From the IMG/VR virus record IMGVR_UViG_3300043571_000425: a stretch of DNA of 64,000 bases. One strand, given 5' to 3'. The notes under the pieces are model-generated. The model had not been told where the DNA came from. It saw nothing but the letters and a program-made list of their open reading frames with translations, and did no database searches. Position 1 is the stretch's first letter, and the number at the start of each line of letters is the position of its first letter. This DNA is from a virus. The translations under genes were made by a program, and so were the position numbers. This document shows, piece by piece, positions 1 to 64,000 of the stretch.

Positions 1-2
1 GT

Positions 3-127
3 CGTCAAATCGGCAAGTCTCCAACAATTAAAACTCTCAGGCGTTGGGCAAAAAAGCACAATCTGAAGTTCTCAACTCATCTGCCTGTTCCGGTAGAAAC
101 GTTAGATACATTTTTGCGAATAGCGTG
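3..127 (+). CDS. 3' end of a gene entering from upstream of the window (partial, unknown function)
   Basis: Frame 3 is open from the window edge to TGA at 125-127 (...IGKSPTIKTLRRWAKKHNLKFSTHLPVPVETLDTFLRIA*). A hairpin follows at 156-187. Confidence 0.3.
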
Positions 128-155
128 ACTTTCGTGAATTGCGCCAATAAATAAA

Positions 156-187
156 AACCCACTAAAATTAATGCAATTTAGTGGGTT
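156..187. terminator. stem-loop, possible bidirectional terminator
   Basis: AACCCACTAAA (156-166) pairs with TTTAGTGGGTT (177-187). It is preceded by CCAATAAATAAAAA and followed by a T-rich tract. Confidence 0.4.
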
Positions 188-341
188 CATTTATGCCTAG
201 TATTGATTCTACGGTTGGGAAAGTATGCCGTTATTTAGGGTGAGAATAGATAGCGATCGCTCAGAACCCCCCAATCAACAAGTATTTAAAGCAGGGACAC
301 GCGATCGGCACGATTCAATTGATTTACTAAACAGGGGTAAT

Positions 342-734
342 ATGGACTCATTTAGGCTCTTAATCCAACTCAAGAAGCAAGAAAAAGAACTCGCGGAGAA
401 AATCAAGTCGGTTCAAAAAATGGCTATTGAAGATGCCATGTCTTTCGGTAAGACCGGACAAATTGACACAATTGATGGTGCAAAAGTTGTTTTTAAATTG
501 GTGGCAGTCAAACCCAAGCCGACAAACGAAATTCAAATAATGATGGAGCGCTTGGAATTTGTGAGAGAAAATCTGCAAAAGTCTAACTCTTCCCGTATCG
601 CTGAATTGAAGGCAGAATTAGAAGCGCTCACCACGAATCCAGAAATTCAGGAAATAGAATCAGAAATAGATGCGGCTATGGGAGCGATCGCGTCTGAAAA
701 GGTTGGTCAAATTGCGATTACCCTGCCAAAATAG
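342..734 (+). CDS. hypothetical coiled-coil protein
   Basis: ORF track 225-734. The ATG at 342 follows an AGGGG SD-like motif, so it is preferred over 225. The sequence is E/K/Q-rich and heptad-like. Confidence 0.5.
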   Translation: MDSFRLLIQLKKQEKELAEKIKSVQKMAIEDAMSFGKTGQIDTIDGAKVVFKLVAVKPKPTNEIQIMMERLEFVRENLQKSNSSRIAELKAELEALTTNPEIQEIESEIDAAMGAIASEKVGQIAITLPK

Positions 735-737
735 CCA

Positions 738-764
738 ATAAAAAACCCGCCATTTCTGACGGGT
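738..764 (-). terminator. rho-independent terminator of the CCAATAAAAAA-hairpin family
   Basis: ACCCG(745-749)/CGGGT(760-764) stem. On the minus strand it is followed by TTTTTTATTGG. It lies directly after the stop of 771-1094. Confidence 0.55.
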
Positions 765-770
765 TATTTA

Positions 771-1094
771 TTAAATTCTTTCCCAGCCTTCTTTGATAGG
801 GATTATGTATGTATACCTGTCCCTATCCCTGAAGTAAATCCTAAAAGCCTTATTTGACTTATCTACATATTTATCCCAGTCTCTTGGGTGTGAGACATAG
901 GCAAATTCTATAGAAGGGGTATATTCTGAGTACCATTCATCGTTGAGAAATTCATTAATAAATTCCCCTGGTCGCATTAGGTACGAATCGTTAAATTGAG
1001 GTAAGCAAGAACCCCCTGCTTCGAGACTGAGATCAACATCAACTACTGCGATAACCTCGGTAGTGATGCTGTTGAATAAATCTTGTAATTTCAT
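771..1094 (-). CDS. hypothetical protein
   Basis: ORF track. It has its own terminator and no recognisable motif. Confidence 0.55.
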   Translation of the reverse strand: MKLQDLFNSITTEVIAVVDVDLSLEAGGSCLPQFNDSYLMRPGEFINEFLNDEWYSEYTPSIEFAYVSHPRDWDKYVDKSNKAFRIYFRDRDRYTYIIPIKEGWERI

Positions 1095-1100
1095 TCTTCC

Positions 1101-1192
1101 GGCATCTTTTTATTAATCTCTACTTTGTATCCTAGACAAAGTAGAGTTTGGTTTATTTTGACCCATGTTTCAGGGTCTTTTTTTAGCCATAC
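1101..1192 (-). pseudogene. truncated 3' remnant of a paralog of the 10277-10510 gene
   Basis: Roughly 85 percent nucleotide match by eye to 10286-10374 (gcatcttttta..aatctctactttgtatcctagacaa ... attttgacccatgtttcagggtctttttt). Only about the last 30 codons are present and there is no start codon. Confidence 0.5.
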
Positions 1193-1268
1193 TTTAATAC
1201 TATAATGTCAACCACCAAATTAAAATATTTTTAAAATAAAAAATCCACCGTTGCCGATGGACTAAAAA

Positions 1269-1466
1269 TTATACTAATTCTCTAACTGTTTTTTCTAATT
1301 TACTTTTACCTTTCCATCGAACTGGATGGTGAAGGTTCTCACATCTGGCTTCATTCCAGATTATTACAATTATCTCATCTGCGGAGATTTCCGGAAAATC
1401 ACTTGTGATTTTTTCTACAGCTTTTTTGACAACGTCTTCATAATTAATTCTGACAAAGTCTGTCAT
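1269..1466 (-). CDS. small conserved protein, paralog of 11409-11591
   Basis: Both copies share FPEIS..E..I..IWNEAR.ENLHHPVRWKGK..LEKTVRELV. The 3' end and downstream DNA (about 1201-1300) are identical to 11341-11440. Confidence 0.65.
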   Translation of the reverse strand: MTDFVRINYEDVVKKAVEKITSDFPEISADEIIVIIWNEARCENLHHPVRWKGKSKLEKTVRELV

Positions 1467-1491
1467 TTTATGTCCTCACTGTTTTTGAGAT

Positions 1492-1695
1492 TTAGATACT
1501 TAAGATAATTTTATGTGCCTGTTTGCCAGACATACCGTCTGGCAACTGAATCCCGACCATATTGACCGCAGGTGCGGTCATGTCATCGGATAGACCGGAG
1601 TTCCAGTCGTAATCCGGCGCAACAGTCAGTGTTGCGCCGGGAATGGCTGCCAACACTTTTTCAGCATTTTCTACCTTAACTCTAATTACTTTCAT
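1492..1695 (-). CDS. hypothetical protein, distant paralog of 11593-11862
   Basis: It holds the same position upstream of the small conserved gene. The IRV...A and SGKQA..I motifs are shared. Confidence 0.5.
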   Translation of the reverse strand: MKVIRVKVENAEKVLAAIPGATLTVAPDYDWNSGLSDDMTAPAVNMVGIQLPDGMSGKQAHKIILSI

Positions 1696-1949
1696 GTTTT
1701 CTGTTTTTCCTTTTTTGTATATTTGTTAGCGCATGGGATATGATCAGGAAGTTTGACAGCTACAGCTTGTATTTTGCCGTTCCAAGCTTCGTATAATGCC
1801 ATAGCTTCAAACTCTACTCCTTCCCACCCTTTCCAGTCATCTCTCTCAACCCCGAATTGTAGGGTTACATGGTGGAGGCTACCTTGTGAGTAGCGGGGAG
1901 TGATGATTAGGGGTGACTGGATTACACCCCACAGAATGCCTTTACTCAT
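1692..1949 (-). CDS. hypothetical protein (MSKGILWGVIQ... family)
   Basis: ORF track 1692-2036. The ATG at 1949 overlaps the stop of 1942-2340 (GATGAGTAA). The same junction recurs at 3347-3354, so 1949 is preferred as the start. Confidence 0.5.
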   Translation of the reverse strand: MSKGILWGVIQSPLIITPRYSQGSLHHVTLQFGVERDDWKGWEGVEFEAMALYEAWNGKIQAVAVKLPDHIPCANKYTKKEKQKT

Positions 1950-2340
1950 CTGACCACTTTTTATCAGGTATTCCAGGGATTTCAAGCCACGTCTGATAGT
2001 CTTCGTAGTTACCTCTTTCTTTCTGGATTGCGCCAAGAGCGGTCATAGCATCCCTGTATGATTGTTTGGCAGTTATTAAAGCTTTCTCGGCGGCTATTGC
2101 TGCTTCGTACTTTTCGACAACCACATCATCTCTGAAAGGTATAGAGTCAGAGTAATCTTTCCAATTGAAATAAACTTCACTACCATCCTGTAGTTTCGCA
2201 AGTTGCCAAGTTTCTGTAAAAGAAATTGCAACCACTGGCGATGTAAACACAGCCTTGTCAGCGTTAACGATTACTGCAACTTCGTGACCTTTAAATGAGA
2301 GGATCTCTTCTTGTCCATCAATAACTCTAAATCCTGGCAT
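1942..2340 (-). CDS. hypothetical protein
   Basis: ORF track, translationally coupled to the downstream gene. Confidence 0.55.
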   Translation of the reverse strand: MPGFRVIDGQEEILSFKGHEVAVIVNADKAVFTSPVVAISFTETWQLAKLQDGSEVYFNWKDYSDSIPFRDDVVVEKYEAAIAAEKALITAKQSYRDAMTALGAIQKERGNYEDYQTWLEIPGIPDKKWSDE

Positions 2341-2421
2341 AAATTCCCCTTTGTTTTAACTTGCCTCATCAGTACCCAAGTTGTAATCTTAGGTAGACGG
2401 GTTTCAAAAACCCGTTTCGGC

Positions 2422-2787
2422 TTAATCTCTACCTCTCTGGTAGTCATTGGAACTACCTAGTGAGGGGGTTGATCTTCCGCTTAACTGGCGTTCAACAACA
2501 GAGGTTAACGCTTCCAGAATTTTGAACGCGTCATAGGAGGGTTCACCCATATCTGCATTGATATCACGATACTCCCATTTAGCCTCCGACAGAGACAAAT
2601 CACTGTCTTCATCCCAGCCTGTGATTTGTGCTTCCACTAATTCGGCATCGTCATAAAGAAAACTATTCTTTTCTGCTGTATCAACCCACAGAAGATTGAG
2701 ATCCTTGTAACGAGCGTAAGCCACAGGGTAGCTGCTTACTATTTCTACTGCTTGGGTTAGAGTTTCTTTTTTGATTGCTACTTGCAT
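2422..2787 (-). CDS. hypothetical acidic protein
   Basis: ORF track, no recognisable motif. Confidence 0.55.
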   Translation of the reverse strand: MQVAIKKETLTQAVEIVSSYPVAYARYKDLNLLWVDTAEKNSFLYDDAELVEAQITGWDEDSDLSLSEAKWEYRDINADMGEPSYDAFKILEALTSVVERQLSGRSTPSLGSSNDYQRGRD

Positions 2788-2831
2788 GATTAAGTTTCCC
2801 TCTGTTTTCCATATCTATAGTTGTACACCAT

Positions 2832-3047
2832 CTATTCTGAGATGTCAACTACTTTTGCAAAATTCTCTTGAAACCACTCCAATGGCTTGTCTGCCAATAC
2901 TTCTACAAAATTGACTAAATCAGGGTTTACAGTTTTCCCGTAACTGCGGGCATACCCTACAGATATTAGTTTTCTGGATAGACTCTCTTTACAAGCCTCA
3001 GTGCATCTAGCTTTTATCTCTGTTGTCCGGTTAAGCGATGGACGCAT
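2832..3047 (-). CDS. small DNA-binding-like protein (possible ribbon-helix-helix), paralog of 4861-5076
   Basis: From the internal ATG at 3047 the product MRPSLNRTTEIKARCTE...KLISVGY...NPD.V.F...LADKPL.WF aligns over its full length with the 71-aa product of 4861-5076. Confidence 0.55.
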   Translation of the reverse strand: MRPSLNRTTEIKARCTEACKESLSRKLISVGYARSYGKTVNPDLVNFVEVLADKPLEWFQENFAKVVDISE

Positions 3048-3267
3048 AATTTTATTTGTTAGGTGTACGCCATTAACTATAGCAGACGGGTTGTCATGCG
3101 AATGAGGAAATATCCAAGAATCCCTGTAGAGTCGGTTTTGGAGCAATATCAACTACTGCAACTATCTATTAATTCCCTATGGCTATAGTTAAATGCTTAT
3201 GCTAAAATTAAAACACCTCCCCAAATGCACTCCGGGAAGGTGTTTCGTTTACTTGTAAAAACTTGAA

Positions 3268-3354
3268 TTATGAATATCCTAGCATCCCCTGTGGATAGCG
3301 TGGGGTAATAATGACTGGTGCTTGAATTACACCCCACAGAATGCCTTTACTCAT
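3268..3354 (-). pseudogene. truncated copy (28 codons) of the 1692-1949 gene
   Basis: MSKGILWGVIQAPVIITPRYPQGMLGYS* compares with MSKGILWGVIQSPLIITPRYSQGSL... (85 aa) at 1949. The ATGAGTAA overlap with the upstream stop is the same. Confidence 0.45.
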
Positions 3355-3649
3355 CTACTTTCCATTTTTTACACCAGTCTTGGAACTCCTGAGACTGCAT
3401 ACTATCTTGCAGTCTGTAAGGCAGGAGATATTTTAACTTCTCCTCAGTGGCGCGGACTTTTTCACCACACTTTTTGGCTAGTGATTGGGCATCTCTCAAT
3501 CCTTCTTTTGTGAAGGGGAAATAGCGGTTATACTCATCACCGTCTTCTTTTGAGTCAAATACCAAATAGCATTTAAGTAATGTCTCTTGCAGAGATCGGA
3601 ATTTATTTCTATGCCACTCTTGCGGTCTTTCTAATGCCTTGTTTCCCAT
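3347..3649 (-). CDS. hypothetical protein
   Basis: ORF track. The C-terminus KKWKVDE resembles the DKKWSDE end of 1942-2340. Confidence 0.55.
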   Translation of the reverse strand: MGNKALERPQEWHRNKFRSLQETLLKCYLVFDSKEDGDEYNRYFPFTKEGLRDAQSLAKKCGEKVRATEEKLKYLLPYRLQDSMQSQEFQDWCKKWKVDE

Positions 3650-3733
3650 TGTTTCTTGGTGGGTATGTGACAGCTTCCCACGACTACCAGGTGGTAGTTT
3701 CGGACGGTAGCCAGCCGTCCATCGTCAGGTGGG

Positions 3734-4795
3734 TTAGACTGTTGCCAGCCATTTCTCGAAAGGCTTAACAATACCTTTTTTGGCTTGTTGAGCTTTTTTA
3801 TACAGTTCATAGTCAAGCTCTTTTTGCTGCTGTGCTTTTTTAGCTTCCTCTTTTGCTAGTCGTTCTGCACTTTTAGCATCACCGTAGATTTTAAAGTTTT
3901 TTGCCCTTTCAAGAGCTTCTTGTGTAGATATAACAATCGCGTCTACCTTCTTATCTTCGTCAAATTTGTAGATATATTTATCTACACCATCTGATAGTTG
4001 CTCGTAGGATACTGCACCCTTCCGACATTCAAAAACTGCATTGGCTACTGGCCACATACAGATATTGATGTAGCTTTCATATTCCCGTAGCTCAGGATAC
4101 AAGCTATAGAAATATTCTTTTAGGTCAGGATATGCCGCTTTTTTAGAAGCTAGTGGGTGTTTAGGTACTGCTTTAGTAGCTTTCAATTCCCAGTGTTCTA
4201 CCCAATTTTGGAACACTTTTTGATCGCGGTTGATCAATTGTTGAGAAGCTTTCCAGTTGTCAGCGATCTCAACACCTAGAAGTTTTAATGCTTCCCGTTC
4301 GCTATATACAGGGTGTCTCCAAAAAGAAATTACTTCTGTTGTTGTACCTGTTTGAGCTACAAATACTTCTTGGAAGACTTGCTTCCATTCACCAGCAGCA
4401 ATAGAAAATTCGATTGCTTTCTGAGTTTCTAGCCGAGTTGCATACTCAGTTTTTTGCGCTGCCGTTAGCGCTGGCAGTTCAATATTAAAGGGAAATTCCT
4501 TTCCATCTTTGTCCAGAAGGATGACACCTTCTGAATCATAAGAGGATTCAACCTCAAAATATTTTCCTTCGGTTAGAAGGCTTCCGTTCTTATAAACACC
4601 GGGTTCTCTATCAGAATCAATTTCTACTAATTCATATCCTTTGTAAGTAGTTTCCATTTGTTTTACCTCTGTGGATTCAAGTTTCCAATCAATTTTTAAT
4701 AATTCATCCATCCATTTCTGGATGTTTTGCTTGCCACCCACACGGGTGATTAAGTTGATTAATGTTTGTTGTCTAGCCTGTAAATTTTTCATCAA
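3734..4795 (-). CDS. hypothetical protein (353 aa)
   Basis: Long uninterrupted ORF with a K/E-rich C-terminus and no recognisable motif. Confidence 0.6.
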   Translation of the reverse strand: MMKNLQARQQTLINLITRVGGKQNIQKWMDELLKIDWKLESTEVKQMETTYKGYELVEIDSDREPGVYKNGSLLTEGKYFEVESSYDSEGVILLDKDGKEFPFNIELPALTAAQKTEYATRLETQKAIEFSIAAGEWKQVFQEVFVAQTGTTTEVISFWRHPVYSEREALKLLGVEIADNWKASQQLINRDQKVFQNWVEHWELKATKAVPKHPLASKKAAYPDLKEYFYSLYPELREYESYINICMWPVANAVFECRKGAVSYEQLSDGVDKYIYKFDEDKKVDAIVISTQEALERAKNFKIYGDAKSAERLAKEEAKKAQQQKELDYELYKKAQQAKKGIVKPFEKWLATV

Positions 4796-4860
4796 CTTAA
4801 CCAGGGGCTTGTGAGTGGTGCTTGTCTTCCCCCTCTCTCCATACTTTAGTTATACCCCAA

Positions 4861-5076
4861 CTATTTTTGATTGTCAAGATTTTTTTCAAAGTTTTTTTCA
4901 AACCAACCCAAAGGCTTATCCGCTAAGGCTTCTAGGAAGTCTACAAAGTTTGGGTTTATGTTACCGTCCTTAGTACGTTTGTACCCGACAGATATTAGTT
5001 TTCTCGCTAGCTGTTCCTTGACTTCCTTGGTACATCTGGCTTTTATCTCTGTTGTCCGGTTAAGTGATGGACGCAT
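4861..5076 (-). CDS. small DNA-binding-like protein (possible ribbon-helix-helix), paralog of 2832-3047
   Basis: See 2832-3047. The upstream DNA (5098-5150) is also similar to 3061-3110. Confidence 0.6.
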   Translation of the reverse strand: MRPSLNRTTEIKARCTKEVKEQLARKLISVGYKRTKDGNINPNFVDFLEALADKPLGWFEKNFEKNLDNQK

Positions 5077-5152
5077 GGCTTTATCCTTTATAGTTGTACA
5101 CCATTAACTATAGCAGATGATTTTGTCAATGGCTGCTGTGCGAATGAGGAAA

Positions 5153-5830
5153 TTAACTATAAGTATTCAACCCAGGCGCACCCCCAAACGGCAAGTCCGC
5201 GTAAGAACCAAACCGAGTTTCACACGCTGTCAAAGTTTTGGCGCACACATCCAACGCCGGATTATCTGTGGCCACATTATTTAAGGTGAACCCGCCCCCC
5301 AAATACCCACACTCGGCGGAACGATACCGCCATGAGCATGACCGCAGTAACGGACGGGCTGGCAATGTCACGCCCTCAACGTCAAACGACGATCCGAGTC
5401 GGAATTGTACAGCGAGATAAGTTTCTGACACTAACTGCTCAATCACGAATATTTGCTGTGGCAGTTCTTTGATTGCCGCGCCTTCATTCTCACCACCATC
5501 TAAAAATTGCCGTTGAGTAAGGCGGCGCTTTACCGTCGTTCCTTCTAGTCGGTAATTGGGTGAGGTTTTGCATTGAGTTAGCCAAGTCGAGACGACACGC
5601 CCGATATTGGAAACTGTTAGTTGTGGCGTGGGAATTGGTCCTTGTCCGATAAGATCAAAACCTTCAGATTCACAGCCAATGGCGGCGTATTCCTGCCCCT
5701 CGAAGGACACGCCGGGATAATTGCAGATGTACAGGGTTTCTGTTGGTGCGGTCAAGTTGTAATTAGATATCTCGAATAACTCAATGGGTGAGTCGGGATT
5801 GAGGGATAGGAGATTGCTGATTATTGGCAT
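5153..5830 (-). CDS. minor tail protein L (lambda gpL family)
   Basis: 225 aa. It carries the characteristic C-terminal Cys motif RSCSWRYRSAECGY...C...C of gpL-type tail-tip proteins. Confidence 0.85.
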   Translation of the reverse strand: MPIISNLLSLNPDSPIELFEISNYNLTAPTETLYICNYPGVSFEGQEYAAIGCESEGFDLIGQGPIPTPQLTVSNIGRVVSTWLTQCKTSPNYRLEGTTVKRRLTQRQFLDGGENEGAAIKELPQQIFVIEQLVSETYLAVQFRLGSSFDVEGVTLPARPLLRSCSWRYRSAECGYLGGGFTLNNVATDNPALDVCAKTLTACETRFGSYADLPFGGAPGLNTYS

Positions 5831-5846
5831 TTTATTTTTAGAATTG

Positions 5847-5873
5847 CCAATAAAAAAGCCCCTATTACGGGGC
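5847..5873 (-). terminator. rho-independent terminator (CCAATAAAAAA-hairpin family)
   Basis: GCCCC(5858-5862)/GGGGC(5869-5873), with TTTTTTATTGG on the minus strand. It sits between 5879-6130 and the L gene. Confidence 0.6.
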
Positions 5874-5878
5874 GTAAG

Positions 5879-6130
5879 TTAAATTAGTTCCAGTAAAATT
5901 GTGAGCGCCTCTTGGATGCTGGCGATCGCATCCTTGATTAACGCGCGCTTCTGTTTTGCGGGTTTGTCGGATTTTGAAAGCAGTAGTTCACGGCTGGCTA
6001 TCTGCTTCATTAGCTTGGAAATATTGGGCTTTTCTCCCCACGTACAACTGAACTCTAGGGCTATATTTTCAAGTTCGGTTTTGTCTTCTTCCGAGACAGA
6101 GAGCGTTATGCTCTCAGCTTTTCTACTCAC
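5879..6130 (-). CDS. small ribbon-helix-helix-like protein, paralog of 7130-7402
   Basis: MSRK.ESITLS.S...K.ELE..ALEF.C.WG..PNIS.L.K.IA..E.LLSKS.KP.K......IKDAIA...ALTILLELI is shared by both copies. Confidence 0.6.
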   Translation of the reverse strand: MSRKAESITLSVSEEDKTELENIALEFSCTWGEKPNISKLMKQIASRELLLSKSDKPAKQKRALIKDAIASIQEALTILLELI

Positions 6131-6152
6131 TTGTAAATTCCTCTTTTACAAT

Positions 6153-6596
6153 TTAGCAAGGGTGGGCAACAAGTCCTACTTCTAATGCTTGCTCAATAAT
6201 TTCAGGAATTTCATTATTTACAAATTCTTCAGCTTGATATTCAGCCCAAATTTCCATAATAAGCTGGGATTTATCTTCCAGAAATTTACTAAAATCTTCA
6301 TCTAAAATTCCATCACTCCAAGATTGTAAAATTCCTTTTTTATTTACTTTCACCTTTCTTCCTTTGTAGGATAGGAATTCACTCTCTTTTAGATATTGCT
6401 TGATAGCATCATGCTGGGATTGAAACCCAAAACTTAATTTATCTAAAGATCCTATGCAAATCTTTTCATCCAAAATGCCACCATTTTCAAAGCAAAACTG
6501 ACCAATTCTATAATCATCAACATTATCAGGATTAACCCAAATACCCCATTGAGAATCAGCAGAGTTGAGATTAGATAAATATTCTTGAAGGGACAT
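6153..6596 (-). CDS. hypothetical protein
   Basis: ORF track. It lies downstream of repeat copy 6632-6790, which carries a promoter-like TTGACA. Confidence 0.55.
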   Translation of the reverse strand: MSLQEYLSNLNSADSQWGIWVNPDNVDDYRIGQFCFENGGILDEKICIGSLDKLSFGFQSQHDAIKQYLKESEFLSYKGRKVKVNKKGILQSWSDGILDEDFSKFLEDKSQLIMEIWAEYQAEEFVNNEIPEIIEQALEVGLVAHPC

Positions 6597-6631
6597 GATA
6601 CAATACCTTTGAAACTAAATTTACTGTGTGG

Positions 6632-6790
6632 CTTGGGGTTGCTTCCCTTGCCTCACATTTATATATTTGCACAGTATTTTATCCTTGTCAATAGCAAAGT
6701 GTCCGTATATTTAAAATATTTTCATTCCCTACAAAAATCTCCTAATCTGTTCAAATTTCCCACTAAAAGCAGCCGCCGTCACACCCTGCT
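6632..6790. repeat. 159-bp direct repeat, copy 1 (contains a duplicated 3' end of the gpM gene)
   Basis: It aligns at a fixed offset of 1680 bp with 8312-8470. The last about 113 bp (6678-6790) differ at only about 3 positions. Confidence 0.85.
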
Positions 6791-6856
6791 AGTCTTAGAC
6801 AACAAAAGAAAGTTGTGATGCAAATTTCTGAGAGAATAATTGAAGCTGTAAATTGA

Positions 6857-6882
6857 CAATAAAAAAGCCCCATAGTAGGGGC
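6857..6882 (-). terminator. rho-independent terminator (CAATAAAAAA-hairpin family)
   Basis: GCCCC(6867-6871)/GGGGC(6878-6882) with an adjacent A/T tract. It lies directly after the stop of 6899-7129. Confidence 0.6.
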
Positions 6883-6898
6883 TAGTTGGCGATCGCGC

Positions 6899-7129
6899 TT
6901 ATCTGGAATGCGTTGAATTAACTCTATCTCTTTGGATTGATAATTCACTTTCATCACCGTCAATTAAACATTGAGCGTAACTAAAAATGTCTGTGCTATT
7001 AATCCAGTAAGATACATAAGGTTGAACTAAATCATAAAAGCTGCATACTATCTCTGATTCATCTACTCCTTTCTCTTTTAGTTCTTGGATATGTTCTTTG
7101 AATTTTGCTTCTATTTCAGGTGTGATCAT
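6899..7129 (-). CDS. hypothetical small protein
   Basis: ORF track. Its start abuts the stop of the RHH-like gene 7130-7402. Confidence 0.5.
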   Translation of the reverse strand: MITPEIEAKFKEHIQELKEKGVDESEIVCSFYDLVQPYVSYWINSTDIFSYAQCLIDGDESELSIQRDRVNSTHSR

Positions 7130-7402
7130 TTAGATTAACTCCAACAAAATTGTTAATGCCCTTTGGATAGATGCGATACCTTCGGTCAGCTTTGCGATCG
7201 CATCTTTAATCATTTTCCGTTCTTTCTTGTCCGGTTTACCAGACTTTGATAGTAAAATTTCACCATCAGCGATCGCTTTTAGTAATGATGAAATATTAGG
7301 GCGATCGCCCCATAGGCAGCCAAACTCCAAAGCTTTTTGTTCAAGTTCGGCTTTGTGTTCCCAGGAAAGGGAGAGCGTTATACTCTCCTGTTTTCTACTC
7401 AA
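7130..7402 (-). CDS. small ribbon-helix-helix-like protein, paralog of 5879-6130
   Basis: See 5879-6130. Confidence 0.6.
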   Translation of the reverse strand: MSRKQESITLSLSWEHKAELEQKALEFGCLWGDRPNISSLLKAIADGEILLSKSGKPDKKERKMIKDAIAKLTEGIASIQRALTILLELI

Positions 7403-7525
7403 TTTGACTCCTCTTCTAAATCACGCAACTTTTTGGCTTTTCTTGTTTCACTTAATTTAGTAAAACCGTTCTTAATTAAATCTGCTTCTGTGTCGTCGGC
7501 AGACAACAGGAACCGACCTTTAGTC

Positions 7526-7921
7526 TTAGCCATTTCGCTTTTTATTCCTTCTCGCCCCATTTCTTATCTTGATAAGAGATATGGCTTGAGGTGATACGTT
7601 GTAGCGTTCTGCCAATACAGAATATTTTTCTATACTGGCAATTATTTCTTCGTGATCTTGGCAAGTTAATTTACCCGATCCACTTATTCCAATTCCTGTA
7701 GGGTTGGGAGGATTAACACGAGAGTTTGCAGCGCACGAGCGACATTTAGTGCTTTTTCCCTTAACTAAAACTGCGTGCTTTTGCTGGGATATTTCCCCAC
7801 ACTTGCATTCACACTCATAGTAAGAATGTGAGTGAGATGTTTCTGAGGCATGAACAAACTTTATAATCCTCCAATCTCCAATCATTGTTCCGGGGAGGAG
7901 AGGATTTGTGATTGTTTTCAT
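7526..7921 (-). CDS. zinc-ribbon protein with C-terminal HTH-like region
   Basis: YYECECKCGE...KSTKCRSC is a four-Cys ribbon. The C-terminal SVLAERYNVSPQAISLIKIR resembles an HTH. Confidence 0.55.
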   Translation of the reverse strand: MKTITNPLLPGTMIGDWRIIKFVHASETSHSHSYYECECKCGEISQQKHAVLVKGKSTKCRSCAANSRVNPPNPTGIGISGSGKLTCQDHEEIIASIEKYSVLAERYNVSPQAISLIKIRNGARRNKKRNG

Positions 7922-7957
7922 ATTTTTGCTTTTTGCGAATGCGATCGCATTAACTAA

Positions 7958-8272
7958 TTAAGCATTCTCTACAACATAGTTTGCGTACGCTTTCGCTAAA
8001 CCACAAATCAGCTCGTAGCAAGATTGTATATCCTCTTCTAGCTCACGCTTAATAGAGGATGGAATGCAATCTAGCAATTGCCCAGATTCAAATTCGTATT
8101 GCCCAACATAAGACTCGTCGTCACAAATATCCTCTCCAATGCCATATTTATTGATAGCATCTGCAACGGCTGGGGATATTTTTCTAATCTCATCTAAGCA
8201 AGATGCCCACTCAGGGGAGGAAACGAAGGACGCATATAAATCTTGATTGATGACTGCTTGATTGTAAGACAT
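7958..8272 (-). CDS. hypothetical acidic protein
   Basis: ORF track. It lies downstream of the promoter at 8343-8371. Confidence 0.55.
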   Translation of the reverse strand: MSYNQAVINQDLYASFVSSPEWASCLDEIRKISPAVADAINKYGIGEDICDDESYVGQYEFESGQLLDCIPSSIKRELEEDIQSCYELICGLAKAYANYVVENA

Positions 8273-8311
8273 GATATAATTTCCTTAATTCGCTTGGTTT
8301 ACTTAGAGACT

Positions 8312-8470
8312 TGGGCTTGCCCCCCTTGTCTCTACATTTATAATATTACACTTATACTTTATCCTTGTCAATAGCAAAGTGTCCGTATATTTAAAATATT
8401 TTCATTCCCTACAAAAATCTCCTAACCTGCTCAAATTTCCCACTAAAAGCAGCCGCCGTCACACCCTGCT
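8312..8470. repeat. 159-bp direct repeat, copy 2 (overlaps the true 3' end of gpM)
   Basis: See 6632-6790. Confidence 0.85.
8343..8371 (-). promoter_or_regulatory. sigma70-type promoter
   Basis: The minus strand reads TTGACA (8371-8366), a 17-nt spacer, then TAATAT (8348-8343). It lies upstream of 7958-8272. Confidence 0.55.
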
Positions 8471-8753
8471 GCTGAATACTCCACTCTTTGCAGATGTAAA
8501 GCTTCCCGTCATCGGTCACGCCCCCATCAAGCGACAGCCTAAATGGTGAACCCCGCCGCGTCCTAAGAAAAGCGTCTACTTCTGCAAAATTAATAATATT
8601 TACGCTGATATCCAAACTTGAGGTAACAGTATTAATACCCTTGGTAGTACGGCGTTCAACTCCAGTTTCACCATATTTAGTTTTGGCAATATCGGCGGTT
8701 TCTGTTTCTGGATTGGACCAGGTTGGCGTAAGGGGAATTATTGGGTAAGTCAT
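8409..8753 (-). CDS. minor tail protein M (lambda gpM family)
   Basis: 114 aa. The pattern KYGETGVERR...S.NI...EVDAFL...G..F........LYICKEWS......F.GKFEQV parallels lambda M (FGDGY.QR ... FL ... C.KWS ... FEQV). Confidence 0.75.
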   Translation of the reverse strand: MTYPIIPLTPTWSNPETETADIAKTKYGETGVERRTTKGINTVTSSLDISVNIINFAEVDAFLRTRRGSPFRLSLDGGVTDDGKLYICKEWSIQQQGVTAAAFSGKFEQVRRFL

Positions 8754-8765
8754 AGAGTTAAAAAT

Positions 8766-9425
8766 ATGCGCTACTACTTAGACTCAGAATTTATAGAAAA
8801 CGGCGTGACCATAGATTTGATTTCTATTGGTATAGTTGCCGACGACGGACGCGAATACTACGCCATCAACAGTGAATGTGATTTTTCAAAGGCCAGTGAC
8901 TGGGTGCTAGAAAATGTTTTGCACCCAATCGGATTAGATAAAGATGGGTTTAAGGTTAACCCGTCTGAACCTTGGGTAAAACCAGCTTATAGAGACTCCT
9001 ATCTGTGCGCCCATCCAAAACAAGAAATTGCGCGTCAAGTTTTACGATTTACAAAACCAAGTATTTTACCCGTCCCGTCAGCAGATAAAGGCTACAAAGA
9101 ATTAAGGGACGCTGTAACAGAAGAATCTATAGAGTTTTGGGGTGAATGGTGTAGTTACGACTGGGTAGTTTTGTGTCAACTGTTTGGGGTGATGGCGGAA
9201 TTACCGTTTAGCTTTCCAATGAGGTGTAGAGACGTTATCCAGTGGAAAGAGGATCATCTTAAATACGCGGGTGAATTACCTCCATCACTAGAAACCGACG
9301 GCAATCACAACGCATTACTAGGAGCAAAAACCGTCAAAATGCGGTATGAATTTTTAAAAGATTTAGACGAAAAATCGATTATCCGTATAAAATATTCACC
9401 TTATACCCAAGCGTCATTAACTTGA
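8766..9425 (+). CDS. DEDD-type 3'-5' exonuclease (Rv2179c-like)
   Basis: The N-terminus MRYYLDSEFIENG..IDLISIGIV.DDGREYYA matches the DxE ExoI motif and layout of this exoribonuclease family. A later H...D-type region is also present. Confidence 0.7.
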   Translation: MRYYLDSEFIENGVTIDLISIGIVADDGREYYAINSECDFSKASDWVLENVLHPIGLDKDGFKVNPSEPWVKPAYRDSYLCAHPKQEIARQVLRFTKPSILPVPSADKGYKELRDAVTEESIEFWGEWCSYDWVVLCQLFGVMAELPFSFPMRCRDVIQWKEDHLKYAGELPPSLETDGNHNALLGAKTVKMRYEFLKDLDEKSIIRIKYSPYTQASLT

Positions 9426-9634
9426 CGCTTGCTGTACTTGTATCGTCAGCATATTTCATCTTTACCTGAAATGCGAACGTCATGGTAGTTAAACAAACGC
9501 CCGTCAAAACACCATTAACAAGCAATGTTTTGATTTCAGGGATGATTTTGATTAACTCCAAAAACCACGATTCATCCAACAAGCTAGAGATGAGCTTGCC
9601 CTGAATATTTACTCTAATTTCAGGAATTTCATCC

Positions 9635-10231
9635 ATGTTATTCACACCTAAACAATCCATGATCACAATCTACTTACAAGGTGAACTTGCAGACTATTTT
9701 ACCTCACAAATTACCGTTGATGTCTCTAGTGTTGCCGAAGCTGTGGCAGCACTACGTGCTAACTTTAAAGATTTTGCGAATTATCTATTTGAAGCTGCTA
9801 ACCGTGGCGTATCCTATCAAATTCAGGTAGGGTATCAGGAGATTGAAGAACAGCATCTAAAATGCCCAATTTCCAAAAAGGTGCAATCTATCAGAATCAT
9901 GCCTGTAATCGCTGGTGCTGGTGCAGCTGGTAAAATTATTGCAGGTGTGGCACTGATTGCGGCGGGGTTTTTAACTGGGGGAGCGGGCTTCCTGGGGCTA
10001 TCTTCAGCAACTCTATTTCTGACAGGGGGTGCTTTGCTACTGGGTGGTATTTCTTCCCTGTTCGGACGGCAAGAATCACCTGACGCTAGAGAGGACAAAA
10101 AATCACTGGTGTTTGGTGGTACGTCAACGACCGTTAAAGAAGGGGGGCGTGTGCCAATAATTTACGGGGTGGCATTGGTGGGGATGTATATTATCTCTGC
10201 CAAGATTACGACTTCCTACCAGCCGAGTTAG
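9635..10231 (+). CDS. tail assembly protein I (lambda gpI family)
   Basis: A ubiquitin-like N-terminus (IYLQGELADYF...VSSVAEAVAALRANF) is followed by a Gly/Ala-rich hydrophobic segment and a C-terminal VPIIYG motif. The ATG at 9659 is an alternative start. Confidence 0.7.
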   Translation: MLFTPKQSMITIYLQGELADYFTSQITVDVSSVAEAVAALRANFKDFANYLFEAANRGVSYQIQVGYQEIEEQHLKCPISKKVQSIRIMPVIAGAGAAGKIIAGVALIAAGFLTGGAGFLGLSSATLFLTGGALLLGGISSLFGRQESPDAREDKKSLVFGGTSTTVKEGGRVPIIYGVALVGMYIISAKITTSYQPS

Positions 10232-10232
10232 G

Positions 10233-10262
10233 CAATAAAAAAACCCGCCATTCCTGACGGGT
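10233..10262 (-). terminator. rho-independent terminator (CAATAAAAAA-hairpin family)
   Basis: ACCCG(10243-10247)/CGGGT(10258-10262). It is almost identical to the element at 738-764 and follows the stop of 10277-10510. Confidence 0.6.
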
Positions 10263-10276
10263 TTCGGCAAGCGATC

Positions 10277-10510
10277 TTAACCTTGCATCTTTTTAATCTC
10301 TACTTTGTATCCTAGACAATTTAACGTTTGATTGATTTTGACCCATGTTTCAGGGTCTTTTTTAAGCCATACAGAGAGACGCTTATGGATTGTTCCTAGT
10401 GTGTCGCCTGTCTGCAAAGAGATTTCCTGAGCAGCGTCGTAAGTGCTGTTATAACTGCTTAGGATTTGTTCAAGGGTTTGGGATAGGTTCATTTTGTCAT
10501 CTTTTTCCAT
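10277..10510 (-). CDS. small HTH-like protein
   Basis: ORF track. YDAAQEISLQTGDTLGTIHKRLSVW resembles an HTH. A truncated paralog lies at 1101-1192. Confidence 0.55.
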   Translation of the reverse strand: MEKDDKMNLSQTLEQILSSYNSTYDAAQEISLQTGDTLGTIHKRLSVWLKKDPETWVKINQTLNCLGYKVEIKKMQG

Positions 10511-10527
10511 TCCAATAGTGTCAATAC

Positions 10528-11289
10528 CTATCTTAATTTTCTAGGAATGGGTTTGTTGCTTTTTTTAAGCTTCGATATCTCCCAGTCCTTAACTATTCTA
10601 TTTAGCTCTGACTGAGAATCTATTGTGTAAGTCCCTTTCTTATACCCAATAACTTGCGCAAAATCATCAGAACTTCTTATGCTAATTCTTTCTACGTCTA
10701 CAGAGAAAAATTCTTTTAAATCACTAGGAAGAGAATCAAATAAAGGAATTACAACATCATTTAGCCTTAGTATCTCTGCTTGTTTCCTTAGTTGGGCAAA
10801 TTTAGCACCTTCTTCTTTAATCCATTGTAGCTGTGCAAAATCAATATCAAAGAAACCAACCTCAAGACATTTTTTACCGTAGAAAACATCTATGTATTCG
10901 TTTCTCTCGTAGACACTACACCCTGGACATCCTGCAAAAAACTCTTTTACGGCTTTAATATTGTAGTTTTTTTGTAGTTTTTTGGAAAGGAAATTTATAA
11001 TCTGAGGATAAACCTCTTCTAAATTTAAGCAATCTTCATCCTGAAGTTGAGCTTTAGGATCTAATGGTATTATGACTTCATAAGTCCCATAATTAGGGAT
11101 TCTTATGGAACTTCCGTTTACGTGAAAATCTAAATCTAAATGCCAAGAGGGTTGATGCCACACTTTAAACCCTATCTGTGCTAATAAATTTTTGATATCT
11201 TCAGGTAAAGCATCAAATTTCAAACTAATAAGGTAGTTTGTACCACCTTCATAACAACCTAACTCTTCATGTCTGTTGTATAGTGCCAT
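10528..11289 (-). CDS. hypothetical protein (253 aa)
   Basis: ORF track. It lies downstream of the promoter at 11323-11351, with AAGGAG 7 nt before the ATG. Confidence 0.6.
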   Translation of the reverse strand: MALYNRHEELGCYEGGTNYLISLKFDALPEDIKNLLAQIGFKVWHQPSWHLDLDFHVNGSSIRIPNYGTYEVIIPLDPKAQLQDEDCLNLEEVYPQIINFLSKKLQKNYNIKAVKEFFAGCPGCSVYERNEYIDVFYGKKCLEVGFFDIDFAQLQWIKEEGAKFAQLRKQAEILRLNDVVIPLFDSLPSDLKEFFSVDVERISIRSSDDFAQVIGYKKGTYTIDSQSELNRIVKDWEISKLKKSNKPIPRKLR

Positions 11290-11322
11290 CTTGTTTTCTC
11301 CTTTATTTCTTTAACTTCTTAC

Positions 11323-11351
11323 ACTATAGAGTAATTTATCTATAATGTCAA
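11323..11351 (-). promoter_or_regulatory. sigma70-type promoter
   Basis: The minus strand reads TTGACA (11351-11346), a 17-nt spacer, then TATAGT (11328-11323). The leader is nearly identical to that at 11863-11924. Confidence 0.6.
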
Positions 11352-11408
11352 CCACCAAATTAAAATATTTTTAAAATAAAAAATCCACCGTTGCCGATGG
11401 ACTAAAAA

Positions 11409-11591
11409 TTATACTAATTCTCTAACTGTTTTTTCTAATAAAACCTTACCCTTCCATCGAACTGGATGGTGAAGATTTTCATATCTGGCTTCATTCCATA
11501 TGACATCAATTACCTGCTCTACGGAGGAGATTTCAGGAAAATTGATTTTTATGTTTTGTAGGGCTTTTTTGACAACATCTTGATATTCCAT
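11409..11591 (-). CDS. small conserved protein, paralog of 1269-1466
   Basis: See 1269-1466. Confidence 0.65.
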   Translation of the reverse strand: MEYQDVVKKALQNIKINFPEISSVEQVIDVIWNEARYENLHHPVRWKGKVLLEKTVRELV

Positions 11592-11592
11592 A

Positions 11593-11862
11593 TTAAATGA
11601 CCTTATCTACTTTTAATCTACTGATCACTCTGTTAGCTTGCTTACCACTACATGATATTTGTAATGGCACGTATCCCTTTACCATTTCTGCTAAATCCTG
11701 TTGTTCTTGCTGGTAGTCAGAACCAGGATAAGAACGATAGCACCAAACGTCTGGCGCGGGCATAAATTTCTGATCTACTACTTCGGCTTGATGCCCCTCG
11801 GCTTGCAACGCTCGGATGATAGCGTCGGCGTTGGTTTGCATTACTCGGATTAGTCTAGTCAT
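11593..11862 (-). CDS. hypothetical protein, distant paralog of 1492-1695
   Basis: ORF track. The stop and the next start are adjacent to 11409-11591. Confidence 0.55.
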   Translation of the reverse strand: MTRLIRVMQTNADAIIRALQAEGHQAEVVDQKFMPAPDVWCYRSYPGSDYQQEQQDLAEMVKGYVPLQISCSGKQANRVISRLKVDKVI

Positions 11863-11895
11863 CTTGTTTTCTCCTTTATTTCTTTAACTTCTTAC

Positions 11896-11924
11896 ACTAT
11901 AGAGTAATTTATCTATAGTGTCAA
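11896..11924 (-). promoter_or_regulatory. sigma70-type promoter
   Basis: The minus strand reads TTGACA (11924-11919), a 17-nt spacer, then TATAGT (11901-11896). An AAGGAG-containing leader follows, then the ATG at 11862. Confidence 0.6.
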
Positions 11925-11934
11925 TACTCTTCGT

Positions 11935-11968
11935 AAAATAAAAAAATCCCCAGCGATAAACCAGGGAT
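11935..11968 (-). terminator. possible rho-independent terminator
   Basis: ATCCC(11946-11950)/GGGAT(11964-11968) is followed on the minus strand by a T7 run. It lies just after the small ORF 11974-12102. Confidence 0.4.
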
Positions 11969-11973
11969 CCCTA

Positions 11974-12102
11974 TTACTTTTTATATTCCTCTAAAAGTTT
12001 GTCCACGACTGGCAACAAATCAAGGGGAATATATCTTGATTCTCCCTGACCTGTGACTGGTCTACCGCGCTTTTTAGTAGTGCGATTTTGCCACAAGTCC
12101 AT
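11974..12102 (-). CDS. possible 42-aa basic protein
   Basis: Not in the ORF track (below the length cut-off). The product is MDLWQNRTTKKRGRPVTGQGESRYIPLDLLPVVDKLLEEYKK*, and a terminator-like hairpin follows. Confidence 0.35.
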   Translation of the reverse strand: MDLWQNRTTKKRGRPVTGQGESRYIPLDLLPVVDKLLEEYKK

Positions 12103-12228
12103 TAACCCAAAGGGATAGCTTGACCTACTTTATAGCTAGGATTTACTGGTTGTGATTTTAACCTATTCATCAAACTGCTGATGATTACGCACTAAGTATT
12201 CCATGACGACATAATTGTATAAAAAGCA

Positions 12229-12363
12229 TACTTGAGGACTATATGCTTTTCATTTATATCAAACAAGAGCGATTAATTAATTTTTCTCTTTTAATTTAAT
12301 TCCTCTCTTGATTTCAAATTCTTCTCGTTTGTAATAGAAGTAAAAGCATATAGTCCTCAAGTA
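12229..12363. repeat. perfect 22-bp inverted repeat separated by 91 nt
   Basis: tacttgaggactatatgctttt (12229-12250) is the exact reverse complement of 12342-12363. The left arm also folds on itself (AAAAGCATA...TATGCTTTT). Confidence 0.8.
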
Positions 12364-12519
12364 CCGAAAACTGGGTGTAGAGCGGTTTTAACGATGCAGC
12401 TATTAGAGTATTGATGAAATTATTGATTTCCCGATAATTTAGGGCTAAAATAAATTAGCCACCCAAGATCCTACTCAAGGGCGGCGTTCAAAAAAATAAA
12501 GCGAGGTTTTGATAAACTT

Positions 12520-13341
12520 ATGATAACACAACACCAAATAACAAAGCAAGACTTTCTGAAAAAAGAATCAGAAATCTTTGACCGCATCCAAGATTTAAAC
12601 ACACCGCAGCTTTTAGCGGTCATGGGAGTTACCAACGCTTACTGTTGGGCAGCCCTCGAAAGATTAGAACTACTGGAGAATAATAAGCTTGTTCCCGAAA
12701 AAGCAGGGGATATAATAGCCGCATCTCAAACGGGTGCAGCATCTATTGAGATGACCAATATCTATTTGTCGGCATACCTCAAAAAGCACTGGGCTGGTGC
12801 TTGTAGTTCCGAGCATAGTTGTAGGAATGTGAGGCAACTACTGTCAAATGGACTTTGGAAAACCCGCACTAATCAAGACACAGGGGAAATTGAGGAAGTC
12901 TGGGGATTGGGGTTTTTGGACTTCACTCCTAAAGTCACCGGCACAACTGTTATTCCTCCCACATTGGAAAATATGGATTTGGTGGGAATGGCGCAATTAT
13001 ATAGATGTGCTTATCAGCTTTGGAAAGAGAAGATGATACGGAAATTTCCAGACACAGACCCCTTTGACCTGTTGCCAGAACATAAAGGGGCGTTGATGTT
13101 GACGCTGTTTGACTCCCTATTTTATGGAATGATTCAGTTTAATTCTGTGGGTTTTGAGCGATCGCTAATTGAAGTAAATGTTGAGTCGGTGGTTAAATCC
13201 GTGAAGCGTGCTGTGATGTGGTTTTTCAGTGAATCATACAAGATTTGTCGCAGGGGTTGGAGAAGGTTGATCAAGAGGGAATTTGAGCAACAAGAACGAG
13301 AATATCAACAGAATTTGACTGAAATGGGGGTGGCATTTTGA
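12520..13341 (+). CDS. hypothetical protein, paralog of 59693-60571
   Basis: Shared blocks are QLL..MG..N...W.A, YLK..W.GA, WGL...D, PP.LE..D and D..P.H.G..M..L...LF.G. The stop overlaps the next start. Confidence 0.65.
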   Translation: MITQHQITKQDFLKKESEIFDRIQDLNTPQLLAVMGVTNAYCWAALERLELLENNKLVPEKAGDIIAASQTGAASIEMTNIYLSAYLKKHWAGACSSEHSCRNVRQLLSNGLWKTRTNQDTGEIEEVWGLGFLDFTPKVTGTTVIPPTLENMDLVGMAQLYRCAYQLWKEKMIRKFPDTDPFDLLPEHKGALMLTLFDSLFYGMIQFNSVGFERSLIEVNVESVVKSVKRAVMWFFSESYKICRRGWRRLIKREFEQQEREYQQNLTEMGVAF

Positions 13342-13760
13342 TCGTGTCATACATTGACTTTGATGCTGTTCACAAAAGAATGATTGAGGCGGATCTCATA
13401 GAAGATTGGCTTGACAGAAATTTTGGTTTTGAGCAAAGTTTTGGAACTGAAAGAAAATATCAAAACTATCTGCAACGCAAGCTATCAGAAGAATTGAAGG
13501 TGCAAATACTTTCCGAAGTGTCGAGGGAATCTGGCTATTTACGCGGGAAAGTTGACTTGTATATACCTTGCGTTAATGCTGTTATTGAATGTAAAAAGCA
13601 CAAGCGCGACAAGAAAACAGCAAGACAACAACTTGATTATTATGGAAGATTATTTAATACGGATTTATTATTTTTTGCTGCGGCTGATGACCCCAGCACA
13701 GGAAAATATATTGTGGATACTTTAATAGACATTGTTGAGAATAACAATAAGCAGGATTGA
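13338..13760 (+). CDS. PD-(D/E)xK nuclease-fold protein
   Basis: GKVDLYIP....AVIECKK is a D...E.K motif. It is a paralog of the C-terminal domain of 52272-53087. The TTG start overlaps the upstream TGA. Confidence 0.55.
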   Translation: MIVSYIDFDAVHKRMIEADLIEDWLDRNFGFEQSFGTERKYQNYLQRKLSEELKVQILSEVSRESGYLRGKVDLYIPCVNAVIECKKHKRDKKTARQQLDYYGRLFNTDLLFFAAADDPSTGKYIVDTLIDIVENNNKQD

Positions 13761-13814
13761 CGGGAAACGTTTCCCGTCATGGCAAAAATAACCTCAGATA
13801 CCAATATCTGAGTT

Positions 13815-16079
13815 ATGCCGAAAAAACAATTTAAAGGATTTGGCGGTAGTGGTGGCGGTGGCAACCCCGCAAAACCGCCAGTAGATACCACTATATCAGG
13901 AACTTCCGTTTCGACCGCCTCAGTTTTGGGGATTGTGTCAGAAGGGGAAATTGAGGGGCTATTGGACGGGCTAAAATCTGTCTACCTTGATGAAACCCCT
14001 ATTCAAAATTCTGATAATTCCCTGAACTTCAGCGGTTTTACGTGGGACTACAGACTGGGAACTCAAGGACAAGGCAGAATGCCCGGGTTTGGGGATGAGG
14101 TTGCAAGCGAAACTAGCGTAAACGCTGAGGTAAAATACAATCTCCCGATTACCCGCACTATCACCAATGCCAATCTAGATATTATTCGTGTCCGTTTGGG
14201 CGTGGTTTTACAGGAATACTCACCGGACGGGGGTGTGCTGGGATTAAATGTAGGGTTTAAGATTTATGTAAAACAAGGTGCGGGGGCGTTCGATCTCATT
14301 TATGAAGTGAATGAAAGCGGAAGGTTTGCAACCATAACAGAATTTGAATATGCTTTTGCAGTCAATAACATCGGTGGTACGGTTTCCGATTTTAGCGTCA
14401 GGGTAGAACGAACCACGCCACAGGACACGGATGAAACCAGATATCAGCGTATATTAAAATGGCAATCTTACACGCAAGTAACAGAAACCAGGCTCGCATA
14501 TCCCAACAGCGCGTTATTTGGGTTTACTGTCAATGCTGCACAGTTTCAGTCTCTACCGCAAATATCCCTAAAACTAGCAGGGCGGAAAATTCAGATACCC
14601 AGTAATGCCACACCTACCGCAGCTAGGGGTTTGACCTTTAGTGGAACTTGGAATGGAACTTTTATCACGCCTTCGGTAGCAGTGGCAGATCCGGCATGGA
14701 TTTTATATGACCTGATCACAAATACCCGCTATGGACTTGGGCGGTATATTGATGCAACTCAAATTGATAAATGGGCATTATACGAAATTAGCCAATACTG
14801 CAATGAGTACGTCCCCGACGGCTATGGTGGTACAGAACACAGATTCCAATGTCACATACTGCTAGAAGGCAAGAATGAGGCGTATAGCGTTATTCAGCAG
14901 TTTCTATCAATATTTCGTGGATTTTCCTACTGGATGTCTGGAGCAATCGGATTTGTGACAGATAAACCCGGATCACCGGTGGCACAATTTACCCAGTCAG
15001 ATATCGAAGAGGGGATGTTTTCGTATACCCGTACAGGGCTGAAAACCAGACACACCATAGCGTTGGTAACTTGGGCAAATCCAGACGATTTTTACCGCCG
15101 ATCTGTGGAAGCAATTGATGATCCTGCTGGTATTGCTAAATACGGGGTGAGAGAAATAGAACTATCTGCTTTTGCTTGCACTTCAAGGGGGCAGGCGCGA
15201 CGGGCTGGATATGCCACCTTGCTGACTGACAGATTGGAACAGGAAACCGTAACTTTCAGGTGTCGAGCCTACGGAACATACACAAAACCCGGCGATATTA
15301 TCAGGGTGATGGACTCAAAAAGGGCTGATATTCGGTACGGGGGACTAATCGCAGCGTCTACCACTACCGCAATCACCCTTGATAATCCTGTAGAACTGCT
15401 AGAAGATGAAACCTACACCCTCACGGTAATGCTTGCTGATGGCACGGTACAGGAAAGAGTTGTTACCAATTCCCCTGAAACAGCGACAATCCTCACCCTT
15501 GACTTAGCGCTATCATCAGCACCACCACCCGAATCAAACTGGATTCTTGCATCATCTACAGTGCAGCCGCAATTATTCCGGGTTTTAAATCGTGTTCCGA
15601 GTTCTGGCAGCACGGAAATGATGCACGAAATCACAGCTATTGAATACAACCCCGCTAAATACTCTCAAATTGAAAATGGCTGGAGTCTTGAGCCGTTACC
15701 AGCGCGGCGTAATCCTCCCGTCGTTGTATCAGTCCCTAGAAATATCACACTCAGTTACCGTACGATTGACCTGTTTGATCTCAACGCAGTCTGGGATTTT
15801 CCATTACTGGGGAGTGAACGAGATCCCTATATCGTAGGCTACACAATCGAATTACGCCTTGGTGATCATGGACTGTGGGGAAATAGCAAATTTGAAACAA
15901 CTGCCTCAACGCAGTTTGCAAACATATCAGCAGGGAAATATTACGTCAGAGTCGCCGCAGTTGATGTTAATGGCAGATCCTCGCGTTGGGCTGTTTCTGA
16001 CCCGATTATCTTGTCGAAATACAACTGGGTAGGCGTTTTCACTTCTCGATATGCTTCTGTTTTTGCAATGGAATTTTAA
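13815..16079 (+). CDS. tail-tip / host-specificity protein (lambda gpJ-like, short form)
   Basis: 754 aa. The gpJ-type N-terminal layout is present (SVL.IVSEGEIEGL..GLKSVYLD.TP.Q...). The large central domain shows ..YPN.AL.G and W..YDL..N.RYGLG. Confidence 0.8.
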   Translation: MPKKQFKGFGGSGGGGNPAKPPVDTTISGTSVSTASVLGIVSEGEIEGLLDGLKSVYLDETPIQNSDNSLNFSGFTWDYRLGTQGQGRMPGFGDEVASETSVNAEVKYNLPITRTITNANLDIIRVRLGVVLQEYSPDGGVLGLNVGFKIYVKQGAGAFDLIYEVNESGRFATITEFEYAFAVNNIGGTVSDFSVRVERTTPQDTDETRYQRILKWQSYTQVTETRLAYPNSALFGFTVNAAQFQSLPQISLKLAGRKIQIPSNATPTAARGLTFSGTWNGTFITPSVAVADPAWILYDLITNTRYGLGRYIDATQIDKWALYEISQYCNEYVPDGYGGTEHRFQCHILLEGKNEAYSVIQQFLSIFRGFSYWMSGAIGFVTDKPGSPVAQFTQSDIEEGMFSYTRTGLKTRHTIALVTWANPDDFYRRSVEAIDDPAGIAKYGVREIELSAFACTSRGQARRAGYATLLTDRLEQETVTFRCRAYGTYTKPGDIIRVMDSKRADIRYGGLIAASTTTAITLDNPVELLEDETYTLTVMLADGTVQERVVTNSPETATILTLDLALSSAPPPESNWILASSTVQPQLFRVLNRVPSSGSTEMMHEITAIEYNPAKYSQIENGWSLEPLPARRNPPVVVSVPRNITLSYRTIDLFDLNAVWDFPLLGSERDPYIVGYTIELRLGDHGLWGNSKFETTASTQFANISAGKYYVRVAAVDVNGRSSRWAVSDPIILSKYNWVGVFTSRYASVFAMEF

Positions 16080-16082
16080 ATT

Positions 16083-16517
16083 ATGCCCACACCACGCATT
16101 TACGTTGGGGGAGACGGAAGCCCCTATCAGCGATCGCTCACAAACTCGTCCGCAGGGACAACGGACAACCCCGATGTTGCTCATTTTGCGCTGAATTACT
16201 CAGAAGAAAGTCCGATTACTGGGGCAACAATGCCGGTTGGGGGGATAGGAGCAATCGGTTGGTTGTCAGCGATTTGGAGACAGTTATCGGGAAATCAACG
16301 AACTCCAGGCTTTCTTAGCACAACTACCACAGGCACGGTAACAGCAGGGGCTAAATCTGTGATTATTAAAAACGTTGGTGGTGCAGTGGGAACGGTTTTG
16401 ACAGTCAATCTGCCAGTAGGGGAAACTCTTAACTTTGCAACTGCCGGAAACGACACTCTTGGGGCGATCGCTTACAACGCCACCGGAACAACTTTCTTGA
16501 TTTCCGAGGTTCGCTAA
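16083..16517 (+). CDS. hypothetical tail-associated protein
   Basis: ORF track. It is tightly packed after the J-like gene and is Gly/Thr-rich. Confidence 0.55.
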   Translation: MPTPRIYVGGDGSPYQRSLTNSSAGTTDNPDVAHFALNYSEESPITGATMPVGGIGAIGWLSAIWRQLSGNQRTPGFLSTTTTGTVTAGAKSVIIKNVGGAVGTVLTVNLPVGETLNFATAGNDTLGAIAYNATGTTFLISEVR

Positions 16518-17041
16518 TGACGGACTATGATTACATTAATTTTAGTTGCACACTTAGCTCTGTGTACGGTACGCCAGGGCTTTACACAGATTTAGCAGCC
16601 TGTGAAAATGCCGTAGAAGATGGTATTGCTAAATCCGTTTTAATCCTAACCCCGTTATGGAATGCAACCAAAAAAGCATCACTGCCGCTATTAACAAATA
16701 AGCTAGGCGACGGATATCAACAAATTGTTTTTAATGCTTTTAATCAGATAAGTGAAGAATGGAGCATCACATCACCCGTATTGGTTGGAACGCAGGTTGA
16801 TCAATTATTAAATCAATTACGCCAATTGTCCAGCACTTCTTTTTTATGGAGTCCTAACAATGGTGTAATTGATTATCAAGAATTCGACTGCAATGAGTGG
16901 CAAAAAATTCAATTGGGCGTAAATCAATATCAAATTACAACAACATTTAAATTAACAAGCTCAATAGTAACCTCTCCAGAGCCTTATGTAGCTACTGTGT
17001 TTTTGGGAGGCAGATCCTTATTTGGCAGCTTAATCAACTAA
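16517..17041 (+). CDS. hypothetical tail-associated protein
   Basis: ORF track. Its start overlaps the upstream stop. Confidence 0.55.
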   Translation: MTDYDYINFSCTLSSVYGTPGLYTDLAACENAVEDGIAKSVLILTPLWNATKKASLPLLTNKLGDGYQQIVFNAFNQISEEWSITSPVLVGTQVDQLLNQLRQLSSTSFLWSPNNGVIDYQEFDCNEWQKIQLGVNQYQITTTFKLTSSIVTSPEPYVATVFLGGRSLFGSLIN

Positions 17042-17147
17042 GTTTTCACTTCTGGGAAAACTACTGGAAAGATTAATTAATTTTTTATGCCGCTAACTAT
17101 TAACCGCCCCTCAGATGTGCAGACTACACTGGAGATAACTTTCCAAA

Positions 17148-17531
17148 TTGGTGAATTACCAACTCAGACCGTACAAACCTTTATTTACGCCAACACCAAT
17201 GAATTTTTACACTTGTAGCATTAAAACTGATCTTCCTGTTACTGCCAGATATCGAGGAGAAATCACAGAGGTACAGAAGCTCGACAATGGGGGGATCGCA
17301 TTCACAGAAAAATTGCCTAATGGGAAAAGAAAACCAAGGATGATTCCTGAAGGTGCAGTTTTTATCGGCACTCTCCAAGAAGCTGCAAAATTTTATCATC
17401 CTGAATCTGATACAGTAGCTGTTACCACCCTGCATCATTTCAATACTTCTAACCACGTTGAACCAGGTCTAAGCCCAGAAGAGCCAGAAAGAATAAATAC
17501 CTCACTTGGCATCTTAGAGAGGTTTTCATGA
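17148..17531 (+). CDS. hypothetical protein, probably the out-of-frame continuation of a gene starting at 17087
   Basis: ORF track. A 43-codon ORF at 17087-17218 encodes the N-terminus MPLTINRPSDVQTTLEITFQIGELPTQTV, also seen at 23285. Homology to that copy continues in this frame (TPTP.N.YT vs TPPTYT). An internal ATG lies at 17199. Confidence 0.4.
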   Translation: MVNYQLRPYKPLFTPTPMNFYTCSIKTDLPVTARYRGEITEVQKLDNGGIAFTEKLPNGKRKPRMIPEGAVFIGTLQEAAKFYHPESDTVAVTTLHHFNTSNHVEPGLSPEEPERINTSLGILERFS

Positions 17532-18595
17532 CTACCACATTCGCGCCACAATTTGACACTGCCACACTTGATCTGGTTCTGAAGAGAGGGGAATCAGCCC
17601 AATTCTCCGTAGCCGTCACCGACTTTGATTTACGCAACTGCCTAATTTTTGCAGAGATTCGCCGAACAGTCCCCGGTTACGACTTGATTAGCCTCTTCAC
17701 AGGGATTGTTGTTTCTGGTAGCAATACCATCCAAATTAGAAGATATCCAGGCACCGACGACAAAGCACAATTACTCAAATCTTTGCCCGTCCGAGTTGGT
17801 GACTTGATTACCCTGGAAGGGTCAGGAATCACTGGCTTAAAAGTTTTGGCTGTCACCGACTCCCAAATCATTGTTTCTGGCACAGCTTCTCGGACGACGG
17901 TTAACGAAGCTAGGCTATTAGTGCGATCGCTCTCCCTAGCATCCTTTACCGCAATTCCTTATCTTCCCATAATCAACGTCTTTCTTACGGCGACGGCTAG
18001 TATTGGGGCAACAACCATGAACGTAGCTAACGTTGGACGTACAATTCCCGCTGGCACAACCTTGGTTTTCAACGATGGTGGTGTAGCCTATCTAGCAGTG
18101 CTTGCAGTATCTTTGATTGCAGGAGATACCATTGCTTATGTCTCAGCATTAGCAGCAACTATCAATAGCGGTTCTTCTGCAACAGTTGGAGCGAAAACCG
18201 TAATAACTTCTGCCAGTGCTGCTATTAGTGCAACTTCTATCAGCGTTACTGGCTTGTCGGTTTCTATGCCGTCCGGGACAAGGTTAAATTTTGCCACTCG
18301 CACAGAAGATGGCTGGACATATATAGGTAGTGCTACCCTATCAAGTTCCGCTTTAGTGGGTGCAACGACGTTAGCCGTAAGTGCTTTGGATGTGGCAATT
18401 CCAGCTAATGCGATCGCATGGTTCGGCACTCATACTTTCAATAGCTTTATTCTTGCTATAGACCCCGCCGATACACAGTTTTTAGAGTCAGGCAAAGGCG
18501 GCTTCGACGTGATTTGTCGCCAATCGGACGGCTACACAGTCCGGCTTATTCAAGGTAATGTAAAATTAACAGATCATTGGATCGACGGAGTTTAA
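17528..18595 (+). CDS. tail fibre/baseplate-like protein (Ala/Thr/Ser-rich)
   Basis: ORF track. It lies in the fibre block and contains low-complexity A/T/S repeats. Confidence 0.6.
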   Translation: MTTTFAPQFDTATLDLVLKRGESAQFSVAVTDFDLRNCLIFAEIRRTVPGYDLISLFTGIVVSGSNTIQIRRYPGTDDKAQLLKSLPVRVGDLITLEGSGITGLKVLAVTDSQIIVSGTASRTTVNEARLLVRSLSLASFTAIPYLPIINVFLTATASIGATTMNVANVGRTIPAGTTLVFNDGGVAYLAVLAVSLIAGDTIAYVSALAATINSGSSATVGAKTVITSASAAISATSISVTGLSVSMPSGTRLNFATRTEDGWTYIGSATLSSSALVGATTLAVSALDVAIPANAIAWFGTHTFNSFILAIDPADTQFLESGKGGFDVICRQSDGYTVRLIQGNVKLTDHWIDGV

Positions 18596-18599
18596 AAAT

Positions 18600-20189
18600 A
18601 TGGCAGATGTAACCGTAGGAAGAAGTGTACCCTTACAACCTGGACAACAGCCCTCAGCTAGTTCTATTTCTGTGGTTCAAGCAACGGATCACCCACCGAT
18701 AGCCGTGTTTGACGCTTTTGAGGGTTCGTCAGAGGTCAAGCAAGATTTGTTGGGCAATCCTAGATTTGGGACACCACAATTATTATTTGCCAATGTCCGA
18801 CGTTACGAAATTGATGATAAGATTTGGGCGACTAAAGTAGATACCAATACTAATGGTAGAGTCCAGTTTGACAGTGCTAAGAGTGCAGCTAAATTATCAA
18901 TAAATGGAAGCTCTTTACTAAGTTATTCAAGTTTGCAAACTAAGATAAACTTTCCTTACCAACCTGGAAGGAACATGGACACTTCATTTGGTGTGCAATG
19001 TTCGCGCGGTAGTGTTAACGCAAACGTAGTTATCGAGTTTGGTGCTTACGATAACTTCGATGGCTATGGATTCAGGATAGTTCATGAAAACGGCAAAGAT
19101 AAGATGTTTGCTTTCAGGAGAACGTCTTCTGGCGAAACAACGAACGGAATTAATGTCTTAACACCAAGACAATCAATTCCTTATCTTGCCGGACACAATG
19201 ACTTGATGGACATTAATGCCTCTGAGCAAATAGTAGAAATTAGTAACTCTTCCGGCGATGGATATGGAGCTTTTCCTTTAAACGGGAATAGATTAGATGG
19301 TGGTTTAAACGGAGCAGTTGACGTTAACGGAAACACTACTTCAACCGGACATAAACTAAGCTTGCACAATAACGCATTGTCAGCAATGAATCTGACAATG
19401 TTTAGAATTAGATACGGTTGGTACGGTGCGTCTGGTGCTGATTTTTGGGCTTTTGTGCCGCTGAATAAAACCCCAAAACCCGGACAGCCAAGGTGGGTAA
19501 GGATGCACTCTTTTCCAATTGGAGACAGCCTACAATTTCCTTCTTTAAAGAATCCTGATAAGCCTTTAACTTTTAGGATTTATCGTCGTGCTGATGCTAC
19601 GGGATTACCAAACACGGCGGCTTTCCTTAATACATACGGAACTAGCTTTAGTATTGACGCTGGTGATCCGACACCCGTAGAAATTTACAGTGCAGCATCC
19701 CAAGTTGTTAGTCTGACAAATACAACGGCAACACCAATTATGGCAATCCAAATTAAGCCTTGGATTACCTCATCACCTAATACTATTACTGCTACGTCTG
19801 TCCAGACTCCCAATCAATTAAGAGCATATCCTTTGCAGCTTAGTATTAGCTCAACAGCACAGGTGGCGTTTAGTTTAGTGAAAAACCCTACTGTCACAGG
19901 TAACGCTTTTCCCACACCCACAGCAGGTGATTTGAGTGGTATAAGCAACGCGACAACTTTAGGAACGGTAACAGCAGGTACAGGTAAAGTTTGTGGAACA
20001 TTTTACTGCGGAACAAGTGACGGGCAAACCATCAATCTAACCGATATCTTTAGCTACAACAGAGAGTATTTGGCTAGAGAAGCACAGGCTTCTACTAATA
20101 CTCCTGGCGATACCTTGTACGTCGTAGCAACTTTATTGACTGGAAGTAGTGCCACCGTATCCGCATCGTTAGTATGGGGGCAGCAATGA
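18600..20189 (+). CDS. large fibre/receptor-binding-like protein, paralog of 20174-21799
   Basis: Shared blocks with 20174-21799 are GYGFRIV/GYFFRIY, F.RRT..G.T and GA.GA.FWAFV/GYGARFWAYV. Confidence 0.65.
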   Translation: MADVTVGRSVPLQPGQQPSASSISVVQATDHPPIAVFDAFEGSSEVKQDLLGNPRFGTPQLLFANVRRYEIDDKIWATKVDTNTNGRVQFDSAKSAAKLSINGSSLLSYSSLQTKINFPYQPGRNMDTSFGVQCSRGSVNANVVIEFGAYDNFDGYGFRIVHENGKDKMFAFRRTSSGETTNGINVLTPRQSIPYLAGHNDLMDINASEQIVEISNSSGDGYGAFPLNGNRLDGGLNGAVDVNGNTTSTGHKLSLHNNALSAMNLTMFRIRYGWYGASGADFWAFVPLNKTPKPGQPRWVRMHSFPIGDSLQFPSLKNPDKPLTFRIYRRADATGLPNTAAFLNTYGTSFSIDAGDPTPVEIYSAASQVVSLTNTTATPIMAIQIKPWITSSPNTITATSVQTPNQLRAYPLQLSISSTAQVAFSLVKNPTVTGNAFPTPTAGDLSGISNATTLGTVTAGTGKVCGTFYCGTSDGQTINLTDIFSYNREYLAREAQASTNTPGDTLYVVATLLTGSSATVSASLVWGQQ

Positions 20190-21799
20190 TGCAAATCCAC
20201 TTACCGGAAGACATTGGGGATGCTCAATCCAAGGCTGGGGAAAAGCCAATTGCACAATCTTATCCATTTGTTTTGGCTGCGGATGCCCTTGTACAATATG
20301 TTAGCGTTTTCCCCCCAAATTCTCCCGCAGAAGAAGTCAACCCAATCTATAAACCCTCAAGTGAAAACGTTACTGATGTCTTTGCTTTAGGAAGACAAGT
20401 CAAATCTTCCATTCTTTTCAGAAACGTTTCTAACTACGACATTGAGCCTAACCAGTGGAGTATTCAACTCTCAGACACTACTGATGGTGGCACTATGCCT
20501 CTGGATTCTGAGAGTATTATTTGGACTGAAAGAATAAATACTAGAGCCTCTTATCCAGGATCACTAACTGAGGTTAAATTCTTGCCTCAAGTTAGTGCAA
20601 TTCAGTTAAGAAACTATCCAGTTACATCTAATATTGGCTATCAGCAAACAGTTCTTTTTTCTAATAGAATTTTTAGTGCAGGTACTAATCCCATTCTGGT
20701 AACTGTAGCTGTAGAGATGACGCTTTCAGATAACCCTAACTGCTCAAAAACCTGGGGACTATTCTCGGCACTATCTGGGTATTTTTTTAGAATTTATGCT
20801 ACAGGTGCAGTTAATAATTTTGTAGTGGGATACCGTCGCACTTTAGGGGGATCTACTAATGATGTAGAAATAAAAAGGAGTGATTTTAACGGCGATAAGC
20901 TAGATGGAACTAAAGGGCATACTCAAACATTTACTAATGTAGGAATGTTTAGTATTGAAATTGGAACAGCAGGTTATGGTGCTAGATTTTGGGCTTATGT
21001 TCAAACTGGTAATAGTGCTAAATGGGTTTTAATTCATAGTTTATACGATGACTCGGATGGCTCTCAAGACAGAATCACGGATGAAGAAGGATTACCCATA
21101 AGTTTTGAGGTCAGAAATGTCGGGCAGTCCACAACGCTACAAACGTTGTCAAAATACGGGACTTCTGTTACTGGCATAGGTTCTGTAATTGGTAGTTCTG
21201 ATGTTAGTTCAATTTCCGCATCCAAAGCAGTATCGCCATCTAGAAGTCCGTTCCCGATTATTGGAATTAGGGCAAGCGATTTCATAAATGGTAAAAGAAA
21301 CTTTAATAATATTTTGGGGTCTAGATTAAATGTTTCTGTAGGGACAGGCACGTGGCGGATTGTATTGATAAAAAACGATGTCGTCGATCTCCTGACTAAT
21401 TGGGAAAAAATTGATAGTCTTTCTGCTATTCAATACAATACCGATAGAAATTTTTTCATAACCGGTGGAGTACAAATGGCTCAATTCTTAGTATCTCAAG
21501 GCAAACCTTTATCGGTTAACCTAAACGATATATTTGCTTTGAATAGGAGTTTTTTAACTGCTCAATACACAAATGACTCTCAACCTTCTGGAGATTTTGG
21601 GCAACAATTTCTTAGAAATAGCGACAGGCTTTGGGTCTGTGCTATTGACGCAAATATACCATTTGCAAATGACGAAATTATTTGGGATAGTTTAAATTCT
21701 TTTAATGTTTCACCTACTTACCCTTTCTCTTCACAAGCCGCATCTTTGGCTAATCTAGCAACAACCATTAATGCAAGTATCAATATTCTAGAGGTTTAA
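20174..21799 (+). CDS. large fibre/receptor-binding-like protein, paralog of 18600-20189
   Basis: See 18600-20189. It overlaps the upstream gene by 16 nt. Confidence 0.65.
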   Translation: MGAAMMQIHLPEDIGDAQSKAGEKPIAQSYPFVLAADALVQYVSVFPPNSPAEEVNPIYKPSSENVTDVFALGRQVKSSILFRNVSNYDIEPNQWSIQLSDTTDGGTMPLDSESIIWTERINTRASYPGSLTEVKFLPQVSAIQLRNYPVTSNIGYQQTVLFSNRIFSAGTNPILVTVAVEMTLSDNPNCSKTWGLFSALSGYFFRIYATGAVNNFVVGYRRTLGGSTNDVEIKRSDFNGDKLDGTKGHTQTFTNVGMFSIEIGTAGYGARFWAYVQTGNSAKWVLIHSLYDDSDGSQDRITDEEGLPISFEVRNVGQSTTLQTLSKYGTSVTGIGSVIGSSDVSSISASKAVSPSRSPFPIIGIRASDFINGKRNFNNILGSRLNVSVGTGTWRIVLIKNDVVDLLTNWEKIDSLSAIQYNTDRNFFITGGVQMAQFLVSQGKPLSVNLNDIFALNRSFLTAQYTNDSQPSGDFGQQFLRNSDRLWVCAIDANIPFANDEIIWDSLNSFNVSPTYPFSSQAASLANLATTINASINILEV

Positions 21800-21801
21800 A
21801 A

Positions 21802-22581
21802 ATGCCAGGAAGTACCATTAAAGCTGTTTTAAATGAGCCTTATCTTACGAGTTGGATTGCTGGAGTTCTATCAAACAATGTTGGTTCGTTTACCGTCGTA
21901 TCTCACCCATTTACGACCGGTGATGTAATTTATGTGAAACTGTTTATCAACGGATTTTTGCAAACAACACAACCAAAATACTTTGTTATAGTTGATAGTC
22001 CTACACAACTAAGATACGCAAGTTCTTTTGCAAATGCTATTGCGGGCGTTGCGTTGTCTATTCCCCAGGGGTTGACTGTTAATCAGAGCGGCCTGGGCAA
22101 TACCCCAACGATAGGCGCGAGCCATCCCCAATATCCTATGCTGTATAATCCATCTACTTGGATGGCATCGTCACGCTCTGTTGTTTCGTTTTCCCCTACT
22201 AGCAATGTTCATATAGATTTTACGATTAGTACCTACGCAGAGAGGGCAGCAGTTATACATACCCAGAATCTTGGTACATCTAATTCTTACGTTTGTGGAC
22301 TTTCTGCTATTGGTGGCATCTTTCAACAATCTGGCACGCTAACGGCATCTCCCAACCCCATCAATATAAACTATTTACCTGGATCAACAACTTTCCCAAT
22401 AAGCGGGAGATTTACTTTACAAAATAGTAGGATAAGTCTTAGCGTAAAGCAGATTAACCAATCCTATCTTACTGTATTCACAAGTAACATAATCCCAGGA
22501 TCTACAGACCCATTATTCTTTTCGGCGTGTTTTGGACTTAATGATCAAGATTTCAACAACTGCACAATTACTTATTTTTAA
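21802..22581 (+). CDS. hypothetical fibre-block protein
   Basis: ORF track, tightly packed. Confidence 0.6.
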   Translation: MPGSTIKAVLNEPYLTSWIAGVLSNNVGSFTVVSHPFTTGDVIYVKLFINGFLQTTQPKYFVIVDSPTQLRYASSFANAIAGVALSIPQGLTVNQSGLGNTPTIGASHPQYPMLYNPSTWMASSRSVVSFSPTSNVHIDFTISTYAERAAVIHTQNLGTSNSYVCGLSAIGGIFQQSGTLTASPNPININYLPGSTTFPISGRFTLQNSRISLSVKQINQSYLTVFTSNIIPGSTDPLFFSACFGLNDQDFNNCTITYF

Positions 22582-22582
22582 A

Positions 22583-23083
22583 ATGAAAGCATATATTATT
22601 CCACTAGAAAACAACGCTCAAATTAGCGATCTTTACTCAATAGTCCCCATTGCCACTAATGAAGCAAACGGGGATCTACTGTATGCCGTAGATGGTGATT
22701 TACAGCAATTTGAATCTAATAATTCTAATGCTAAGGAATATTATGAAGCTGATTGGTTTCAGAATGCTTTCCCTGACACACCTGGCGATACACCGCTAGA
22801 AAAATACTTAAACGCAATTAATGGAGTTACTGTGAACAATCCTCCCAAGTGGAACACTATTTTACCTGCATTAGCCAGTAGCAGTTTCTTTACGAAAATA
22901 CTCACCACACAGAACCCTAACGCTTTTTCGGCATTACAGACTGTGGTGCAATACAGGAATCTGGATTTGTTTATGGTACTAGCAAAAGCTACTTTAGAGG
23001 CGATTCCTGGCGGCTTATCACGGGAAGAGCTTGAGGAATTAGGCGGAATATTAGCTGATAATAATTTTCCTTCTGTTGTGTAG
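22583..23083 (+). CDS. hypothetical fibre-block protein
   Basis: ORF track 22532-23083. The ATG at 22583 lies 1 nt after the upstream stop and is preferred. Confidence 0.55.
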   Translation: MKAYIIPLENNAQISDLYSIVPIATNEANGDLLYAVDGDLQQFESNNSNAKEYYEADWFQNAFPDTPGDTPLEKYLNAINGVTVNNPPKWNTILPALASSSFFTKILTTQNPNAFSALQTVVQYRNLDLFMVLAKATLEAIPGGLSREELEELGGILADNNFPSVV

Positions 23084-23284
23084 TTCAAGATTAGTTCCGG
23101 GTTTTGAACTACTTTTTAAAACCCATAGCAGACGAAAGCTTGACTGTGCCAACGGCGCAATTCCCTAATTCTTAAAGAAAGAGGTATTTATGACCAAGGC
23201 AGTTCAGCGACTACTTACCAAAAAACTGACGGTACTATATTTCCTTAAACAGGGAAAACTGAAAGCAACTTATAAAAACGTCCT

Positions 23285-23497
23285 ATGCCTTTAGTTATTG
23301 CCCGTCCCTCAGTTGTCGAAACTACACTGGGGATTACCTTTCAAATTGGTGAACTTCCTACGCAAACAGTAGGCGATGTTGTTATCTCTAGCCGCACACC
23401 ACCCACTTACACAATCACCACATCTGCGGCTGCATTATCTGGCGCGTCGCCAATTTTCTGCAAGTATTCAGTGTCTTTCTTCAACATCTGCTCATAG
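23285..23497 (+). pseudogene. truncated second copy of the 17087 gene N-terminus
   Basis: MPLVIARPSVVETTLGITFQIGELPTQTV... matches the N-terminus at 17087. After about 50 codons it runs antisense into nblA, so it is probably a remnant. Confidence 0.35.
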
Positions 23498-23595
23498 TGC
23501 GCCACAAGTTGCTGCTTCACCTGTTCCGGTGACATCTGCTGTACTTGCATCTTAAAAGCGGCAATCTGAAACTGCTGCTCAGTAGTTAATTGCAT
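23407..23595 (-). CDS. nblA: phycobilisome degradation protein NblA
   Basis: 62 aa. LTTEQQFQIAAFKMQVQQMSPEQVKQQLVAHYEQM fits the NblA pattern (LS.EQ.F....F..QV..MS..Q....L..LYEQM) and the typical NblA size. Confidence 0.75.
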   Translation of the reverse strand: MQLTTEQQFQIAAFKMQVQQMSPEQVKQQLVAHYEQMLKKDTEYLQKIGDAPDNAAADVVIV

Positions 23596-23611
23596 ATAGT
23601 TACCGTAATTT

Positions 23612-23631
23612 CGATAACTTTATCGTATAAT
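23612..23631 (+). promoter_or_regulatory. operator-like palindrome CGATA-N4-TATCG abutting a TATAAT box
   Basis: CGATAACTTTATCG (23612-23625) is followed directly by TATAAT (23626-23631). It has the same half-sites as the operator at 28366-28379 and lies between nblA and the rha-like gene. Confidence 0.5.
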
Positions 23632-23720
23632 CAATAGGTAATGCCAGCACGGCGAGGGAAGCCATCTACTACTTCCCAGTCCGTTACAGCCGACAGTCCA
23701 CTCAACCGAAAAAATGAACT

Positions 23721-24509
23721 ATGAACAGTTTAACAAAGATTGACGTAATTGAACAAGGTGATGTTTTAGTTGTTGACTCTCGGCTAATTGCCGATGAACT
23801 GGGAATTGATCACAGATCGCTTTTCAGAACTATTAAAAAATACCAAGACGAGATTCAGGAGTTTGGACACCTGCGATTTGAAAACACATCTGTAGTAAAC
23901 TCATCTGGAGCAACAAATATTACATCGTTTGTCTATTTGAACGAAGATCAAGCCACTTACATAATGACCCTATCCAAAAACACCGAACAGGTTAGACGGT
24001 GTAAGCGGGTATTGGTTAAATCATTCTCAGAAGCAAAACAGGTAATCAAAACCGTAATTCCTCAACAGAATGATCAAATACGCGAGTTAGAATTACGACT
24101 ACAACTCGCACAGGCGGAAATGCAAAAAGCACTTGCGGAAAAATCTGTACTTGACACGCGCCATTTAATTGTCGCCACCTGCCCCGAACCCGTGCAGCAG
24201 AAAATACTGGGTTACGAGATTGTCGAGAAGGTCGAATACAGGGATCGGATTATTCAAGGTGGAGACGTAATTAATGACGGCAGAACCATTAATAAAACCG
24301 CGCTATGCAAGCGTTACGGGTTTATTAATAAAAACGGAAACCCTGACTATGCAAAACTCAAAAAGCATTTAGAATCATTGCAAGTCCCTGATTACGCTTG
24401 GGAAGATGTGCCAAGCGTCCGCGAAAATCAGGAATTACGCCGTGATTATTTGGAAGTTTTGGATAAGATGATCATGGATGATTCCCGTCAATTGTGGTTT
24501 GGGGAGTAA
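23721..24509 (+). CDS. phage regulatory protein Rha family (antirepressor-like)
   Basis: The N-terminus VVDSRLIADELGIDHRSLFRTIKKY matches the Rha domain signature (V.SR.IA..FGK.H..V.R.I). Confidence 0.8.
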   Translation: MNSLTKIDVIEQGDVLVVDSRLIADELGIDHRSLFRTIKKYQDEIQEFGHLRFENTSVVNSSGATNITSFVYLNEDQATYIMTLSKNTEQVRRCKRVLVKSFSEAKQVIKTVIPQQNDQIRELELRLQLAQAEMQKALAEKSVLDTRHLIVATCPEPVQQKILGYEIVEKVEYRDRIIQGGDVINDGRTINKTALCKRYGFINKNGNPDYAKLKKHLESLQVPDYAWEDVPSVRENQELRRDYLEVLDKMIMDDSRQLWFGE

Positions 24510-24512
24510 GCA

Positions 24513-24800
24513 ATGAAAAGACAAAAACGCCGCAACAGACATCAAATAAAGCAGCGCCTAAGAATACTCGATGCAATCGCCCAAAAGCAAATTCACAGAA
24601 GTTTCAATCTTTCGATGGATTCTTGGGGTGGCACTCGTTGCCCTGGTTGTGGGATAAATATTAGACCCCATCAACTACTTGACGCTGACTTTAGCGGAAC
24701 TTTAGTAGATGAGCAATGCAAATGGGCGGGGCATATTTCCGGGTATTCACTACCCTGCGATAATGTTAAAAAATGCCCTGGCGAAAGAGATTGGCAGTAA
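24513..24800 (+). CDS. Cys-rich small protein
   Basis: ORF track. CPGCG plus later Cys/His residues suggest possible zinc binding. Confidence 0.5.
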   Translation: MKRQKRRNRHQIKQRLRILDAIAQKQIHRSFNLSMDSWGGTRCPGCGINIRPHQLLDADFSGTLVDEQCKWAGHISGYSLPCDNVKKCPGERDWQ

Positions 24801-24801
24801 T

Positions 24802-25572
24802 TTAGTCGTAACGGCACACAAACCGAGTAGCCGTCAACCATTGCCCCCCATACATAAACAATTCCGACATCCGCCCTTCACCCAAATTGTGGAGGGCTTT
24901 GCCATTTTTAGGGTCAAGCAAAATTGCGGAGTGATGGGTTTGCGTCCCAGAAATGCACATCAGAATCACGTCATTAGCTTGCAGCAGCTCATCTTTATCC
25001 AGTTTCCTAAAACCCGCCTTCTCAAAATTACCCGCGAACATATCCCAATCGGGTGACGTGGTTTCCTCAATCCCATTACGCGGAAAGTCGGGTAAATCAA
25101 TTCCTAGCATCCCTTTGTAATAAGACCGCACCAGCGTATAACAATCACTGCGGTTGTAATCAAATTTCCACCCCAAGTAATAAGCCAATTCCTTCGGCAT
25201 CCAGGGGTTAGAGATTAACGGATAGGGGTAAATATCGTTAGGGTTGTAATAGTCCCATTCCCCAAAATCTGTATGATACAAGACATATGGCAATTTTAAC
25301 GCCTTGCTATTGGCTATATCTTCACGGCTTAAAATGGCAGGTTGTGAGTCAAGGCAATGACTGTGATAAATTGCTACAGCGGAATCAGCGACTAGATCAA
25401 ACTCGCTTTGTTCAATAATAAAATTATGCTGTGGTTCATTTGCACAATTATTCATTTGCACAATTTCGTCATTGTTCAGAATCACGCCACAGATTTCTAC
25501 GTCCGGCGTGGCGATCGCTTGTTGAATAATTTGGCGTTTGATTTGGGTGGTTAGCATTTTACGGTGAGACAA
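24802..25572 (-). CDS. tail protein K (lambda gpK family: JAB/MPN plus NlpC/P60)
   Basis: EICGVI ... YHSHCLDSQPAILSREDI is a JAMM-type motif. The C-terminal half has NRSDCYTLVRSYY ... THHSAIL, an NlpC/P60 Cys-His pair. Confidence 0.85.
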   Translation of the reverse strand: MSHRKMLTTQIKRQIIQQAIATPDVEICGVILNNDEIVQMNNCANEPQHNFIIEQSEFDLVADSAVAIYHSHCLDSQPAILSREDIANSKALKLPYVLYHTDFGEWDYYNPNDIYPYPLISNPWMPKELAYYLGWKFDYNRSDCYTLVRSYYKGMLGIDLPDFPRNGIEETTSPDWDMFAGNFEKAGFRKLDKDELLQANDVILMCISGTQTHHSAILLDPKNGKALHNLGEGRMSELFMYGGQWLTATRFVCRYD

Positions 25573-25590
25573 TTTCTAATATTGTTGACA

Positions 25591-25616
25591 AATAAAAACT
25601 CCTGATTTCTCAGAAG
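25591..25616 (-). terminator. rho-independent terminator (inverted twin of 25905-25932)
   Basis: The minus strand reads CTTCTGA-GAAA-TCAGGAG followed by TTTTTATTT. It lies downstream of the minus-strand tRNA-like gene. Confidence 0.5.
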
Positions 25617-25637
25617 TCCAAATTAGAATCCATTTAA

Positions 25638-25710
25638 CCGCAGGGGGAGGAATCGAACATCCTTTTTCTCAGGTCATGTTAGAGTGTTTTACCATTTAAA
25701 CTACCCCGCG
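25638..25710 (-). tRNA. tRNA-like gene with non-canonical anticodon arm (isotype undetermined)
   Basis: 73 nt that fit standard numbering. The acceptor stem has 7 bp (one G-U). U8, the D-arm GTTT/AAAC with G18G19, T54-T55-C56 and G53-C61 are present. The anticodon stem has only 3 bp, with the loop UAACAUGACCU. Confidence 0.45.
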
Positions 25711-25820
25711 AAAACGCCAACCTAAGTTGCTCGACCAGCGAGTTGTTCAACTGTATTATGGCGTAAAAACATAATAGCACAGATTTAGTGCAATGTTTCT
25801 GAACTACCGCGAAAACCTTT

Positions 25821-25895
25821 GTCAGCAATGAATTACAAGATTTTCTCTACCGACTTGTAATCGGAAGGTCGTAGGTTCAAATCCAACTGCTGGCC
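25821..25895 (+). other. tRNA-Thr(UGU)-derived sequence, probable attP core
   Basis: 25849-25895 reads as a canonical anticodon arm (ACCGA-CTTGTAA-TCGGA), variable loop AGGTC, T-arm GTAGG-TTCAAAT-CCAAC and acceptor 3' strand TGCTGGC. The 5' third lacks U8/G18G19 and is 2 nt too long. Confidence 0.45.
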
Positions 25896-25904
25896 TTAAC
25901 GAAA

Positions 25905-25932
25905 CCCTTGAGAAATCAGGGGTTTTTATTTT
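25905..25932 (+). terminator. rho-independent terminator
   Basis: CCCTTGA-GAAA-TCAGGGG is followed by TTTTTATTTTAT. Confidence 0.55.
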
Positions 25933-26019
25933 ATCTGTAGCACTTACACGCGCTTGGAATATTGTTTTATATGACTTTATATCGCATCCTGAATAAATAA
26001 TTTAGTACAGGATTAGTCC

Positions 26020-27096
26020 ATGAAATGGGATCTGGAATCTGTTAACGGAAGGCTGAAGGCTGGGAGGATTGGCGTAAAGATTTATCAACGTGGCGACACG
26101 CTCTCACTCCGTGCCACACTACCACCAAAGCCCGGATCACAAAAAACCGCGCCATACCAACAGTATTTGGCATTGGGAATTTACGCCAATGTAGCAGGAC
26201 TACAACGGGCTGAGGCTGAAGCCAAAATCGTAGGGGGATTGTTGGTAACTGGACAATTTGATTGGGGGCGATATTTGGAGTCCGAACCGTCGAACGTGGG
26301 GACGTGCGGTTATTGGATTGAGAAATTTAAAGTTGAATATTTTGCGGCCAACGGAAACGAACCAACCAAACAACAAACATGGAAAGAACATTATCAAAAA
26401 TGTTTTGACCGGCTACCCCATGATGAACCCCTAACCCGTGAAATTTTAATTGCTACTGCTATTCAGACAGAAGCTAACACATGGACCAGGCGAACAGTGT
26501 GCCAAAAGTTTGAGCAATTGGCCAAATTAGCGGACGTGGCGTGTGACCTGAAAAAATACCAAGGCAATTACAGCAGTAACAACCAAGTCATCAAACAACT
26601 GCCGACAGAAGAGGAAATTATTGCCAATAGAGAGAAAATCACAAACCCGTCTTGGCTGTGGGTATTTGGGGCGATCGCCACCTACGGATTACGCCCCCAT
26701 GAGGCGTTATTTTGTGAAATTGAGCAAACAGCACCCTATCGGTGCAAAATCTTGGATGGCAAAACCGGATCTAGGCTGGCTTACCCATTACCTACAGAAT
26801 GGGTAGCAGACTGGCGACTATGGGAGATGAATAAGCCAAGCATCAAAACAGATGGCAGAACTTTTAAGGATATTGGCAACGTAATTTACAAAGCAATAAA
26901 ACGATCTGGCGTAACTTTTGCACCCTATGATCTGCGCCACGCTTGGGCTGTTCGTGCAGCACTAAAATATAAAATCCCTACATCTGTGGCGGCGAAGTGG
27001 ATGGGGCATAGTGTAACCGTACACCTAAAAGAATACCAACGGCATATTACTGATGCAGATCATTTAGAAATATTTGAGAAATTCACAAATAGATAA
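26020..27096 (+). CDS. int: tyrosine recombinase / phage integrase
   Basis: 358 aa. The catalytic-domain signatures GLRPHEAL, YDLRHAWAVRAA (H-x-x-R) and GHSV..HLKEYQRH (C-terminal Tyr region) are present. It lies next to tRNA-like sequence. Confidence 0.9.
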   Translation: MKWDLESVNGRLKAGRIGVKIYQRGDTLSLRATLPPKPGSQKTAPYQQYLALGIYANVAGLQRAEAEAKIVGGLLVTGQFDWGRYLESEPSNVGTCGYWIEKFKVEYFAANGNEPTKQQTWKEHYQKCFDRLPHDEPLTREILIATAIQTEANTWTRRTVCQKFEQLAKLADVACDLKKYQGNYSSNNQVIKQLPTEEEIIANREKITNPSWLWVFGAIATYGLRPHEALFCEIEQTAPYRCKILDGKTGSRLAYPLPTEWVADWRLWEMNKPSIKTDGRTFKDIGNVIYKAIKRSGVTFAPYDLRHAWAVRAALKYKIPTSVAAKWMGHSVTVHLKEYQRHITDADHLEIFEKFTNR

Positions 27097-27130
27097 TTGT
27101 ATAATTAGAGACGATGCAAAAAAAAACGAC

Positions 27131-27745
27131 ATGATTGTGGATATCACTCTTTTGCTGGCTAAATGCAAACAATTCCGCACAGAAGCCGAGATTCTAGTGG
27201 TGTGCGATACTGATGAAACATTATTTGAATTAGTAAAAAAACAACATCAATTAATTCAGTCCCTAACTTCACCTGGAGAACGGTGGGAACGGATTGTTTT
27301 AAGATCGAACGAAGGAGGCGAGAAAACCACTCTCTACCCTCCCAAATTCAATCAGCCTATCGCAATCAAACCTATGGTGCATTCTAGCATACTGGTAATT
27401 CCTGAAGCGGAAATTATCAGTGAGATCATGGAATACCCTAACCCCTCATCTTTGGTACGGCTTGAGGATGATAAGGGGATTTTCACCAATTCCCATACTC
27501 AGAAGAGTTCCGGGACTACCCCTAATAATTGGGTAGGAGCAAAAATGTCTAGCTACTGGATACCAGAAGAATTAGAACGGTACAAGCAACTGCTATTAAA
27601 AGAGAAAGAAGTAAGCAACTTTACCTATGCCGCTTACTTTTTTACTGGCGAGACGGCGCAATTTACCGTAGATGCTAAATTGGTAAATTTCAATGGCGAC
27701 CTGTGCCGTTGGGTTCGCGTTGTTGATTGTCAGATAATCTCCTAG
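27131..27745 (+). CDS. hypothetical protein sharing an N-terminal domain with the C-terminus of 46714-47196
   Basis: ILVVCDTDETLFELVKKQHQLIQSLT....RIVLRS..GEKTTLYP compares with VLVSCESDDILFELVKKQHKMICKLT....RIILIS.KGERTTFYP. The ATG at 27131 is preferred, because 27074 overlaps int. Confidence 0.5.
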   Translation: MIVDITLLLAKCKQFRTEAEILVVCDTDETLFELVKKQHQLIQSLTSPGERWERIVLRSNEGGEKTTLYPPKFNQPIAIKPMVHSSILVIPEAEIISEIMEYPNPSSLVRLEDDKGIFTNSHTQKSSGTTPNNWVGAKMSSYWIPEELERYKQLLLKEKEVSNFTYAAYFFTGETAQFTVDAKLVNFNGDLCRWVRVVDCQIIS

Positions 27746-28319
27746 TATTGCAATAATCAATTAATTCCTCCCGACTATCGAACTTTTCTCCGGTAGTCGG
27801 ATTTTTTAGTGCCATAGACAAAAGCGAAATCAATGCTTCCGTCTCTTCAATGGATGCGGGTAAAATACCGTGCATCAGCGCGGTAAATTGCCCCTCATCA
27901 ATTTTTCTTTTTTGGCAAAATTTCTCCGGTGTGATCCCAGTCGCTTCTAAATGTTGAATTATTAGACTGATCAGGCAATTTACGTCTATCATCTGCTGTG
28001 CCTCTAAGTATTCAGAGTATTTACCAGCTAGTAGGGAAATTAGCCGCTGTTGCTGAATCGGGTCTAATCCCAATGCCATGCCCAGTAAATCCTCCGCCGT
28101 CTTGGGTTTTGCTCCGCCCAACCCCAAGTATTGATCTAATTCAAAGCCTGGACGACAGCCCATAGCTAGACATAAATCAATGTATCTCTCTAACCCTGGG
28201 GAGACTTTTTCTGATTGCCATTCACTCAATGTCCCCTGACTGATTCCAGACTTTTTAGCGGCTTGATTCATGCTAGATGCACGACTACAAACCGATTTTA
28301 TTAATTCACCTAATCTCAT
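27690..28319 (-). CDS. CI-like repressor (XRE-family HTH)
   Basis: From the ATG at 28319 the product is MRLGELIKSV....MNQAAKKSGISQGTLSEWQSEK, an XRE-type HTH. The gene is divergent from an HTH gene, with three operators between them. Confidence 0.7.
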   Translation of the reverse strand: MRLGELIKSVCSRASSMNQAAKKSGISQGTLSEWQSEKVSPGLERYIDLCLAMGCRPGFELDQYLGLGGAKPKTAEDLLGMALGLDPIQQQRLISLLAGKYSEYLEAQQMIDVNCLISLIIQHLEATGITPEKFCQKRKIDEGQFTALMHGILPASIEETEALISLLSMALKNPTTGEKFDSREELIDYCNTRRLSDNQQREPNGTGRH

Positions 28320-28365
28320 ATTTTTAAATTTAAAAACTACTTCCCATTTTCCCACCACCAAGCTA

Positions 28366-28419
28366 CGATAAAGGTATCGAAAGTTTGATAAAGGCATAGA
28401 AAACACGATAAAGGCATAT
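28366..28419. promoter_or_regulatory. three phased operator-like sites
   Basis: The sites are CGATAAAGGTATCG (28366, a perfect palindrome), TGATAAAGGCATAG (28386) and CGATAAAGGCATAT (28406). Their starts are exactly 20 bp apart. Confidence 0.55.
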
Positions 28420-28424
28420 AAACT

Positions 28425-28811
28425 ATGCAAAATAACAGTAACACGGCAGAAAAGGCAATCCATCTCTCTGTAGACAGAGAGGAAATCGTCACAATCTCAA
28501 GGGCTGATTTTGATGCAGTCGTTGAAACGGCTGTATCTAAGGCGGTTGCAGAGTTTGAGGCTATGTTCATCCGCGCTATGGGCAAAGGGACGGGGAAGGG
28601 AGAAAGATGGCTCAATACCGCAGCTGCTGCTGCGGTATTAGGGAAAAGACCAGACCAACTGCGGAGAATGGTCAGAGATGGAAGGCTTAGATTAAATTCT
28701 GAAGTACGGGACGACCGCCCCAAAAACGCCATCAATCCTGTTTATATTTTCGATGTCGAGAAATGCGAGAAACGACTTTTAACCCCTCCCGAAAAACGGG
28801 GGAATAAATGA
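28425..28811 (+). CDS. HTH protein (MerR/excisionase-type), Cro- or Xis-like
   Basis: ERWLNTAAAAAVLGKRPDQLRRMVRDGRL is an HTH_17-like motif. It is the first gene of the rightward early operon. Confidence 0.55.
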   Translation: MQNNSNTAEKAIHLSVDREEIVTISRADFDAVVETAVSKAVAEFEAMFIRAMGKGTGKGERWLNTAAAAAVLGKRPDQLRRMVRDGRLRLNSEVRDDRPKNAINPVYIFDVEKCEKRLLTPPEKRGNK

Positions 28812-29032
28812 AACAATCTGTAAATCAGGAGTTGAATAAAAAGCAAAAGCGGCTTGGTTTTCTGTCTGGTGATGCGCTGTTTGGGGACTATTCCAGAAAT
28901 GATGGAATAGATCCAAATACTGACTACACAACATCATTGATCAGTGGGTTCTTGAGGTCTGTATCATCATTTTCTGATGCTCAAAAACGGCTGATTTATG
29001 AACAACTAATTAAATCAGGATTTACGCCATGA
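28808..29032 (+). CDS. hypothetical small protein
   Basis: ORF track, with a 4-nt overlap with the upstream gene. Confidence 0.5.
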   Translation: MKQSVNQELNKKQKRLGFLSGDALFGDYSRNDGIDPNTDYTTSLISGFLRSVSSFSDAQKRLIYEQLIKSGFTP

Positions 29033-29211
29033 ATCCTGAGATTGAATGGGAACTTTTTGAGTTTGTCCAAACCGAAAAATCATGGAATGAGATTTGCCTC
29101 AAAATCAATGAGCCACTGCCATTAATTGCTATTGCACTCAAGCAATTAATGGACAACGGGAAGATAGTACAAACAGCGAAGGAAGACAATATTTATTATG
29201 CCAAGAAATAA
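29029..29211 (+). CDS. small winged-helix-like protein
   Basis: ORF track, with overlapping start and stop. ALKQLMDNGKIV is typical of a wHTH wing region. Confidence 0.5.
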   Translation: MNPEIEWELFEFVQTEKSWNEICLKINEPLPLIAIALKQLMDNGKIVQTAKEDNIYYAKK

Positions 29212-29485
29212 CATGATTAACGACAGAATAATAACTGAATTACGCAAGGGTGATATGTTTGCCCACGAAATTAAAGCAGCTCTGAATATTGGATACTCCG
29301 AACTTTGGGAAGCGATAAAGCAGCTAGAGTCAGAGGGGTTAATCCGCCGATATTTCCGTGAGACTCCGCCAAGCGCGACACTGTGCTACTGCTTATCGAG
29401 TAATCGAGAAGTGCCTTTATCGGTTCGATGGAATCAGGGGATAAAGCCTTGGACACCCGCAGCTAAACCAAGGGTAAGACCATGA
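29198..29485 (+). CDS. winged-helix DNA-binding-like protein
   Basis: RIITELRKGDMFAHEIKAALNIGYSELWEAIKQLESEGLIRR is a MarR/ArsR-like wHTH pattern. Confidence 0.5.
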   Translation: MPRNNMINDRIITELRKGDMFAHEIKAALNIGYSELWEAIKQLESEGLIRRYFRETPPSATLCYCLSSNREVPLSVRWNQGIKPWTPAAKPRVRP

Positions 29486-29584
29486 GTATAGGCGTTTATT
29501 TATGGAGCTTAGGAATAACAATTGCTGCGCTTGACGCAATACTATTATTCATTCTAGGAATCTTGTTTTTAATGTTAAATAGGA

Positions 29585-29893
29585 GTGGGTATGATCAAGA
29601 TAGAAGAATTTGAATTAACAGAAACAGAACTCATTGAACCAACATTTTTACAGCAATTAACGGCAACTTTAAAGTGTTGGCAATGGGGCGCGATGCACAG
29701 CCCAAGATTCAATGATTTTTACATCGGACTGAATCAAACACCAATTGATTTTTATGTTATTGGTAACGGTAGATTTTTGACAATTGCAGCTACATTTTAC
29801 CGTCGTATTTGGTTCATGACTTGCATCCCACTTTCAGCTATTAGTCAATATCAACAAGCCACAAAATCAGACACTTCATTGATTTGGAAATAG
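29585..29893 (+). CDS. hypothetical protein
   Basis: ORF track. The ATG at 29591 is an alternative start. Confidence 0.45.
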   Translation: MGMIKIEEFELTETELIEPTFLQQLTATLKCWQWGAMHSPRFNDFYIGLNQTPIDFYVIGNGRFLTIAATFYRRIWFMTCIPLSAISQYQQATKSDTSLIWK

Positions 29894-29908
29894 CTTCATT
29901 TTGTCCAC

Positions 29909-29930
29909 AGCTATCGTATTAACGATAGCT
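29909..29930. promoter_or_regulatory. perfect palindrome (9-bp arms), hairpin or operator
   Basis: AGCTATCGT-ATTA-ACGATAGCT. It contains CGATA/TATCG half-sites like the immunity operators. Confidence 0.4.
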
Positions 29931-29949
29931 ATATCACTTTACTAAAATC

Positions 29950-30456
29950 ATGATTTACACCTCATACTACGGCGGCAGACAAATAGGGACTTCTGTCTGC
30001 ATTTCCATTACCCAAAAACAGGGGTATAATTTCCAGAATTTACCGCTATTCAAGCCTTCAAACGATTTATTCAAATATTGGAAAGCCTCTAAGAAAGATG
30101 TTGCAGCCGAGAAGCATTACACCGATGTTTTTATGGCAAGCTTATCTACCGAAGATGCGGATAAGGCAATTGATACTTGGCTACATTTAATCGCTAAAAG
30201 AGGTGATGATGTTACTTTAAACTGTCATGAAATCAAGGGTTTCTGTCACCGTCATTTAGTAGGAGAAATTATCAAATCAAAACGCCCTGAACTATGGGGC
30301 GGAGAGGTCGAAACGACCAATAAAATATCGATCAGCGATGCAAGTTGGGAAGATATTTTTGGCAATCATTATGAAATTATTTTTGACAATAGACCGATCA
30401 AAGAAGAAGCCCCAGCGGTTGTATCTAAAGTCGCAGCGGGACGGGGTAAAAGATAA
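29950..30456 (+). CDS. DUF488-like protein
   Basis: MIYTSYYG... at the N-terminus and VTLNCHE..GFCHRHLVGEII resemble the DUF488 pattern (L.C.E....CHR..). This is a weak call. Confidence 0.45.
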   Translation: MIYTSYYGGRQIGTSVCISITQKQGYNFQNLPLFKPSNDLFKYWKASKKDVAAEKHYTDVFMASLSTEDADKAIDTWLHLIAKRGDDVTLNCHEIKGFCHRHLVGEIIKSKRPELWGGEVETTNKISISDASWEDIFGNHYEIIFDNRPIKEEAPAVVSKVAAGRGKR

Positions 30457-30458
30457 TC

Positions 30459-31661
30459 ATGTCAAGCCCGCAACAGGTTTTGGATTTTATCAAGCGCAAT
30501 GACGGCATTGTTAAGTTGCGGGAATTAAGGCATTTTCCGCAACAATTACTTAATAGATTGGAGCGCAATCAATCTATTGAAGTAGTAAAAATTGATGGCG
30601 ATTGGCAAGTACGTATTAATTCTGTATTTGACAAAAAGACAAGTGAATCACCTGCCACAATTAACGAAAAGAAACATCAATCTGAGTCGAAACATCAATC
30701 TGAGTCGAAACATCAATCTGAGTCGAAACATCAATCTGAGTCGAAACATCAATCTGAGTCGAAACATCAATCTGAGTCGAAACATCAATCTGAGTCGAAA
30801 CATCAATCTAAGTCAACCCGTAAAGATTGCGCCCAAAAGCCAAGAACTCAGAAGAGGTTAACCAAAATCACTCCCCAGGTTGTTCCAAATCCGAAACCAT
30901 TGCGACAAAGGAAGCCCATACAGAAGAAACCAACAACTTGTGCAAAACCCAAAAAAATAAGGATAAAACCAAAGCGTGGGTACGTATATTCTAGGGAGAA
31001 AATACTGAATCTTCTTGCAACGTCAGAAAAAGCACTGACCGCAAGAGAGATAGGAGAAAGTGGATTATGTGGGTACAAAACATCTATCTACAAAACACTA
31101 AATCGGTTAATAGAGCTTGGCGATATTGTCGCCTCTTCTGATAAGGCTAAAAACAGAGTATTCATTGACAAGGACCGAGTTCATTTATTGCAAATTAAGC
31201 GAACTGTCAGAGGGCGTGAATTTGTCCAGATGAACCGAAACAGGGTTTTAAGCTACATAAAGAAAGAAGGCAGGATACTTAAAATTGCTGATGTAGTAAC
31301 CGCAACAAATATCACGAAGAGAACAGCAATCAGGATAGTGATTTTTTGGGGAGAGGCAGGGGATCTCACTCTAATTAGAGACTCCGAAAGGGGGAATAGA
31401 TTACATTTTGTACCATCAGAGAATGCTGAATTGGTAACGGAACTGATGCAATTAAACGAATTATCTACCGCCAATCAAGTTAGGAAAATCCTAGAATCTA
31501 CCAATAGGGGCGTGTCTATTGGCGATGTGTTGGTAGCAATCGGCAAAGGACGGAGAAATGGCGGTTGCTACAAATACATTAAGAAATTATTCAAGCAATG
31601 GGGATGTAAGACTTATCGGCAAGGCTGCGGACTTTATTATTATCTTGACGGGAAAATATGA
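30459..31661 (+). CDS. multi-winged-helix DNA-binding-like protein with (KHQSES)n linker
   Basis: 400 aa. Several wHTH-like segments (e.g. ILNLLATSEKALTAREIGE..., VLSYIKKEGRILKIADV) are separated by a repeat and a basic K/P-rich tract. Confidence 0.6.
   Translation: MSSPQQVLDFIKRNDGIVKLRELRHFPQQLLNRLERNQSIEVVKIDGDWQVRINSVFDKKTSESPATINEKKHQSESKHQSESKHQSESKHQSESKHQSESKHQSESKHQSESKHQSKSTRKDCAQKPRTQKRLTKITPQVVPNPKPLRQRKPIQKKPTTCAKPKKIRIKPKRGYVYSREKILNLLATSEKALTAREIGESGLCGYKTSIYKTLNRLIELGDIVASSDKAKNRVFIDKDRVHLLQIKRTVRGREFVQMNRNRVLSYIKKEGRILKIADVVTATNITKRTAIRIVIFWGEAGDLTLIRDSERGNRLHFVPSENAELVTELMQLNELSTANQVRKILESTNRGVSIGDVLVAIGKGRRNGGCYKYIKKLFKQWGCKTYRQGCGLYYYLDGKI
30672..30815 (+). repeat. 18-bp tandem repeat, 7 perfect plus 1 degenerate unit, in frame
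   Basis: The unit is AAACATCAATCTGAGTCG, counted directly. It encodes KHQSES. Confidence 0.9.
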
Positions 31662-31897
31662 ATAAAAGTTGTTTAAGTTGCGTGTGGTCGCAATTTGTCA
31701 TTGAAAAGTATGACGGATTGTACAGCTATGAAGGTGACTGCCACCATTACGAACGTGGGTTCAATCCTCCCAACCCCGTTCATCACATCCGCAGCGATGA
31801 TCAAGGGGAACTCAGAGAATTGGTAAAGCCGATTTTTGAGACTACGGCTAATAATTGTGAATATTACGAGCAAGCGGGAATAGGACAACCAGAATAG
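31658..31897 (+). CDS. Cys/His-rich small protein
   Basis: ORF track, with a 4-nt overlap with the upstream gene. Confidence 0.5.
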   Translation: MNKSCLSCVWSQFVIEKYDGLYSYEGDCHHYERGFNPPNPVHHIRSDDQGELRELVKPIFETTANNCEYYEQAGIGQPE

Positions 31898-31905
31898 AGT
31901 CACAG

Positions 31906-31928
31906 ACGGGTTAACAGCCCGTTTTTTA
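31906..31928 (+). terminator. rho-independent terminator
   Basis: ACGGG(31906-31910)/CCCGT(31918-31922) is followed by TTTTTTATTT. Confidence 0.6.
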
Positions 31929-31968
31929 TTTCTTATTGGTAAATCAATAACAGATATATAGATAGCTG

Positions 31969-31997
31969 TTGACAGAAAGACGGTAAGATGTTATCGT
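31969..31997 (+). promoter_or_regulatory. sigma70-type promoter
   Basis: TTGACA (31969-31974), a 17-nt spacer, then TATCGT (31992-31997). It lies upstream of 32020. Confidence 0.5.
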
Positions 31998-32019
31998 ATT
32001 TATATTGAGTTAGGGATAG

Positions 32020-32226
32020 ATGAAAGTGAAATGCAAGCTACGAGAAATCATGGAAGAGAAGGAACTGACTCAGTTAGAGGTTGCCGGAAAAACTGGCTTG
32101 AGTCCTACCATAATCGGGCGTTTATACCACAATCGGTTTAGCCGATTGGACAACCAAACAGTTGCTAAATTGTGCGGTTTTTTTGGGCTGTCACTAGGCG
32201 AAATGTTCTACCTGACCAACGACTAA
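32020..32226 (+). CDS. XRE-family HTH regulator (Cro/C1-type)
   Basis: LREIMEEKELTQLEVAGKTGLSPTIIGRLYHNR is a classic HTH_3 pattern. 68 aa. Confidence 0.75.
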   Translation: MKVKCKLREIMEEKELTQLEVAGKTGLSPTIIGRLYHNRFSRLDNQTVAKLCGFFGLSLGEMFYLTND

Positions 32227-32316
32227 TAGACTGGTAATTCATCGGCGTGTTGCAGTGTTTTCGTGTGCCTATAGTTATTGAAAAGTCAATAACTTAATTA
32301 ACTTCCTGATAAATTC

Positions 32317-33576
32317 ATGGCAAAACATCTAATAAGGCATTACGGGAAATACATTTATCGTCACGAGGACTACCAGGCAATTTGTCAAGGCGATGACTGT
32401 GCATCCCAAATACTTAGTCTTTTCGAGTTCTGGACTATTTGCAGAATAGAAGAGATTAGGCGAATAGAAAGCTATAACGAGCAAAACAAAAGGGGGAATA
32501 CGCCTTTATTGCAATCACCCGGTCTATGGCTATACGAAACAACGAGCGACATAAGCGATGGTATGCTCAACGCCTATGGTGATTCATCTATCAGAAAATC
32601 ATTGAAAAAGCTTATTGCATGGGAGTTTATTGAATCTCGAAAATCAAAAAACGACTTTGACAGAACCAAAGAATACAAGTTCAATACTGAGTTGATTCAA
32701 TCATCGCTAGATCAGTGGTGGAACGCTCAAAACATTGAAAAATCCGATCCGGTAAAAACAACGCACGAGCCGTTAGAAAAAACGTTGGAAACAGTAAAAA
32801 CAACGTACGAGCCGTTAGAAAAAACGTACGAGCCGTTGAATTTAACGACTGATCTATATTCTCTAAACAGTCTTAATAAACAATCTCTTTTAACAGAGGG
32901 CGTTGAGAGCGAAATTTCAAATACCGAAGACCCCACACCTAAGACAAATCCCCTCTTAGTCAAAAATCCAAAATCTTCGGTTTCACAAATAACCCATCCT
33001 AAAGACGGGTGTTCCGCCGCCGCGCTTCAAAACATTTACACATCTTGCGAAGATGTGTATGAGTTAATAGACCTGTTTTTGCTAAGTCCAGAAACATCTG
33101 ACGCGACACCACCAAGGGAAATGATGTCTGTGTTCTGCGAGAAAGCGAAATGGCACGGGTGGGTTCTGCCTTGGCGGTCAAGCAAAATGCACCGTGAGTT
33201 CCAAAACTGCAACCCTGAGATTGTGAAAAAATTAGCCGCTGATTTGGCGAGAAGAGACAAGGCGACACCGGATCAGAAGTATGGACACGCCATAGCAACT
33301 ATCAATCAGTGGGAGAAAAGCAAAGGCGGTTGGGTGAATTTAATGGCTTTATGCGATAGACCGGTTTCCGATGAACCAAACTTATCGGAGATATCACCAG
33401 AGTTATCAATTCCCCAATACATCAGGGATTGGTACGAGGCACAGCACGAATATCAGTATCGGACTCAATACCTCAAAAGCCCGTCTCTTACTGAATTTTT
33501 CGCAGGGAAGGACAACCAGGTTTGGTATCAGTTTGCCAAAGAGAAATTCCCCTCATGGGATTGGTCAAAAGTTTGA
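32317..33576 (+). CDS. putative replication initiator / helicase-loading protein
   Basis: It lies directly upstream of dnaB and contains internal iteron-like DNA repeats (as the lambda O gene does). No diagnostic motif was recognised. Confidence 0.5.
   Translation: MAKHLIRHYGKYIYRHEDYQAICQGDDCASQILSLFEFWTICRIEEIRRIESYNEQNKRGNTPLLQSPGLWLYETTSDISDGMLNAYGDSSIRKSLKKLIAWEFIESRKSKNDFDRTKEYKFNTELIQSSLDQWWNAQNIEKSDPVKTTHEPLEKTLETVKTTYEPLEKTYEPLNLTTDLYSLNSLNKQSLLTEGVESEISNTEDPTPKTNPLLVKNPKSSVSQITHPKDGCSAAALQNIYTSCEDVYELIDLFLLSPETSDATPPREMMSVFCEKAKWHGWVLPWRSSKMHREFQNCNPEIVKKLAADLARRDKATPDQKYGHAIATINQWEKSKGGWVNLMALCDRPVSDEPNLSEISPELSIPQYIRDWYEAQHEYQYRTQYLKSPSLTEFFAGKDNQVWYQFAKEKFPSWDWSKV
32752..32840. 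repeat. iteron-like direct repeats (candidate origin)
   Basis: GTAAAAACAACG(C/T)ACGAGCCGTTAGAAAAAACG occurs at 32752 and 32794, with a partial third copy ACGTACGAGCCGTT at 32824. Core spacings are 42 and 21 bp, and an AT-rich stretch follows. Confidence 0.5.
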
Positions 33577-33601
33577 ATCTTAAAATCAAGGATAAGGCAT
33601 C

Positions 33602-35014
33602 ATGTTTACTTCAAATGAGTTAGACTTCGCTCCCAACGGGTACGACCGCTTGCCACCCCAAAATATAGAGGCTGAGGAAGTAATTTTAGGCGGGATACTA
33701 TTAGACCCTGAAGCAATAACCAGAATTTGCGACCGATTACCGGCAGAAGCGTTTTACATTGATTGCCACGCAACGATTTATAGAGCAATGCTGGATCTTC
33801 ATTCAAAAGGAAAGCCAACTGACCTTTTAAGCGTGACATCTTACCTGTCAGACAGAATTGATCCTCGCACCAAGGAAAGCCAACTAAAATCAATTGGTGG
33901 CAGAAATAAAATGGCCACCTTGATTGACCGCACTGTATCAGCGGTAAATATTGATTCTCTATCAGGATTGGTTTACGAGAAATATCTCAGGCGGGAATTG
34001 ATCCGAATTTCCCACCGCAATATCAAGCTTGCCTACAGCACAGAAATTGAACTTCCAAAGATTCTGGAAGAAGCCCAAAAATCAGTATTTGATCTGACTC
34101 AATCCCAATCCGATGAGCGCCCTGAATTACTTCATGTGTCAGTGGCTATGCAAGAAATGTACTCCGATATGGAGAAAAAACTATCAGGCGAAGCCGTCCC
34201 AATCCAGTCAGGATTTTATGATCTCGATGCTCTAACTAGTGGCTTTGAGCCTAATCAATTTGTAGTGATTGGCGGAAGGCCTGCGATGGGGAAAACAGCG
34301 ATTGGGGTAGATATCGCCTGGAATATTGCATCTAAGCAAAATAATCAACACAAACCTGTATTTTTCTTCTCACTAGAAATGGACAGAAGACAGTTGGCGC
34401 GGCGGTTGACAACTCGATTATCAGGGGTAGAAGGTGCGCGACTAAAAACACCGAAGATCATGAATGACGATAATTGGACGCGAATATTAATGGCGATAGA
34501 GACATCCGAAGAATCAAAGTTATACATCTGCGATCATTCTCAAATGGATATGTTTGATATTACTGGCAGTATCCGCCGATTAATAGCACGAACTGGAGAA
34601 AAGCCCGGTGCAATTTTTGTTGACCATATCCACATCTTGGCAGGGACAGAAGAGGATGCAAAAGATGAGCAATCAAAAATATCAAAAGCGTCAAGGTTGT
34701 TGAAGAATCTATCATCAGAGTCAACTGGTTTTGGATGCCCTGTATTTGGTTTAGCTCAATTAAATAGAGCGGTTGAATCAAGACAGAGTAAACGCCCAAT
34801 GTTGAGCGACTTAAGATCGTCCGGCTCACTGGAACAGGATGCAGATTTTGTATTCTTGCTTTACAGAGATGAATACTACAATCCTGATACCCCAGATAGA
34901 GGAATTGGGGAGGTGATTGTAGCTAAGGGACGTGATTCTGGAACAGGAACAATCAAGCTTTTGTACGATGCCCCGATGGCTCAATTCAAGAATTTATCCA
35001 AACCACAATACTAG
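33602..35014 (+). CDS. dnaB: replicative DNA helicase DnaB
   Basis: The N-terminus is PPQNIEAEEVILGGILLDPEAI. Walker A is GGRPAMGKTA, and LSLEM, FVDHIH and SGSLEQDADFV are C-terminal RecA-like motifs. Confidence 0.9.
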   Translation: MFTSNELDFAPNGYDRLPPQNIEAEEVILGGILLDPEAITRICDRLPAEAFYIDCHATIYRAMLDLHSKGKPTDLLSVTSYLSDRIDPRTKESQLKSIGGRNKMATLIDRTVSAVNIDSLSGLVYEKYLRRELIRISHRNIKLAYSTEIELPKILEEAQKSVFDLTQSQSDERPELLHVSVAMQEMYSDMEKKLSGEAVPIQSGFYDLDALTSGFEPNQFVVIGGRPAMGKTAIGVDIAWNIASKQNNQHKPVFFFSLEMDRRQLARRLTTRLSGVEGARLKTPKIMNDDNWTRILMAIETSEESKLYICDHSQMDMFDITGSIRRLIARTGEKPGAIFVDHIHILAGTEEDAKDEQSKISKASRLLKNLSSESTGFGCPVFGLAQLNRAVESRQSKRPMLSDLRSSGSLEQDADFVFLLYRDEYYNPDTPDRGIGEVIVAKGRDSGTGTIKLLYDAPMAQFKNLSKPQY

Positions 35015-35088
35015 CCATAAATAGCGACAATGTTGGCTGATCTGTCAACATCAAAGTTCATGAATTTATCCAAACCCAAATATTAACC

Positions 35089-36087
35089 ATGAATGCAGAG
35101 CAACTGAAGATTATCGCAGAAAATTCACCCCGTGAAGCTGCCAAAATCCTAAATATTCACATCAGAAATGTCCGATATCACAAGCAAAGAATGGAGGGGA
35201 AGAGCGTGAAACAGCTAAAACAACCCAAGACAAACTATAAATGGACAGAAGAAGAGGACAATTATTTACTTACTTTCGGGAATGATTCAACTTATCCAGA
35301 GTTAGAAGAAACACTTAAAGCGTCTCGCACTCAAATAGACTATAGATGCAAAACTCTTGGTGTTTCCCCAAAGAAGCAGACAAACTATAAGAAATGGACA
35401 GAAGAAGAGGACAATTATTTACTTACTTTCGGGAATGATTCAACTTATCCAGAGTTAGAAGAAACACTTAAAGCGTCTCGCACTCAAATAGACCATAGAT
35501 GCAAAACTCTTGGTGTTTCCCCAAAAAAGCTAAAACATCATAAAATCCTCACAGAAGAGGAAAAGGAGATTTGCTTACAAGGCTATCTTCACCAAGCAGC
35601 GGAAAAGCTGGGAGTCTCCATTCCAACTGCTGGACGACGTAGGAGGGAACTACTGAAAATAGATTTAGTGCCATTACCACTACCTACACCAACAAGATCG
35701 CTGATAAATTTTGTTGGTTTCAACGATGTCAAACAACCCGTAGAACCAACAATAGAACCAACAATAGAATCAAGCATGGAATCAATAACAGATCCAGTAG
35801 TAGAGCCAACATGGACACCTAAAAACGACATACTTTTGATCAAGCGAATTAGCAATAATTCCATTGACAAAGTTGCCAAATTATTTGGACAACCTGAAGA
35901 ACAAGTCAAGATTGGGATTAATGAAATTTTGTCGCAATTCCCAGAAATGACTGTCGGACAAATTCATCAAACGAAACTTATTCATTCCTATAGCCCTAAA
36001 TCGGCTGTGAGATATTGCGAGGTAATTCGGGAATATGCAAAGAACAGAGCCGCATATTCACCAGCAAGAATTAAGAACGACAGATGA
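35089..36087 (+). CDS. Myb/SANT-like repeat DNA-binding protein
   Basis: There are two tandem copies of KWTEEEDNYLLTFGNDSTYPELEETLKASRTQID.RCKTLG (a W-x-EEED SANT-like pattern), plus a third degenerate LTEEEKEICL unit. Confidence 0.6.
   Translation: MNAEQLKIIAENSPREAAKILNIHIRNVRYHKQRMEGKSVKQLKQPKTNYKWTEEEDNYLLTFGNDSTYPELEETLKASRTQIDYRCKTLGVSPKKQTNYKKWTEEEDNYLLTFGNDSTYPELEETLKASRTQIDHRCKTLGVSPKKLKHHKILTEEEKEICLQGYLHQAAEKLGVSIPTAGRRRRELLKIDLVPLPLPTPTRSLINFVGFNDVKQPVEPTIEPTIESSMESITDPVVEPTWTPKNDILLIKRISNNSIDKVAKLFGQPEEQVKIGINEILSQFPEMTVGQIHQTKLIHSYSPKSAVRYCEVIREYAKNRAAYSPARIKNDR
35231..35533 (+). repeat. about 150-bp tandem duplication inside the Myb-like gene
   Basis: 35231-35380 and 35381-35533 are nearly identical. 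The second copy has a 3-nt insertion. Confidence 0.85.
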
Positions 36088-36764
36088 ACCAATTAACTTT
36101 AGATTTTCCCGTAGAAGAAATCCCAAGACCAATCATGAAACGTCATGATTTTGACCGTTACGATAGTCCCCACTGGTTTGTTACCCATTTACCCAATTAC
36201 GTCAAATTAGAGGGCATCGTCGGCGAACCCTGTAAAGGTAGTGGGAATATATCAAATTTACTCCCCTACTTTGACCAGGTAGGCTATCACTGGACAAACG
36301 ATCTAGACCCGTCGGTTGATGCAGATTTTAACCTTGACGCGGCTGATCCAAAGTCATGGGAACAACTGCCTGAAGCTGATTGGATTATCACAAATCCGCC
36401 ATTTAATGCAGCTTTACCAATTCTCAAAAACAGCTTAAATCATGCGCGATTGGGCGTGGTTTTCTTCCTAAGACTATCGTTTGTCGAACCAACAGAAGAA
36501 CGCGGACAATGGTTGTTTGCAAACCCTCGCAATTTAGATTTAATTTACCCAAGATTCAAATTTAGAAAACGTAAGGATGGTAAGCAATGGCAGACGGATT
36601 CAGTGCCAATTATCGCTATGATTTGGCGCAAAGATTCAGATGAAAGATTAGGATCAATCACCATTCCCCAATCACATATTTTGGGGTTTCACGACAACCC
36701 TGAGAATGCGCCAAGTTTTGATCGGCAAGTGGAAATTTTGCGACAAGTTCAGTCTAATACTTAG
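36084..36764 (+). CDS. DNA N6-adenine methyltransferase-like protein (NPPF motif)
   Basis: EPCKGSGNI is motif I-like and IITNPPFN is motif IV. Confidence 0.65.
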   Translation: MNQLTLDFPVEEIPRPIMKRHDFDRYDSPHWFVTHLPNYVKLEGIVGEPCKGSGNISNLLPYFDQVGYHWTNDLDPSVDADFNLDAADPKSWEQLPEADWIITNPPFNAALPILKNSLNHARLGVVFFLRLSFVEPTEERGQWLFANPRNLDLIYPRFKFRKRKDGKQWQTDSVPIIAMIWRKDSDERLGSITIPQSHILGFHDNPENAPSFDRQVEILRQVQSNT

Positions 36765-36830
36765 GAGGCGATTAATCATGGATACATTGCTAATCTCGCT
36801 ACATCCGCGCCAAATTAGGAGTTAAATTCA

Positions 36831-38198
36831 ATGGATGATGACGATCTAATCCCCTGGAATCCTGCCCATTTCGGACACACGGATTTTCAAAAAGAAACCG
36901 ACGGGCAACTAACAATCTTCTTTGAAGACACGAACGAACCACCAGACCCGGACGATTTCGCCAGTATTGCAGACTACGAAATCGCCTGGACTGAATGGGA
37001 ACAAACACAAACTTTACCACAAGAGGGCAAACAAATGACATTCAATATCACAACACCGTTTGACAGCGAAATCGAACAACTCAAAGCTAAATTAGCGGAA
37101 CTGGAAACCCAAAAGCACCGCGTCTCTACCTGTGCGAATAGGATTGTTGAGCAGATTGGGGAATGTGTTGTTGAGATGAAAGAAGCGGGGGTAGGAAAGG
37201 ATAGTTTATTTTCGTGGGCTGAAACAATTTTCAGTACAATCACCGGAGACTTTTTGCCTCAAGAAAAATTAAATGAATCTCAAGATCAGATTGACGATTT
37301 AACCAAAGAGCGTAATGAGGCACTACAAAAAATCACCGATTTAACTGCGGCCAGTTTACGAGTTTCTGAAGAATTGAAAGGTGTCCGCGACAGTTTAGCG
37401 ATCGCCAATCAAGAATCTTTTGACGCTCGGAAGGAATTGGCGGATCTTGAACTAAAGCGGTTGGACATAAACCAAGAAACTTCTAGCAGCAATTTAATTG
37501 AAGGCTACAAAAAGACCATTGTAGAGTTAACTATCGCCAATCAAAAAATAACTGAAGAGTTGTTAAAACTACGCGGTGAATTACCATTAGTGGAATTGGT
37601 AAAGCACATGGAAGAAACTAGCACTCAACCCGAAGAATCAGAGAAAGATCCGCGCCAAAACGCGGCATTTTTAGAGGCTACAAACAATCAAGAAATTGTC
37701 TCAGAATTTCTCAGAAAACTAGACAGAATCGCCCGTGTTGATAAGTTGGATTGGGTGAAAATCAAAGAACTCCCTCTCAATCTTGAAACCATGCGGGAGT
37801 TAGGATTGCAAGTAAGTTCTAAGTCCAAAACCCACAAATACCTATTGGAACAAATGCCCGTAATGTGCGCCAAGTACATTGAAGAGACTGGCGATAGTTC
37901 GGATTTAGATTGGTTGCCAGGACATTTTGTGGAGTCAGTTCGTGAGGCTTTAGTAGAGATTGACAGTGAATCAACAGGTGAGGAAGATGAGGAAGTAAAA
38001 AAGTCTCCTCGATCTACGTCCCTTTCTGAAGTAAAACCAGTATTCCAGCGTGGTGATATTGTCCGCCACGTAATCACAAATCAACAATTCACGGTATTAG
38101 ACGTTAATAACGAATGGTTGAACGTCCAGGACTCTGAGGGACTAACCGATATGTGGCAAGCCTCCAATCTTGAATTAGTTGCAGAATTAGCCGCATAA
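36831..38198 (+). CDS. coiled-coil protein with acidic N-terminus
   Basis: 455 aa with long heptad-like E/K/L stretches. The C-terminal segment FQRGDIVRHV...FTVLDV looks SH3/KOW-like. Confidence 0.6.
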   Translation: MDDDDLIPWNPAHFGHTDFQKETDGQLTIFFEDTNEPPDPDDFASIADYEIAWTEWEQTQTLPQEGKQMTFNITTPFDSEIEQLKAKLAELETQKHRVSTCANRIVEQIGECVVEMKEAGVGKDSLFSWAETIFSTITGDFLPQEKLNESQDQIDDLTKERNEALQKITDLTAASLRVSEELKGVRDSLAIANQESFDARKELADLELKRLDINQETSSSNLIEGYKKTIVELTIANQKITEELLKLRGELPLVELVKHMEETSTQPEESEKDPRQNAAFLEATNNQEIVSEFLRKLDRIARVDKLDWVKIKELPLNLETMRELGLQVSSKSKTHKYLLEQMPVMCAKYIEETGDSSDLDWLPGHFVESVREALVEIDSESTGEEDEEVKKSPRSTSLSEVKPVFQRGDIVRHVITNQQFTVLDVNNEWLNVQDSEGLTDMWQASNLELVAELAA

Positions 38199-38266
38199 GG
38201 TATATTATCGGTATATCTATAGAAGAACTGATATACCGAAACCCAGATTACACCCCAATCACTCCT

Positions 38267-38296
38267 AACCACCTCTGCGCGGGGGTGGTTTTTTTA
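38267..38296 (+). terminator. rho-independent terminator
   Basis: The AACCACC...GGTGGTT stem is followed by TTTTTTTATTGG, the plus-strand version of the shared terminator family. Confidence 0.6.
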
Positions 38297-38321
38297 TTGG
38301 GGAAATCTCAAATAAAAAACT

Positions 38322-39806
38322 ATGCCAACACTAGAAGCACTTAAACGCCGTCATCCTGAACATATCCAATTTTGCGAGTATTGGGAATTGCTCACCGCAG
38401 TAGTTGAGGGTGGCGACTCAATAACCGATGTTATGAAACGGAAGTTACTCCCCAACCCTGACGGCAGGCCAGAGGAAATCATGAAGGAGCGGGTCAAGCT
38501 GGCGACGTACTGCAATAAAATCTCACCAATTTTGAGCCGCTTCAATTCAGAACTTTTTAAAAACCCGGCTGTACCAACTGGCAGTAATGACCCGTTTTGG
38601 AGTGATGAGTTTTTAAAGAATGGCGCATTATTAGAAGGTGACGACGACGGGCGGGCATCGTTCAATACTTTCTTGATGAATAGTATGTTTATGGCGTTAA
38701 CGACTGGTAAAGCTATTGCACAAATAGATACTAAATCAGCGGTTGGGGCGGTTTCGCTTGCACAGCAAAAAGAGTCAGGAGAGTTAAATCCGTATGTAAT
38801 TCTCCACCCTAGAACTGCTTTATGGGATTGGAAAAGCGGACGGGACGGGTTCAGTTTTTGCAAATTACACCAGTTTCAATTAGTGCAGCAAACGTGGGAT
38901 AGTGCGCCAGTTCCACAGCATATTTTTACTATTTTTTACCGTAGAGACGGGGCGGTTTTTACTTCTAAATATATTGCTAGGTTAATTCCCAAAGACAATA
39001 AACCCGTACCGCCAAATCCATTTATTAACACGGCAACTGATAAAGAAATAACGATTGAAACTGTTATCGAAGACCAGCCAATTTTCAATGTGCGAGGTAA
39101 GTTTGAATTTCCAATCGTTACTCTGACTTTACCTAAATCACTATGGATGGCGGCGCAATTGTTTGATTGTCAAAAGTCGTATTTCAATCAAACCGCAGCG
39201 ATGGAATACGCGCTTTACACAAATAATTACGCAATGCCCGTGATTACGGGCGTGGACGATGAAGATGATGATCCACTGCAAAATCGGAAAATGGGAGACG
39301 GGTATTATCTGACTCTGAAAACCGGACAATCAATAACATCATTTGAACGTAGCGGGGCAAATATTCAAACTGCCATTGGGTATCGTTCCGAGATTAAACG
39401 GGATATTTATGATGTTTTGCAGCAAATAGCCATGAGTGCGTCTGATGGCGCGGCTATCATTGCCCGTTCTGGAGTCTCTAAGGCTGAGGATAGAAGGCCA
39501 GAAGAAATCCTGCTAGAACGCTACGGACAATGTGTTAAGGAATTTGTTTTGCAAGTTTTGAAACCCGCAGCGATCGCTCACGGGGAATTAGTTGATTGGG
39601 AAATTACAGGCTATGACGAGTTTCTGGGGTTTTCACTGACAGAACTTTTAGAGGATATGGCTCTCATTGACGCTGCAAATATTCCGTCCCCAATATTTAA
39701 AAAGGAAGTGCAAAAGCATTTTGTGAAACGGGCTGCCAGAAGTTATGACCTTGATCCGCAAGCCGTTCAATTGGCACTTGCGGAAATTGACGCAACGGAT
39801 TTGTGA
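38322..39806 (+). CDS. portal protein (DUF4055-like)
   Basis: 494 aa. The N-terminal pattern W.LL..VVEGG......KR.LLPNP......I..ERVKLATYCN.....L..F...LF..P fits DUF4055-type portals. It is the first gene of the head block. Confidence 0.6.
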   Translation: MPTLEALKRRHPEHIQFCEYWELLTAVVEGGDSITDVMKRKLLPNPDGRPEEIMKERVKLATYCNKISPILSRFNSELFKNPAVPTGSNDPFWSDEFLKNGALLEGDDDGRASFNTFLMNSMFMALTTGKAIAQIDTKSAVGAVSLAQQKESGELNPYVILHPRTALWDWKSGRDGFSFCKLHQFQLVQQTWDSAPVPQHIFTIFYRRDGAVFTSKYIARLIPKDNKPVPPNPFINTATDKEITIETVIEDQPIFNVRGKFEFPIVTLTLPKSLWMAAQLFDCQKSYFNQTAAMEYALYTNNYAMPVITGVDDEDDDPLQNRKMGDGYYLTLKTGQSITSFERSGANIQTAIGYRSEIKRDIYDVLQQIAMSASDGAAIIARSGVSKAEDRRPEEILLERYGQCVKEFVLQVLKPAAIAHGELVDWEITGYDEFLGFSLTELLEDMALIDAANIPSPIFKKEVQKHFVKRAARSYDLDPQAVQLALAEIDATDL

Positions 39807-39817
39807 TGCGATCGCTA

Positions 39818-40252
39818 TTAGACCATCAATTCTTCCACATCGCTCACTAAAATAGCTCCATATCCTGCCAATTCAGCAGGGCTTATTAATATTTGTGCTT
39901 GATAATTAGGGTCTAATTCAGTTCTTTGAAGTAAAGCTATGATGGCATCAAAACTTCCCTGACTTAATTTCCCACCACGCTTTAAAGTGGTCAGATTCCC
40001 AACAATCCAATCAGGTCTATTCTGATTAATTGCGTCAAGAATCTTATCGTAAATTGGACTCTCAGCTATAGCTAATACTTCATTGTCAGCAACTACATCC
40101 GATACTTCCTCTAAGGTAGTTGTCACAGGGACTTGTCCTATAGGAACTGGATTATTAACTAATACCTTATCGTTTAAATATGAAGTTAATTCCCTAGCAG
40201 ACAATTCAGGGAATTGTGCAATTTGAGAAAGCAGCCATTGTTGTTTTGTCAT
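39818..40252 (-). CDS. hypothetical protein
   Basis: ORF track. It is the last gene of a minus-strand island inside the head module. Confidence 0.55.
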   Translation of the reverse strand: MTKQQWLLSQIAQFPELSARELTSYLNDKVLVNNPVPIGQVPVTTTLEEVSDVVADNEVLAIAESPIYDKILDAINQNRPDWIVGNLTTLKRGGKLSQGSFDAIIALLQRTELDPNYQAQILISPAELAGYGAILVSDVEELMV

Positions 40253-40445
40253 GATTTAATCAGCTATAGGAGGAGTAAATTTAAAAGGATGGTTGCTCGC
40301 CTGCTGTTTCTAAAAACTGGAGTTTGGACTAATTTCTTCGGCTAAAGCTTCAGACGCAAGCTGAGAGAAGGTTTCAGGCTTTAGAAGTCTCCTTTGGATT
40401 CGTAAGTTCCAATGCTTATCTCGTAAGGGTTTCAGGCTATGGAAG

Positions 40446-40919
40446 TCAATTTAGTCCAAACTCAAATAAATACTCCACCATTGAGAATCCGTAAAAAGTG
40501 CTTGAGTCTGACGACCCACTTGCAGAAGCAGAAAGACGCCGAATAGTGACTTCGACATTTACCGCAGTAGCAGGAGCAGTAAAAGAAAAATCCGTAGTAC
40601 TAACTGCAAAAGTGGCAACAAATCCACTCAAAGTTGTACCATTATTCGACCAACTTACGACTATGTCCCACGCTCCAGATGTTGGAGATGCCGCCTGTGG
40701 TGATGTAACTCTATAACGTTTATTTGGTGTTACATTTGCGCGATAAGACCATCCATTAAATACCCCCGAAGTTGACGTGAGGACATTTCCAGTACGAGAC
40801 ATAGGATTCCAATTATCATAGGCACCGCGTGAATAGCCCTGTCCAGAAAATAATTCGGTTCCCCATCTCGGTGTCCACAACTTTCTACCCAACACCACCA
40901 TTCTTGTAGAAGCTCTCAT
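40446..40919 (-). CDS. hypothetical fibre-associated protein
   Basis: ORF track. Its start overlaps the stop of 40916-41986. Confidence 0.5.
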   Translation of the reverse strand: MRASTRMVVLGRKLWTPRWGTELFSGQGYSRGAYDNWNPMSRTGNVLTSTSGVFNGWSYRANVTPNKRYRVTSPQAASPTSGAWDIVVSWSNNGTTLSGFVATFAVSTTDFSFTAPATAVNVEVTIRRLSASASGSSDSSTFYGFSMVEYLFEFGLN

Positions 40920-41986
40920 ACAGCAAAGCTCCTTGCGCGAACAGTAAAACTTTCACTATTGGCAGCAGGGGCAAATGCTCCATTAGTAACCACATATCCA
41001 AACAGAGAAGTTCCAGTTAGTTTATAAAGTTGGTTTAGGTTTCTCTCTTCAGCAACTACACTACCACCACCCTGAGCCAGTGATGCAGACAATGCGATAC
41101 CTCTAGGATTCATAATACTAGCTCTATCTCCAGAAGATAAAGAAAAAGCTAGATTATCTGCTATAGCAGATGGTGGAGTAACATCGTATAGATATACCGT
41201 AAAGCTACTCATACCACTAGGGACTGCTGTGATATTAAAAATAATATCTAAGCTTTCAATAAATACAAATCCGCCACTAGCACCAATATTTGTTAACTCA
41301 AATACACCGCCATAAACATCATTAGCCGTATACGGTGTAACGTTAGCAGGTCTTGTTACTAACCTCGACGCAACATAAGCTAGTCCTGCTGGTGCAGTAG
41401 CCATGCTTACAGGTTGTGTTGCTTGCCAGAATGTACCGTCTACAGTAATACTACCGCCTGCATCGCTTATTGGAATAGGATTACCGACATCATTAGCTAT
41501 TTCTAAAGCAGGTGCAGTCCCTATATTAAAAGTAGGTGTAGATGTAAATGCTGGTAATGTACCACTGATACCCACAGAGGTTGGTGGGGTAAGTGTGGTA
41601 ATTTGTGCGGCTGGTAAAACAACTGGCACGCTTGCGGTAGCTAGAGCCTGCCCTAATACTGGAGTTTTGGTGTCAATATTAGATAAAGATGTATTGGCGG
41701 TAGTTTGTAAACTACTAGTAGCAGCACCGCTTGGTAAAGGCAGGCTACTAGCACTTACAGGTTGTGTCGTTTGCCAGAATGTACCGTCTACAGTAATACT
41801 ACCGCCTGCATCGCTTATTGGAATAGGATTACCGACATCATTAGCTATTTCTAAAGAAGCATTGCCGACCGTGACATTTAAGCTACCAACTTCTACAGGG
41901 ATTTTGCCGTTGGACAATACAGGGATGCGATCTCTCGTTACCCCCCAAATAGCTGACAACAAATCTTTGATATCTGATAAAGCCAT
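40916..41986 (-). CDS. fibre-like protein with internal duplicated domain
   Basis: LEIANDVGNPIPISDAGGSITVDGTFWQ.TQPVS occurs twice. The sequence is Ser/Thr/Ala-rich. Confidence 0.6.
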   Translation of the reverse strand: MALSDIKDLLSAIWGVTRDRIPVLSNGKIPVEVGSLNVTVGNASLEIANDVGNPIPISDAGGSITVDGTFWQTTQPVSASSLPLPSGAATSSLQTTANTSLSNIDTKTPVLGQALATASVPVVLPAAQITTLTPPTSVGISGTLPAFTSTPTFNIGTAPALEIANDVGNPIPISDAGGSITVDGTFWQATQPVSMATAPAGLAYVASRLVTRPANVTPYTANDVYGGVFELTNIGASGGFVFIESLDIIFNITAVPSGMSSFTVYLYDVTPPSAIADNLAFSLSSGDRASIMNPRGIALSASLAQGGGSVVAEERNLNQLYKLTGTSLFGYVVTNGAFAPAANSESFTVRARSFAV

Positions 41987-42050
41987 AAGTTTTCACATTT
42001 TAATTTATATTTCCCGGTGGGAAATATATTAAAAATTTTGATTCAACCTT

Positions 42051-42830
42051 ATGTCGCTAGAACCAGAAATCCTTGCAGCTATTCAAGAAGCCGTCAAAGG
42101 CACGATAACAGAAGTTGTTAAGCCCCTATCAGAACAGCTAGAAAAAGTCCAGTACGACAACGGGAAGTTGACTGAAGCATTAACAGGGTTATCAACCTCA
42201 ATCCCTAGCCAACTTGACGAACGGTTTGGGGCGATTAATCCGACCTTGGAATTTTTAAACGAACTCAGGAAAGAAGCCGAAGCGGAACAGCAGGAAAAAC
42301 CCAAGAAACAATCTGAAATTGATGCAGCTTTAGTTAAAGCTAAACAGGAATACGAGGCTAAATTTAACCAGCTTCAACGAGAACTTGAGGAACGGGACAA
42401 AGAAGCTCAAGCCCTCAGAGAAGCGGATCGCAAATCTCGCATGAGAAATGATGTATTAGGGCAGATGAGAGCGCTTGGTACGGTACGTCCAAATACGGAA
42501 GAGGATTTACTGACTCTCCTAGAAAAACGCGGTTTGATTGTCGAAGATGGCGATAAATTTTTCGTTAAATCTCAGGATAAATTTGGCGGACAAATTAACG
42601 CCGAATTTAAAGATATTCTACCCAAAATGCTGGAGTCAGATTTTGCTCACTTTGCCGTCCCGCGCGGTGGCACTGGCACGGATGGACAGCCGGGAAATCG
42701 TGCGCCTCAAACTTCTCAATATAACTTTGGTGGTATGACTGCTCAGGAAATTTACGACACTTACAGCAAAGATCCTGAAGCGATGAAAGCTTATAACCAA
42801 CTACTCGAACAGCAGTTCGGGAAAGCTTAA
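42051..42830 (+). CDS. putative scaffolding protein
   Basis: A coiled-coil E/K/Q-rich 259-aa protein encoded immediately upstream of the coat gene. Confidence 0.55.
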   Translation: MSLEPEILAAIQEAVKGTITEVVKPLSEQLEKVQYDNGKLTEALTGLSTSIPSQLDERFGAINPTLEFLNELRKEAEAEQQEKPKKQSEIDAALVKAKQEYEAKFNQLQRELEERDKEAQALREADRKSRMRNDVLGQMRALGTVRPNTEEDLLTLLEKRGLIVEDGDKFFVKSQDKFGGQINAEFKDILPKMLESDFAHFAVPRGGTGTDGQPGNRAPQTSQYNFGGMTAQEIYDTYSKDPEAMKAYNQLLEQQFGKA

Positions 42831-42857
42831 TTCAAATAATTCTTAAAAGGAATTTTT

Positions 42858-44177
42858 ATGCCACCAACCTTTACCGCTAATGATGCACTTTTAGAAACTC
42901 GCATTGCCCAAAGTGCATTAACCCAATTAAACCTGATGGCGATGTACCCCCGTGTCGCTGTCACTAACTACGAACCCGGGGCTTTTGAAGTTGGCAATGA
43001 TGTTAAAATCCGTCGTCCCAAGCGTCGCCGTGCCACTGAATTAAATCCCCGTTCTGCGGCTGGTACTTTTAATGAAGCTGCGTTTTTCTCAGGTTCTATC
43101 ACCTTAGAAAAACTTTGGTTTGATGGCTGGCAGACTTACGGAATTGATCCACGTCAAACCATTGAAAAATATTTAGCGGAAACTGGATCTCAAATGGCGG
43201 ATGCGATCGCTACGCCAAATGATGAGTACATGAACTCATTATTCACTACTTGGACGGCAACGACTGGCACGGTGGCTTTAGGCGCTAACGCTCCGGTAGG
43301 TGTTGCGGCTTGTGTAGATTCCACTACTGGTGCATTGACCAATTTCAATAGTGCTGGGTTAGTTGGCGCGGGTGTAATTCTTGATAGAGAGAATGTTCCT
43401 AAAACTGACAGATTTGGGTTAATTTCCCCTGTTGCGGCTGGTGCATTCTTGCAGGATTCCGTAGCTATTACCGGATTTGCGGCTGCAACCATTGGCGGTG
43501 GTCAAGCAATCCAAAATGGTTTTCAATCATTCCTACCCCGGTTTGGTTTCTTGGTTGGACAAAGTAACGTCATTTCTAGCCAAGCTGGTGTTGCAGATTT
43601 AGACACTAACGCAGGTGTACAGGCAACTTTAGCGATCGCATCAGTTGCCGCTAATACTGATTTCACCTACGCTGACAACGCCGCAACTACCTCCGTCGGT
43701 GCGGTTAATTTAACCCTAACTTGTACCACAGCCTTATCTACTAGCGTGGCAGTTGGGCAAATTATCAGAATTGGTACAAGTGGCGTAGCTAAAGCATTTG
43801 GCGTGATTTTGAGGCTGGATAAAACCACAGCCACCGCGCCCGTCGTTACTGTTGTACCTTTCTCCCCCAATGGCGCAAAACTATTGGCAGCGCAAATCAT
43901 TCCCGGTACTGACTTGTTTAGTGTGCCTAGTATCCCATCAATCAACACTGTCAACCACCGTGAAGGCTTATTGATGGCTACCCGTCGGATTGCTGAACCA
44001 TCCCCCGGTAGTGGTGCGGTAGCTGCTTCAATTACCGACCCCGACACAAACCTGACCATTCAGGTATTCCGGGGCAACTACGACACCGGAACAGTAAGCG
44101 AGAAAAACGCTTACTATATGCTGACTGGTTCTAAAATCAGCGACTTCCGTAAATGTGCGTTAATCCTATCTCTGTAA
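42858..44177 (+). CDS. major capsid protein (P22 coat-like family)
   Basis: 439 aa. The N-terminal pattern ...L..L.L....PRVAV.NYE.....VGNDVKIRRPKR resembles the P22-type coat N-arm. It sits in the position after the scaffold gene. Confidence 0.7.
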   Translation: MPPTFTANDALLETRIAQSALTQLNLMAMYPRVAVTNYEPGAFEVGNDVKIRRPKRRRATELNPRSAAGTFNEAAFFSGSITLEKLWFDGWQTYGIDPRQTIEKYLAETGSQMADAIATPNDEYMNSLFTTWTATTGTVALGANAPVGVAACVDSTTGALTNFNSAGLVGAGVILDRENVPKTDRFGLISPVAAGAFLQDSVAITGFAAATIGGGQAIQNGFQSFLPRFGFLVGQSNVISSQAGVADLDTNAGVQATLAIASVAANTDFTYADNAATTSVGAVNLTLTCTTALSTSVAVGQIIRIGTSGVAKAFGVILRLDKTTATAPVVTVVPFSPNGAKLLAAQIIPGTDLFSVPSIPSINTVNHREGLLMATRRIAEPSPGSGAVAASITDPDTNLTIQVFRGNYDTGTVSEKNAYYMLTGSKISDFRKCALILSL

Positions 44178-44180
44178 TTT

Positions 44181-44507
44181 ATGCCTATACTTTTTGCGCC
44201 AGACGGTCAAGGGGTACAGGTTCATGAAATGCAGGTAAATAGCTTTTTGCAGCAGGGGTACAGAACGACTGACCCCACTGAAGTTAAACCCGCACCTAGA
44301 CCAGTCACCCCGCCCAAAGAACCGGACACAAGCTTGATTTTGATTAATTCCGCATCCCTTAAAGATTTAACGGAAAAATTGGGATTGACAACAGCCCAAT
44401 CTAAGGAGGTCAGGGACGGCAGACCCTATGCCAGTGTTGAGGATTTAATCGCCAAAATCCCCGCTGTTCAATGGACCACATTCACTAATTTAAGTTACGA
44501 GGTGTAG
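44181..44507 (+). CDS. helix-hairpin-helix (ComEA-like) DNA-binding protein
   Basis: INSASLKDLTEKLGLTTAQSKEVRDGRPYASVEDLIAKIPAV matches the ComEA-type HhH pattern (IN.AS..EL....GIG...A..I...R.....F.S.EDL..V.GI). Confidence 0.55.
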   Translation: MPILFAPDGQGVQVHEMQVNSFLQQGYRTTDPTEVKPAPRPVTPPKEPDTSLILINSASLKDLTEKLGLTTAQSKEVRDGRPYASVEDLIAKIPAVQWTTFTNLSYEV

Positions 44508-44508
44508 G

Positions 44509-44874
44509 ATGCTGACTGATCACGAAATCGGGTTGCTTTACGAAGTGTACGAAATCACCATGCGAGATAATACCGTTGTCTCCGGTGGTAGTGGTCAGTC
44601 GCGCCTTATGCCGGATTTATTTAGCAGTGGGCAATCCATTCGGCAAAGACTGCAATCATCAATAGAACAAATCAATCTTTTCCCCTCTCAAGTTGAGAGG
44701 GTTCAGGCGATTCTCGCAGAATTTGAAGAACTTAGCCTAGACCCTTCAAAAATAGATAAAGACGGCTATCAATTACGCCCAGCTAATAATTTAGCCGCTA
44801 TTAGGAGAAGGTTGTATATTTACACCGGGATACTATTTAATTCATCTGCCACCCAAAGACTATCAGTAGGATAA
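44509..44874 (+). CDS. hypothetical head-module protein
   Basis: ORF track, tightly packed. Confidence 0.5.
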   Translation: MLTDHEIGLLYEVYEITMRDNTVVSGGSGQSRLMPDLFSSGQSIRQRLQSSIEQINLFPSQVERVQAILAEFEELSLDPSKIDKDGYQLRPANNLAAIRRRLYIYTGILFNSSATQRLSVG

Positions 44875-45224
44875 TGCTAATTTTATTGTTGCTATTACCA
44901 AACGGAATTAAACAAGAATATAGCTTTGAGGCTAATAGCAGCATAAAAATAGGTAGCGATCCTATCTGTGATGTCGTAATTCCTAGCGATATTGTTGATA
45001 AGGTGCATTGCACTTTAATTTTATATTACGACGATGTTTTTTATTATTTATTGTTTGATGGTGAAATCCAGGGAAGCCCGTCTAATAGCGGCACTTGGGT
45101 TAATAATAAGAGAATTTTTCTAAGGCGTAAGGTCAACAATCGGGATGTAGTAACGTTTTCTGAAGATTATATTTATCCCCATTTAATATTATTTCCTGAT
45201 GGGAGGAGTATTGACGGAGTGTAA
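44874..45224 (+). CDS. FHA-domain protein
   Basis: IKIGSDPICDVVIPSDIVDKVHCTLI ... DGEIQGSPSNSGTWVNNKRI fits the FHA pattern (G....D..I....VS..H..I ... D..S.NGT.VN...I). Confidence 0.6.
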   Translation: MLILLLLLPNGIKQEYSFEANSSIKIGSDPICDVVIPSDIVDKVHCTLILYYDDVFYYLLFDGEIQGSPSNSGTWVNNKRIFLRRKVNNRDVVTFSEDYIYPHLILFPDGRSIDGV

Positions 45225-45229
45225 AATCA

Positions 45230-45700
45230 ATGAGAACTAAAACAATAATCTTATTCGCCATTTCTATTCTATCTTTTGCCTTTTTAGTTATTAGTAAAAA
45301 ACTTGGTTTGTCGTGGGTAGAAATATTAGGAATATTTATAGGATTACTTGGGCTTGTTTTGTCGGTGTGGATGGGACTCAAATCTGTTAGTGATGCTGAA
45401 CAAAACTCAATTAGTGATGTAAAAAAAGATTTAATTTCTTTGATCGATAATATTAAACATGACAAGGAAGCGACGGATAGATCCCAAAACAAGGATCTTG
45501 AATTTGTTAAACAGCAAACGTCCTTATTGTCGGGGATAATTCAAGAGCAAAACCGCATTAACGCCGAAATATCCAGTATGGCGCGAGATTTTGAGCAGCT
45601 ATCCGCAGCACTCGCGCAAAACTCAAAGTATACCGAAGTGCTGAAACGTCAATCTAATATTGAGCGGCGGGTTGAGAAGCTGGAAAATGCGAATCATTAG
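45230..45700 (+). CDS. membrane protein (two TM helices) with coiled-coil tail
   Basis: The hydrophobic segments IILFAISILSFAFLVI and ILGIFIGLLGLVLSVWMGL are followed by a polar heptad-like C-terminus. Confidence 0.55.
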   Translation: MRTKTIILFAISILSFAFLVISKKLGLSWVEILGIFIGLLGLVLSVWMGLKSVSDAEQNSISDVKKDLISLIDNIKHDKEATDRSQNKDLEFVKQQTSLLSGIIQEQNRINAEISSMARDFEQLSAALAQNSKYTEVLKRQSNIERRVEKLENANH

Positions 45701-45745
45701 GTGAAACTATTGAAACATCAATAGGATAATTGGTAAATAAATATA

Positions 45746-45775
45746 TTGACAACCTATAAAGTTAGAGGTTATAAG
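45746..45775 (+). promoter_or_regulatory. sigma70-type promoter with embedded palindrome (twin of 48051-48080)
   Basis: TTGACA (45746-45751), an 18-nt spacer, then TATAAG (45770-45775). The spacer holds AACCTATAA-AG-TTAGAGGTT. Confidence 0.55.
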
Positions 45776-45786
45776 TATAAACATAA

Positions 45787-45829
45787 AGAAGGCGATCGTC
45801 TGTCTCGCAAACTAAAACGATCGCCTTCT
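45787..45829 (+). promoter_or_regulatory. 5' leader hairpin (12-bp perfect stem)
   Basis: AGAAGGCGATCG (45787-45798) pairs with CGATCGCCTTCT (45818-45829). A structural twin lies at 48093-48136. Confidence 0.5.
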
Positions 45830-45852
45830 AATCCACATGAGAGAACTCTATT

Positions 45853-46710
45853 ATGGCACAGAAGTCCGGTAGCGGTAGTTTAACTTTGGTTTTAGAACAG
45901 GTTAAACAAGAAATTCAAGTTGATTCCGAGGGTAAAGGTAAAGCATCAATTCGGGCGGTTGCAAGATTGGTTGATGTTAGTGATATGGCTATTTCCAAGG
46001 CATTAAGCACTGCAAACCTAGAGCCATCCAAAATGTCCCAATCCCTTATAGAGCAAGGTTTTGATAGTGCAAACCAAGCCACCTGGAAAACCAACGGGAT
46101 ACCAGATATTGCGATCGCCTCCATAGCCCATTATTACGCTTACGAAGCTGGTAGATATTGCACAAGTCAAGCTAAGTTAGTTTGTAAGGCATTTACCGCA
46201 ATTGGTATTAGAGCGTGGATGCAACAAGTCGCCGGATGGTCTACCCCAAATTCGCACGCCCCAAAAACTCCTTCCTTGTCACCCAGCCCTCAAGATATCG
46301 CCCAGTTGTACGACTTGATACTCGGCAATACCAATTTAGACCCCAAACTAATCGCAGGGGTCAAATTAAACGCGATTGCTACCCTACATCCTCAACTAGC
46401 ATCTGCGGCGGAAATGATTAAGCCAGTGTTACAGATTCCGGTGGATGATCAACTAATATCTCCTACCCAAATAGCTGAAGCCCTCACACGCCGCACGCAA
46501 AAAACCTGGACCGCTAGGGAAGTTAACAAGCTGTTGATCAAAGAAGGCTTTCAACAGCCACACCCAGAAGGTAGCAGCAGCCCCGCGTATCTCCCAACCC
46601 AGAAAGGGGAAAGGTTTTCAAAAATCATCCTTAACACAGCGAAAAACACCAATAAAACTATCCAGACTTTGCGGTGGCTTCCTGCGATTCTAAAGGAATT
46701 GGGAGTGTAA
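45853..46710 (+). CDS. putative DNA-binding / antirepressor-like protein
   Basis: SIRAVARLVDVSDMAISKAL is HTH-like. 285 aa. The function is uncertain. Confidence 0.55.
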   Translation: MAQKSGSGSLTLVLEQVKQEIQVDSEGKGKASIRAVARLVDVSDMAISKALSTANLEPSKMSQSLIEQGFDSANQATWKTNGIPDIAIASIAHYYAYEAGRYCTSQAKLVCKAFTAIGIRAWMQQVAGWSTPNSHAPKTPSLSPSPQDIAQLYDLILGNTNLDPKLIAGVKLNAIATLHPQLASAAEMIKPVLQIPVDDQLISPTQIAEALTRRTQKTWTAREVNKLLIKEGFQQPHPEGSSSPAYLPTQKGERFSKIILNTAKNTNKTIQTLRWLPAILKELGV

Positions 46711-46713
46711 GTT

Positions 46714-47196
46714 ATGAGAATACCAGAAGGTTGGACACAGCCCAAATACGGGTTAGGCGAACGGACAAAGCAGGGTATGATCATCGGCATTGATTACTAT
46801 CCAAAATACACAAGGGCGGCTCATGAGTACGGTAATATATGGCGTTACTTGGTGACTAGAAGCCCTTTTGATAACCCTGATGACCTCATTTATTATGAAG
46901 AGTCAGAAGTTGAGCCGCTTCCACAGGATCAATTACGCGCTCAAATCCAGGATGAGATTGATTTTCACACCAAGCGTTTAGAATTTCTCAAAAAGGAATT
47001 GCTGTTTTCTGGGTGCAACGTTTCAATGATTGGTAGTGATGTACTCGTATCCTGTGAATCCGATGATATTCTCTTTGAATTAGTCAAGAAGCAGCATAAA
47101 ATGATCTGTAAATTGACGACAGGACGGCATATTAACCGGATCATTCTGATCTCCAAAAAAGGTGAACGTACTACCTTCTACCCCAAAAATAAATAG
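46714..47196 (+). CDS. hypothetical protein sharing a C-terminal domain with 27131-27745
   Basis: See 27131-27745. Confidence 0.55.
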   Translation: MRIPEGWTQPKYGLGERTKQGMIIGIDYYPKYTRAAHEYGNIWRYLVTRSPFDNPDDLIYYEESEVEPLPQDQLRAQIQDEIDFHTKRLEFLKKELLFSGCNVSMIGSDVLVSCESDDILFELVKKQHKMICKLTTGRHINRIILISKKGERTTFYPKNK

Positions 47197-47233
47197 GTAA
47201 AAGTCACAATTCGCTTTATCACTAAGTAAAGGT

Positions 47234-47261
47234 ATCCTCATGTATAACATGAGGATTTTTT
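47234..47261 (+). terminator. rho-independent terminator
   Basis: ATCCTCATG-TATAA-CATGAGGAT (a 9-bp perfect stem) is followed by a T6 run that reaches the ATG at 47262. Confidence 0.65.
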
Positions 47262-47696
47262 ATGCTGAAAAATATCGTTTTAACTGGTGTTTTGTCGTTG
47301 TCTACCGCGTTACCTGTGTTAGCAAAACCTTATCCTGTGTATCCAACAGAATCAGAATTTTTGCGGTATGAATATGGATTAGCCAGCTTTTTCAATAACT
47401 CCAGCACAGCACAACACAACAGCATATATATACGGAAAAGTGACCGCCAGAGAAGATTTGATGGGCAGATAGTCTGTGGTATGTTGACGGACTATTCGGT
47501 GGGGAAATACTTGTCTATCAGGATTCAGACGATAAAAATAGTTGACAGAAGCGATCCTAAAAAAATGACTGACGAGCTTGCCTATTTATTCGGCGTTACT
47601 GCGTCAGCTATTGACAATATGTGTAGCGAAAATCGAGCGGAATTTATGGACTTTGTGGATGAACTAAAGAGAAAAGGGTTTTCAGTATTTCAATAG
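47262..47696 (+). CDS. secreted protein (signal peptide)
   Basis: MLKNIVLTGVLSLSTALPVLAKP has an n-h-c signal-peptide layout. The gene stands alone after a strong terminator, which is moron-like. Confidence 0.6.
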   Translation: MLKNIVLTGVLSLSTALPVLAKPYPVYPTESEFLRYEYGLASFFNNSSTAQHNSIYIRKSDRQRRFDGQIVCGMLTDYSVGKYLSIRIQTIKIVDRSDPKKMTDELAYLFGVTASAIDNMCSENRAEFMDFVDELKRKGFSVFQ

Positions 47697-47760
47697 ATTA
47701 TTGAATTTTTCGATAATTAGGATCACATAACCATTAGCTCGGTGTTTGCGGCGAACCGAG

Positions 47761-48000
47761 TTAATGATTGTCGAAACTTACGCCAAAATCAACGCCTAAT
47801 ACTTTTTCAATTTTATGTAGCGTCTCTTCTGGGATATTCTGCTGCTCTTTTTCGATCCGATACCAATTCATAGGAGAAAACCCTATTTCTCTGCAAAGCT
47901 CAAGTAGCGGCTTTGGGCTAGATTTTCTGGCGGCTTTTATCCTTTCCCCTAGTCCGGGGACATCAATAGACATCTGTTTTGTAACTTTCATTGTTGGCAT
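47761..48000 (-). CDS. XRE-family HTH regulator
   Basis: LGERIKAARKSSPKPLLELCREIGFSPMNWYRIEKEQQNIP is an HTH_3 pattern. The gene is divergent from the 48051 promoter. Confidence 0.75.
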   Translation of the reverse strand: MPTMKVTKQMSIDVPGLGERIKAARKSSPKPLLELCREIGFSPMNWYRIEKEQQNIPEETLHKIEKVLGVDFGVSFDNH

Positions 48001-48050
48001 GGCGGTGATCTCAGTTATTTATAAATTTACCATAACTTATAAATTGGTAC

Positions 48051-48080
48051 TTGACAACCTATAAAGTTATGGGTTATAGT
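48051..48080 (+). promoter_or_regulatory. sigma70-type promoter with embedded palindrome (twin of 45746-45775)
   Basis: TTGACA (48051-48056), an 18-nt spacer, then TATAGT (48075-48080). The spacer holds AACCTATAA-AG-TTATGGGTT. A minus-strand TTGTCA-17-TATGGT overlaps the -35. Confidence 0.55.
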
Positions 48081-48092
48081 GGTAGACATAAA

Positions 48093-48136
48093 GAAGGCAG
48101 TTGCTCAACTCCTGAGAAAAGTAAACAACTGCCTCC
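48093..48136 (+). promoter_or_regulatory. 5' leader hairpin (10 of 11 bp)
   Basis: GAAGGCAGTTG (48093-48103) pairs with CAACTGCCTCC (48126-48136). It has the same position and shape as 45787-45829, but a different stem sequence. Confidence 0.5.
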
Positions 48137-48165
48137 TGTCAACCCAATAAAAGGTTTAACCAACT

Positions 48166-49038
48166 ATGTCACACCCAATTTACAGCCGTCAACAACTCGG
48201 TGGCAAAAAACTTTCAAAAGTAAAACAAATTGCTGCTGAATTAGGAGTCGTTCCATCTGGCAACAAAACTTTCTTGGTTAGTTGGATTGATGCAATTGTT
48301 GAGCATCAAGCCGCACAAGTCCAGAAGATTCAAGCCGTAGAAGCAACCATTGATTTTGAGAGTGAAAGTTTTGAGGGTTCTACCCAGCCTTACATGGTTT
48401 TGGTTGGCGGCGAGATTGTCCACCGTGCTGCAACCTACCAACAAGCAGAAAGATATTGTAAATGGCACTCACTCACTCTCGTTGATAGCCAAACCTTAGC
48501 CCAAAGTGAACTTGAAACGGAGATGGAAGTTCAAAGCATTGCTGCAACAGAAGCTGAAAATATTCAATTTGCCGATATTGACTTCGGACACCATGAAGCC
48601 GTCATTTATGGTGAGGTAGTCGCTACAATAAGCACGATTTTTGATCGTGATACTGATAATATGAGTTGGCGTGCTGAGGGTAGCATTGAGCCTCGCAGTT
48701 TTGACTGCTATGAAGAGGCGGAAACCTATGTAAAATCAGAATACATGAATAAAATCATTAAATTGCATAGGGGGTCGGGTCGCATTGGCGATGATGAGCG
48801 CGGCAGTGGTCGCATAACTCCCCCTATCGGAGACATGGGTATGAGCATCGAAGACACCCATTTTCAGGACGAAATCGGACAGCAATACTCAGTTAGGATT
48901 CATGGGATTCTCGCAGGAACTATCTGGCTATCCGACGACGACGGCTGGACAATGGATGGTTTGTATTTTCAAGATGACTGGCGACCTGTAGCCAGAGAAC
49001 TAGCGATGCTGACACGCCGTGACTTGGTAGCAGCTTAG
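48166..49038 (+). CDS. hypothetical protein with SAP/Rho-N-like N-terminal motif
   Basis: LGGKKLSKVKQIAAELGVVPSGNKT..V.WIDAIVEH resembles Rho_N/SAP helix-extended-helix modules. Confidence 0.55.
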   Translation: MSHPIYSRQQLGGKKLSKVKQIAAELGVVPSGNKTFLVSWIDAIVEHQAAQVQKIQAVEATIDFESESFEGSTQPYMVLVGGEIVHRAATYQQAERYCKWHSLTLVDSQTLAQSELETEMEVQSIAATEAENIQFADIDFGHHEAVIYGEVVATISTIFDRDTDNMSWRAEGSIEPRSFDCYEEAETYVKSEYMNKIIKLHRGSGRIGDDERGSGRITPPIGDMGMSIEDTHFQDEIGQQYSVRIHGILAGTIWLSDDDGWTMDGLYFQDDWRPVARELAMLTRRDLVAA

Positions 49039-49104
49039 TTAATCGGCTGGGTGCGATGCCGTACAAATCCGCACAGACAAAACAACGATGAGCAGGATAA
49101 AACA

Positions 49105-50019
49105 ATGACAAACGCAGTATTAGCACCAGATTTTGAAGATCAACAGTTTTCCGCGCCAGTCTCTGAGCGTCCGCCAATTGCTCTAATAATTAATCCCAGG
49201 TTTGGAAGAACTGGTATTCTTCCTTACGGATTTGCGATAACTAAAAAAGATGCAGAATCATGTTCCTTTGATCTCCCTGAAAATTGGGAGATAGTAGAAC
49301 ATGAGTGGCCTAGTGGCGACAAAGAAATTGTTCTAATGACTTTAAAGCCAAGACTATTAATCCTCTCTAGCACCCCTGTTTACTTGAAAAGCAGGAACGA
49401 AGGATTCTTGTCTGGGAAGATGAGAGAAAAAAACGAACTCATCGGCGAGATGAGAAAATTCAGTGATTTTTGGAAGAATAAAAATCTCTACAAAACAGCA
49501 AGTTGGAGTTATTGCTACGTCTTAGGACAAGACAATAAACCCTGTCACACTGCGCCAATCAGGATATCCCTTGGTGGGGCAAGCGGGGCTTCGTTTAACG
49601 CTTCATGGTTGCAACATCAAACTAAAGAGACAAATCGAGGTGGTTTTTGCTGTGACATGGAGAAAGCTTACGCTCAAAGCAGGAAACAGCCATATAAACC
49701 GATGGGGGACTTGTTTCATGCTCATTGCATTTATGAACCCACAATAACAGATGCCGTGCGGGGCATAGCTCCTAACACAGCAAATGTAGCTGTTGTTGAG
49801 AGCTATAAACCAGCTACCATGTCTTCTCTTGTGACAAACGGCAGTGAGTTGAGTGAGCAAATAAAACTCAGCAGAGAGTTAGTCAAGGATTGGAGACCGT
49901 CACTAAAAGAAACTGCTACCGAAGATGAAGGCAAACCCAATCCGAATGAGTTTAATGCGGCTGCTCAATCGGCAGGACAAAACCCAGAAGATGACGAATT
50001 TGGCTATCCTCCATACTAA
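49105..50019 (+). CDS. hypothetical protein
   Basis: ORF track 49051-50019. The ATG at 49105 (MTNAVLAPDF) is preferred, because 49051 lies only 13 nt after the upstream stop and the intervening N-terminal stretch looks low-complexity. Confidence 0.55.
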   Translation: MTNAVLAPDFEDQQFSAPVSERPPIALIINPRFGRTGILPYGFAITKKDAESCSFDLPENWEIVEHEWPSGDKEIVLMTLKPRLLILSSTPVYLKSRNEGFLSGKMREKNELIGEMRKFSDFWKNKNLYKTASWSYCYVLGQDNKPCHTAPIRISLGGASGASFNASWLQHQTKETNRGGFCCDMEKAYAQSRKQPYKPMGDLFHAHCIYEPTITDAVRGIAPNTANVAVVESYKPATMSSLVTNGSELSEQIKLSRELVKDWRPSLKETATEDEGKPNPNEFNAAAQSAGQNPEDDEFGYPPY

Positions 50020-50028
50020 TTAATCCTG

Positions 50029-50050
50029 TAGGGTGCATCGTTGCACCCTA
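50029..50050. terminator. perfect 9-bp hairpin without U-tract
   Basis: TAGGGTGCA-TCGT-TGCACCCTA, directly after the stop of 49105-50019. Confidence 0.3.
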
Positions 50051-50112
50051 AAATGAAATTGTTTGTAGAAAGCCTGGAAAATGAAAACAAGGAAGAGTAG
50101 CGAGGAAAAGAA

Positions 50113-50316
50113 ATGACTGTAAAAGAGTTTAAAGAATATTTGGATAAATTCTTAACGGAAAATCCAGAATTAGAAAATCAGGAATTTGTAATTTACGATG
50201 AGTCTAATATGACTCATCACACGATAGAAACAATCAGAGACGACGGGTATCATGATGTTGTTTCTGTAGTGATTTATACGCTAACCCGCCAAACCCCTGA
50301 TTTTTTTCTTCCCTAA
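50113..50316 (+). CDS. hypothetical small protein
   Basis: ORF track. Its 3' end overlaps the convergent terL 3' end. Confidence 0.45.
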   Translation: MTVKEFKEYLDKFLTENPELENQEFVIYDESNMTHHTIETIRDDGYHDVVSVVIYTLTRQTPDFFLP

Positions 50317-51780
50317 CTTCCGTTCTCGCGTCTCTTTCTTGAACGGATAGATTGAATGAATTAGATAACCCGCTGCGTCGCTTAAATGTGATAGCAGCGG
50401 GTTATCGCTTTTATTGATGCCCTCATCGCTCCATGTCACCTGTTCCAAATCCTTGATAAAGTTTTGGCAGTTAGCAAAGTGAATATAGCAACGGTTTTGG
50501 CGGAAAAGTTGATTAACTGAGTGAACCCGATTCACAACAAACGGGTTAGCGTCGGCAAACTTGCGAACCAAATAACCTTTACCTCCCAGTGCTGCTAGTG
50601 GCTCTAATCCCTGAAAAACGATATCCCACGATGACAACCGACTAGCCGCAGTTCGAGCGCGTCCGGTGGCATCTCCAAATATCTGGATTTCTGGGGGTAT
50701 GCCGTATTTCTCTACCCAGTCCACAATACTTTCTGTGAGTTCCCAAATGTCGGAGTCCATGATTGACCATTCCCGGCAAAAATGAACCTCATTGCCCCGT
50801 TGTTGAGCCGCTAGACAAACTATAGGCGTGTGGTTAAAGTCAAAGGTTAGGAGTAGTGGTAAATTTGGGTCATATTCCAAAAGTTCGGCATCTTCACCTT
50901 GCAAGGCATGAGTTTGACGGTCAAAGTATTTGTAAATTAATCCGATTGAAGTATTAACAAACTTACCTTCAATTTCTTGCTGGTAAAGTTCATCACTATA
51001 ATTACCTTTTAATGACTCTACATAGTCATCGCTTAAATGGATATTATCTATTGTGGAAATATTTGTCATTTGGTGATTTTGAATCAGCTTCTCACTTCTT
51101 TTTGGATCACCAAATTTTGCATATAAATAGTTATATCCTGCGGGGGATGTCGTCAATAATCCATGCCCTTTCTCTTTATTCTTTTCTCTACCTAACCGCC
51201 CATCAATTGTTAAAAAAGCCTGTTCCGGTGCGTAGGCAAACTCATCACCCCAAAACCAATCAATTTGCAACCCACGTCCGCTTTGCACTTTACCAGAAAA
51301 GTTATTTGCTGAAATTACATAAGCGAAAGCCTTTTCATGTCCAATATAGCAATGTTGCGCCCGTGCGATCGCTATGGCATTATCTTCTATGGTTTCACGC
51401 CAAGGCACAAGCGGGATATTGAAAGTACGACATACTTCAACAAATGTCACAAGGGTGGCTCTCGCCAATTGTCCATAATCATTTGCGCTGATCATGCCTC
51501 TGGATTTGGGGCTGGAGATTGCACGGTCACAAACCCACACACCGCCCATAAAGGTTTTCCCGCTTCCTATGCCACCCAGCAAAAGAGTCCATCTGTGTTC
51601 AGGCAATTCATTTGTATTCCACCGGACTAAATTAATAAACTCAGTTTGTCCGCCGGGGTTAGGAGAGAATGACTCATACAGCGTTATCGGGTTTATTGTT
51701 GGCGTTACCCTCGCTCTGGTATTTTGCTGTGTCTTAATCTTATTTTTAGGATTTAATCTGGCAGGGGATGGAAAAATCAT
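50281..51780 (-). CDS. terL: terminase large subunit
   Basis: 499 aa. Walker A is LLGGIGSGKTF, Walker B-like is WFWGDEFA, and the C-terminal nuclease-like region has FDFNH...GD.TG...D. Confidence 0.85.
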   Translation of the reverse strand: MIFPSPARLNPKNKIKTQQNTRARVTPTINPITLYESFSPNPGGQTEFINLVRWNTNELPEHRWTLLLGGIGSGKTFMGGVWVCDRAISSPKSRGMISANDYGQLARATLVTFVEVCRTFNIPLVPWRETIEDNAIAIARAQHCYIGHEKAFAYVISANNFSGKVQSGRGLQIDWFWGDEFAYAPEQAFLTIDGRLGREKNKEKGHGLLTTSPAGYNYLYAKFGDPKRSEKLIQNHQMTNISTIDNIHLSDDYVESLKGNYSDELYQQEIEGKFVNTSIGLIYKYFDRQTHALQGEDAELLEYDPNLPLLLTFDFNHTPIVCLAAQQRGNEVHFCREWSIMDSDIWELTESIVDWVEKYGIPPEIQIFGDATGRARTAASRLSSWDIVFQGLEPLAALGGKGYLVRKFADANPFVVNRVHSVNQLFRQNRCYIHFANCQNFIKDLEQVTWSDEGINKSDNPLLSHLSDAAGYLIHSIYPFKKETRERKLGKKKIRGLAG

Positions 51781-51797
51781 AATAAATTATCTTAAAT

Positions 51798-52130
51798 ATG
51801 CCTAATTATAAAGCCCGTTATGGCAACCTGAAAAAGCACAAGAAGAAATGCAGAAAAGCACACCTTAGAACTCATGGACTTTGTACGGTGTGCTTGGTTA
51901 ATAAGTCGGAACAGGTGCATCATTCCAGTTATCGGAAGTCGGGGGACAGGTACGGCATTAACATTTTCCCCTCGTGTTTTCACTGTCATAAATATATCTG
52001 CCATAGTCCTAAAAATTGGATTGTTCACCCCACAGATCCGGAATGGAAGAATCACAACACCCCGGCATTTACTAAGATGCTACAGGCGAATTATAGGAAG
52101 ATTCAGAAGTTTTATAATCAAAAACCCTAG
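51798..52130 (+). CDS. HNH endonuclease
   Basis: CTVCL....QVHHSSY......GINIFPSCFHCH is an HNH/zinc layout. The position adjacent to terL is typical of packaging-associated HNH proteins. Confidence 0.7.
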   Translation: MPNYKARYGNLKKHKKKCRKAHLRTHGLCTVCLVNKSEQVHHSSYRKSGDRYGINIFPSCFHCHKYICHSPKNWIVHPTDPEWKNHNTPAFTKMLQANYRKIQKFYNQKP

Positions 52131-52271
52131 CCTGTTTTTGATATTGTAAGTAGCTGCCAATCACTTTCAAAATAACTGATTTTTGTCGGATATTTTGCTA
52201 TATAATATTAATATTCCCCTGCGGTACTGCTAATACCCAGGGATTGAGTCAACCTGATTGGAGATCGACTA

Positions 52272-53087
52272 ATGACTAATATATCAAATGATGCACAGAA
52301 TATCATCAAGTTTCATCAAGAACTTAAATCATCTTTTGAGGAAACAAATATAGAAGGCGTGAAAGCCAAGTTTTCAATGGCGATGACAGCCCAACACGCC
52401 TTTTTTGCTGAGTTAAGAGAAGATTTAATTCCTGTTCTGTCTAATATATGTGAAGACGAGTGCTTAATCATTGATCTATGGGTGAAAGATGCCCTGGTGT
52501 TTGATGGAGACTACCGTAAATCAAAATTATCTTCTGTTGTGGAGAAAGATAATGTTAATCAATGTCTTAGTAATGCGTTAATTAACATAAAGGGAATGTA
52601 TGCTAATTTGATTCCCGTACTGTTTATTTTTAGGGAGTCTTTTGGGCAGTCGGATTACCTATCTTTTGGTTTTGACTTAATTGAAAAGCCCTTCACATGG
52701 GGCAAGGAAGATAAAAAATCGCCGTCACCTAAAATAGTCAAGCCCAAAGAAAAAGACCTGGAAAAAGAATTATTAGATTGGCTTTTTTCTTATGGGATTC
52801 AAGCCGATAGCCAAGTTAAAACTTCAAAACATCGAACCGATATTTGGATACCGTCAAAATGTTTTCTTGAACTGAAGCGAGACAAGGTAACTGGCGATGA
52901 TGTTTGTCAGGCAATTGATTATTGTGTAGAGTACAAAATGCCTATCATAATAGTCGGAAACAATATCACAGAAATGGCTTGTCGTGGGATAACAGCATTT
53001 AATAAAGCCGTTGACGCTGACTTGATTTGTTTTGTTCAGTGGAGTGCTATCAAGGTATATCTCAAAGGAATGTTTGGGCTAAGATAG
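52272..53087 (+). CDS. protein with C-terminal PD-(D/E)xK nuclease-like domain
   Basis: HRTDIWIPSKCFLELKRDK...QAIDY parallels GKVDLYIPCVNAVIECKKHK...QQLDY in 13338-13760. Confidence 0.5.
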   Translation: MTNISNDAQNIIKFHQELKSSFEETNIEGVKAKFSMAMTAQHAFFAELREDLIPVLSNICEDECLIIDLWVKDALVFDGDYRKSKLSSVVEKDNVNQCLSNALINIKGMYANLIPVLFIFRESFGQSDYLSFGFDLIEKPFTWGKEDKKSPSPKIVKPKEKDLEKELLDWLFSYGIQADSQVKTSKHRTDIWIPSKCFLELKRDKVTGDDVCQAIDYCVEYKMPIIIVGNNITEMACRGITAFNKAVDADLICFVQWSAIKVYLKGMFGLR

Positions 53088-53094
53088 ATAAAAC

Positions 53095-53142
53095 AATCCC
53101 CTGTTGGACTCGGTGCTGATAACACCATCCGGTGAGGGGATT
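53095..53142. terminator. long imperfect stem-loop between convergent units
   Basis: The outer stem is AATCCCCT(53095-53102)/AGGGGATT(53135-53142). The inner stems are GGA/TCC and GGTG/CACC. The minus-strand flank is T-rich. Confidence 0.35.
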
Positions 53143-53213
53143 ACATGATAATTGTAACACAATTTATAGGTATTTCAAACAGTTGTACTATGGTTTCGAT
53201 AAGCAACGTTAAA

Positions 53214-53284
53214 GCGAGTAGGTAGGATTTGAACCTCCGATCATGGGTTGGACACCCACAGCTTTACCACTCAGCTATACTCGC
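53214..53284 (-). tRNA. tRNA-like gene, anticodon UCC (Gly) if read canonically
   Basis: The acceptor is GCGAGTA/TACTCGC, the D-arm has AGTGGTA, the anticodon arm is GTGGG-TGTCCAA-CCCAT and the T-arm is GGAGG-TTCAAAT-CCTAC. Oddities are G at position 33 and one extra C between the T-stem and the acceptor. Confidence 0.55.
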
Positions 53285-53287
53285 AAT

Positions 53288-54023
53288 CTAATTATATACT
53301 ATTTTCTCACCTTTATACATTGAGAAACCACGTTTTTTAATCTCATCAAACGGGATTATGGGAACTGTTAATTTTTCTCTATAAGTAGGATCTAAAAAAT
53401 AGATATATCTCATTTGGCAGCCGCTTAATAATTCTCCACCATGATCTTGTTGTAATTTCTTCAATGGTGTATTTGGGTTTCCATAGGTGTTTGTTACCCA
53501 ATGGCTAATTGCAGATGTTTTTGTTTGTACGGTAATTCTATGAACCGTATCCCCCCCCCCGCGAGAGGTGTCTTAACTTATCAGGCAATCGCCAAATCAT
53601 ATCAGACTTACTATTTATCCCAGTCAAAATAAATCCAGAAGCCCTATAAATAGTACCGTCTCCACACTGACAAGCATCAGAAAAGCTAAGAACCCATTTT
53701 AGATGCGGCGCGTGTTTTCTTAATAGTTTAAATGCAATTGATAACGCCCTGCTTTCACTATTTCTTGGCAGATTGTCACTAAATGCCATGCGGTTTAATT
53801 CAACAAAATCATTCCATTTTGTATCTTCAACTAACCCGATGACCTTGCTTTTGTCCAGTGGTGAACCGAACTGCATCGCACCTTCAAGACTACCATTGTA
53901 GAAAACACCAATATGTATCCGTGAGTTATTAACAACCTTCCCTGAGTAATGAAGTTTTTTAATAATAGCGTTAGCTTCCTGGCTGGTGATAGGTTTTAGA
54001 ATAATGTTTTTAGCTTTACCCAT
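53288..54023 (-). pseudogene. Mom-like (GNAT-fold) DNA-modification gene interrupted by a frameshift in a G10 tract
   Basis: ORF 53538-54023 has HYSG......IGV...G...G...FG.P ... ELNRMAF....PRNSESRALS ... VLSFSD...GDGTIYRASGF, as in Mom-type proteins. It stops 3 codons after C10 (53551-53560). The +1 frame stays open for 88 more codons to 53288, including RYIYFLDP. Confidence 0.6.
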
Positions 54024-54663
54024 GACTCCCTACAAACATTTCACATATTCTCGCTAATGAATTGCCGTTTGAATTTTGATTCGGACTCTCATCAAATTCT
54101 CCCATCCCCTTCGCCACGCTAATAGCATCTTTCACGGTGGCAACCTGTTCCTCTGTTAACGTAAAATTCATACTTGATAACGTAGCGCGATCGCCAGACG
54201 GAATATCGCCAAGCGCGTCCCCCCATTCTGAATCATCGGGCTTTTCCTCATCCAAAAAACTCAACTCCAGTTCACTAAACCCAGTCAAGTCCAAATCAAA
54301 CCCTTCATCCTGCAAAAACTCAAAATCAATCTTTAACATTTCCGGGTCAAATCCGGTATTCATTGTCAACTTATTATGAGTCAACCGATAGGCGACTTTT
54401 TGGGCTTCAGTCAGTCCCGTTACCTGAATCACTGGAATAGTAGCATCGCCTCGCTTCTTAGCCGCTAAAAGCCGTCCGTGACCCTCTAGTAATTCCCCTT
54501 TCTCGTCAACTGCCACCGGATCTAAAAATGTAAATTCCTCAATGGAGTTTGCTATCTGGTCCACATGGGAATCAGGATGTAATTTGGCGTTGTGTTTATA
54601 CGCCATTAATCTGTCAATATCCCATTCCTCAATCTGACTACGCTTAATCGTCTGTTTGTTCAT
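54016..54663 (-). CDS. ParB-like nuclease domain protein
   Basis: The N-terminal region L..Y.HNAK.HP..HVDQIANSIEEFTFLDPV.VDE.GELLEGHGRLLAAKK.G has the ParB N-domain pattern. An acidic C-terminal region follows. Confidence 0.75.
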   Translation of the reverse strand: MNKQTIKRSQIEEWDIDRLMAYKHNAKLHPDSHVDQIANSIEEFTFLDPVAVDEKGELLEGHGRLLAAKKRGDATIPVIQVTGLTEAQKVAYRLTHNKLTMNTGFDPEMLKIDFEFLQDEGFDLDLTGFSELELSFLDEEKPDDSEWGDALGDIPSGDRATLSSMNFTLTEEQVATVKDAISVAKGMGEFDESPNQNSNGNSLARICEMFVGSHG

Positions 54664-55228
54664 TTGGTTTCTCGCTTGGATCTATTATTTCGTAACCTTC
54701 CCTAGATAGCTTGTCAGCAGCCGCATTAATGTCAATGAAGTATTTAATACCCCTCACCTCATTAATGGCATCTGTTGACCGTTTTAACGCCTGTGACCAT
54801 TGATTAACTTCCGCCGCGTTATGTTGAGCGATCGCCTTCTTCTTTTCCTCACCAACTAACTTTAAATCTTCAGCTAATTGTCGAGCTTTAACTTCAATAA
54901 TTTTAGCAACATAATCCCTCGCTAATTTGTGAACTTTGTAGTTTTCAATAACTATATCTGAGAGTTCATCTGATATTTTCTCAGATGTTTTTTCAATAGT
55001 CTTCTCCTGAATGGTCGTCTTGAGGGTGTCGCGGTACTGTCGCCTCTGATCTAGCCACAATTCTCGTTTTACCCAGCCCTCAACCGTCCCCTTTGACTGT
55101 CCAGATGCGTCCGCAAGTCCCCTAATTCCTATGTCATCATCAGCCTCAACATAGCGGCGGCGACATTGTTCTTTAGTCCAAGGGCGTGGTAATTTCTCCC
55201 ATCTCAATTTAGTAATTCCTATTAGCAA
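54644..55228 (-). CDS. DNA-binding protein, possible terminase small subunit
   Basis: The N-terminal segment IRGLADASGQSKGTVEGWVKRELW is HTH-like and is followed by a coiled coil. The functional call is tentative. Confidence 0.4.
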   Translation of the reverse strand: MLIGITKLRWEKLPRPWTKEQCRRRYVEADDDIGIRGLADASGQSKGTVEGWVKRELWLDQRRQYRDTLKTTIQEKTIEKTSEKISDELSDIVIENYKVHKLARDYVAKIIEVKARQLAEDLKLVGEEKKKAIAQHNAAEVNQWSQALKRSTDAINEVRGIKYFIDINAAADKLSREGYEIIDPSEKPNEQTDD

Positions 55229-55287
55229 CTAACTCAATAATTGCACATTAATAAAAAATCGCCATCTTGTGACAGCGATCGCAATTA

Positions 55288-56424
55288 CTATTTTCCAGGT
55301 TTCGCCGTCGTAGATTTAACCGCCGTCGTCACAGAACAAGCCAATTGTGATTTTGACATCGCCACAGTCAACGCCTCTAACGCCGCTTCGCGTTCCACAG
55401 TAGCAGGGCATTTTTTAGCTATAAAATCTGCTAAATCAGCAAACTTTGCGGTCAGTTGCCATTGCTCAGTTAGTGCCATGTGCCGGGTAATCAATAGATT
55501 TATAGATTTATCAATAACATATTTTTTCCGCCATTTACAAGCGGTTGTGGAGTCTACGCCCAAAAATATCTCACACCACTGCAAAGATTTTCCAAGCTCA
55601 ATTGCTTCAATAACTTTTAGCTTTAATTCAATATCAAAACCGACAGGCGCGGTCGGCTTGGGATTGACCCTAAACCAATATTTACAATCTTTGCAAGAAT
55701 ACCTACCGCCACGCCTAACGGTGTTGTAACTCTGGCATTTAGGACATTTAACACGCCCGTCAGCAATGGCGCGTAACTTTTCCAATCCCTCTTTTTCAAT
55801 TTGGCGGATCTTCCTGGACCCCATGCCATGAAGTCTGGCAAGTTCCCCAATCGGTATTTTATTAATGTAAAGTCCGTTGATAATTGCGGCGTGTATTTCC
55901 GGCAACTGGTTTATCAATGGCGTGATTCTATCCAGTTCCTCCTGTTGTTCATCCGTCAAAGCCTCCGGTAATTCTGAATTATGCTGATTACACGCCGTTG
56001 CACATTCTTTAGCTAAGTCCAATGGAATATCAAGAGATAAAGCAGCTTGTTCATAGGTAACGCCGTGCTTTTGTGCATACCGTTTAATCTTTTGGTGAGT
56101 TTCTTGTAGTGTTCTAGGAACTTTGATCAGCCGCCCCTTGTCACGGATAAATTGCAAGATTGCACCATTAATAAATAGAACCGCAATACTTGATAATTTA
56201 CACTTCTTTTCAGGGTCAAATCTCTCAATTGCCCTAATTAATCCAGTTGCCCCAATTTGGACTAAATCATCATAGGGTAGGTCACAGCAGAAGGTCATTT
56301 TATGAGCAACTTTATGGACTAGTCCCATGTTGTTAATAACAATCTTGTTTCTAATTCTTATATCTTTAGTGGCGTGATAATTGATTAATAATTGAAGATT
56401 GTCTTCATAATTGGTATTTGACAT
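55288..56424 (-). CDS. sigma-70 family sigma factor fused to a Zn-ribbon/HTH (IS1 InsA-like) C-terminal extension
   Basis: Region 2 is DLVQIGATGLIRAIERFDP....LSSIAV..I.GAILQFIRD. Region 4 is IGELARLHGMGSRKIRQIEKEGLEKLR. Then come CPKC....CKDC and ELKLKVIEAIELGKSLQWCEIFLGVDSTTACKW. Confidence 0.85.
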   Translation of the reverse strand: MSNTNYEDNLQLLINYHATKDIRIRNKIVINNMGLVHKVAHKMTFCCDLPYDDLVQIGATGLIRAIERFDPEKKCKLSSIAVLFINGAILQFIRDKGRLIKVPRTLQETHQKIKRYAQKHGVTYEQAALSLDIPLDLAKECATACNQHNSELPEALTDEQQEELDRITPLINQLPEIHAAIINGLYINKIPIGELARLHGMGSRKIRQIEKEGLEKLRAIADGRVKCPKCQSYNTVRRGGRYSCKDCKYWFRVNPKPTAPVGFDIELKLKVIEAIELGKSLQWCEIFLGVDSTTACKWRKKYVIDKSINLLITRHMALTEQWQLTAKFADLADFIAKKCPATVEREAALEALTVAMSKSQLACSVTTAVKSTTAKPGK

Positions 56425-56436
56425 AAGTGATTGAAG

Positions 56437-56466
56437 TTGTGATAAAATTATCTGAATATCTATAAT
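56437..56466 (+). promoter_or_regulatory. sigma70-type promoter
   Basis: TTGTGA (56437-56442), an 18-nt spacer, then TATAAT (56461-56466). Confidence 0.5.
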
Positions 56467-56477
56467 CTAATACAATC

Positions 56478-56651
56478 ATGGATGATTTAACGCAGAAACT
56501 TCAATCATTATTAGACGGATTTGGGAATAGAGGTAGTGGCAGAATTGAACGACGGAGCGACGGTTTTTATTATGTGAATAAAATCGTTGTCATGCACCTT
56601 GACCGCAACTATCACAACGCAGTTTCAATATTAAAGCAATTGTTTATTTAA
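56478..56651 (+). CDS. possible 57-aa protein
   Basis: Not in the ORF track (below the length cut-off). The product is MDDLTQKLQSLLDGFGNRGSGRIERRSDGFYYVNKIVVMHLDRNYHNAVSILKQLFI*. It lies between the promoter and dcd. Confidence 0.35.
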   Translation: MDDLTQKLQSLLDGFGNRGSGRIERRSDGFYYVNKIVVMHLDRNYHNAVSILKQLFI

Positions 56652-56660
56652 GAGTTAATC

Positions 56661-57272
56661 ATGATTTTAAACGATGCACAGATAACGGAATTGGCAGCTA
56701 GTGGGATGATCAACCCATTTCAGCCTCAATTAATTAGAGAGGTTAGTATCTGCGGTCATGAACTAATGGAGAATCAGATCAGGAAAGTGATTAGTTATGG
56801 GCTGTCGTCTTACGGTTACGATATCCGATTAAGCCCTAAAGAATTTAAAGTTTTTAAGCATATTCCGGGTACAATTGTTAACCCTAAGAACTTTAATTCT
56901 GGTAATTTAGAGTCAGTAGAATTACAGCGTGATCAATGGGGTGATTTTTTCATAATCCCCGCTCATTCTTACGGGCTGGGTGTGGCAATTGAAAGGTTAG
57001 AAATGCCGTCAGATTTAACAGCTATTTGTGTGGGAAAATCAACTTATGCGAGGGCTGGTTTAATAGCTAATTTAACACCTGTAGAAAGTTCGTGGCGAGG
57101 GAATTTAACTATCGAGATATCCAATTCATCAAGTGCAGATTGTCGAGTGTATGCGAATGAAGGTATTTGTCAACTGCTATTTTTCAAAGGTGAACCATGC
57201 GCTGTTTCTTATGAAGATAGGCATGGTAAATATCAAGATCAACCTGAGCAAATTGTACTAGCAAAAGTTTAA
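56661..57272 (+). CDS. dcd: dCTP deaminase
   Basis: ILNDAQI, SYGYDIRL, IIPAHSY.LG...E....P and VGKSTYARAGL fit Dcd family motifs. 203 aa. Confidence 0.85.
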   Translation: MILNDAQITELAASGMINPFQPQLIREVSICGHELMENQIRKVISYGLSSYGYDIRLSPKEFKVFKHIPGTIVNPKNFNSGNLESVELQRDQWGDFFIIPAHSYGLGVAIERLEMPSDLTAICVGKSTYARAGLIANLTPVESSWRGNLTIEISNSSSADCRVYANEGICQLLFFKGEPCAVSYEDRHGKYQDQPEQIVLAKV

Positions 57273-57273
57273 T

Positions 57274-57498
57274 ATGAATCACGATCATCCATCTCATTAC
57301 AACCAAGGCAATATAGAGTGTATTGACGCGATCGCCTCCGCACTTTCTCCCCAAGAATTAGACGGTTTTGTTCGCGGTAATGTAATGAAATATATATGGC
57401 GATCGCCTCACAAAAATAAAGTTGAGGACTTGAAAAAAGCCCTATGGTATTTGAGTTGGTATATATCTAGGTTGGAGAAAGATGATGCAACTAATTAA
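57274..57498 (+). CDS. DUF3310-family protein
   Basis: PSHYNQGNIECIDAI......F..GNVMKYIWR...K....EDLKKA.WYL is the DUF3310 pattern. Confidence 0.6.
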   Translation: MNHDHPSHYNQGNIECIDAIASALSPQELDGFVRGNVMKYIWRSPHKNKVEDLKKALWYLSWYISRLEKDDATN

Positions 57499-58219
57499 AG
57501 ATTCTCGATTTCAAGTAGTTATTGATAAAGATGCGAGTTCCCCAAACCCCCAAGTCGCTATATGGAAAGGTCAGCATAGATGTGTTGCCGAAAAGTTTTT
57601 ACCCGACGATAAGACACCTACCCCAGAAAGCTGTGGAGAAGCCGTCATCAAATATCAGTTAGCAGGTGACAGGGGGCATTATTCAGTTCTCAGAAAAGCC
57701 TTTGTTAGTTTCCACTGTTTAGGATTTCCCCATAGTGTCGTGAGTCAAATCACAAGACATCAAGATTCAGCTTTTCTTGTTCAGTCAATGCGATATACAG
57801 GACAAAGAATTGTTGATTGTGCTGAGGGTGATATTCCTATTGAGGATGTTTTCTATTTCCGTCCTGTGGGGAGTTATTTTGACAGGAAAGGGAAAAAATA
57901 TGAATACACGGAAGAGAGAAGAGAGAAGCAAAAAAGAAGCAGATTGTTAGCAGCAAAAGAATATGCTAATGAAATGAGTCTGGGATATTCTGAGGAGCAT
58001 TCCAGAGATGATTTACCTTATGGATTCCGCCAAGATTTTGACCTTAGTGGAGACTTGCAAGCTGTTTGGCATTTGCTTGACCAGCGCACCAAAGCCGATT
58101 CTCAAATAGAAGTCAGAACACTTGCATGGATGATATTAGATTGTTTGAAAGAATTTACTCCTGAGCTTACCCAATGGTATTTAGAAAATCGTGCGGGTAA
58201 AGCTAGACTTGCTCCTTGA
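57482..58219 (+). CDS. thyX: flavin-dependent thymidylate synthase ThyX
   Basis: The ThyX signature is TRHQDSAFLVQSMRY (RH.x.S....S.RY). 245 aa. Confidence 0.85.
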   Translation: MMQLIKDSRFQVVIDKDASSPNPQVAIWKGQHRCVAEKFLPDDKTPTPESCGEAVIKYQLAGDRGHYSVLRKAFVSFHCLGFPHSVVSQITRHQDSAFLVQSMRYTGQRIVDCAEGDIPIEDVFYFRPVGSYFDRKGKKYEYTEERREKQKRSRLLAAKEYANEMSLGYSEEHSRDDLPYGFRQDFDLSGDLQAVWHLLDQRTKADSQIEVRTLAWMILDCLKEFTPELTQWYLENRAGKARLAP

Positions 58220-58424
58220 TGTTTAACGCGATCGCTTTTCCATCTTGTAGGGATTGGTGCGCGATCGCATTTCTATTATACCGAATTATGTTATTATTAG
58301 TAAATACCCAAAAACGCGACTATTCAAAGTAGCCACGTTTTTAATTATCGGGTATGCGAATTATTTGTGATGTAGCAATATTTAAACAATGTTATTATTT
58401 ATGGAATAACTATTAATAAATAAC

Positions 58425-59342
58425 ATGAAAAATCAAATTATTCACGGTGATTGTTTTGAGGTTTTAAAGAGTATTTCTGATAAATCAATTGATGCTGTAA
58501 TCACAGATCCGCCTTATAAGTATTTAAAGCATAAACTAGAAACTAACTGGGATGAGAAACTATTTTTCATTGAGGTTTTACGCATCCTCAAAAAAGATAG
58601 TTTCTTAGTATTTTTCGGCAGGGGTGAATCTTGGTTTAGGTGGAATTATCTTTGTCAGGAATTAGGCTTTAATTTTAAAGAAGAGATTATATGGGACAAG
58701 GTTAGAACTTCTAATCCTATGTGTACGATGCCACGTTCTCATGAAAATATTGCTATTTATACAAATGGTAAAGGTACATTAAACGAAGCTAGGATAGATA
58801 AGCTGGAATATGATTCAATCGCAAACCCAAAAGCTATGGTTAATGATTTCAAGAGAATGCTGGCAACTATTAAAAATATTAATTCATGGGATGATTTTAT
58901 ATTATTTAAAAGCGGTACTCTAGGTAGTTCTGATGTTATTAGGCGCAGTGAGGTTACGATACAAGGCGGAATGAAAAAATGTGATAGAGGTTCAGGAACT
59001 TTTAAATCTCACGACAAAGGGCGGAGAATACCCTCTATTTTCAGATGTTTGAACGATTACTATAATTACGTACACCCCACACAAAAGCCATTATTACTTA
59101 TACAGAAATTAATAGAATTGACCACTGTTTCAGGTGCTATGATCTTAGATCCCTTTTGTGGTAGTGGTACAACTGCCGTAGCCTGTAAAGAACTTGGTAG
59201 AAATTATATTTGCATTGAGAAAGAATTAGAATATTATCAAATAGCTTGTCAACGCATAAACCAACCTATTGAACCTGAAAAAGAGGTTGTTCCGGTGGTT
59301 GAGGAGTTGCCGAAAGTTGAGCAATTATCACTATTTGGTTAA
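58425..59342 (+). CDS. DNA methyltransferase (N6-adenine/N4-cytosine, DPPY type)
   Basis: Motif IV is VITDPPY near the N-terminus and motif I is DPFCGSGTTAVAC near the C-terminus. This is the beta-class order. Confidence 0.85.
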   Translation: MKNQIIHGDCFEVLKSISDKSIDAVITDPPYKYLKHKLETNWDEKLFFIEVLRILKKDSFLVFFGRGESWFRWNYLCQELGFNFKEEIIWDKVRTSNPMCTMPRSHENIAIYTNGKGTLNEARIDKLEYDSIANPKAMVNDFKRMLATIKNINSWDDFILFKSGTLGSSDVIRRSEVTIQGGMKKCDRGSGTFKSHDKGRRIPSIFRCLNDYYNYVHPTQKPLLLIQKLIELTTVSGAMILDPFCGSGTTAVACKELGRNYICIEKELEYYQIACQRINQPIEPEKEVVPVVEELPKVEQLSLFG

Positions 59343-59558
59343 TCCCTAAAACCCTTACCCTGCCTACGTTCCCAGCTTTCCCTACAGAATCTTATTCATG
59401 GTTGCCAAAAGTGAAGAATTTAATTAATTTTTTCTTCTGATTGATCTGTTTCCCCTAAAATCCTCTTTTTGATTAAACGCATTTAAGTTATATGGCATGA
59501 AGAAAAAGATTCTGTATGGAAAATCCAGAACCTAGTCACAGCAAGGGTTATTGAAATA

Positions 59559-59587
59559 TTGATAATCTTATTAAAATAGCCTATAAT
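59559..59587 (+). promoter_or_regulatory. near-consensus sigma70-type promoter of the type IV-B-like operon
   Basis: TTGATA (59559-59564), a 17-nt spacer, then TATAAT (59582-59587). Confidence 0.6.
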
Positions 59588-59692
59588 ACCCATAACGGAC
59601 AAAACGCCCCAGTGGCCCTGAACCCACCAAGACGTTTTTTATCAGTCCGCTCAATCTGCTCATTTTTCACCCGCACAGATCAAGAAATATAT

Positions 59693-60571
59693 ATGAATAA
59701 TAACGTAAAACTCCCAGAATTGCAAGGTACAACCGTACTCACCCGCCAACAAATTTTAGACACCCGTGAAATGGCGTTTGGCGTGGCGGACAAGATGAGC
59801 GATCGCCAACTTCTAACCCACATGGGGATATTAAACTCATTGATATGGCGGGCTGCTACTGACTATCAGGCTATACGCAAGGATAACGACGGCGTGGAAA
59901 GGATTATTCCTGAGAACTGGAATAATTTATTAGCCTGTTCGGTTCAGGGTGAGGTACAAATAACAATCCCTATTGACTGGACTGACAAGTATTTAAAAAC
60001 CTATTGGACGGGCGCGTTCCATGACCAGAAAACCGTGAGAACCTACCGGAAACAGCAGTTATCATGGGGACTATTTTATTTTGATATTGAGAACCGTCCC
60101 AAGGGCGCTATGTGGGGAGCATTCACAGGCACTCCCAACCAAGGAATAGCTACACCGCCCGTATTAGAACGGGTTGACGTTGCCAGAATATTAATTTTTT
60201 ATCAGATGTTTGATCAAATTAGGCGCTCCAAAATTAACGAAAAACTTAAAAATTCTGAGGATGTAACCGCGTTTGACTGTATGCCGGATCATGGCGGTAT
60301 GGTGATGGTTGAACTCTACAACGCCTTATTTTTTGGTGTCTCAGAGTTTTTTGGGGGTTCTTATGGGAGTTCCGATATAGTCATCGGGAGCATAGAACCC
60401 TTACCAGCGACTAAGGTGATTGTATGGCAGTGGCAGAAGCCGAAGGGACTATTTAGGGCATTATGGGAACGGATGGTGATTAAGGCTGGATTTGTTGCTA
60501 AACAGGCGTTAAAGATTGTCACTCAGATGGTAGTCGAGCCGATGGGAGAATTAGCAGAAGTTCCGTTTTAA
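59693..60571 (+). CDS. hypothetical protein, paralog of 12520-13341; first gene of the type IV-B-like operon
   Basis: ORF track 59612-60571 (GTG start). The ATG at 59693 gives a length and alignment matching the paralog. Shared blocks are listed under 12520-13341. Confidence 0.6.
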   Translation: MNNNVKLPELQGTTVLTRQQILDTREMAFGVADKMSDRQLLTHMGILNSLIWRAATDYQAIRKDNDGVERIIPENWNNLLACSVQGEVQITIPIDWTDKYLKTYWTGAFHDQKTVRTYRKQQLSWGLFYFDIENRPKGAMWGAFTGTPNQGIATPPVLERVDVARILIFYQMFDQIRRSKINEKLKNSEDVTAFDCMPDHGGMVMVELYNALFFGVSEFFGGSYGSSDIVIGSIEPLPATKVIVWQWQKPKGLFRALWERMVIKAGFVAKQALKIVTQMVVEPMGELAEVPF

Positions 60572-60617
60572 ATGTCCAATTTTCTCCGATAATAATGTTA
60601 GTTAATTTAAAATTAAG

Positions 60618-61136
60618 ATGAACAATAATAATTATGGAATGTCTCAAACACGAGACAAATGTTATGGCGTAGCCGCTTGTCTTACCTATTGGGCTTTCAA
60701 GTGCCGTGACAGAAAACGTAGTCCAGCGATGGGTACTAAAACCTGGACTTACTTGGAATCAAGTATTAGAAATTCGGCTGAAATATCAACTAATTTAGAA
60801 GATTATTTGCAGCGACTTTGTGATAAACTTTGTTCACAATTACGCCCAATCGAGTTAACAAAAATAATTCAGCCAACACAACGGATACTAAGAGTAAATG
60901 AAGATGCGACGGAAATCAAGGAACTTCCTGTAGATCAAAACTTAGTATTCATGGGATGGTTGGACTTATTGAATGACATAGCTCCTCACGGATTTAGTGA
61001 ATGGGATGTCTTGGAACTACTGAGAACCAAAGCAGGGATTATTCAAGTAATTTGTAGATTACGGTTTGAGGAAGACCGCAGTTTAGGGTTAGATGAACCA
61101 GAAGAGTTTATAGAAGTTGAGGTGACAAATGTTTGA
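60618..61136 (+). CDS. small helical protein in the Cas11 (small subunit) position
   Basis: 172 aa, with helix-favouring composition. Its 8-nt overlap with the Cas7-like gene suggests coupling. The call rests on position only. Confidence 0.45.
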   Translation: MNNNNYGMSQTRDKCYGVAACLTYWAFKCRDRKRSPAMGTKTWTYLESSIRNSAEISTNLEDYLQRLCDKLCSQLRPIELTKIIQPTQRILRVNEDATEIKELPVDQNLVFMGWLDLLNDIAPHGFSEWDVLELLRTKAGIIQVICRLRFEEDRSLGLDEPEEFIEVEVTNV

Positions 61137-62259
61137 TAATTACGATGTTTTTGACCGTGAAAGATTGACATTGCATTGTGTAATTACGACACAAACGCCA
61201 CTTTCACATATTGGGGAAGTGTCGGGAAATGTGAGCAATTTAAAAACATTAAAATTACTGGATTTTGAAGGTAATCCCAGAAGTGTTTTCACCTATTCTG
61301 GAAATGCCTTGAGAAATGGTTTGTTACGGCGTGTAGGTGTAGCTGCGGCGTTAACTGAATTAGGATTACAGGTAAATCCTGATACACACCATACAATGTT
61401 TGCAGGTGGCAGGATTGATGCCGGTACAGCTTCAGATATGGAACTTGATAAAAAGATCCGGGTTCTAATGCCTTGGTTGTCGGTCTTAGGAACTGCTAAA
61501 CCTGCTAAAGTGTTTGGTTCTAAAGATGCCCAAATGGTGCAAGGTAGGATTAATGTAGGTTCTGCTTACTTGGCTTGTTATGAGTCAGCAGAGTACATCT
61601 ACAATCAGATACCAGCAATATTACCACCGGAAATACAGCCAGCCATTCAGAAGCTAATTGAGGCTAAAAATAGACTATCTTCAGACCCATTCACCCCTAC
61701 AAAGGCTGAGGATTTAGATAATTGGAATCAAGTAAAAAGTGATTATTTACCTTTAATTAGAAAGGTAATGAAAACTTGGACTGAGTATTTAACGGTTGAT
61801 CAAACTACCCGCAGAGATGCAACTTTAGATCCTAATTTGATTAAATTTCTGCCAACAGAAGTACAGGCGCAACTCAAGGGAGATGGTGCAGCTAAAGAGA
61901 AAAAATCAGATCAAATGATTGCTTCCGATAGATTAATTATGCCAGGAGCAAAACTATATTCAAGATGGGACTTGAACTGCACCAAGGTTGAGCAGGGTTG
62001 GATTTTTGATACATTACTCAAGTTTGCACAATTTCCATACTTGGGCGGTAAAGGTAATCGTGGCAATGGTCGAGTTAGCATGAATTTCTGGTTTAGTTCT
62101 GAATCAGAGCGCGGATTGTTGTGGAGTTCTGAAAGTGGAGTTGAGAGCGATAAATTCAATCTAGCACACGCTAAATATAGGGAATATATCAATCAGTATC
62201 AACAGTTTTTAAGTGAAGCGAAAACATCAACTGAATTAAGGAGTCTGTTAGGTGGATAA
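61129..62259 (+). CDS. csf2: RAMP protein, Cas7/Csf2-like
   Basis: LTLHCVITTQTPLSHIGE is an N-terminal RAMP strand, YSGNALRNGLLRR follows, and the C-terminal glycine loop is YLGGKGNRGNGRVSMNFW. Confidence 0.7.
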   Translation: MFDNYDVFDRERLTLHCVITTQTPLSHIGEVSGNVSNLKTLKLLDFEGNPRSVFTYSGNALRNGLLRRVGVAAALTELGLQVNPDTHHTMFAGGRIDAGTASDMELDKKIRVLMPWLSVLGTAKPAKVFGSKDAQMVQGRINVGSAYLACYESAEYIYNQIPAILPPEIQPAIQKLIEAKNRLSSDPFTPTKAEDLDNWNQVKSDYLPLIRKVMKTWTEYLTVDQTTRRDATLDPNLIKFLPTEVQAQLKGDGAAKEKKSDQMIASDRLIMPGAKLYSRWDLNCTKVEQGWIFDTLLKFAQFPYLGGKGNRGNGRVSMNFWFSSESERGLLWSSESGVESDKFNLAHAKYREYINQYQQFLSEAKTSTELRSLLGG

Positions 62260-62941
62260 TCTAAGAATTACAGCCCATTTAGCGACATCTTTAGCAGCTT
62301 ATGACAATTGGAGTCCATCGTTAGAAGGGATTTTAGTTTATAAACTCTTGGAAGAAAATAATCTATTTTCACCTAATCCCACGCCTAGTCAAGTAGCAGA
62401 TGTCCAGACTTTTGTTGAGCAGAATTTACTACTAAAACAGGGGATAATTAAATCAGAGAAATATTGGTGTGTGAGTTCACCTTATTATGTTTTGCAAGGT
62501 GAAGCTACAGACAAATATAGAAAGCGGTGGGATAATCACGACAATAATTTAGATTGGGGTAAGCGCAAACCTAAATTTCTAACAGGTGAAGGTGCGGAAA
62601 AGTCCTATGATTTACCTCTTTACACAAGGTCAATTAATTCTATTTCTTGGTTTGCTGTAGGCGATAAGTCAAAAATTAAGGATTTATTGCAAACTGTTAC
62701 TCACATTCAGAAAAAACGTAGTTACGGAAATGGTGAAGTTAGGGAATGGGAAATAGGGATAATTTACAATGATTACCATCTGTGGCGTGACAGTAAATTA
62801 ATGCGCCCAATTCCTGTTAGATTACTTGATCAGAAAATAGATAATCCTCAGATGATCTGGGGGTGGAGAAGCCCCGCGTGGTTAGCTGCAAATAAGGAGT
62901 TATGCTATATGCCAAAGGATAATGTGATTTATGCTAAGTAA
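62252..62941 (+). CDS. csf3: RAMP protein, Cas5/Csf3-like
   Basis: The N-terminus is LRITAHLATSLAAY....PSLEGILVYKL and the C-terminal G-loop is KKRSYGNGEVREWEI. It has an 8-nt overlap with csf2-like. Confidence 0.55.
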   Translation: MDNLRITAHLATSLAAYDNWSPSLEGILVYKLLEENNLFSPNPTPSQVADVQTFVEQNLLLKQGIIKSEKYWCVSSPYYVLQGEATDKYRKRWDNHDNNLDWGKRKPKFLTGEGAEKSYDLPLYTRSINSISWFAVGDKSKIKDLLQTVTHIQKKRSYGNGEVREWEIGIIYNDYHLWRDSKLMRPIPVRLLDQKIDNPQMIWGWRSPAWLAANKELCYMPKDNVIYAK

Positions 62942-63677
62942 CGGATCTGGCGTTCAATATCCCTGGTTAAAAAAGAAAATAATCAGGGCAAAAGACTCAA
63001 TTAAAACCTGGTTAGAGCAATGCGATTATCAGGTTTACGCCAGCATTTCGGGCGGTAAAGATAGCTTGGTGATGTCGCATTTAATTAGGCAAATTTATCC
63101 TGATTGTCCTTTGGTATGGGTAAATCAGGGTTCGCTTGCCGAATGGGACGATTGCATTGAACTATTAGGGTTTTTGAAAACTCAAGGCTGGAATATTATT
63201 GAACTTTGTCCAGTTCGTGATCTGTGGCATTTATATCTTGATTATGGCGTTCCTCTTGAAGGAACAATGGACACAAAAGCCGATAAAATAATCAACCAAA
63301 AATTGATTTATGACCCTCTTAATGAGTACCAAGAACTGAATCAAATTAAGGGTTATGCGTGGGGAATACGTAAGCAAGAAAGCAGAAACCGCGCATTTTA
63401 TCTCAACAAATATGGTGAAGTGCATACGCTCAAAAACGGGTTGATTTGTTGCTCACCCGTGGCATTTTGGACTACTCAAAATATCTGGGAATATATTGAT
63501 ATGCACTCGTTAAAATACCCTGCTATTTATGATGTTGATAGAATGACAGTTAGGAATGGATGCCCAATCGGTACAACAGGTGCTAACTGGGGAAGATTAG
63601 CAGAGTTAAGAAAGCATTACCCAGATATTTATAATCAATTTGCTACTAAATTTCCACAGGTATCAACCTATGTCTAA
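62931..63677 (+). CDS. PAPS/APS reductase-family (CysH-like) PP-loop protein
   Basis: YASISGGKDSLVMSHL carries the SGGKDS PP-loop. RKQESRNR and CSPV..W are typical of the PF01507-type fold. Confidence 0.8.
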   Translation: MLSNGSGVQYPWLKKKIIRAKDSIKTWLEQCDYQVYASISGGKDSLVMSHLIRQIYPDCPLVWVNQGSLAEWDDCIELLGFLKTQGWNIIELCPVRDLWHLYLDYGVPLEGTMDTKADKIINQKLIYDPLNEYQELNQIKGYAWGIRKQESRNRAFYLNKYGEVHTLKNGLICCSPVAFWTTQNIWEYIDMHSLKYPAIYDVDRMTVRNGCPIGTTGANWGRLAELRKHYPDIYNQFATKFPQVSTYV

Positions 63678-64000
63678 TTGCTACCTTTGCGCTAAACCAG
63701 GCAACAACCCATTGGAATTATCCAATACATTTACCATGCACTCATCAGCTAAATGCCCGGATTCTAAAGTGCTTTGTAATCGCTGTCACTCTACAATTTC
63801 CGGTAATCAAAAGCAGCTTTGGTACTGGAATGAAGGTAAAAATAAATGGTCAAAGCTGTGGGGACGTTCTTTGTCCAGGGTTTATCAGGGTGATAAGCTA
63901 ATTGCGCCTGTCGTTGAAGGTGAATATACAGAAGGCAAGGATACTTTTTCAATAGTTAAAAACTTGCTGACTAGGGTGGGAATTAGGCAATACTTGTTAA
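63670..64000 (+). CDS. Zn-finger protein, Csf1-like candidate (partial, runs off the window)
   Basis: It is not in the ORF track because no stop is reached. The ATG at 63670 overlaps the cysH-like stop. The product starts MSNCYLCAKPG...AKCPDSKVLCNRCHSTISG, a CxxC...C...CxxC pattern. Confidence 0.5.
   Translation, partial: MSNCYLCAKPGNNPLELSNTFTMHSSAKCPDSKVLCNRCHSTISGNQKQLWYWNEGKNKWSKLWGRSLSRVYQGDKLIAPVVEGEYTEGKDTFSIVKNLLTRVGIRQYLL

Follow-up and report, generated by a model that had tools for sequence, protein, structure and literature searches.

A gene of the Mom family of DNA-modification enzymes in the 64,000-nt stretch of viral DNA analysed here (designated as the window) carries a run of ten G residues that breaks its reading frame, so that its ORF ends at 161 aa. 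This poly-G tract is probably a reversible contingency (phase-variation) switch, OFF in the window, a reading that is drawn from natural allele polymorphism and signatures of selection. What is new here is a poly-G switch in a Mom gene that is backed by a natural allele series and by selection signatures.

The mom locus and its poly-G tract

The gene content of the window includes a homologue of the central tail fibre J protein, a portal protein, a large terminase, a DnaB-like helicase, a sigma-70 factor and a dCTP deaminase, and by its sequence the window is a siphovirus-like phage. An integrase-like ORF adjoins a second tRNA, suggesting that the phage is probably temperate. When the locus was searched by megablast, neither INPHARED phages nor E. 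coli genomes matched it, indicating that no close cultured relative is among them; a scan of GTDB genomes with a single Mom protein also gave no match, and the contigs of close relatives are all metagenomic. The features of the locus, all on the minus strand, are as follows.

53538–54023, minus strand: 5′ part of mom, the 161-aa ORF (OFF allele), from the ORF list, Pfam Mom and alignment to Mu Mom (PDB 8BV8)
53551–53560, minus strand: poly-G tract, G10 here, encoding R157-G-G, from reading of the sequence; G7–G10 in related contigs
53288–53550, minus strand: 3′ part of mom, in the frame joined by G9, 86 codons plus TAG, from translation, a single Pfam match over the junction, and dN/dS
53213–53284, minus strand: tRNAGly(UCC)-like gene, 3 nt past the mom stop, from ARAGORN and Rfam tRNA (39.2 bits); kept in lineages A–D
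54016–54663, minus strand: ParB-like (ParB_N-type) gene, from PHROG 620 (4.6e-45); ParB_N upstream of mom in relatives
54644–55228, minus strand: 194-aa ORF without a significant family, from the ORF list; also present in related contigs

The stop of the ParB-like gene overlaps the start of mom by 8 nt, suggesting that the two are translationally coupled. In 77 of the 81 subfamily loci, a ParB-like gene immediately precedes mom in the same orientation, and it is the conserved upstream partner of this Mom subfamily. The 194-aa ORF overlaps the ParB-like gene by 20 nt and is probably in the same transcription unit. The order ParB-like gene, mom, tRNAGly-like RNA is that of a conserved cassette.

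The first-pass annotation had described a 161-aa ORF that stops three codons after a C10 run, followed by a second frame that stays open toward a tRNA-like gene. Both coordinates were reproduced: C10 at 53551–53560 of the plus strand is G10 on the coding (minus) strand, the ORF ends in SRGGGYGS with its stop codon three codons past G10, and the second frame is open for 86 codons as far as a TAG at 53288–53290, which ends 3 nt short of the tRNA gene. The motifs quoted in that annotation (HYSG, ELNR, PRNSES, GDGTIYRASGF and RYIYFLDP) were all found. When the tract was rebuilt in silico, G9 gave a protein of 244 aa and G12 one of 245 aa, in agreement with the predicted restoration of a protein of about 244 aa, while G8 and G11 gave truncated products of 175 and 176 aa, respectively. 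The in-frame tract lengths are thus G9 and G12, and the out-of-frame lengths are G7, G8, G10 and G11.

The G10 tract is the sole run of G or C of at least 7 nt in the 64-kb window, whose GC content is 41%. By arithmetic, a G10 or C10 run is expected about 0.02 times in the window, and the tract is therefore beyond chance expectation. The codons of the tract are minority codons, CGG making up 13.9% of the Arg codons and GGG 21.5% of the Gly codons.

The joined reading frame encodes a Mom family protein

The fusion protein produced by G9 was compared with profiles and structures of known proteins. The results showed that it matches Pfam Mom (PF25680) with 173.7 bits (E = 4.9e-51; the curated cut-off is 27.1 bits) in a single stretch across the junction, with fusion residues 7–225 aligned to profile positions 2–200 of 202. 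It also matches PHROG 1384, annotated as 'Mom-like DNA modification protein' (3.4e-48), and PDB 8BV8, the crystal structure of Mu Mom. A protein search retrieved a 244-aa protein, P0001, that is 100% identical to the G9 fusion, as well as thousands of full-length homologues of about 245 aa. Every sequence test places the gene in the Mom family. The Mom-type assignment made in the first-pass annotation is thereby confirmed by an end-to-end match of the fused 244-aa product, and the downstream frame proved homologous to the C-terminus of the family, a point on which that annotation had staked its reading in advance.

R111 and S124 of Mu Mom (numbered according to the 241-aa form) correspond in the alignment to R78 (in ELNR) and S91 (in NSES), whose equivalents are invariant in 24 homologues. 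In Mu Mom, R111, S124 and an HTH-like insertion (residues ~175–209) are essential, and deletion of the insertion abolishes activity (PMC13219725). By alignment, the counterpart of the tract-encoded R157-G-G in Mu Mom is 'KRGGQ', within the HTH-like insertion, and that of the QMRYIYFLD strand of the joined frame is QYRYIRFLN, so both the insertion and the C-terminal core strand are present in the joined frame. The 161-aa product ends within the insertion and lacks the rest of it as well as the QMRYIYFLD strand. Given the deletion data for Mu Mom, we infer that the 161-aa product has probably lost activity.

The window protein thus shares with Mu Mom (PDB 8BV8) the Pfam family, the catalytic Arg and Ser, an HTH-like insertion with RGG, and a C-terminal Q-x-RYI-x-FL strand, although the identity between the two proteins, about 37%, applies to the N-terminal two thirds only. 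The chemistry, transfer of glycine from Gly-tRNAGly to N6-adenine, is presumably also shared.

Tract length varies among related phages

One protein cluster at 90% identity includes forms of 244, 161, 175 and 160 aa, and a sister cluster includes forms of 176, 175 and 182 aa. The contigs encoding these proteins were fetched from public metagenome assemblies and the tract lengths were read directly from the DNA. The results showed that the contigs fall into four sublineages (A–D), which are up to 109 substitutions apart in the 736-nt gene and up to 15% different in the flanks. Lineage A, to which the window belongs, has G8, G9 and G10; lineage B has G8 and G9; lineage C has G10; and lineage D has G7, G8 and G9. 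Lineage C carries one extra base before the tract, implying that G8 or G11 would be ON there. ON alleles are present in three lineages. An exact-pattern scan found one locus in JGI metagenome contigs and four in IMG/VR, the latter all G8.

Alleles that are 99–100% identical elsewhere differ solely at the tract; for example, L026 (G7) and L132 (G8) are otherwise identical over 726 nt of the gene. In pairwise alignments of 1.2–3.5 kb, the tract was the sole gap in 11 of 12 contig pairs (97.3–99.6% identical), as it was between the window and the contigs of its lineage (97.5–98.6% identical). The only other length difference in the gene among all haplotypes is the extra base of lineage C, which abuts the tract. 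A G6 run located 664 nt upstream of the tract is G6 in every contig that covers it. Taken together, the series of tract lengths and the constancy elsewhere point to at least six independent length changes at one site and essentially none elsewhere. Among 80 diverse viral mom loci, a run of G or C of at least 7 nt, or a frameshift, occurs only in this clade.

Homopolymers are error-prone, and the existence of a G9 allele with a 100% identical protein (P0001) would fit an assembly or sequencing error in which the true phage is G9 and the extra G is a homopolymer miscall. However, G10 recurs in Logan SRR27430722 and in JGI 3300042343, whose sequences match the window with 100% identity for 3.8 kb and 2.9 kb, respectively, and the tract length of each haplotype was reproducible across JGI, ENA/MEGAHIT and Logan assemblies, which are independent at the level of assembler and sample accession, as some may share reads. 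In addition, four distinct lengths were found rather than a scatter about one, and the neighbouring G6 run does not vary. A miscall is therefore very unlikely, and with it the mis-sequencing that the first-pass annotation had offered as one of three options for this gene.

Each retrieved haplotype has one tract length across many samples, as illustrated by G8 in 12 contigs of one lineage-A haplotype, although retrieval of the contigs by exact protein sequence in part imposes one length per query. One length per haplotype fits slow switching or selective sweeps as well as it fits fast phase variation.

The frame downstream of the tract remains under selection

The 86-codon frame after the tract contains no stop codon in any lineage, including those known only as OFF. 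Its dN/dS, calculated by the Nei–Gojobori method, is 0.02–0.10, in the same range as that of the in-frame 5′ part. Such values were also obtained when OFF alleles were compared with each other: 15 synonymous and 2 non-synonymous changes separate A-G10 from C-G10, 13 and 4 separate C-G10 from D-G7, and 7 and 1 separate A-G10 from A-G8. The low dN/dS and the open frame suggest that translation of the downstream frame is frequent enough to preserve it and that OFF states are evolutionarily transient. Furthermore, the tract is uninterrupted by synonymous changes in all four lineages, while dS in the flanks is 0.6–1.0. This lack of interruption despite the flank dS, together with the use of minority codons, suggests that the homopolymer itself is maintained.

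These data bear directly on whether mom is a decaying pseudogene that is being lost, the tract being merely the spot where frameshifts happen to gather. By index counts (about 30 or more contigs each), OFF alleles seem to be no rarer than ON alleles, as decay would lead one to expect. Nevertheless, decay is hard to reconcile with a post-tract frame that is free of stop codons and under purifying selection even between OFF alleles, with ON alleles in three lineages, with a tract that no synonymous change interrupts, or with the lack of any indel away from the tract across up to 15% divergence, and we consider it extremely unlikely.

Purifying selection downstream of the tract in OFF alleles would also be accounted for by recoding, in which slippage of RNA polymerase or frameshifting by the ribosome would produce some full-length Mom whatever the length of the tract. 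In that case mom would be a rheostat that is never truly OFF, and the length variation would be nearly neutral. Transcriptional slippage is known on long homopolymers, mainly on runs of A and T. A stimulator of programmed frameshifting 3′ of the tract was sought but is not supported: the region contains no conserved or unusually stable structure (z = –1.08), and the 6-bp hairpin of the window is lost in lineage B. Moreover, G10 and G7 require a +1 shift whereas G8 requires a –1 shift, and with opposite directions among alleles no single programmed event serves all of them. Recoding as the explanation of the locus is therefore unlikely, although it is compatible with genetic switching and both could co-exist.

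As in known contingency loci, the frame of mom is set by a repeat within the coding region, ON and OFF alleles occur within a lineage, and the gene is still under selection in its OFF state. Phase variation is thus the best supported of the three options that had been offered for this gene, on the grounds of G7–G10 alleles in near-identical genes and of the purifying selection downstream.

A proposed switch and its relation to known systems

In the mechanism that we propose, slipped-strand mispairing during replication would alter the length of the tract. With G9 (or G12) the gene would be ON and encode the 244-aa (or 245-aa) enzyme, and with G7, G8, G10 or G11 it would be OFF and yield truncated products of 160–176 aa, predicted to be missing the C-terminal GNAT strand and a portion of the insertion. 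Active Mom, probably with its ParB-like partner, would modify adenines late in infection using glycine from Gly-tRNAGly, and this modification would shield progeny DNA from restriction. Phage populations would then be heritable and reversible mixtures of modifying and non-modifying genomes, and the virions of one phage would differ in DNA momylation. Such mixed momylation matters for host range, for studies of restriction and defence, and for pipelines that discard genes of this kind as pseudogenes.

A mixture may pay if Mom is toxic or costly, or if some hosts attack modified DNA; candidate selective reasons are thus the cost or toxicity of Mom and bet-hedging against defences that act on modified DNA. 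We know of no defence system that targets momylated DNA. The mom gene of Mu has been characterised as toxic and tightly controlled, with Fis among its regulators (PMC3378877). For T2 agt, a trade-off between TgvAB and McrBC has been described (PMC12633550).

The control of mom differs between Mu and the window. Besides Fis, Dam/OxyR, C and Com control Mu mom. The window has no com-like gene; instead it has an overlapping ParB-like gene, an intragenic poly-G tract and a linked tRNAGly-like gene, and Mu has no mom-linked tRNAGly-like RNA.

Switching of modification genes by repeat slippage has precedents. In bacteria, mod genes make restriction-modification phase variable in this way, and poly-G tracts reportedly occur in receptor-binding genes of Campylobacter phages (Sørensen et al. 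2021, Cell Rep). The window locus shares with both the slippage of a homopolymer or short repeat, reversible ON/OFF states and a gene involved in phage–host conflict, but those genes encode cellular methyltransferases or phage tail proteins, whereas the gene in the window encodes a phage anti-restriction hypermodification enzyme. A further precedent is the A9 repeat of T2 agt, a contingency locus that has been shown experimentally (Gomez, Barrick & Waters 2025 preprint, PMC12633550). Both are phage DNA-modification genes toggled by ±1 mononucleotide slippage, with mixed progeny and bet-hedging, the latter proposed in the case of mom. In T2 the repeat is A9, the enzyme is a glucosyltransferase, the phage is a lytic T-even phage and switching was shown in the laboratory, whereas the mom tract is G7–G10, the phage is uncultured, and switching is deduced from allele polymorphism and selection signatures. 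The laboratory demonstration of such toggling, for T2 agt, is recent. The mom switch, if true, would provide evidence from natural populations that phages toggle anti-restriction DNA hypermodification by this means.

A tRNAGly-like RNA is linked to mom

Mu Mom takes glycine from Gly-tRNAGly to the N6-adenine of double-stranded DNA (Silva et al., Nat Commun 2026, PMC13219725), and the product, N6-carbamoylmethyladenine, is restriction-resistant. Because Mu Mom uses Gly-tRNAGly, the tRNAGly(UCC) gene adjoining mom, whose significance had escaped the first-pass annotation, was worth following. The window RNA is called Gly-UCC by ARAGORN and scores 39.2 bits with Rfam RF00005 (cut-off 29). It carries G1:C72, C2:G71, G3:C70, U73, C35 and C36, and has no encoded CCA. 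In the 3′ strand of its T stem, an A bulges out between positions 63 and 64. At position 33 it has G instead of U. U33 is near-universal in tRNAs. Compared with a canonical elongator tRNAGly, the window RNA has the cloverleaf and the GlyRS determinants but not U33 or a regular 5-bp T stem. Its anticodon loop is 7 nt long (UGUCCAA), and on this ground we rejected the idea of a frameshift-suppressor tRNA, which would read GGGG by means of an 8-nt loop. The gene is kept in all four lineages at the same spacing from the mom stop, with few substitutions and with base pairing preserved.

ARAGORN analysis of 79 other IMG/VR mom loci (48–59% protein identity) found 11 tRNAs, nine of which lie directly after mom and are of Gly type (seven UCC, one ACC and one with the four-base anticodon 'cacc'). 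A covariance model was built from eight mom-adjacent tRNA genes, whose structure is 98% paired with compensatory changes in 13 of 21 pairs. The model located an element at the 3′ end of mom, on the mom strand, in 70 of 80 viral loci with default filters and in 77–78 of 80 with filters off. The remaining matches reported in 467 kb were three near the threshold (E 0.1–0.5) and a small number of tRNA or tRNA-like sequences located elsewhere in the loci. In the large alignment, pairing holds in 96.9% of cells, with compensatory changes in 19 of the 21 pairs.

The positions G1, C2, G71, C72, U73, C35 and C36 are invariant in 63 aligned mom-adjacent elements. These are exactly the determinants of bacterial GlyRS, namely G1:C72, C2:G71, C35, C36 and U73 (PMC10464925). 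The bulged A was likewise found in 63 of 63 aligned elements. The alignment was fitted to the covariance model, and this fitting favours the features listed here; CCA, however, a feature outside the model, directly follows U73 in 54 of 70 elements. Position 34 is free (A in 29, U in 27, C in 4 and G in 1), U33 is present in only 12 of 63 elements, position 55 is G in 45 of 63, and the D arm is often absent. True tRNAs found elsewhere in the loci have neither the bulge nor U73. The possibility that the 3′ element is a conserved peptide tail of Mom was rejected, as the ORF crosses the element in at least two phases, the stems covary, and some clades put a stop codon before the element.

A search of 13 tested loci with reduced elements against Rfam 15 gave no match, and a literature search found no paper mentioning mom-linked tRNAGly-like elements, so the family appears to be undescribed. 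Prophage or MAG contigs from many phyla contain the element. Among the carriers that have been cultured are Gallibacterium anatis DSM 16844, Limnohabitans sp. MMS-10A-192 and Lachnospiraceae bacterium CE91-St56, and the cultured Psychrobacter phage vB_PmaS_Y8A has two tandem, unannotated elements after its mom-like gene; these carriers give systems for testing. Among the distant Mom clades examined (Mu, JD024, pAEv1818, Alsa_2 and Riggi), the element is absent. We are highly confident both of the existence of this RNA family and of its specific link to the Mom subfamily of the window.

Proposed function of the RNA

We see roughly an even chance that the tRNAGly-like RNA, charged by the host GlyRS, is the glycine donor of Mom. 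The wider proposal, that the mom-linked RNAs form a widespread, as yet undescribed family of non-proteogenic RNAs that carry glycine privately for DNA momylation, is a tentative one to which we give a little less than even odds. Host GlyRS would charge the RNA, given its invariant determinants and the 3′ CCA that is usually encoded, while the invariant bulge in the T stem, the lack of U33, the G at position 55 and a D arm that is often lost would keep it off EF-Tu and the ribosome. In the window clade, the poly-G tract would add a heritable ON/OFF switch to this momylation pathway.

A likeness may be drawn to the non-proteogenic tRNAGly of S. aureus, which serves FmhB, FemA and FemB (Rietmeyer et al. 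2020, PMC7826273), is charged by GlyRS, and has deviant D and T arms and poor binding to EF-Tu and the ribosome (PMC7826273). Like the S. aureus tRNAGly, the mom-linked RNAs would donate glycine to a GNAT-type transferase outside translation. The S. aureus tRNAGly, however, is chromosomal and serves cell-wall synthesis, whereas the mom-linked RNAs are phage-encoded, lie after or inside the ORF of the enzyme, are in many cases strongly reduced (no D arm, G55) and share the invariant bulged A. If this reading of the RNA is true, it would represent a new class of non-translational tRNA use. The joining of a tRNAGly-like gene to mom in the majority of a large Mom subfamily suggests a way in which phages provide the co-substrate and insulate it, and the invariance of the bulged A and of the acceptor end points to the features by which Mom recognises the tRNA.

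In about 42 of 61 loci, no stop codon separates the mom ORF from the element; the ORF runs through the element and stops 6–79 nt beyond it, in at least two phases. Such run-through explains the database 'Mom' proteins of 260–300 aa with tails such as GGASPTRPL. If tRNA-processing enzymes excise the RNA, the mom message would lose its stop codon, and the resulting non-stop mRNA could serve as a built-in feedback on the enzyme, although a regulatory role of this loss is speculation. In the window clade, a TAG precedes the tRNA.

A tRNAGly-like RNA follows mom in most relatives

Inspection of the region 3′ of mom revealed a tRNAGly-like RNA on the same strand, and counterparts were found directly 3′ of the mom match in most of the viral (L040-L120) and genome (L135-L214) loci.

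53213-53284 (-): tRNAGly-like RNA

Among loci of the window's Mom subfamily, mom is followed by a co-oriented RNA of this kind in 77-78 of the 80 viral loci and in about 52 of the 80 genome loci. The results showed that the determinants recognized by bacterial glycyl-tRNA synthetase (G1:C72, C2:G71, C35, C36 and U73) are invariant in these elements, as is a bulged A in the T stem, that U33 is mostly missing, and that 54 of 70 elements encode CCA. Only a few of them were detected by ARAGORN, the 13 tested had no match in Rfam, and no literature on mom-linked tRNAGly-like RNAs was found.

In about two-thirds of the relatives (L041-L119), no stop codon ends the mom ORF ahead of the element, and the reading frame continues across the element, in two or more different phases. 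The following viral loci are examples.

L077 3292-3436: read-through
L053 1144-1259: read-through
L081 3183-3292: read-through

This read-through results in 'Mom' proteins of 260-300 aa with tails such as GGASPTRPL. One possible outcome of the stop-less ORFs is a non-stop mom mRNA once the RNA is processed.

A cultured test system for the element is provided by Psychrobacter phage vB_PmaS_Y8A (L120, OQ059336), in which two unannotated, reduced copies in tandem lie between the small terminase gene and a mom-like CDS that carries the annotation 'hypothetical'.

L120 3162-3226: first copy
L120 3234-3299: second copy

Genes upstream of mom

54016-54663 (-): ParB_N-type gene, overlapping the mom start
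55257-55280: terminator-like hairpin after the sigma factor gene
55288-56424 (-): phage sigma factor of the sigma-70 type (378 aa), encoded on the strand of the mom cassette and upstream of it

The ParB_N-type gene accompanies mom almost constantly in this Mom subfamily, lying upstream of it in 77 of 81 loci, and its product might serve in DNA loading or targeting. At its C-terminus, the sigma-70-type factor is extended by a zinc-ribbon-like segment bearing CxxC…CxxC motifs (CPKCQ…CKDCK).

Variable slot and integration module

52272-53087 (+): 271-aa ORF without a family match, on the strand opposite to the mom-linked tRNA

Near-identical phages carry differing cargo between the mom-linked tRNA and the large terminase gene, with this ORF there in the window and KilA-N or Bro-N/BstA_C genes in related contigs (L017/L018 2862-3542; L007 2749-3459), and the slot looks like a variable accessory island.

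25637-25711 (-): tRNA, called Ser(UGA) by ARAGORN
26020-27096 (+): integrase-like ORF (PHROG 1, 8e-07)
27118-27126: A9 homopolymer inside ORF 27074-27745 (+)

The tRNA adjoins the integrase-like ORF, and the two probably form an integration module, implying that the phage is likely temperate. At 75 nt, the tRNA is short by the class II standard. Apart from the poly-G tract of mom, the window has no long homopolymer but the A9 run, which lies just past the integrase-like gene.

Follow-up and report, generated by a model that had tools for sequence, protein, structure and literature searches.

Type IV-B CRISPR-Cas loci on actinobacterial plasmids (Mycobacterium sp. JS623, PDB 7JHY; R. jostii RHA1 pRHL3) combine csf1, cas11, csf2, and csf3 with a cysH-like gene linked to them; an array is missing, as are cas6, an adaptation module, a helicase, and a nuclease (PMC7937560, PMC7038947). 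The Csf2-Cas11 double filament is architecturally nearest to type III-A Csm, with its Csm3 and Csm2 filaments (PMC7937560), whereas IV-B lacks Cas10, cyclic-oligoadenylate signaling, and demonstrated RNase activity. DinG-associated type IV-A, which acts in crRNA-guided transcriptional interference between plasmids, has the same Csf1/Csf2/Csf3 core, is likewise nuclease free, and resides on mobile elements (PMC11656645). However, an array, Cas6/Csf5, and the DinG helicase belong to type IV-A, which is without Cas11 and CysH and in none of these respects matches the locus described here. That locus lies at the end of the window (the whole 64,000-nt stretch of viral DNA that was analyzed), where positions 60618 to 64000, continuing to about 64422, very probably form a functional type IV-B CRISPR-Cas effector cassette of a tailed cyanophage. 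A first-pass annotation had proposed that a cyanophage carries a divergent, array-less IV-B-like operon in which a cysH-like gene is embedded, and this proposal holds: there are profile matches to four effector subunits and a PAPS reductase, with no array, cas6, helicase, or nuclease around them. The features of the region are as follows.

59559-59587, + strand: sigma-70-like promoter candidate, TTGATA-17-TATAAT, 11/12 positions matched
59696-60571, + strand: g1, 291 aa, phrog_34986; co-directional neighbor
60618-61136, + strand: cas11, 172 aa, all-helical; type IV small subunit by PADLOC
61129-62259, + strand: csf2 (Cas7 backbone subunit), 376 aa; Csf2_0_IV
62252-62941, + strand: csf3 (Cas5 subunit), 229 aa, GTG start; Csf3_0_IV
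62931-63677, + strand: cysH-like gene (CasCysH-type PP-loop enzyme), 248 aa; PF01507
63670-64000, + strand, cut by the window end: csf1 (large-subunit signature protein); Csf1_0_IV

The ORF coordinates agree with the six co-directional genes described earlier, the last being open-ended from 63670, and every peptide motif quoted at that time is found in the translations. Among the last five genes, neighbors share 8 (cas11/csf2), 8 (csf2/csf3), 11 (csf3/cysH), and 8 nt (cysH/csf1), within the 4 to 11 nt claimed, and are translationally coupled, while 46 nt separate g1 from cas11. No terminator-like site was found in 59300-64000, so the promoter candidate stands upstream of g1 and of the entire gene string. 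The near-consensus sequence is there as reported and is the top-scoring site in 59300-64000, but promoter-like sites are no more common in this region than in shuffled sequence (15 observed versus 13.5 expected), and it is therefore a plausible candidate promoter.

The first gene had been taken as an extra member of the module, a view that we reject. The g1 start at ATG 59696 fits its homologs, making GTG at 59612 unlikely, and the match to phrog_34986 (1.4e-126) places g1 in a cyanophage-specific gene family. It is present in 5 of 16 related viral loci and missing from the other 11; its homolog gp018 in Aphanizomenon phage CL131 (57% identical) has no csf or type IV genes nearby; and its GC3 is 0.47, versus 0.31 for the csf genes. 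An AF2 model (pLDDT 69) gave no fold match. Possibly, g1 is nevertheless cotranscribed with the csf genes. A paralog of g1 does exist at 12520-13341 (25% identity, E value of 2e-25), but the nuclease unit that this paralog was said to head at 12.5 kb is a tail module, since the next gene is tail-fiber J-like (phrog_31, 7.7e-205).

Judged by their sequences, all five remaining proteins belong to type IV Csf, Cas11, and PAPS-reductase-like families, with profile E values from 1e-40 to 2e-6. The RAMP/Cas7 reading of 61129-62259 is upheld by Csf2_0_IV (1.1e-36), and PADLOC matched further type IV Cas7 models; NCBIfam TIGR03115 gave 8.7e-8, under that model's cut-off. Among PDB sequences, Csf2 finds its best match in its counterpart from the IV-B complex (7jhy_e); its RAMP motifs are kept in an alignment with RHA1 Csf2, and weak Csm3 matches (profile and PDB) are located at the C-terminal glycine loop. 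At 376 aa versus 283 to 300 aa, and about 29% identical to the actinobacterial proteins, it belongs to a "long" subfamily that is about 90 aa larger than actinobacterial Csf2. The product of 62252-62941, earlier likened to Cas5/Csf3, matches Csf3_0_IV (1.5e-40) and TIGR03116 (5.9e-10), carries a precomputed PF27782 Csf3 assignment, and in tblastn matches csf3 on Rhodococcus and Mycobacterium IV-B plasmids. The 110-aa Csf1 fragment in the window, already suspected to be Csf1, matches Csf1_0_IV at 9.6e-6. Beyond position 64000, a metagenome contig whose DNA is 100% identical over 5505 nt completes the gene (L001:5175-5927); the full-length 250-aa protein, which would end at 64422, matches at 6e-23 and has an N-terminal CxxC...CxxC zinc ribbon.

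For 60618-61136, the proposed Cas11, the PADLOC typeIV_Cas11 models gave 2e-6, 2.9e-4, and 6e-3. Across its family, PDLC01183 matches all 39 homologs and Cas11_2_IV matches 38 of them, the best typeIV_Cas11 value being 8e-10. The AF2 model (pLDDT 82, seven helices) is all-helical, as anticipated, but Foldseek against the PDB returned no Cas11, 7JHY included. Profile-profile comparison (hhalign) with Rhodococcus/actinobacterial Cas11 was negative, and pairwise similarity between the cyanophage and actinobacterial proteins was likewise undetectable, so that the putative Cas11 is identified solely by profile HMMs.

Next, we considered the enzyme encoded between csf3 and csf1. Its match to PF01507 (4.5e-15) and its intact SGGKDS bear out the PAPS-reductase PP-loop recognized at 62931-63677; it also matches phrog_424, a general phage PAPS-reductase family (3.5e-27). 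The alignment with E. coli PAPS reductase (1sur, 2o8v) extends no further than residue 207, and the protein has no ECGLH catalytic-Cys motif. Its sole C-terminal Cys gives way to Pro in relatives, which conserve the PP-loop and no C-terminal Cys, in agreement with the description of CasCysH (PMC8175902). An intact PP-loop without the sulfonucleotide-reductase cysteine makes an ATP pyrophosphatase role likeliest, and the protein would most likely be an adenylating enzyme that partners the complex rather than one of sulfur assimilation.

The order cas11-csf2-csf3-cysH-csf1 is identical in 16 IMG/VR viral contigs (Csf2 identity, 63 to 98%), and more than 100 cluster representatives from metagenomes belong to the clade at ≥59% identity. 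All five genes are under strong purifying selection, with dN/dS values of 0.02 to 0.11 (csf2, 0.03 to 0.07; csf3, 0.07 to 0.11; cysH, 0.06) and synonymous sites near saturation, and the ORFs are intact and overlapping at every locus examined. In one locus (L019), csf3 is present as three divergent genes and cysH and csf1 as two each, against a single cas11-csf2, a layout that fits alternative RNA-handle-recognizing heads on one backbone. The carrier encodes TerL, portal, major head, tail J, tail L, and minor tail proteins (a lambda-like tail) and DnaB, which mark it as a tailed phage, and its host is probably Dolichospermum or Aphanizomenon. No description of type IV-B in cyanophages was found in the literature searched. 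With a complete, well-conserved set on a phage of bloom-forming cyanobacteria, the role of this enigmatic CRISPR subtype can now be asked in a natural phage-host setting.

As stated earlier for the 64 kb, the window contains no repeat-spacer array, and neither do the 1.6 kb beyond it or the 10 kb downstream of csf2 in two near-identical loci (L008 and L020). In a scan of the operon, its neighbors, and about 30 larger ORFs, neither the operon nor its flanks showed an array, cas6, an adaptation gene, a helicase, or a nuclease, and there were no solitary repeat units or Rfam matches near the operon. The phage genome continues past the window, so an array may lie elsewhere in it. About half of the related phages have a second module 1 to 6 kb downstream of csf1: 8 of 16 loci carry a Cas12u2-like gene (587 to 627 aa), in a 622- to 627-aa form in seven (L006 and L010 to L015) and solely in a 587-aa form in L017, and five (L006 and L012 to L015) have arrays of 37-nt repeats with 7 to 28 units. 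The IV-B and Cas12-like modules assort independently. IV-B occurs without Cas12 or an array in the contig DNA examined of the window, L007, L008, L016, and L018 to L021, and the Cas12-like gene occurs without IV-B in CL131, which additionally has an array, and in Cylindrospermopsis phages.

By analogy with the Mycobacterium IV-B complex (PMC7937560), Csf2 would polymerize on RNA of about 55 to 60 nt, Cas11 would form the minor filament, Csf3 and Csf1 would cap the complex, and the whole would bind nucleic acid without cutting it. The least certain step, which we offer tentatively and at less than an even chance, is that the RNA is supplied in trans, likeliest as host-derived Cas6-processed crRNAs, and that the complex sequesters or redirects host guide RNAs during infection, for counter-defense or inter-element competition. 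Array-less relatives with Cas6 (among them the more distant "long-Csf2" loci L037 and L039, which have a Cas6 domain) and the multihead variants make such crRNAs the most likely source. However, in the sole biochemistry of an IV-B complex, the RNA bound in E. coli was heterogeneous and mostly non-CRISPR, even with a coexpressed CRISPR array (PMC7937560). This counts against crRNA capture and speaks for a somewhat unlikely competitor, a filament that binds RNA or other nucleic acid independently of sequence and needs no CRISPR RNA. Its effector would be the CysH-like enzyme, sometimes with a cupin, in a nucleic-acid modification or protection module with the neighboring genes. The operon does adjoin the phage DNA-modification and nucleotide-metabolism block noted earlier (dCTP deaminase, ThyX, and N6/N4 DNA methyltransferase), with low GC3 common to all. 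A PAPS-reductase-like enzyme always fills the csf3-csf1 slot, in two lineages just 25 to 30% identical to each other, the G-type being accompanied by a cupin in L033, L034, L038, and Gloeobacter, and the window enzyme has weak PADLOC matches to DndC, SspD, and BrxP. Yet Dnd-type sulfur transfer requires a cysteine, and none is conserved here; cas6 in related array-less loci is a sign that repeat-derived RNA is specifically processed. Csf3 and Csf1, which in class 1 complexes recognize the handle and the target, are kept under purifying selection and are multiplied in L019.

Were the guides instead taken from the Cas12u2-like type V arrays, the Csf complex could be a guided repressor of competing phages or host genes, as in type IV-A. 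The frequent company of the two modules, like the Actinomyces plasmid on which IV-B, an inactivated type V-B, and a mini-array are co-located (PMC12669027, Extended Data Fig. 7), speaks for this reading, but their independent assortment makes it improbable. Moreover, no phage locus with the cassette has cas6. An array shortly after a Cas12-like gene is the usual type V layout, and that is where it lies, about 300 to 380 nt away, in three of four distinct array-bearing loci; the 66 unique spacers have no match in the window or in related loci, and when two spacer cores were searched against IMG/VR, they matched themselves alone. A superinfection-exclusion or defense module of advantage to a lysogen, of the kind proposed for type IV on plasmids and prophages, is hardly less doubtful. 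Type IV loci are reported on prophages (PMC7038947, PMC11656645), and the window has a Rha-family regulator and a Cro/CI-type HTH protein, but the label "temperate" given to this phage is unproven: an integrase is absent from the 20 larger ORFs searched, and across 185,579 species genomes the clade is never integrated in a chromosome and appears solely on short Dolichospermum/Spirulinaceae MAG contigs, the long contigs that carry it all being viral. That the cassette is a decaying or hitchhiking remnant, or cysH an independent sulfur-metabolism auxiliary gene, is strongly disfavored. The proteins are annotated as hypothetical in every public source and do not reach curated NCBIfam cut-offs, but the low dN/dS and intact overlapping frames argue otherwise, as does a cysH that overlaps both neighbors and lacks the reductase motif.

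The carrier of the cassette is a tailed cyanophage rather than the plasmid of actinobacterial IV-B. The gene order is noncanonical, as first proposed, in that cysH is inside the operon and translationally coupled, whereas in RHA1 pRHL3 it is divergent from csf1-cas11-csf2-csf3. The closest cellular relative is an unannotated IV-B-like locus on Gloeobacter morelensis plasmid pGMOR1 (NZ_CP063846; Csf2 53%, Cas11 48%, Csf3 38%, and Csf1 42% identical), which shares the order cas11-csf2-...-csf3-cysH-...-csf1 and has no array within 7 kb. It differs in being plasmid borne, in having a cupin gene between cysH and csf1 and, between csf2 and csf3, a bona fide cas6 (1e-50), and in a CysH of the G-type (SWGKDS) lineage that is 26% identical to that of the window. 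"Fuxiviridae" viruses of Bathyarchaeia, compared by description only, differ in their archaeal host, two-repeat mini-array, and separate Cas4; like the cyanophage, they encode IV-B with a CysH-like gene beside csf3 and without adaptation genes, and a counter-defense or inter-element role has been proposed for it (PMC10848311).

We called six ORFs, all in one direction, from position 59559 to the end of the window, in agreement with the first-pass annotation, and every peptide motif quoted there was found in the translations. The last five ORFs had been proposed to encode a type IV-B-like effector operon with a linked CysH-like gene. Using PADLOC profiles, and scanning the six proteins against Pfam and NCBIfam as well, we obtained a match for each of these five proteins, so that all four Csf/Cas11 subunits and the PAPS reductase family were recovered by profile.

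Genes of the operon in the window, with profile matches
60618-61136, cas11, 172 aa: three typeIV_Cas11 models, 2e-6 to 6e-3 (PADLOC)
61129-62259, csf2, 376 aa: Csf2_0_IV, 1.1e-36, and six other type IV Cas7 models (PADLOC)
62252-62941, csf3, 229 aa: Csf3_0_IV, 1.5e-40 (PADLOC); PF27782 Csf3, precomputed
62931-63677, cysH-like gene, 248 aa: PAPS_reduct PF01507, 4.5e-15 (Pfam)
63670 onward, csf1, 110-aa fragment: Csf1_0_IV, 9.6e-6 (PADLOC)

The best PDB sequence match of Csf2 was 7jhy_e, the Csf2 of the Mycobacterium IV-B complex (6e-4), and Csf2 is 29% identical to the 283-aa Csf2 of Rhodococcus jostii RHA1, with the RAMP motifs kept in the alignment. In tblastn searches, Csf3 reached csf3 in 72 plasmid records, among which Rhodococcus and Mycobacterium predominate. 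The NCBIfam Csf2 and Csf3 models gave partial matches (31.8 bits versus a 130-bit cutoff and 39.1 bits versus a 140-bit cutoff, respectively). Because these scores lie far under the curated cutoffs, the public copies are all annotated "hypothetical protein." A check beyond position 64000 had also been proposed, and a Logan metagenome contig (L001) that is 100% identical to window positions 58496 to 64000 and runs 1,633 nt further allowed us to complete csf1. The full protein has 250 aa and matches Csf1_0_IV at 6e-23; its N terminus carries C4xxC7...C36xxC39, the CxxC...CxxC finger by which the ORF had been likened to Csf1. Downstream of csf1 on this contig are a 147-aa ORF and then two minus-strand ORFs, and none of the three has a PADLOC match.

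The Cas11 small subunit sets types IV-B and IV-C apart from type IV-A. At first, cas11 was the weakest assignment of the five. Among sampled homologs, 39 of 39 matched the typeIV_Cas11 model PDLC01183 (best, 7.8e-10) and 38 of 39 matched Cas11_2_IV. For the structural comparison suggested for this protein, its AF2 model is all-helical, with seven helices (pLDDT 82), and Foldseek against the PDB gave no Cas11 match (best E value, 0.89), in a test that small helical bundles weaken. A shallow family profile likewise matched no PDB sequence by hmmsearch in a library that held 7jhy_h, the Cas11 of the solved complex, and hhalign of similarly shallow profiles gave a probability below 1% for the Rhodococcus Cas11. 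Given its profile matches, its size, its class of fold, and its place immediately before csf2, we accept 60618-61136 as Cas11.

The cysH-like gene overlaps both csf3 and csf1, as its proposed linkage to csf genes would have it, and in every related locus the csf3/csf1-linked slot holds a PAPS-reductase-family gene. The protein, which also matches phrog_424, retains the PP-loop SGGKDS, and the loop of E. coli PAPS reductase is degenerate at the aligned place. Its alignment with 1sur and 2o8v ends at residue 207, and no ECGLH motif is present in the protein. The lone C-terminal Cys (RNGCPIG) is Pro in two of the related viral loci (L018 and L019). A C-terminal GRLxxLRxxxPxxxxQ motif is common to the window, RHA1, and Gloeobacter CysH proteins. 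Judged by these motifs, the window protein fits the published description of Cas-associated CysH (CasCysH), according to which it probably is an ATP alpha-hydrolase and lacks the cysteine of the reductases (PMC8175902).

The last five ORFs overlap by 8, 8, 11, and 8 nt, which bears out the start/stop overlaps noted earlier, and they are separated by a 46-nt gap from the first of the six, g1 (59696-60571). A near-consensus promoter had been placed ahead of g1. The site itself stands, but only as a candidate, since promoter-like sites are no more frequent in the region than in shuffled sequence:
59559-59587, + strand, promoter candidate TTGATA-17-TATAAT, matching at 11 of 12 positions, the top site of the region

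No terminator-like hairpin was found in 59300-64000. Between the methyltransferase gene and the promoter candidate, and upstream of the latter, 59343-59560 can form a long imperfect hairpin of -50.1 kcal/mol (z, -4.1; 0 of 200 shuffles equally stable) that is single copy and conserved in the nearest relatives only. This stretch is also a mosaic-block boundary, because homology to those relatives begins at 59322-59341. The GC3 of the csf, cysH, methyltransferase, and ThyX genes (57482-64000) is 0.28 to 0.35, with csf and cysH at 0.31 to 0.35, compared with about 0.40 for structural and replication genes and 0.47 for g1. This low GC3 suggests that the accessory block 57482-64000 has a history different from that of the phage core.

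The first-pass annotation had counted g1 as an extra first gene of the module, and this did not hold. The protein belongs to phrog_34986 (1.4e-126), and its identity with gp018 of Aphanizomenon phage vB_AphaS-CL131 is 57%. The only named members of that family are from CL131 (gp018 and gp052) and a Dolichospermum MAG, the others being metagenome proteins. No csf genes follow gp018 in CL131, and g1 accompanies the csf operon in only 5 of 16 related viral loci. We found no match for g1 in Pfam, PADLOC, or NCBIfam and no fold match for its AF2 model (pLDDT 69). On its distribution and its GC3, we rejected g1 as a Cas component. The paralog reported at 12.5 kb does exist (12520-13341; 25% identity, 2e-25), but rather than heading a nuclease unit it directly precedes the tail-fibre J-like gene, in a tail-fibre module.

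Next, we examined how far the operon extends among viruses. It is carried by 16 IMG/VR viral contigs with Csf2 identities of 63 to 98%, and the order cas11-csf2-csf3-cysH-csf1 is identical in 16 of 16. A large protein collection held 301 relatives, of which the best 120 were all at least 61% identical. A 50%-identity library contained about 20 clusters of full-length "long Csf2" relatives of 380 to 445 aa, and ordinary Csf2 proteins of 260 to 350 aa match the window protein in two separate stretches only. When compared with four loci at increasing distance, with synonymous sites near saturation, all five genes had dN/dS values of 0.02 to 0.11, which argues that the cassette is functional.

The operon tolerates insertions. 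The CysH proteins fall into two lineages that are 25 to 30% identical to each other and to the RHA1 CasCysH: the window type, with SGGKDS, and a "G-type," with SWGKDS, whose members (L012, L013, L019, L033, and L034) are 37 to 43% identical to the Gloeobacter protein. G-type cysH is followed by a cupin gene in two of these loci and by a 230-aa ORF in two others. Six loci, all from near relatives of the window phage, carry a 103-aa ORF between cas11 and csf2 whose C terminus (...EVEATNV) repeats that of Cas11, so that the overlapping csf2 start is preserved.

Additional ORFs within related operons (locus:positions)
L002:642-953, L003:811-1122, and L007/L008/L009/L020:9697-10005, 103-aa ORF between cas11 and csf2
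L012:14223-14915 and L013:12527-13198, 230-aa ORF between G-type cysH and csf1
L033/L034:12565-12933, cupin between G-type cysH and csf1, 41% identical to the Gloeobacter cupin

A four-ORF insertion, with three ORFs on the opposite strand, lies between csf2 and csf3 of L012 (11124-12625). We considered this 1.5-kb insertion as a cas6 and rejected it, as it holds four small unrelated ORFs and tblastn with the Gloeobacter Cas6 was negative. The most elaborate arrangement is L019:1699-8665 (IMGVR_UViG_3300016466_000585), in which one cas11-csf2 pair is followed by csf3-cysH(G)-csf3-csf1, a 325-nt gap, and csf3-cysH(window type)-csf1. Its ORFs are all intact and overlap, and identities are 37 to 52% among the three Csf3 proteins and 51% between the two Csf1 proteins. 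Partial copies of cas11 and csf2 occupy 1402-1732, immediately ahead of it. Two more distant long-Csf2 loci, which between them show both gene orders and a Cas6 domain, read cysH-x-csf1-cas11-cas6 fragment-csf2-csf3 (L037) and cas6 on the opposite strand, then cas11-csf2-csf3-HNH-cysH-x-csf1 (L039). Neither has a CRISPR array. A DUF4055 neighbor in L037 and DUF5895 and lysin-like neighbors in L039 hint that both are on phages.

Several neighbors of these loci were recorded in passing. The L033 and L034 operons have around them ResIII/DEAD and PIF1/AAA_30 helicases, along with a GIY-YIG and an AIPR protein. Pentapeptide-repeat proteins adjoin IV-B loci at L037:1583-2806, L039:1046-1453, and L023:431-1684, the last being RHA1 pRHL3, where the protein sits beside cysH. 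DUF5895, which follows csf1 in L039, is also encoded in the window at 49051-50019.

The operon had been described as lacking an array, Cas6, and DinG. No CRISPR array was detected in the 64 kb or in the 1.6 kb beyond by TRF, by k-mer periodicity, or by a search for repeats, and none lies within 10 kb downstream of csf2 in two near-identical loci (L008 and L020); the phage genome continues past the window. PADLOC identified no DinG/RecD helicase, Cas10-HD, or Cas6 in the operon or in the three ORFs that follow it, nor did Pfam and NCBIfam among the operon proteins, and tblastn with the Gloeobacter Cas6 had no match in the window or in any phage locus. No cas1 or cas2 was found among the ORFs scanned, which were those of the operon, its neighbors, and about 30 larger ORFs. 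A search of L001 and L015 for an RNA partner in Rfam at E<=0.1 returned nothing.

Five related viral loci (L006, L012, L013, L014, and L015) do have true CRISPR arrays, 1 to 6 kb downstream of csf1, with 37-nt repeats (for example, CTTGCAGGATGACTAATCCCTTCTGAGGGATTGAAAC), spacers of about 35 nt, and 7 to 28 units. In all but L012, the arrays start about 300 to 380 nt past a 622- to 627-aa gene whose C-terminal half matches Cas12u2 at 9e-58. The two arrays of L015 differ in their repeats and are flanked on the far side by a 587-aa TnpB/Cas12u2-like gene (3e-166). Only the 587-aa form is present in L017, and in L010, L011, and L012 the Cas12-like gene is at the edge of the available sequence.

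Cas12u2-like gene and array regions in related viral loci (locus:positions)
L006:17722-21105
L010/L011:19302-21128
L012:16612-17087
L013:16339-19324
L014/L015:14188-20849

CL131 carries a module of this kind, a TnpB-like gene and an array that have been assigned to type V-U2 (PMC6293099). Homologs of the Cas12-like protein with 44% identity, annotated "transposase," are encoded by Cylindrospermopsis phages RM-2018a and Cr-LKS4, and the CL131 homolog is 28% identical. In these phage records, tblastn with Csf2 found no csf genes in CL131 or the Cylindrospermopsis phages. Conversely, a Cas12-like gene is absent from the window, as is any copy, even solitary, of the five repeat types of related phages. 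The IV-B and Cas12-like modules thus assort independently. For this reason, and because the relatives' arrays adjoin Cas12u2-like genes, we rejected as our main reading that these arrays are part of the IV-B module and treated them as belonging to the type V-like module. Their 66 unique spacers had no match in the window or in the other loci, and two spacer cores searched against IMG/VR matched only their own arrays.

By its predicted genes, the carrier is a tailed phage (Caudoviricetes), with the terminase large subunit (TerL), portal, major head, and tail genes on one molecule. The DNA modification and nucleotide metabolism genes said to adjoin the operon lie directly upstream.

Phage genes in the window
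5153-5830, - strand, tail L
13815-16079, lambda J-like tail fibre (phrog_31, 7.7e-205)
16517-17041, minor tail protein
23721-24509, Rha regulator
27690-28463, - strand, Cro/CI-type HTH protein
33602-35014, DnaB helicase
38322-39806, portal
42858-44177, major head protein
50281-51780, - strand, terminase large subunit
55288-56424, - strand, sigma factor
56661-57272, dCTP deaminase-like gene, in the block directly upstream of the operon
57482-58219, ThyX, upstream of the operon
58425-59342, N6/N4 DNA methyltransferase, upstream of the operon

The TerL is at most 27% identical to those of isolate phages, and the phage lineage is therefore new. Neither megablast of the region against phage (50,697) and plasmid (72,556) records nor tblastn with Csf2 against the same phage records gave a match, so no sequenced isolate phage among those 50,697 records has the IV-B module. 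Csf2 and Cas11 relatives were binned with Dolichospermum and Sphaerospermopsis MAGs. Together with the likeness of g1 to CL131 and the Gloeobacter locus, this binning indirectly links the phage to cyanobacteria, and the host is probably among the Nostocales. The phage had been called temperate, which it may be. The Rha and Cro/CI-type proteins are present; 20 larger ORFs from the available part of the genome contained no integrase domain, and 185,579 GTDB species, each represented by one genome, yielded no chromosomal copy, the clade being met only on short MAG contigs.

Other features of the window were noted as well. A Hammerhead_II ribozyme match (Rfam; 38.7 bits versus a gathering threshold of 37 bits, E value 2.4e-4) at 2355-2422 on the minus strand sits in an 81-nt gap between the minus-strand ORFs 1942-2340 and 2422-2787. 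Two tRNA genes are predicted on the same strand, tRNA-Ser(TGA) at 25637-25711 by ARAGORN only and tRNA-Gly(TCC) at 53213-53284 by ARAGORN and Rfam. A near-perfect 18-nt tandem repeat in eight copies (GAAACATCAATCTGAGTC) occupies 30671-30814 within a 400-aa ORF (30459-31661). A 153-nt repeat in two copies (35228-35530) lies within ORF 35089-36087, for which matches to SLIDE, HTH, and sigma-70 region 4 were weak.

Our analysis shows that the window operon comprises the full set of IV-B genes, under selection and without an array, in a phage genome. Of Csf2-Cas11 assemblies on RNA, the ribonucleoprotein of Mycobacterium sp. JS623 is the only known one (PMC7937560). By analogy with that structure (7JHY), in which Csf3, Csf1, and CysH are not seen, Csf2 would form a backbone on about 55 to 60 nt of RNA, Cas11 would be the minor filament, Csf3 and Csf1 would sit at the two ends, and the complex would not cleave (PMC7937560). 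Its motifs suggest that CasCysH would adenylate or otherwise activate a substrate with ATP. As to where the RNA comes from, we tentatively prefer supply in trans by host arrays, a possible reading that we would not put higher than that. It is preferred because related loci keep cas6 without any array, because the subunits that recognize handle and target are conserved and even present in extra copies, and because such phages are targeted by the CRISPR arrays of Nostocales hosts, which have more than one array type (PMC6293099). The main rival is that the complex is a sequence-independent filament whose purpose is the CysH chemistry, with or without cupin; the heterogeneous RNA in the only biochemical IV-B study (PMC7937560) supports this idea, which we regard as almost as likely as the preferred one.

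A more specific proposal, which we consider improbable and advance as speculation, is that in this apparently lytic cyanophage clade the array-less Csf complex is a Cas-protein-based counter-defence that captures crRNAs made by the host and processed by Cas6. These crRNAs would be loaded and then sequestered or turned to the phage's advantage, and an exchangeable Csf3-CysH-Csf1 "head" would set which repeat handle is captured and how the PP-loop enzyme subsequently acts. Three features fit this proposal: relatives that keep cas6 without an array; the locus in which a single backbone is joined by three csf3, two cysH, and two csf1 genes; and the exchange of one CysH lineage for the other, with or without cupin. 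If true, viruses would here provide the first clear example of recruiting Cas effector proteins, not repeat RNAs, against CRISPR, and type IV-B would gain a function.

Nearly all known IV-B systems reside on plasmids of Actinobacteria, a setting in which phenotypes are difficult to interpret. The present five-gene set is fixed in an abundant phage clade of bloom-forming Nostocales, where purifying selection on it is strong, and an explanation by plasmid maintenance is inapplicable to a phage carrier. The clade also offers informative natural variants (with and without cas6, two CysH lineages with and without cupin, multiplied heads, and with and without type V arrays), and thus concrete experiments on IV-B become possible. 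Reviews name IV-B as the one common CRISPR-Cas subtype whose role is still open (PMC8175902, PMC11656645). The composition of IV-B is unchanged by this find, which makes the question of its role more tractable rather than answering it.

The closest annotated cellular relative is on Gloeobacter morelensis plasmid pGMOR1 (NZ_CP063846; L022:4475-9482), at a locus unannotated as IV-B. Its order is cas11-csf2-cas6-csf3-cysH-cupin-csf1, its Csf2 is 53% identical to that of the window, and its cas6 is bona fide (PADLOC, 1.2e-50), whereas the window has no cas6. No array lies within 7 kb of this locus. On the same plasmid, 4 kb downstream, a DNA cytosine methyltransferase gene precedes another PAPS-reductase-family gene, which is longer than the first. 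On RHA1 plasmid pRHL3, in contrast, cysH is divergent from csf1-x-cas11-csf2-csf3, and the window order, with cysH between csf3 and csf1, is noncanonical, as had been recognized. Type IV loci are known on plasmids, some prophages, and some phages (PMC7038947, PMC11656645), and virus-borne IV-B has been described in archaeal Fuxiviruses (PMC10848311). The IV-B taxa of a 2020 survey are Actinobacteria, Archaea, Firmicutes, and Proteobacteria, with Cyanobacteria not listed, and we found no link between cyanophages and csf genes in the searched literature; the present locus extends the IV-B range to Cyanobacteria and their viruses. As predicted from its genes, the locus is the IV-B gene set (Csf2, Csf3, Csf1, Cas11, and a linked cysH, without helicase, cas6, or array). 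Its components are those of IV-B, and it is therefore not a new kind of system. What the comparison does justify calling new is the long Csf2, the conserved permuted order with its embedded cysH, the variable enzyme slot, and the phage carrier.
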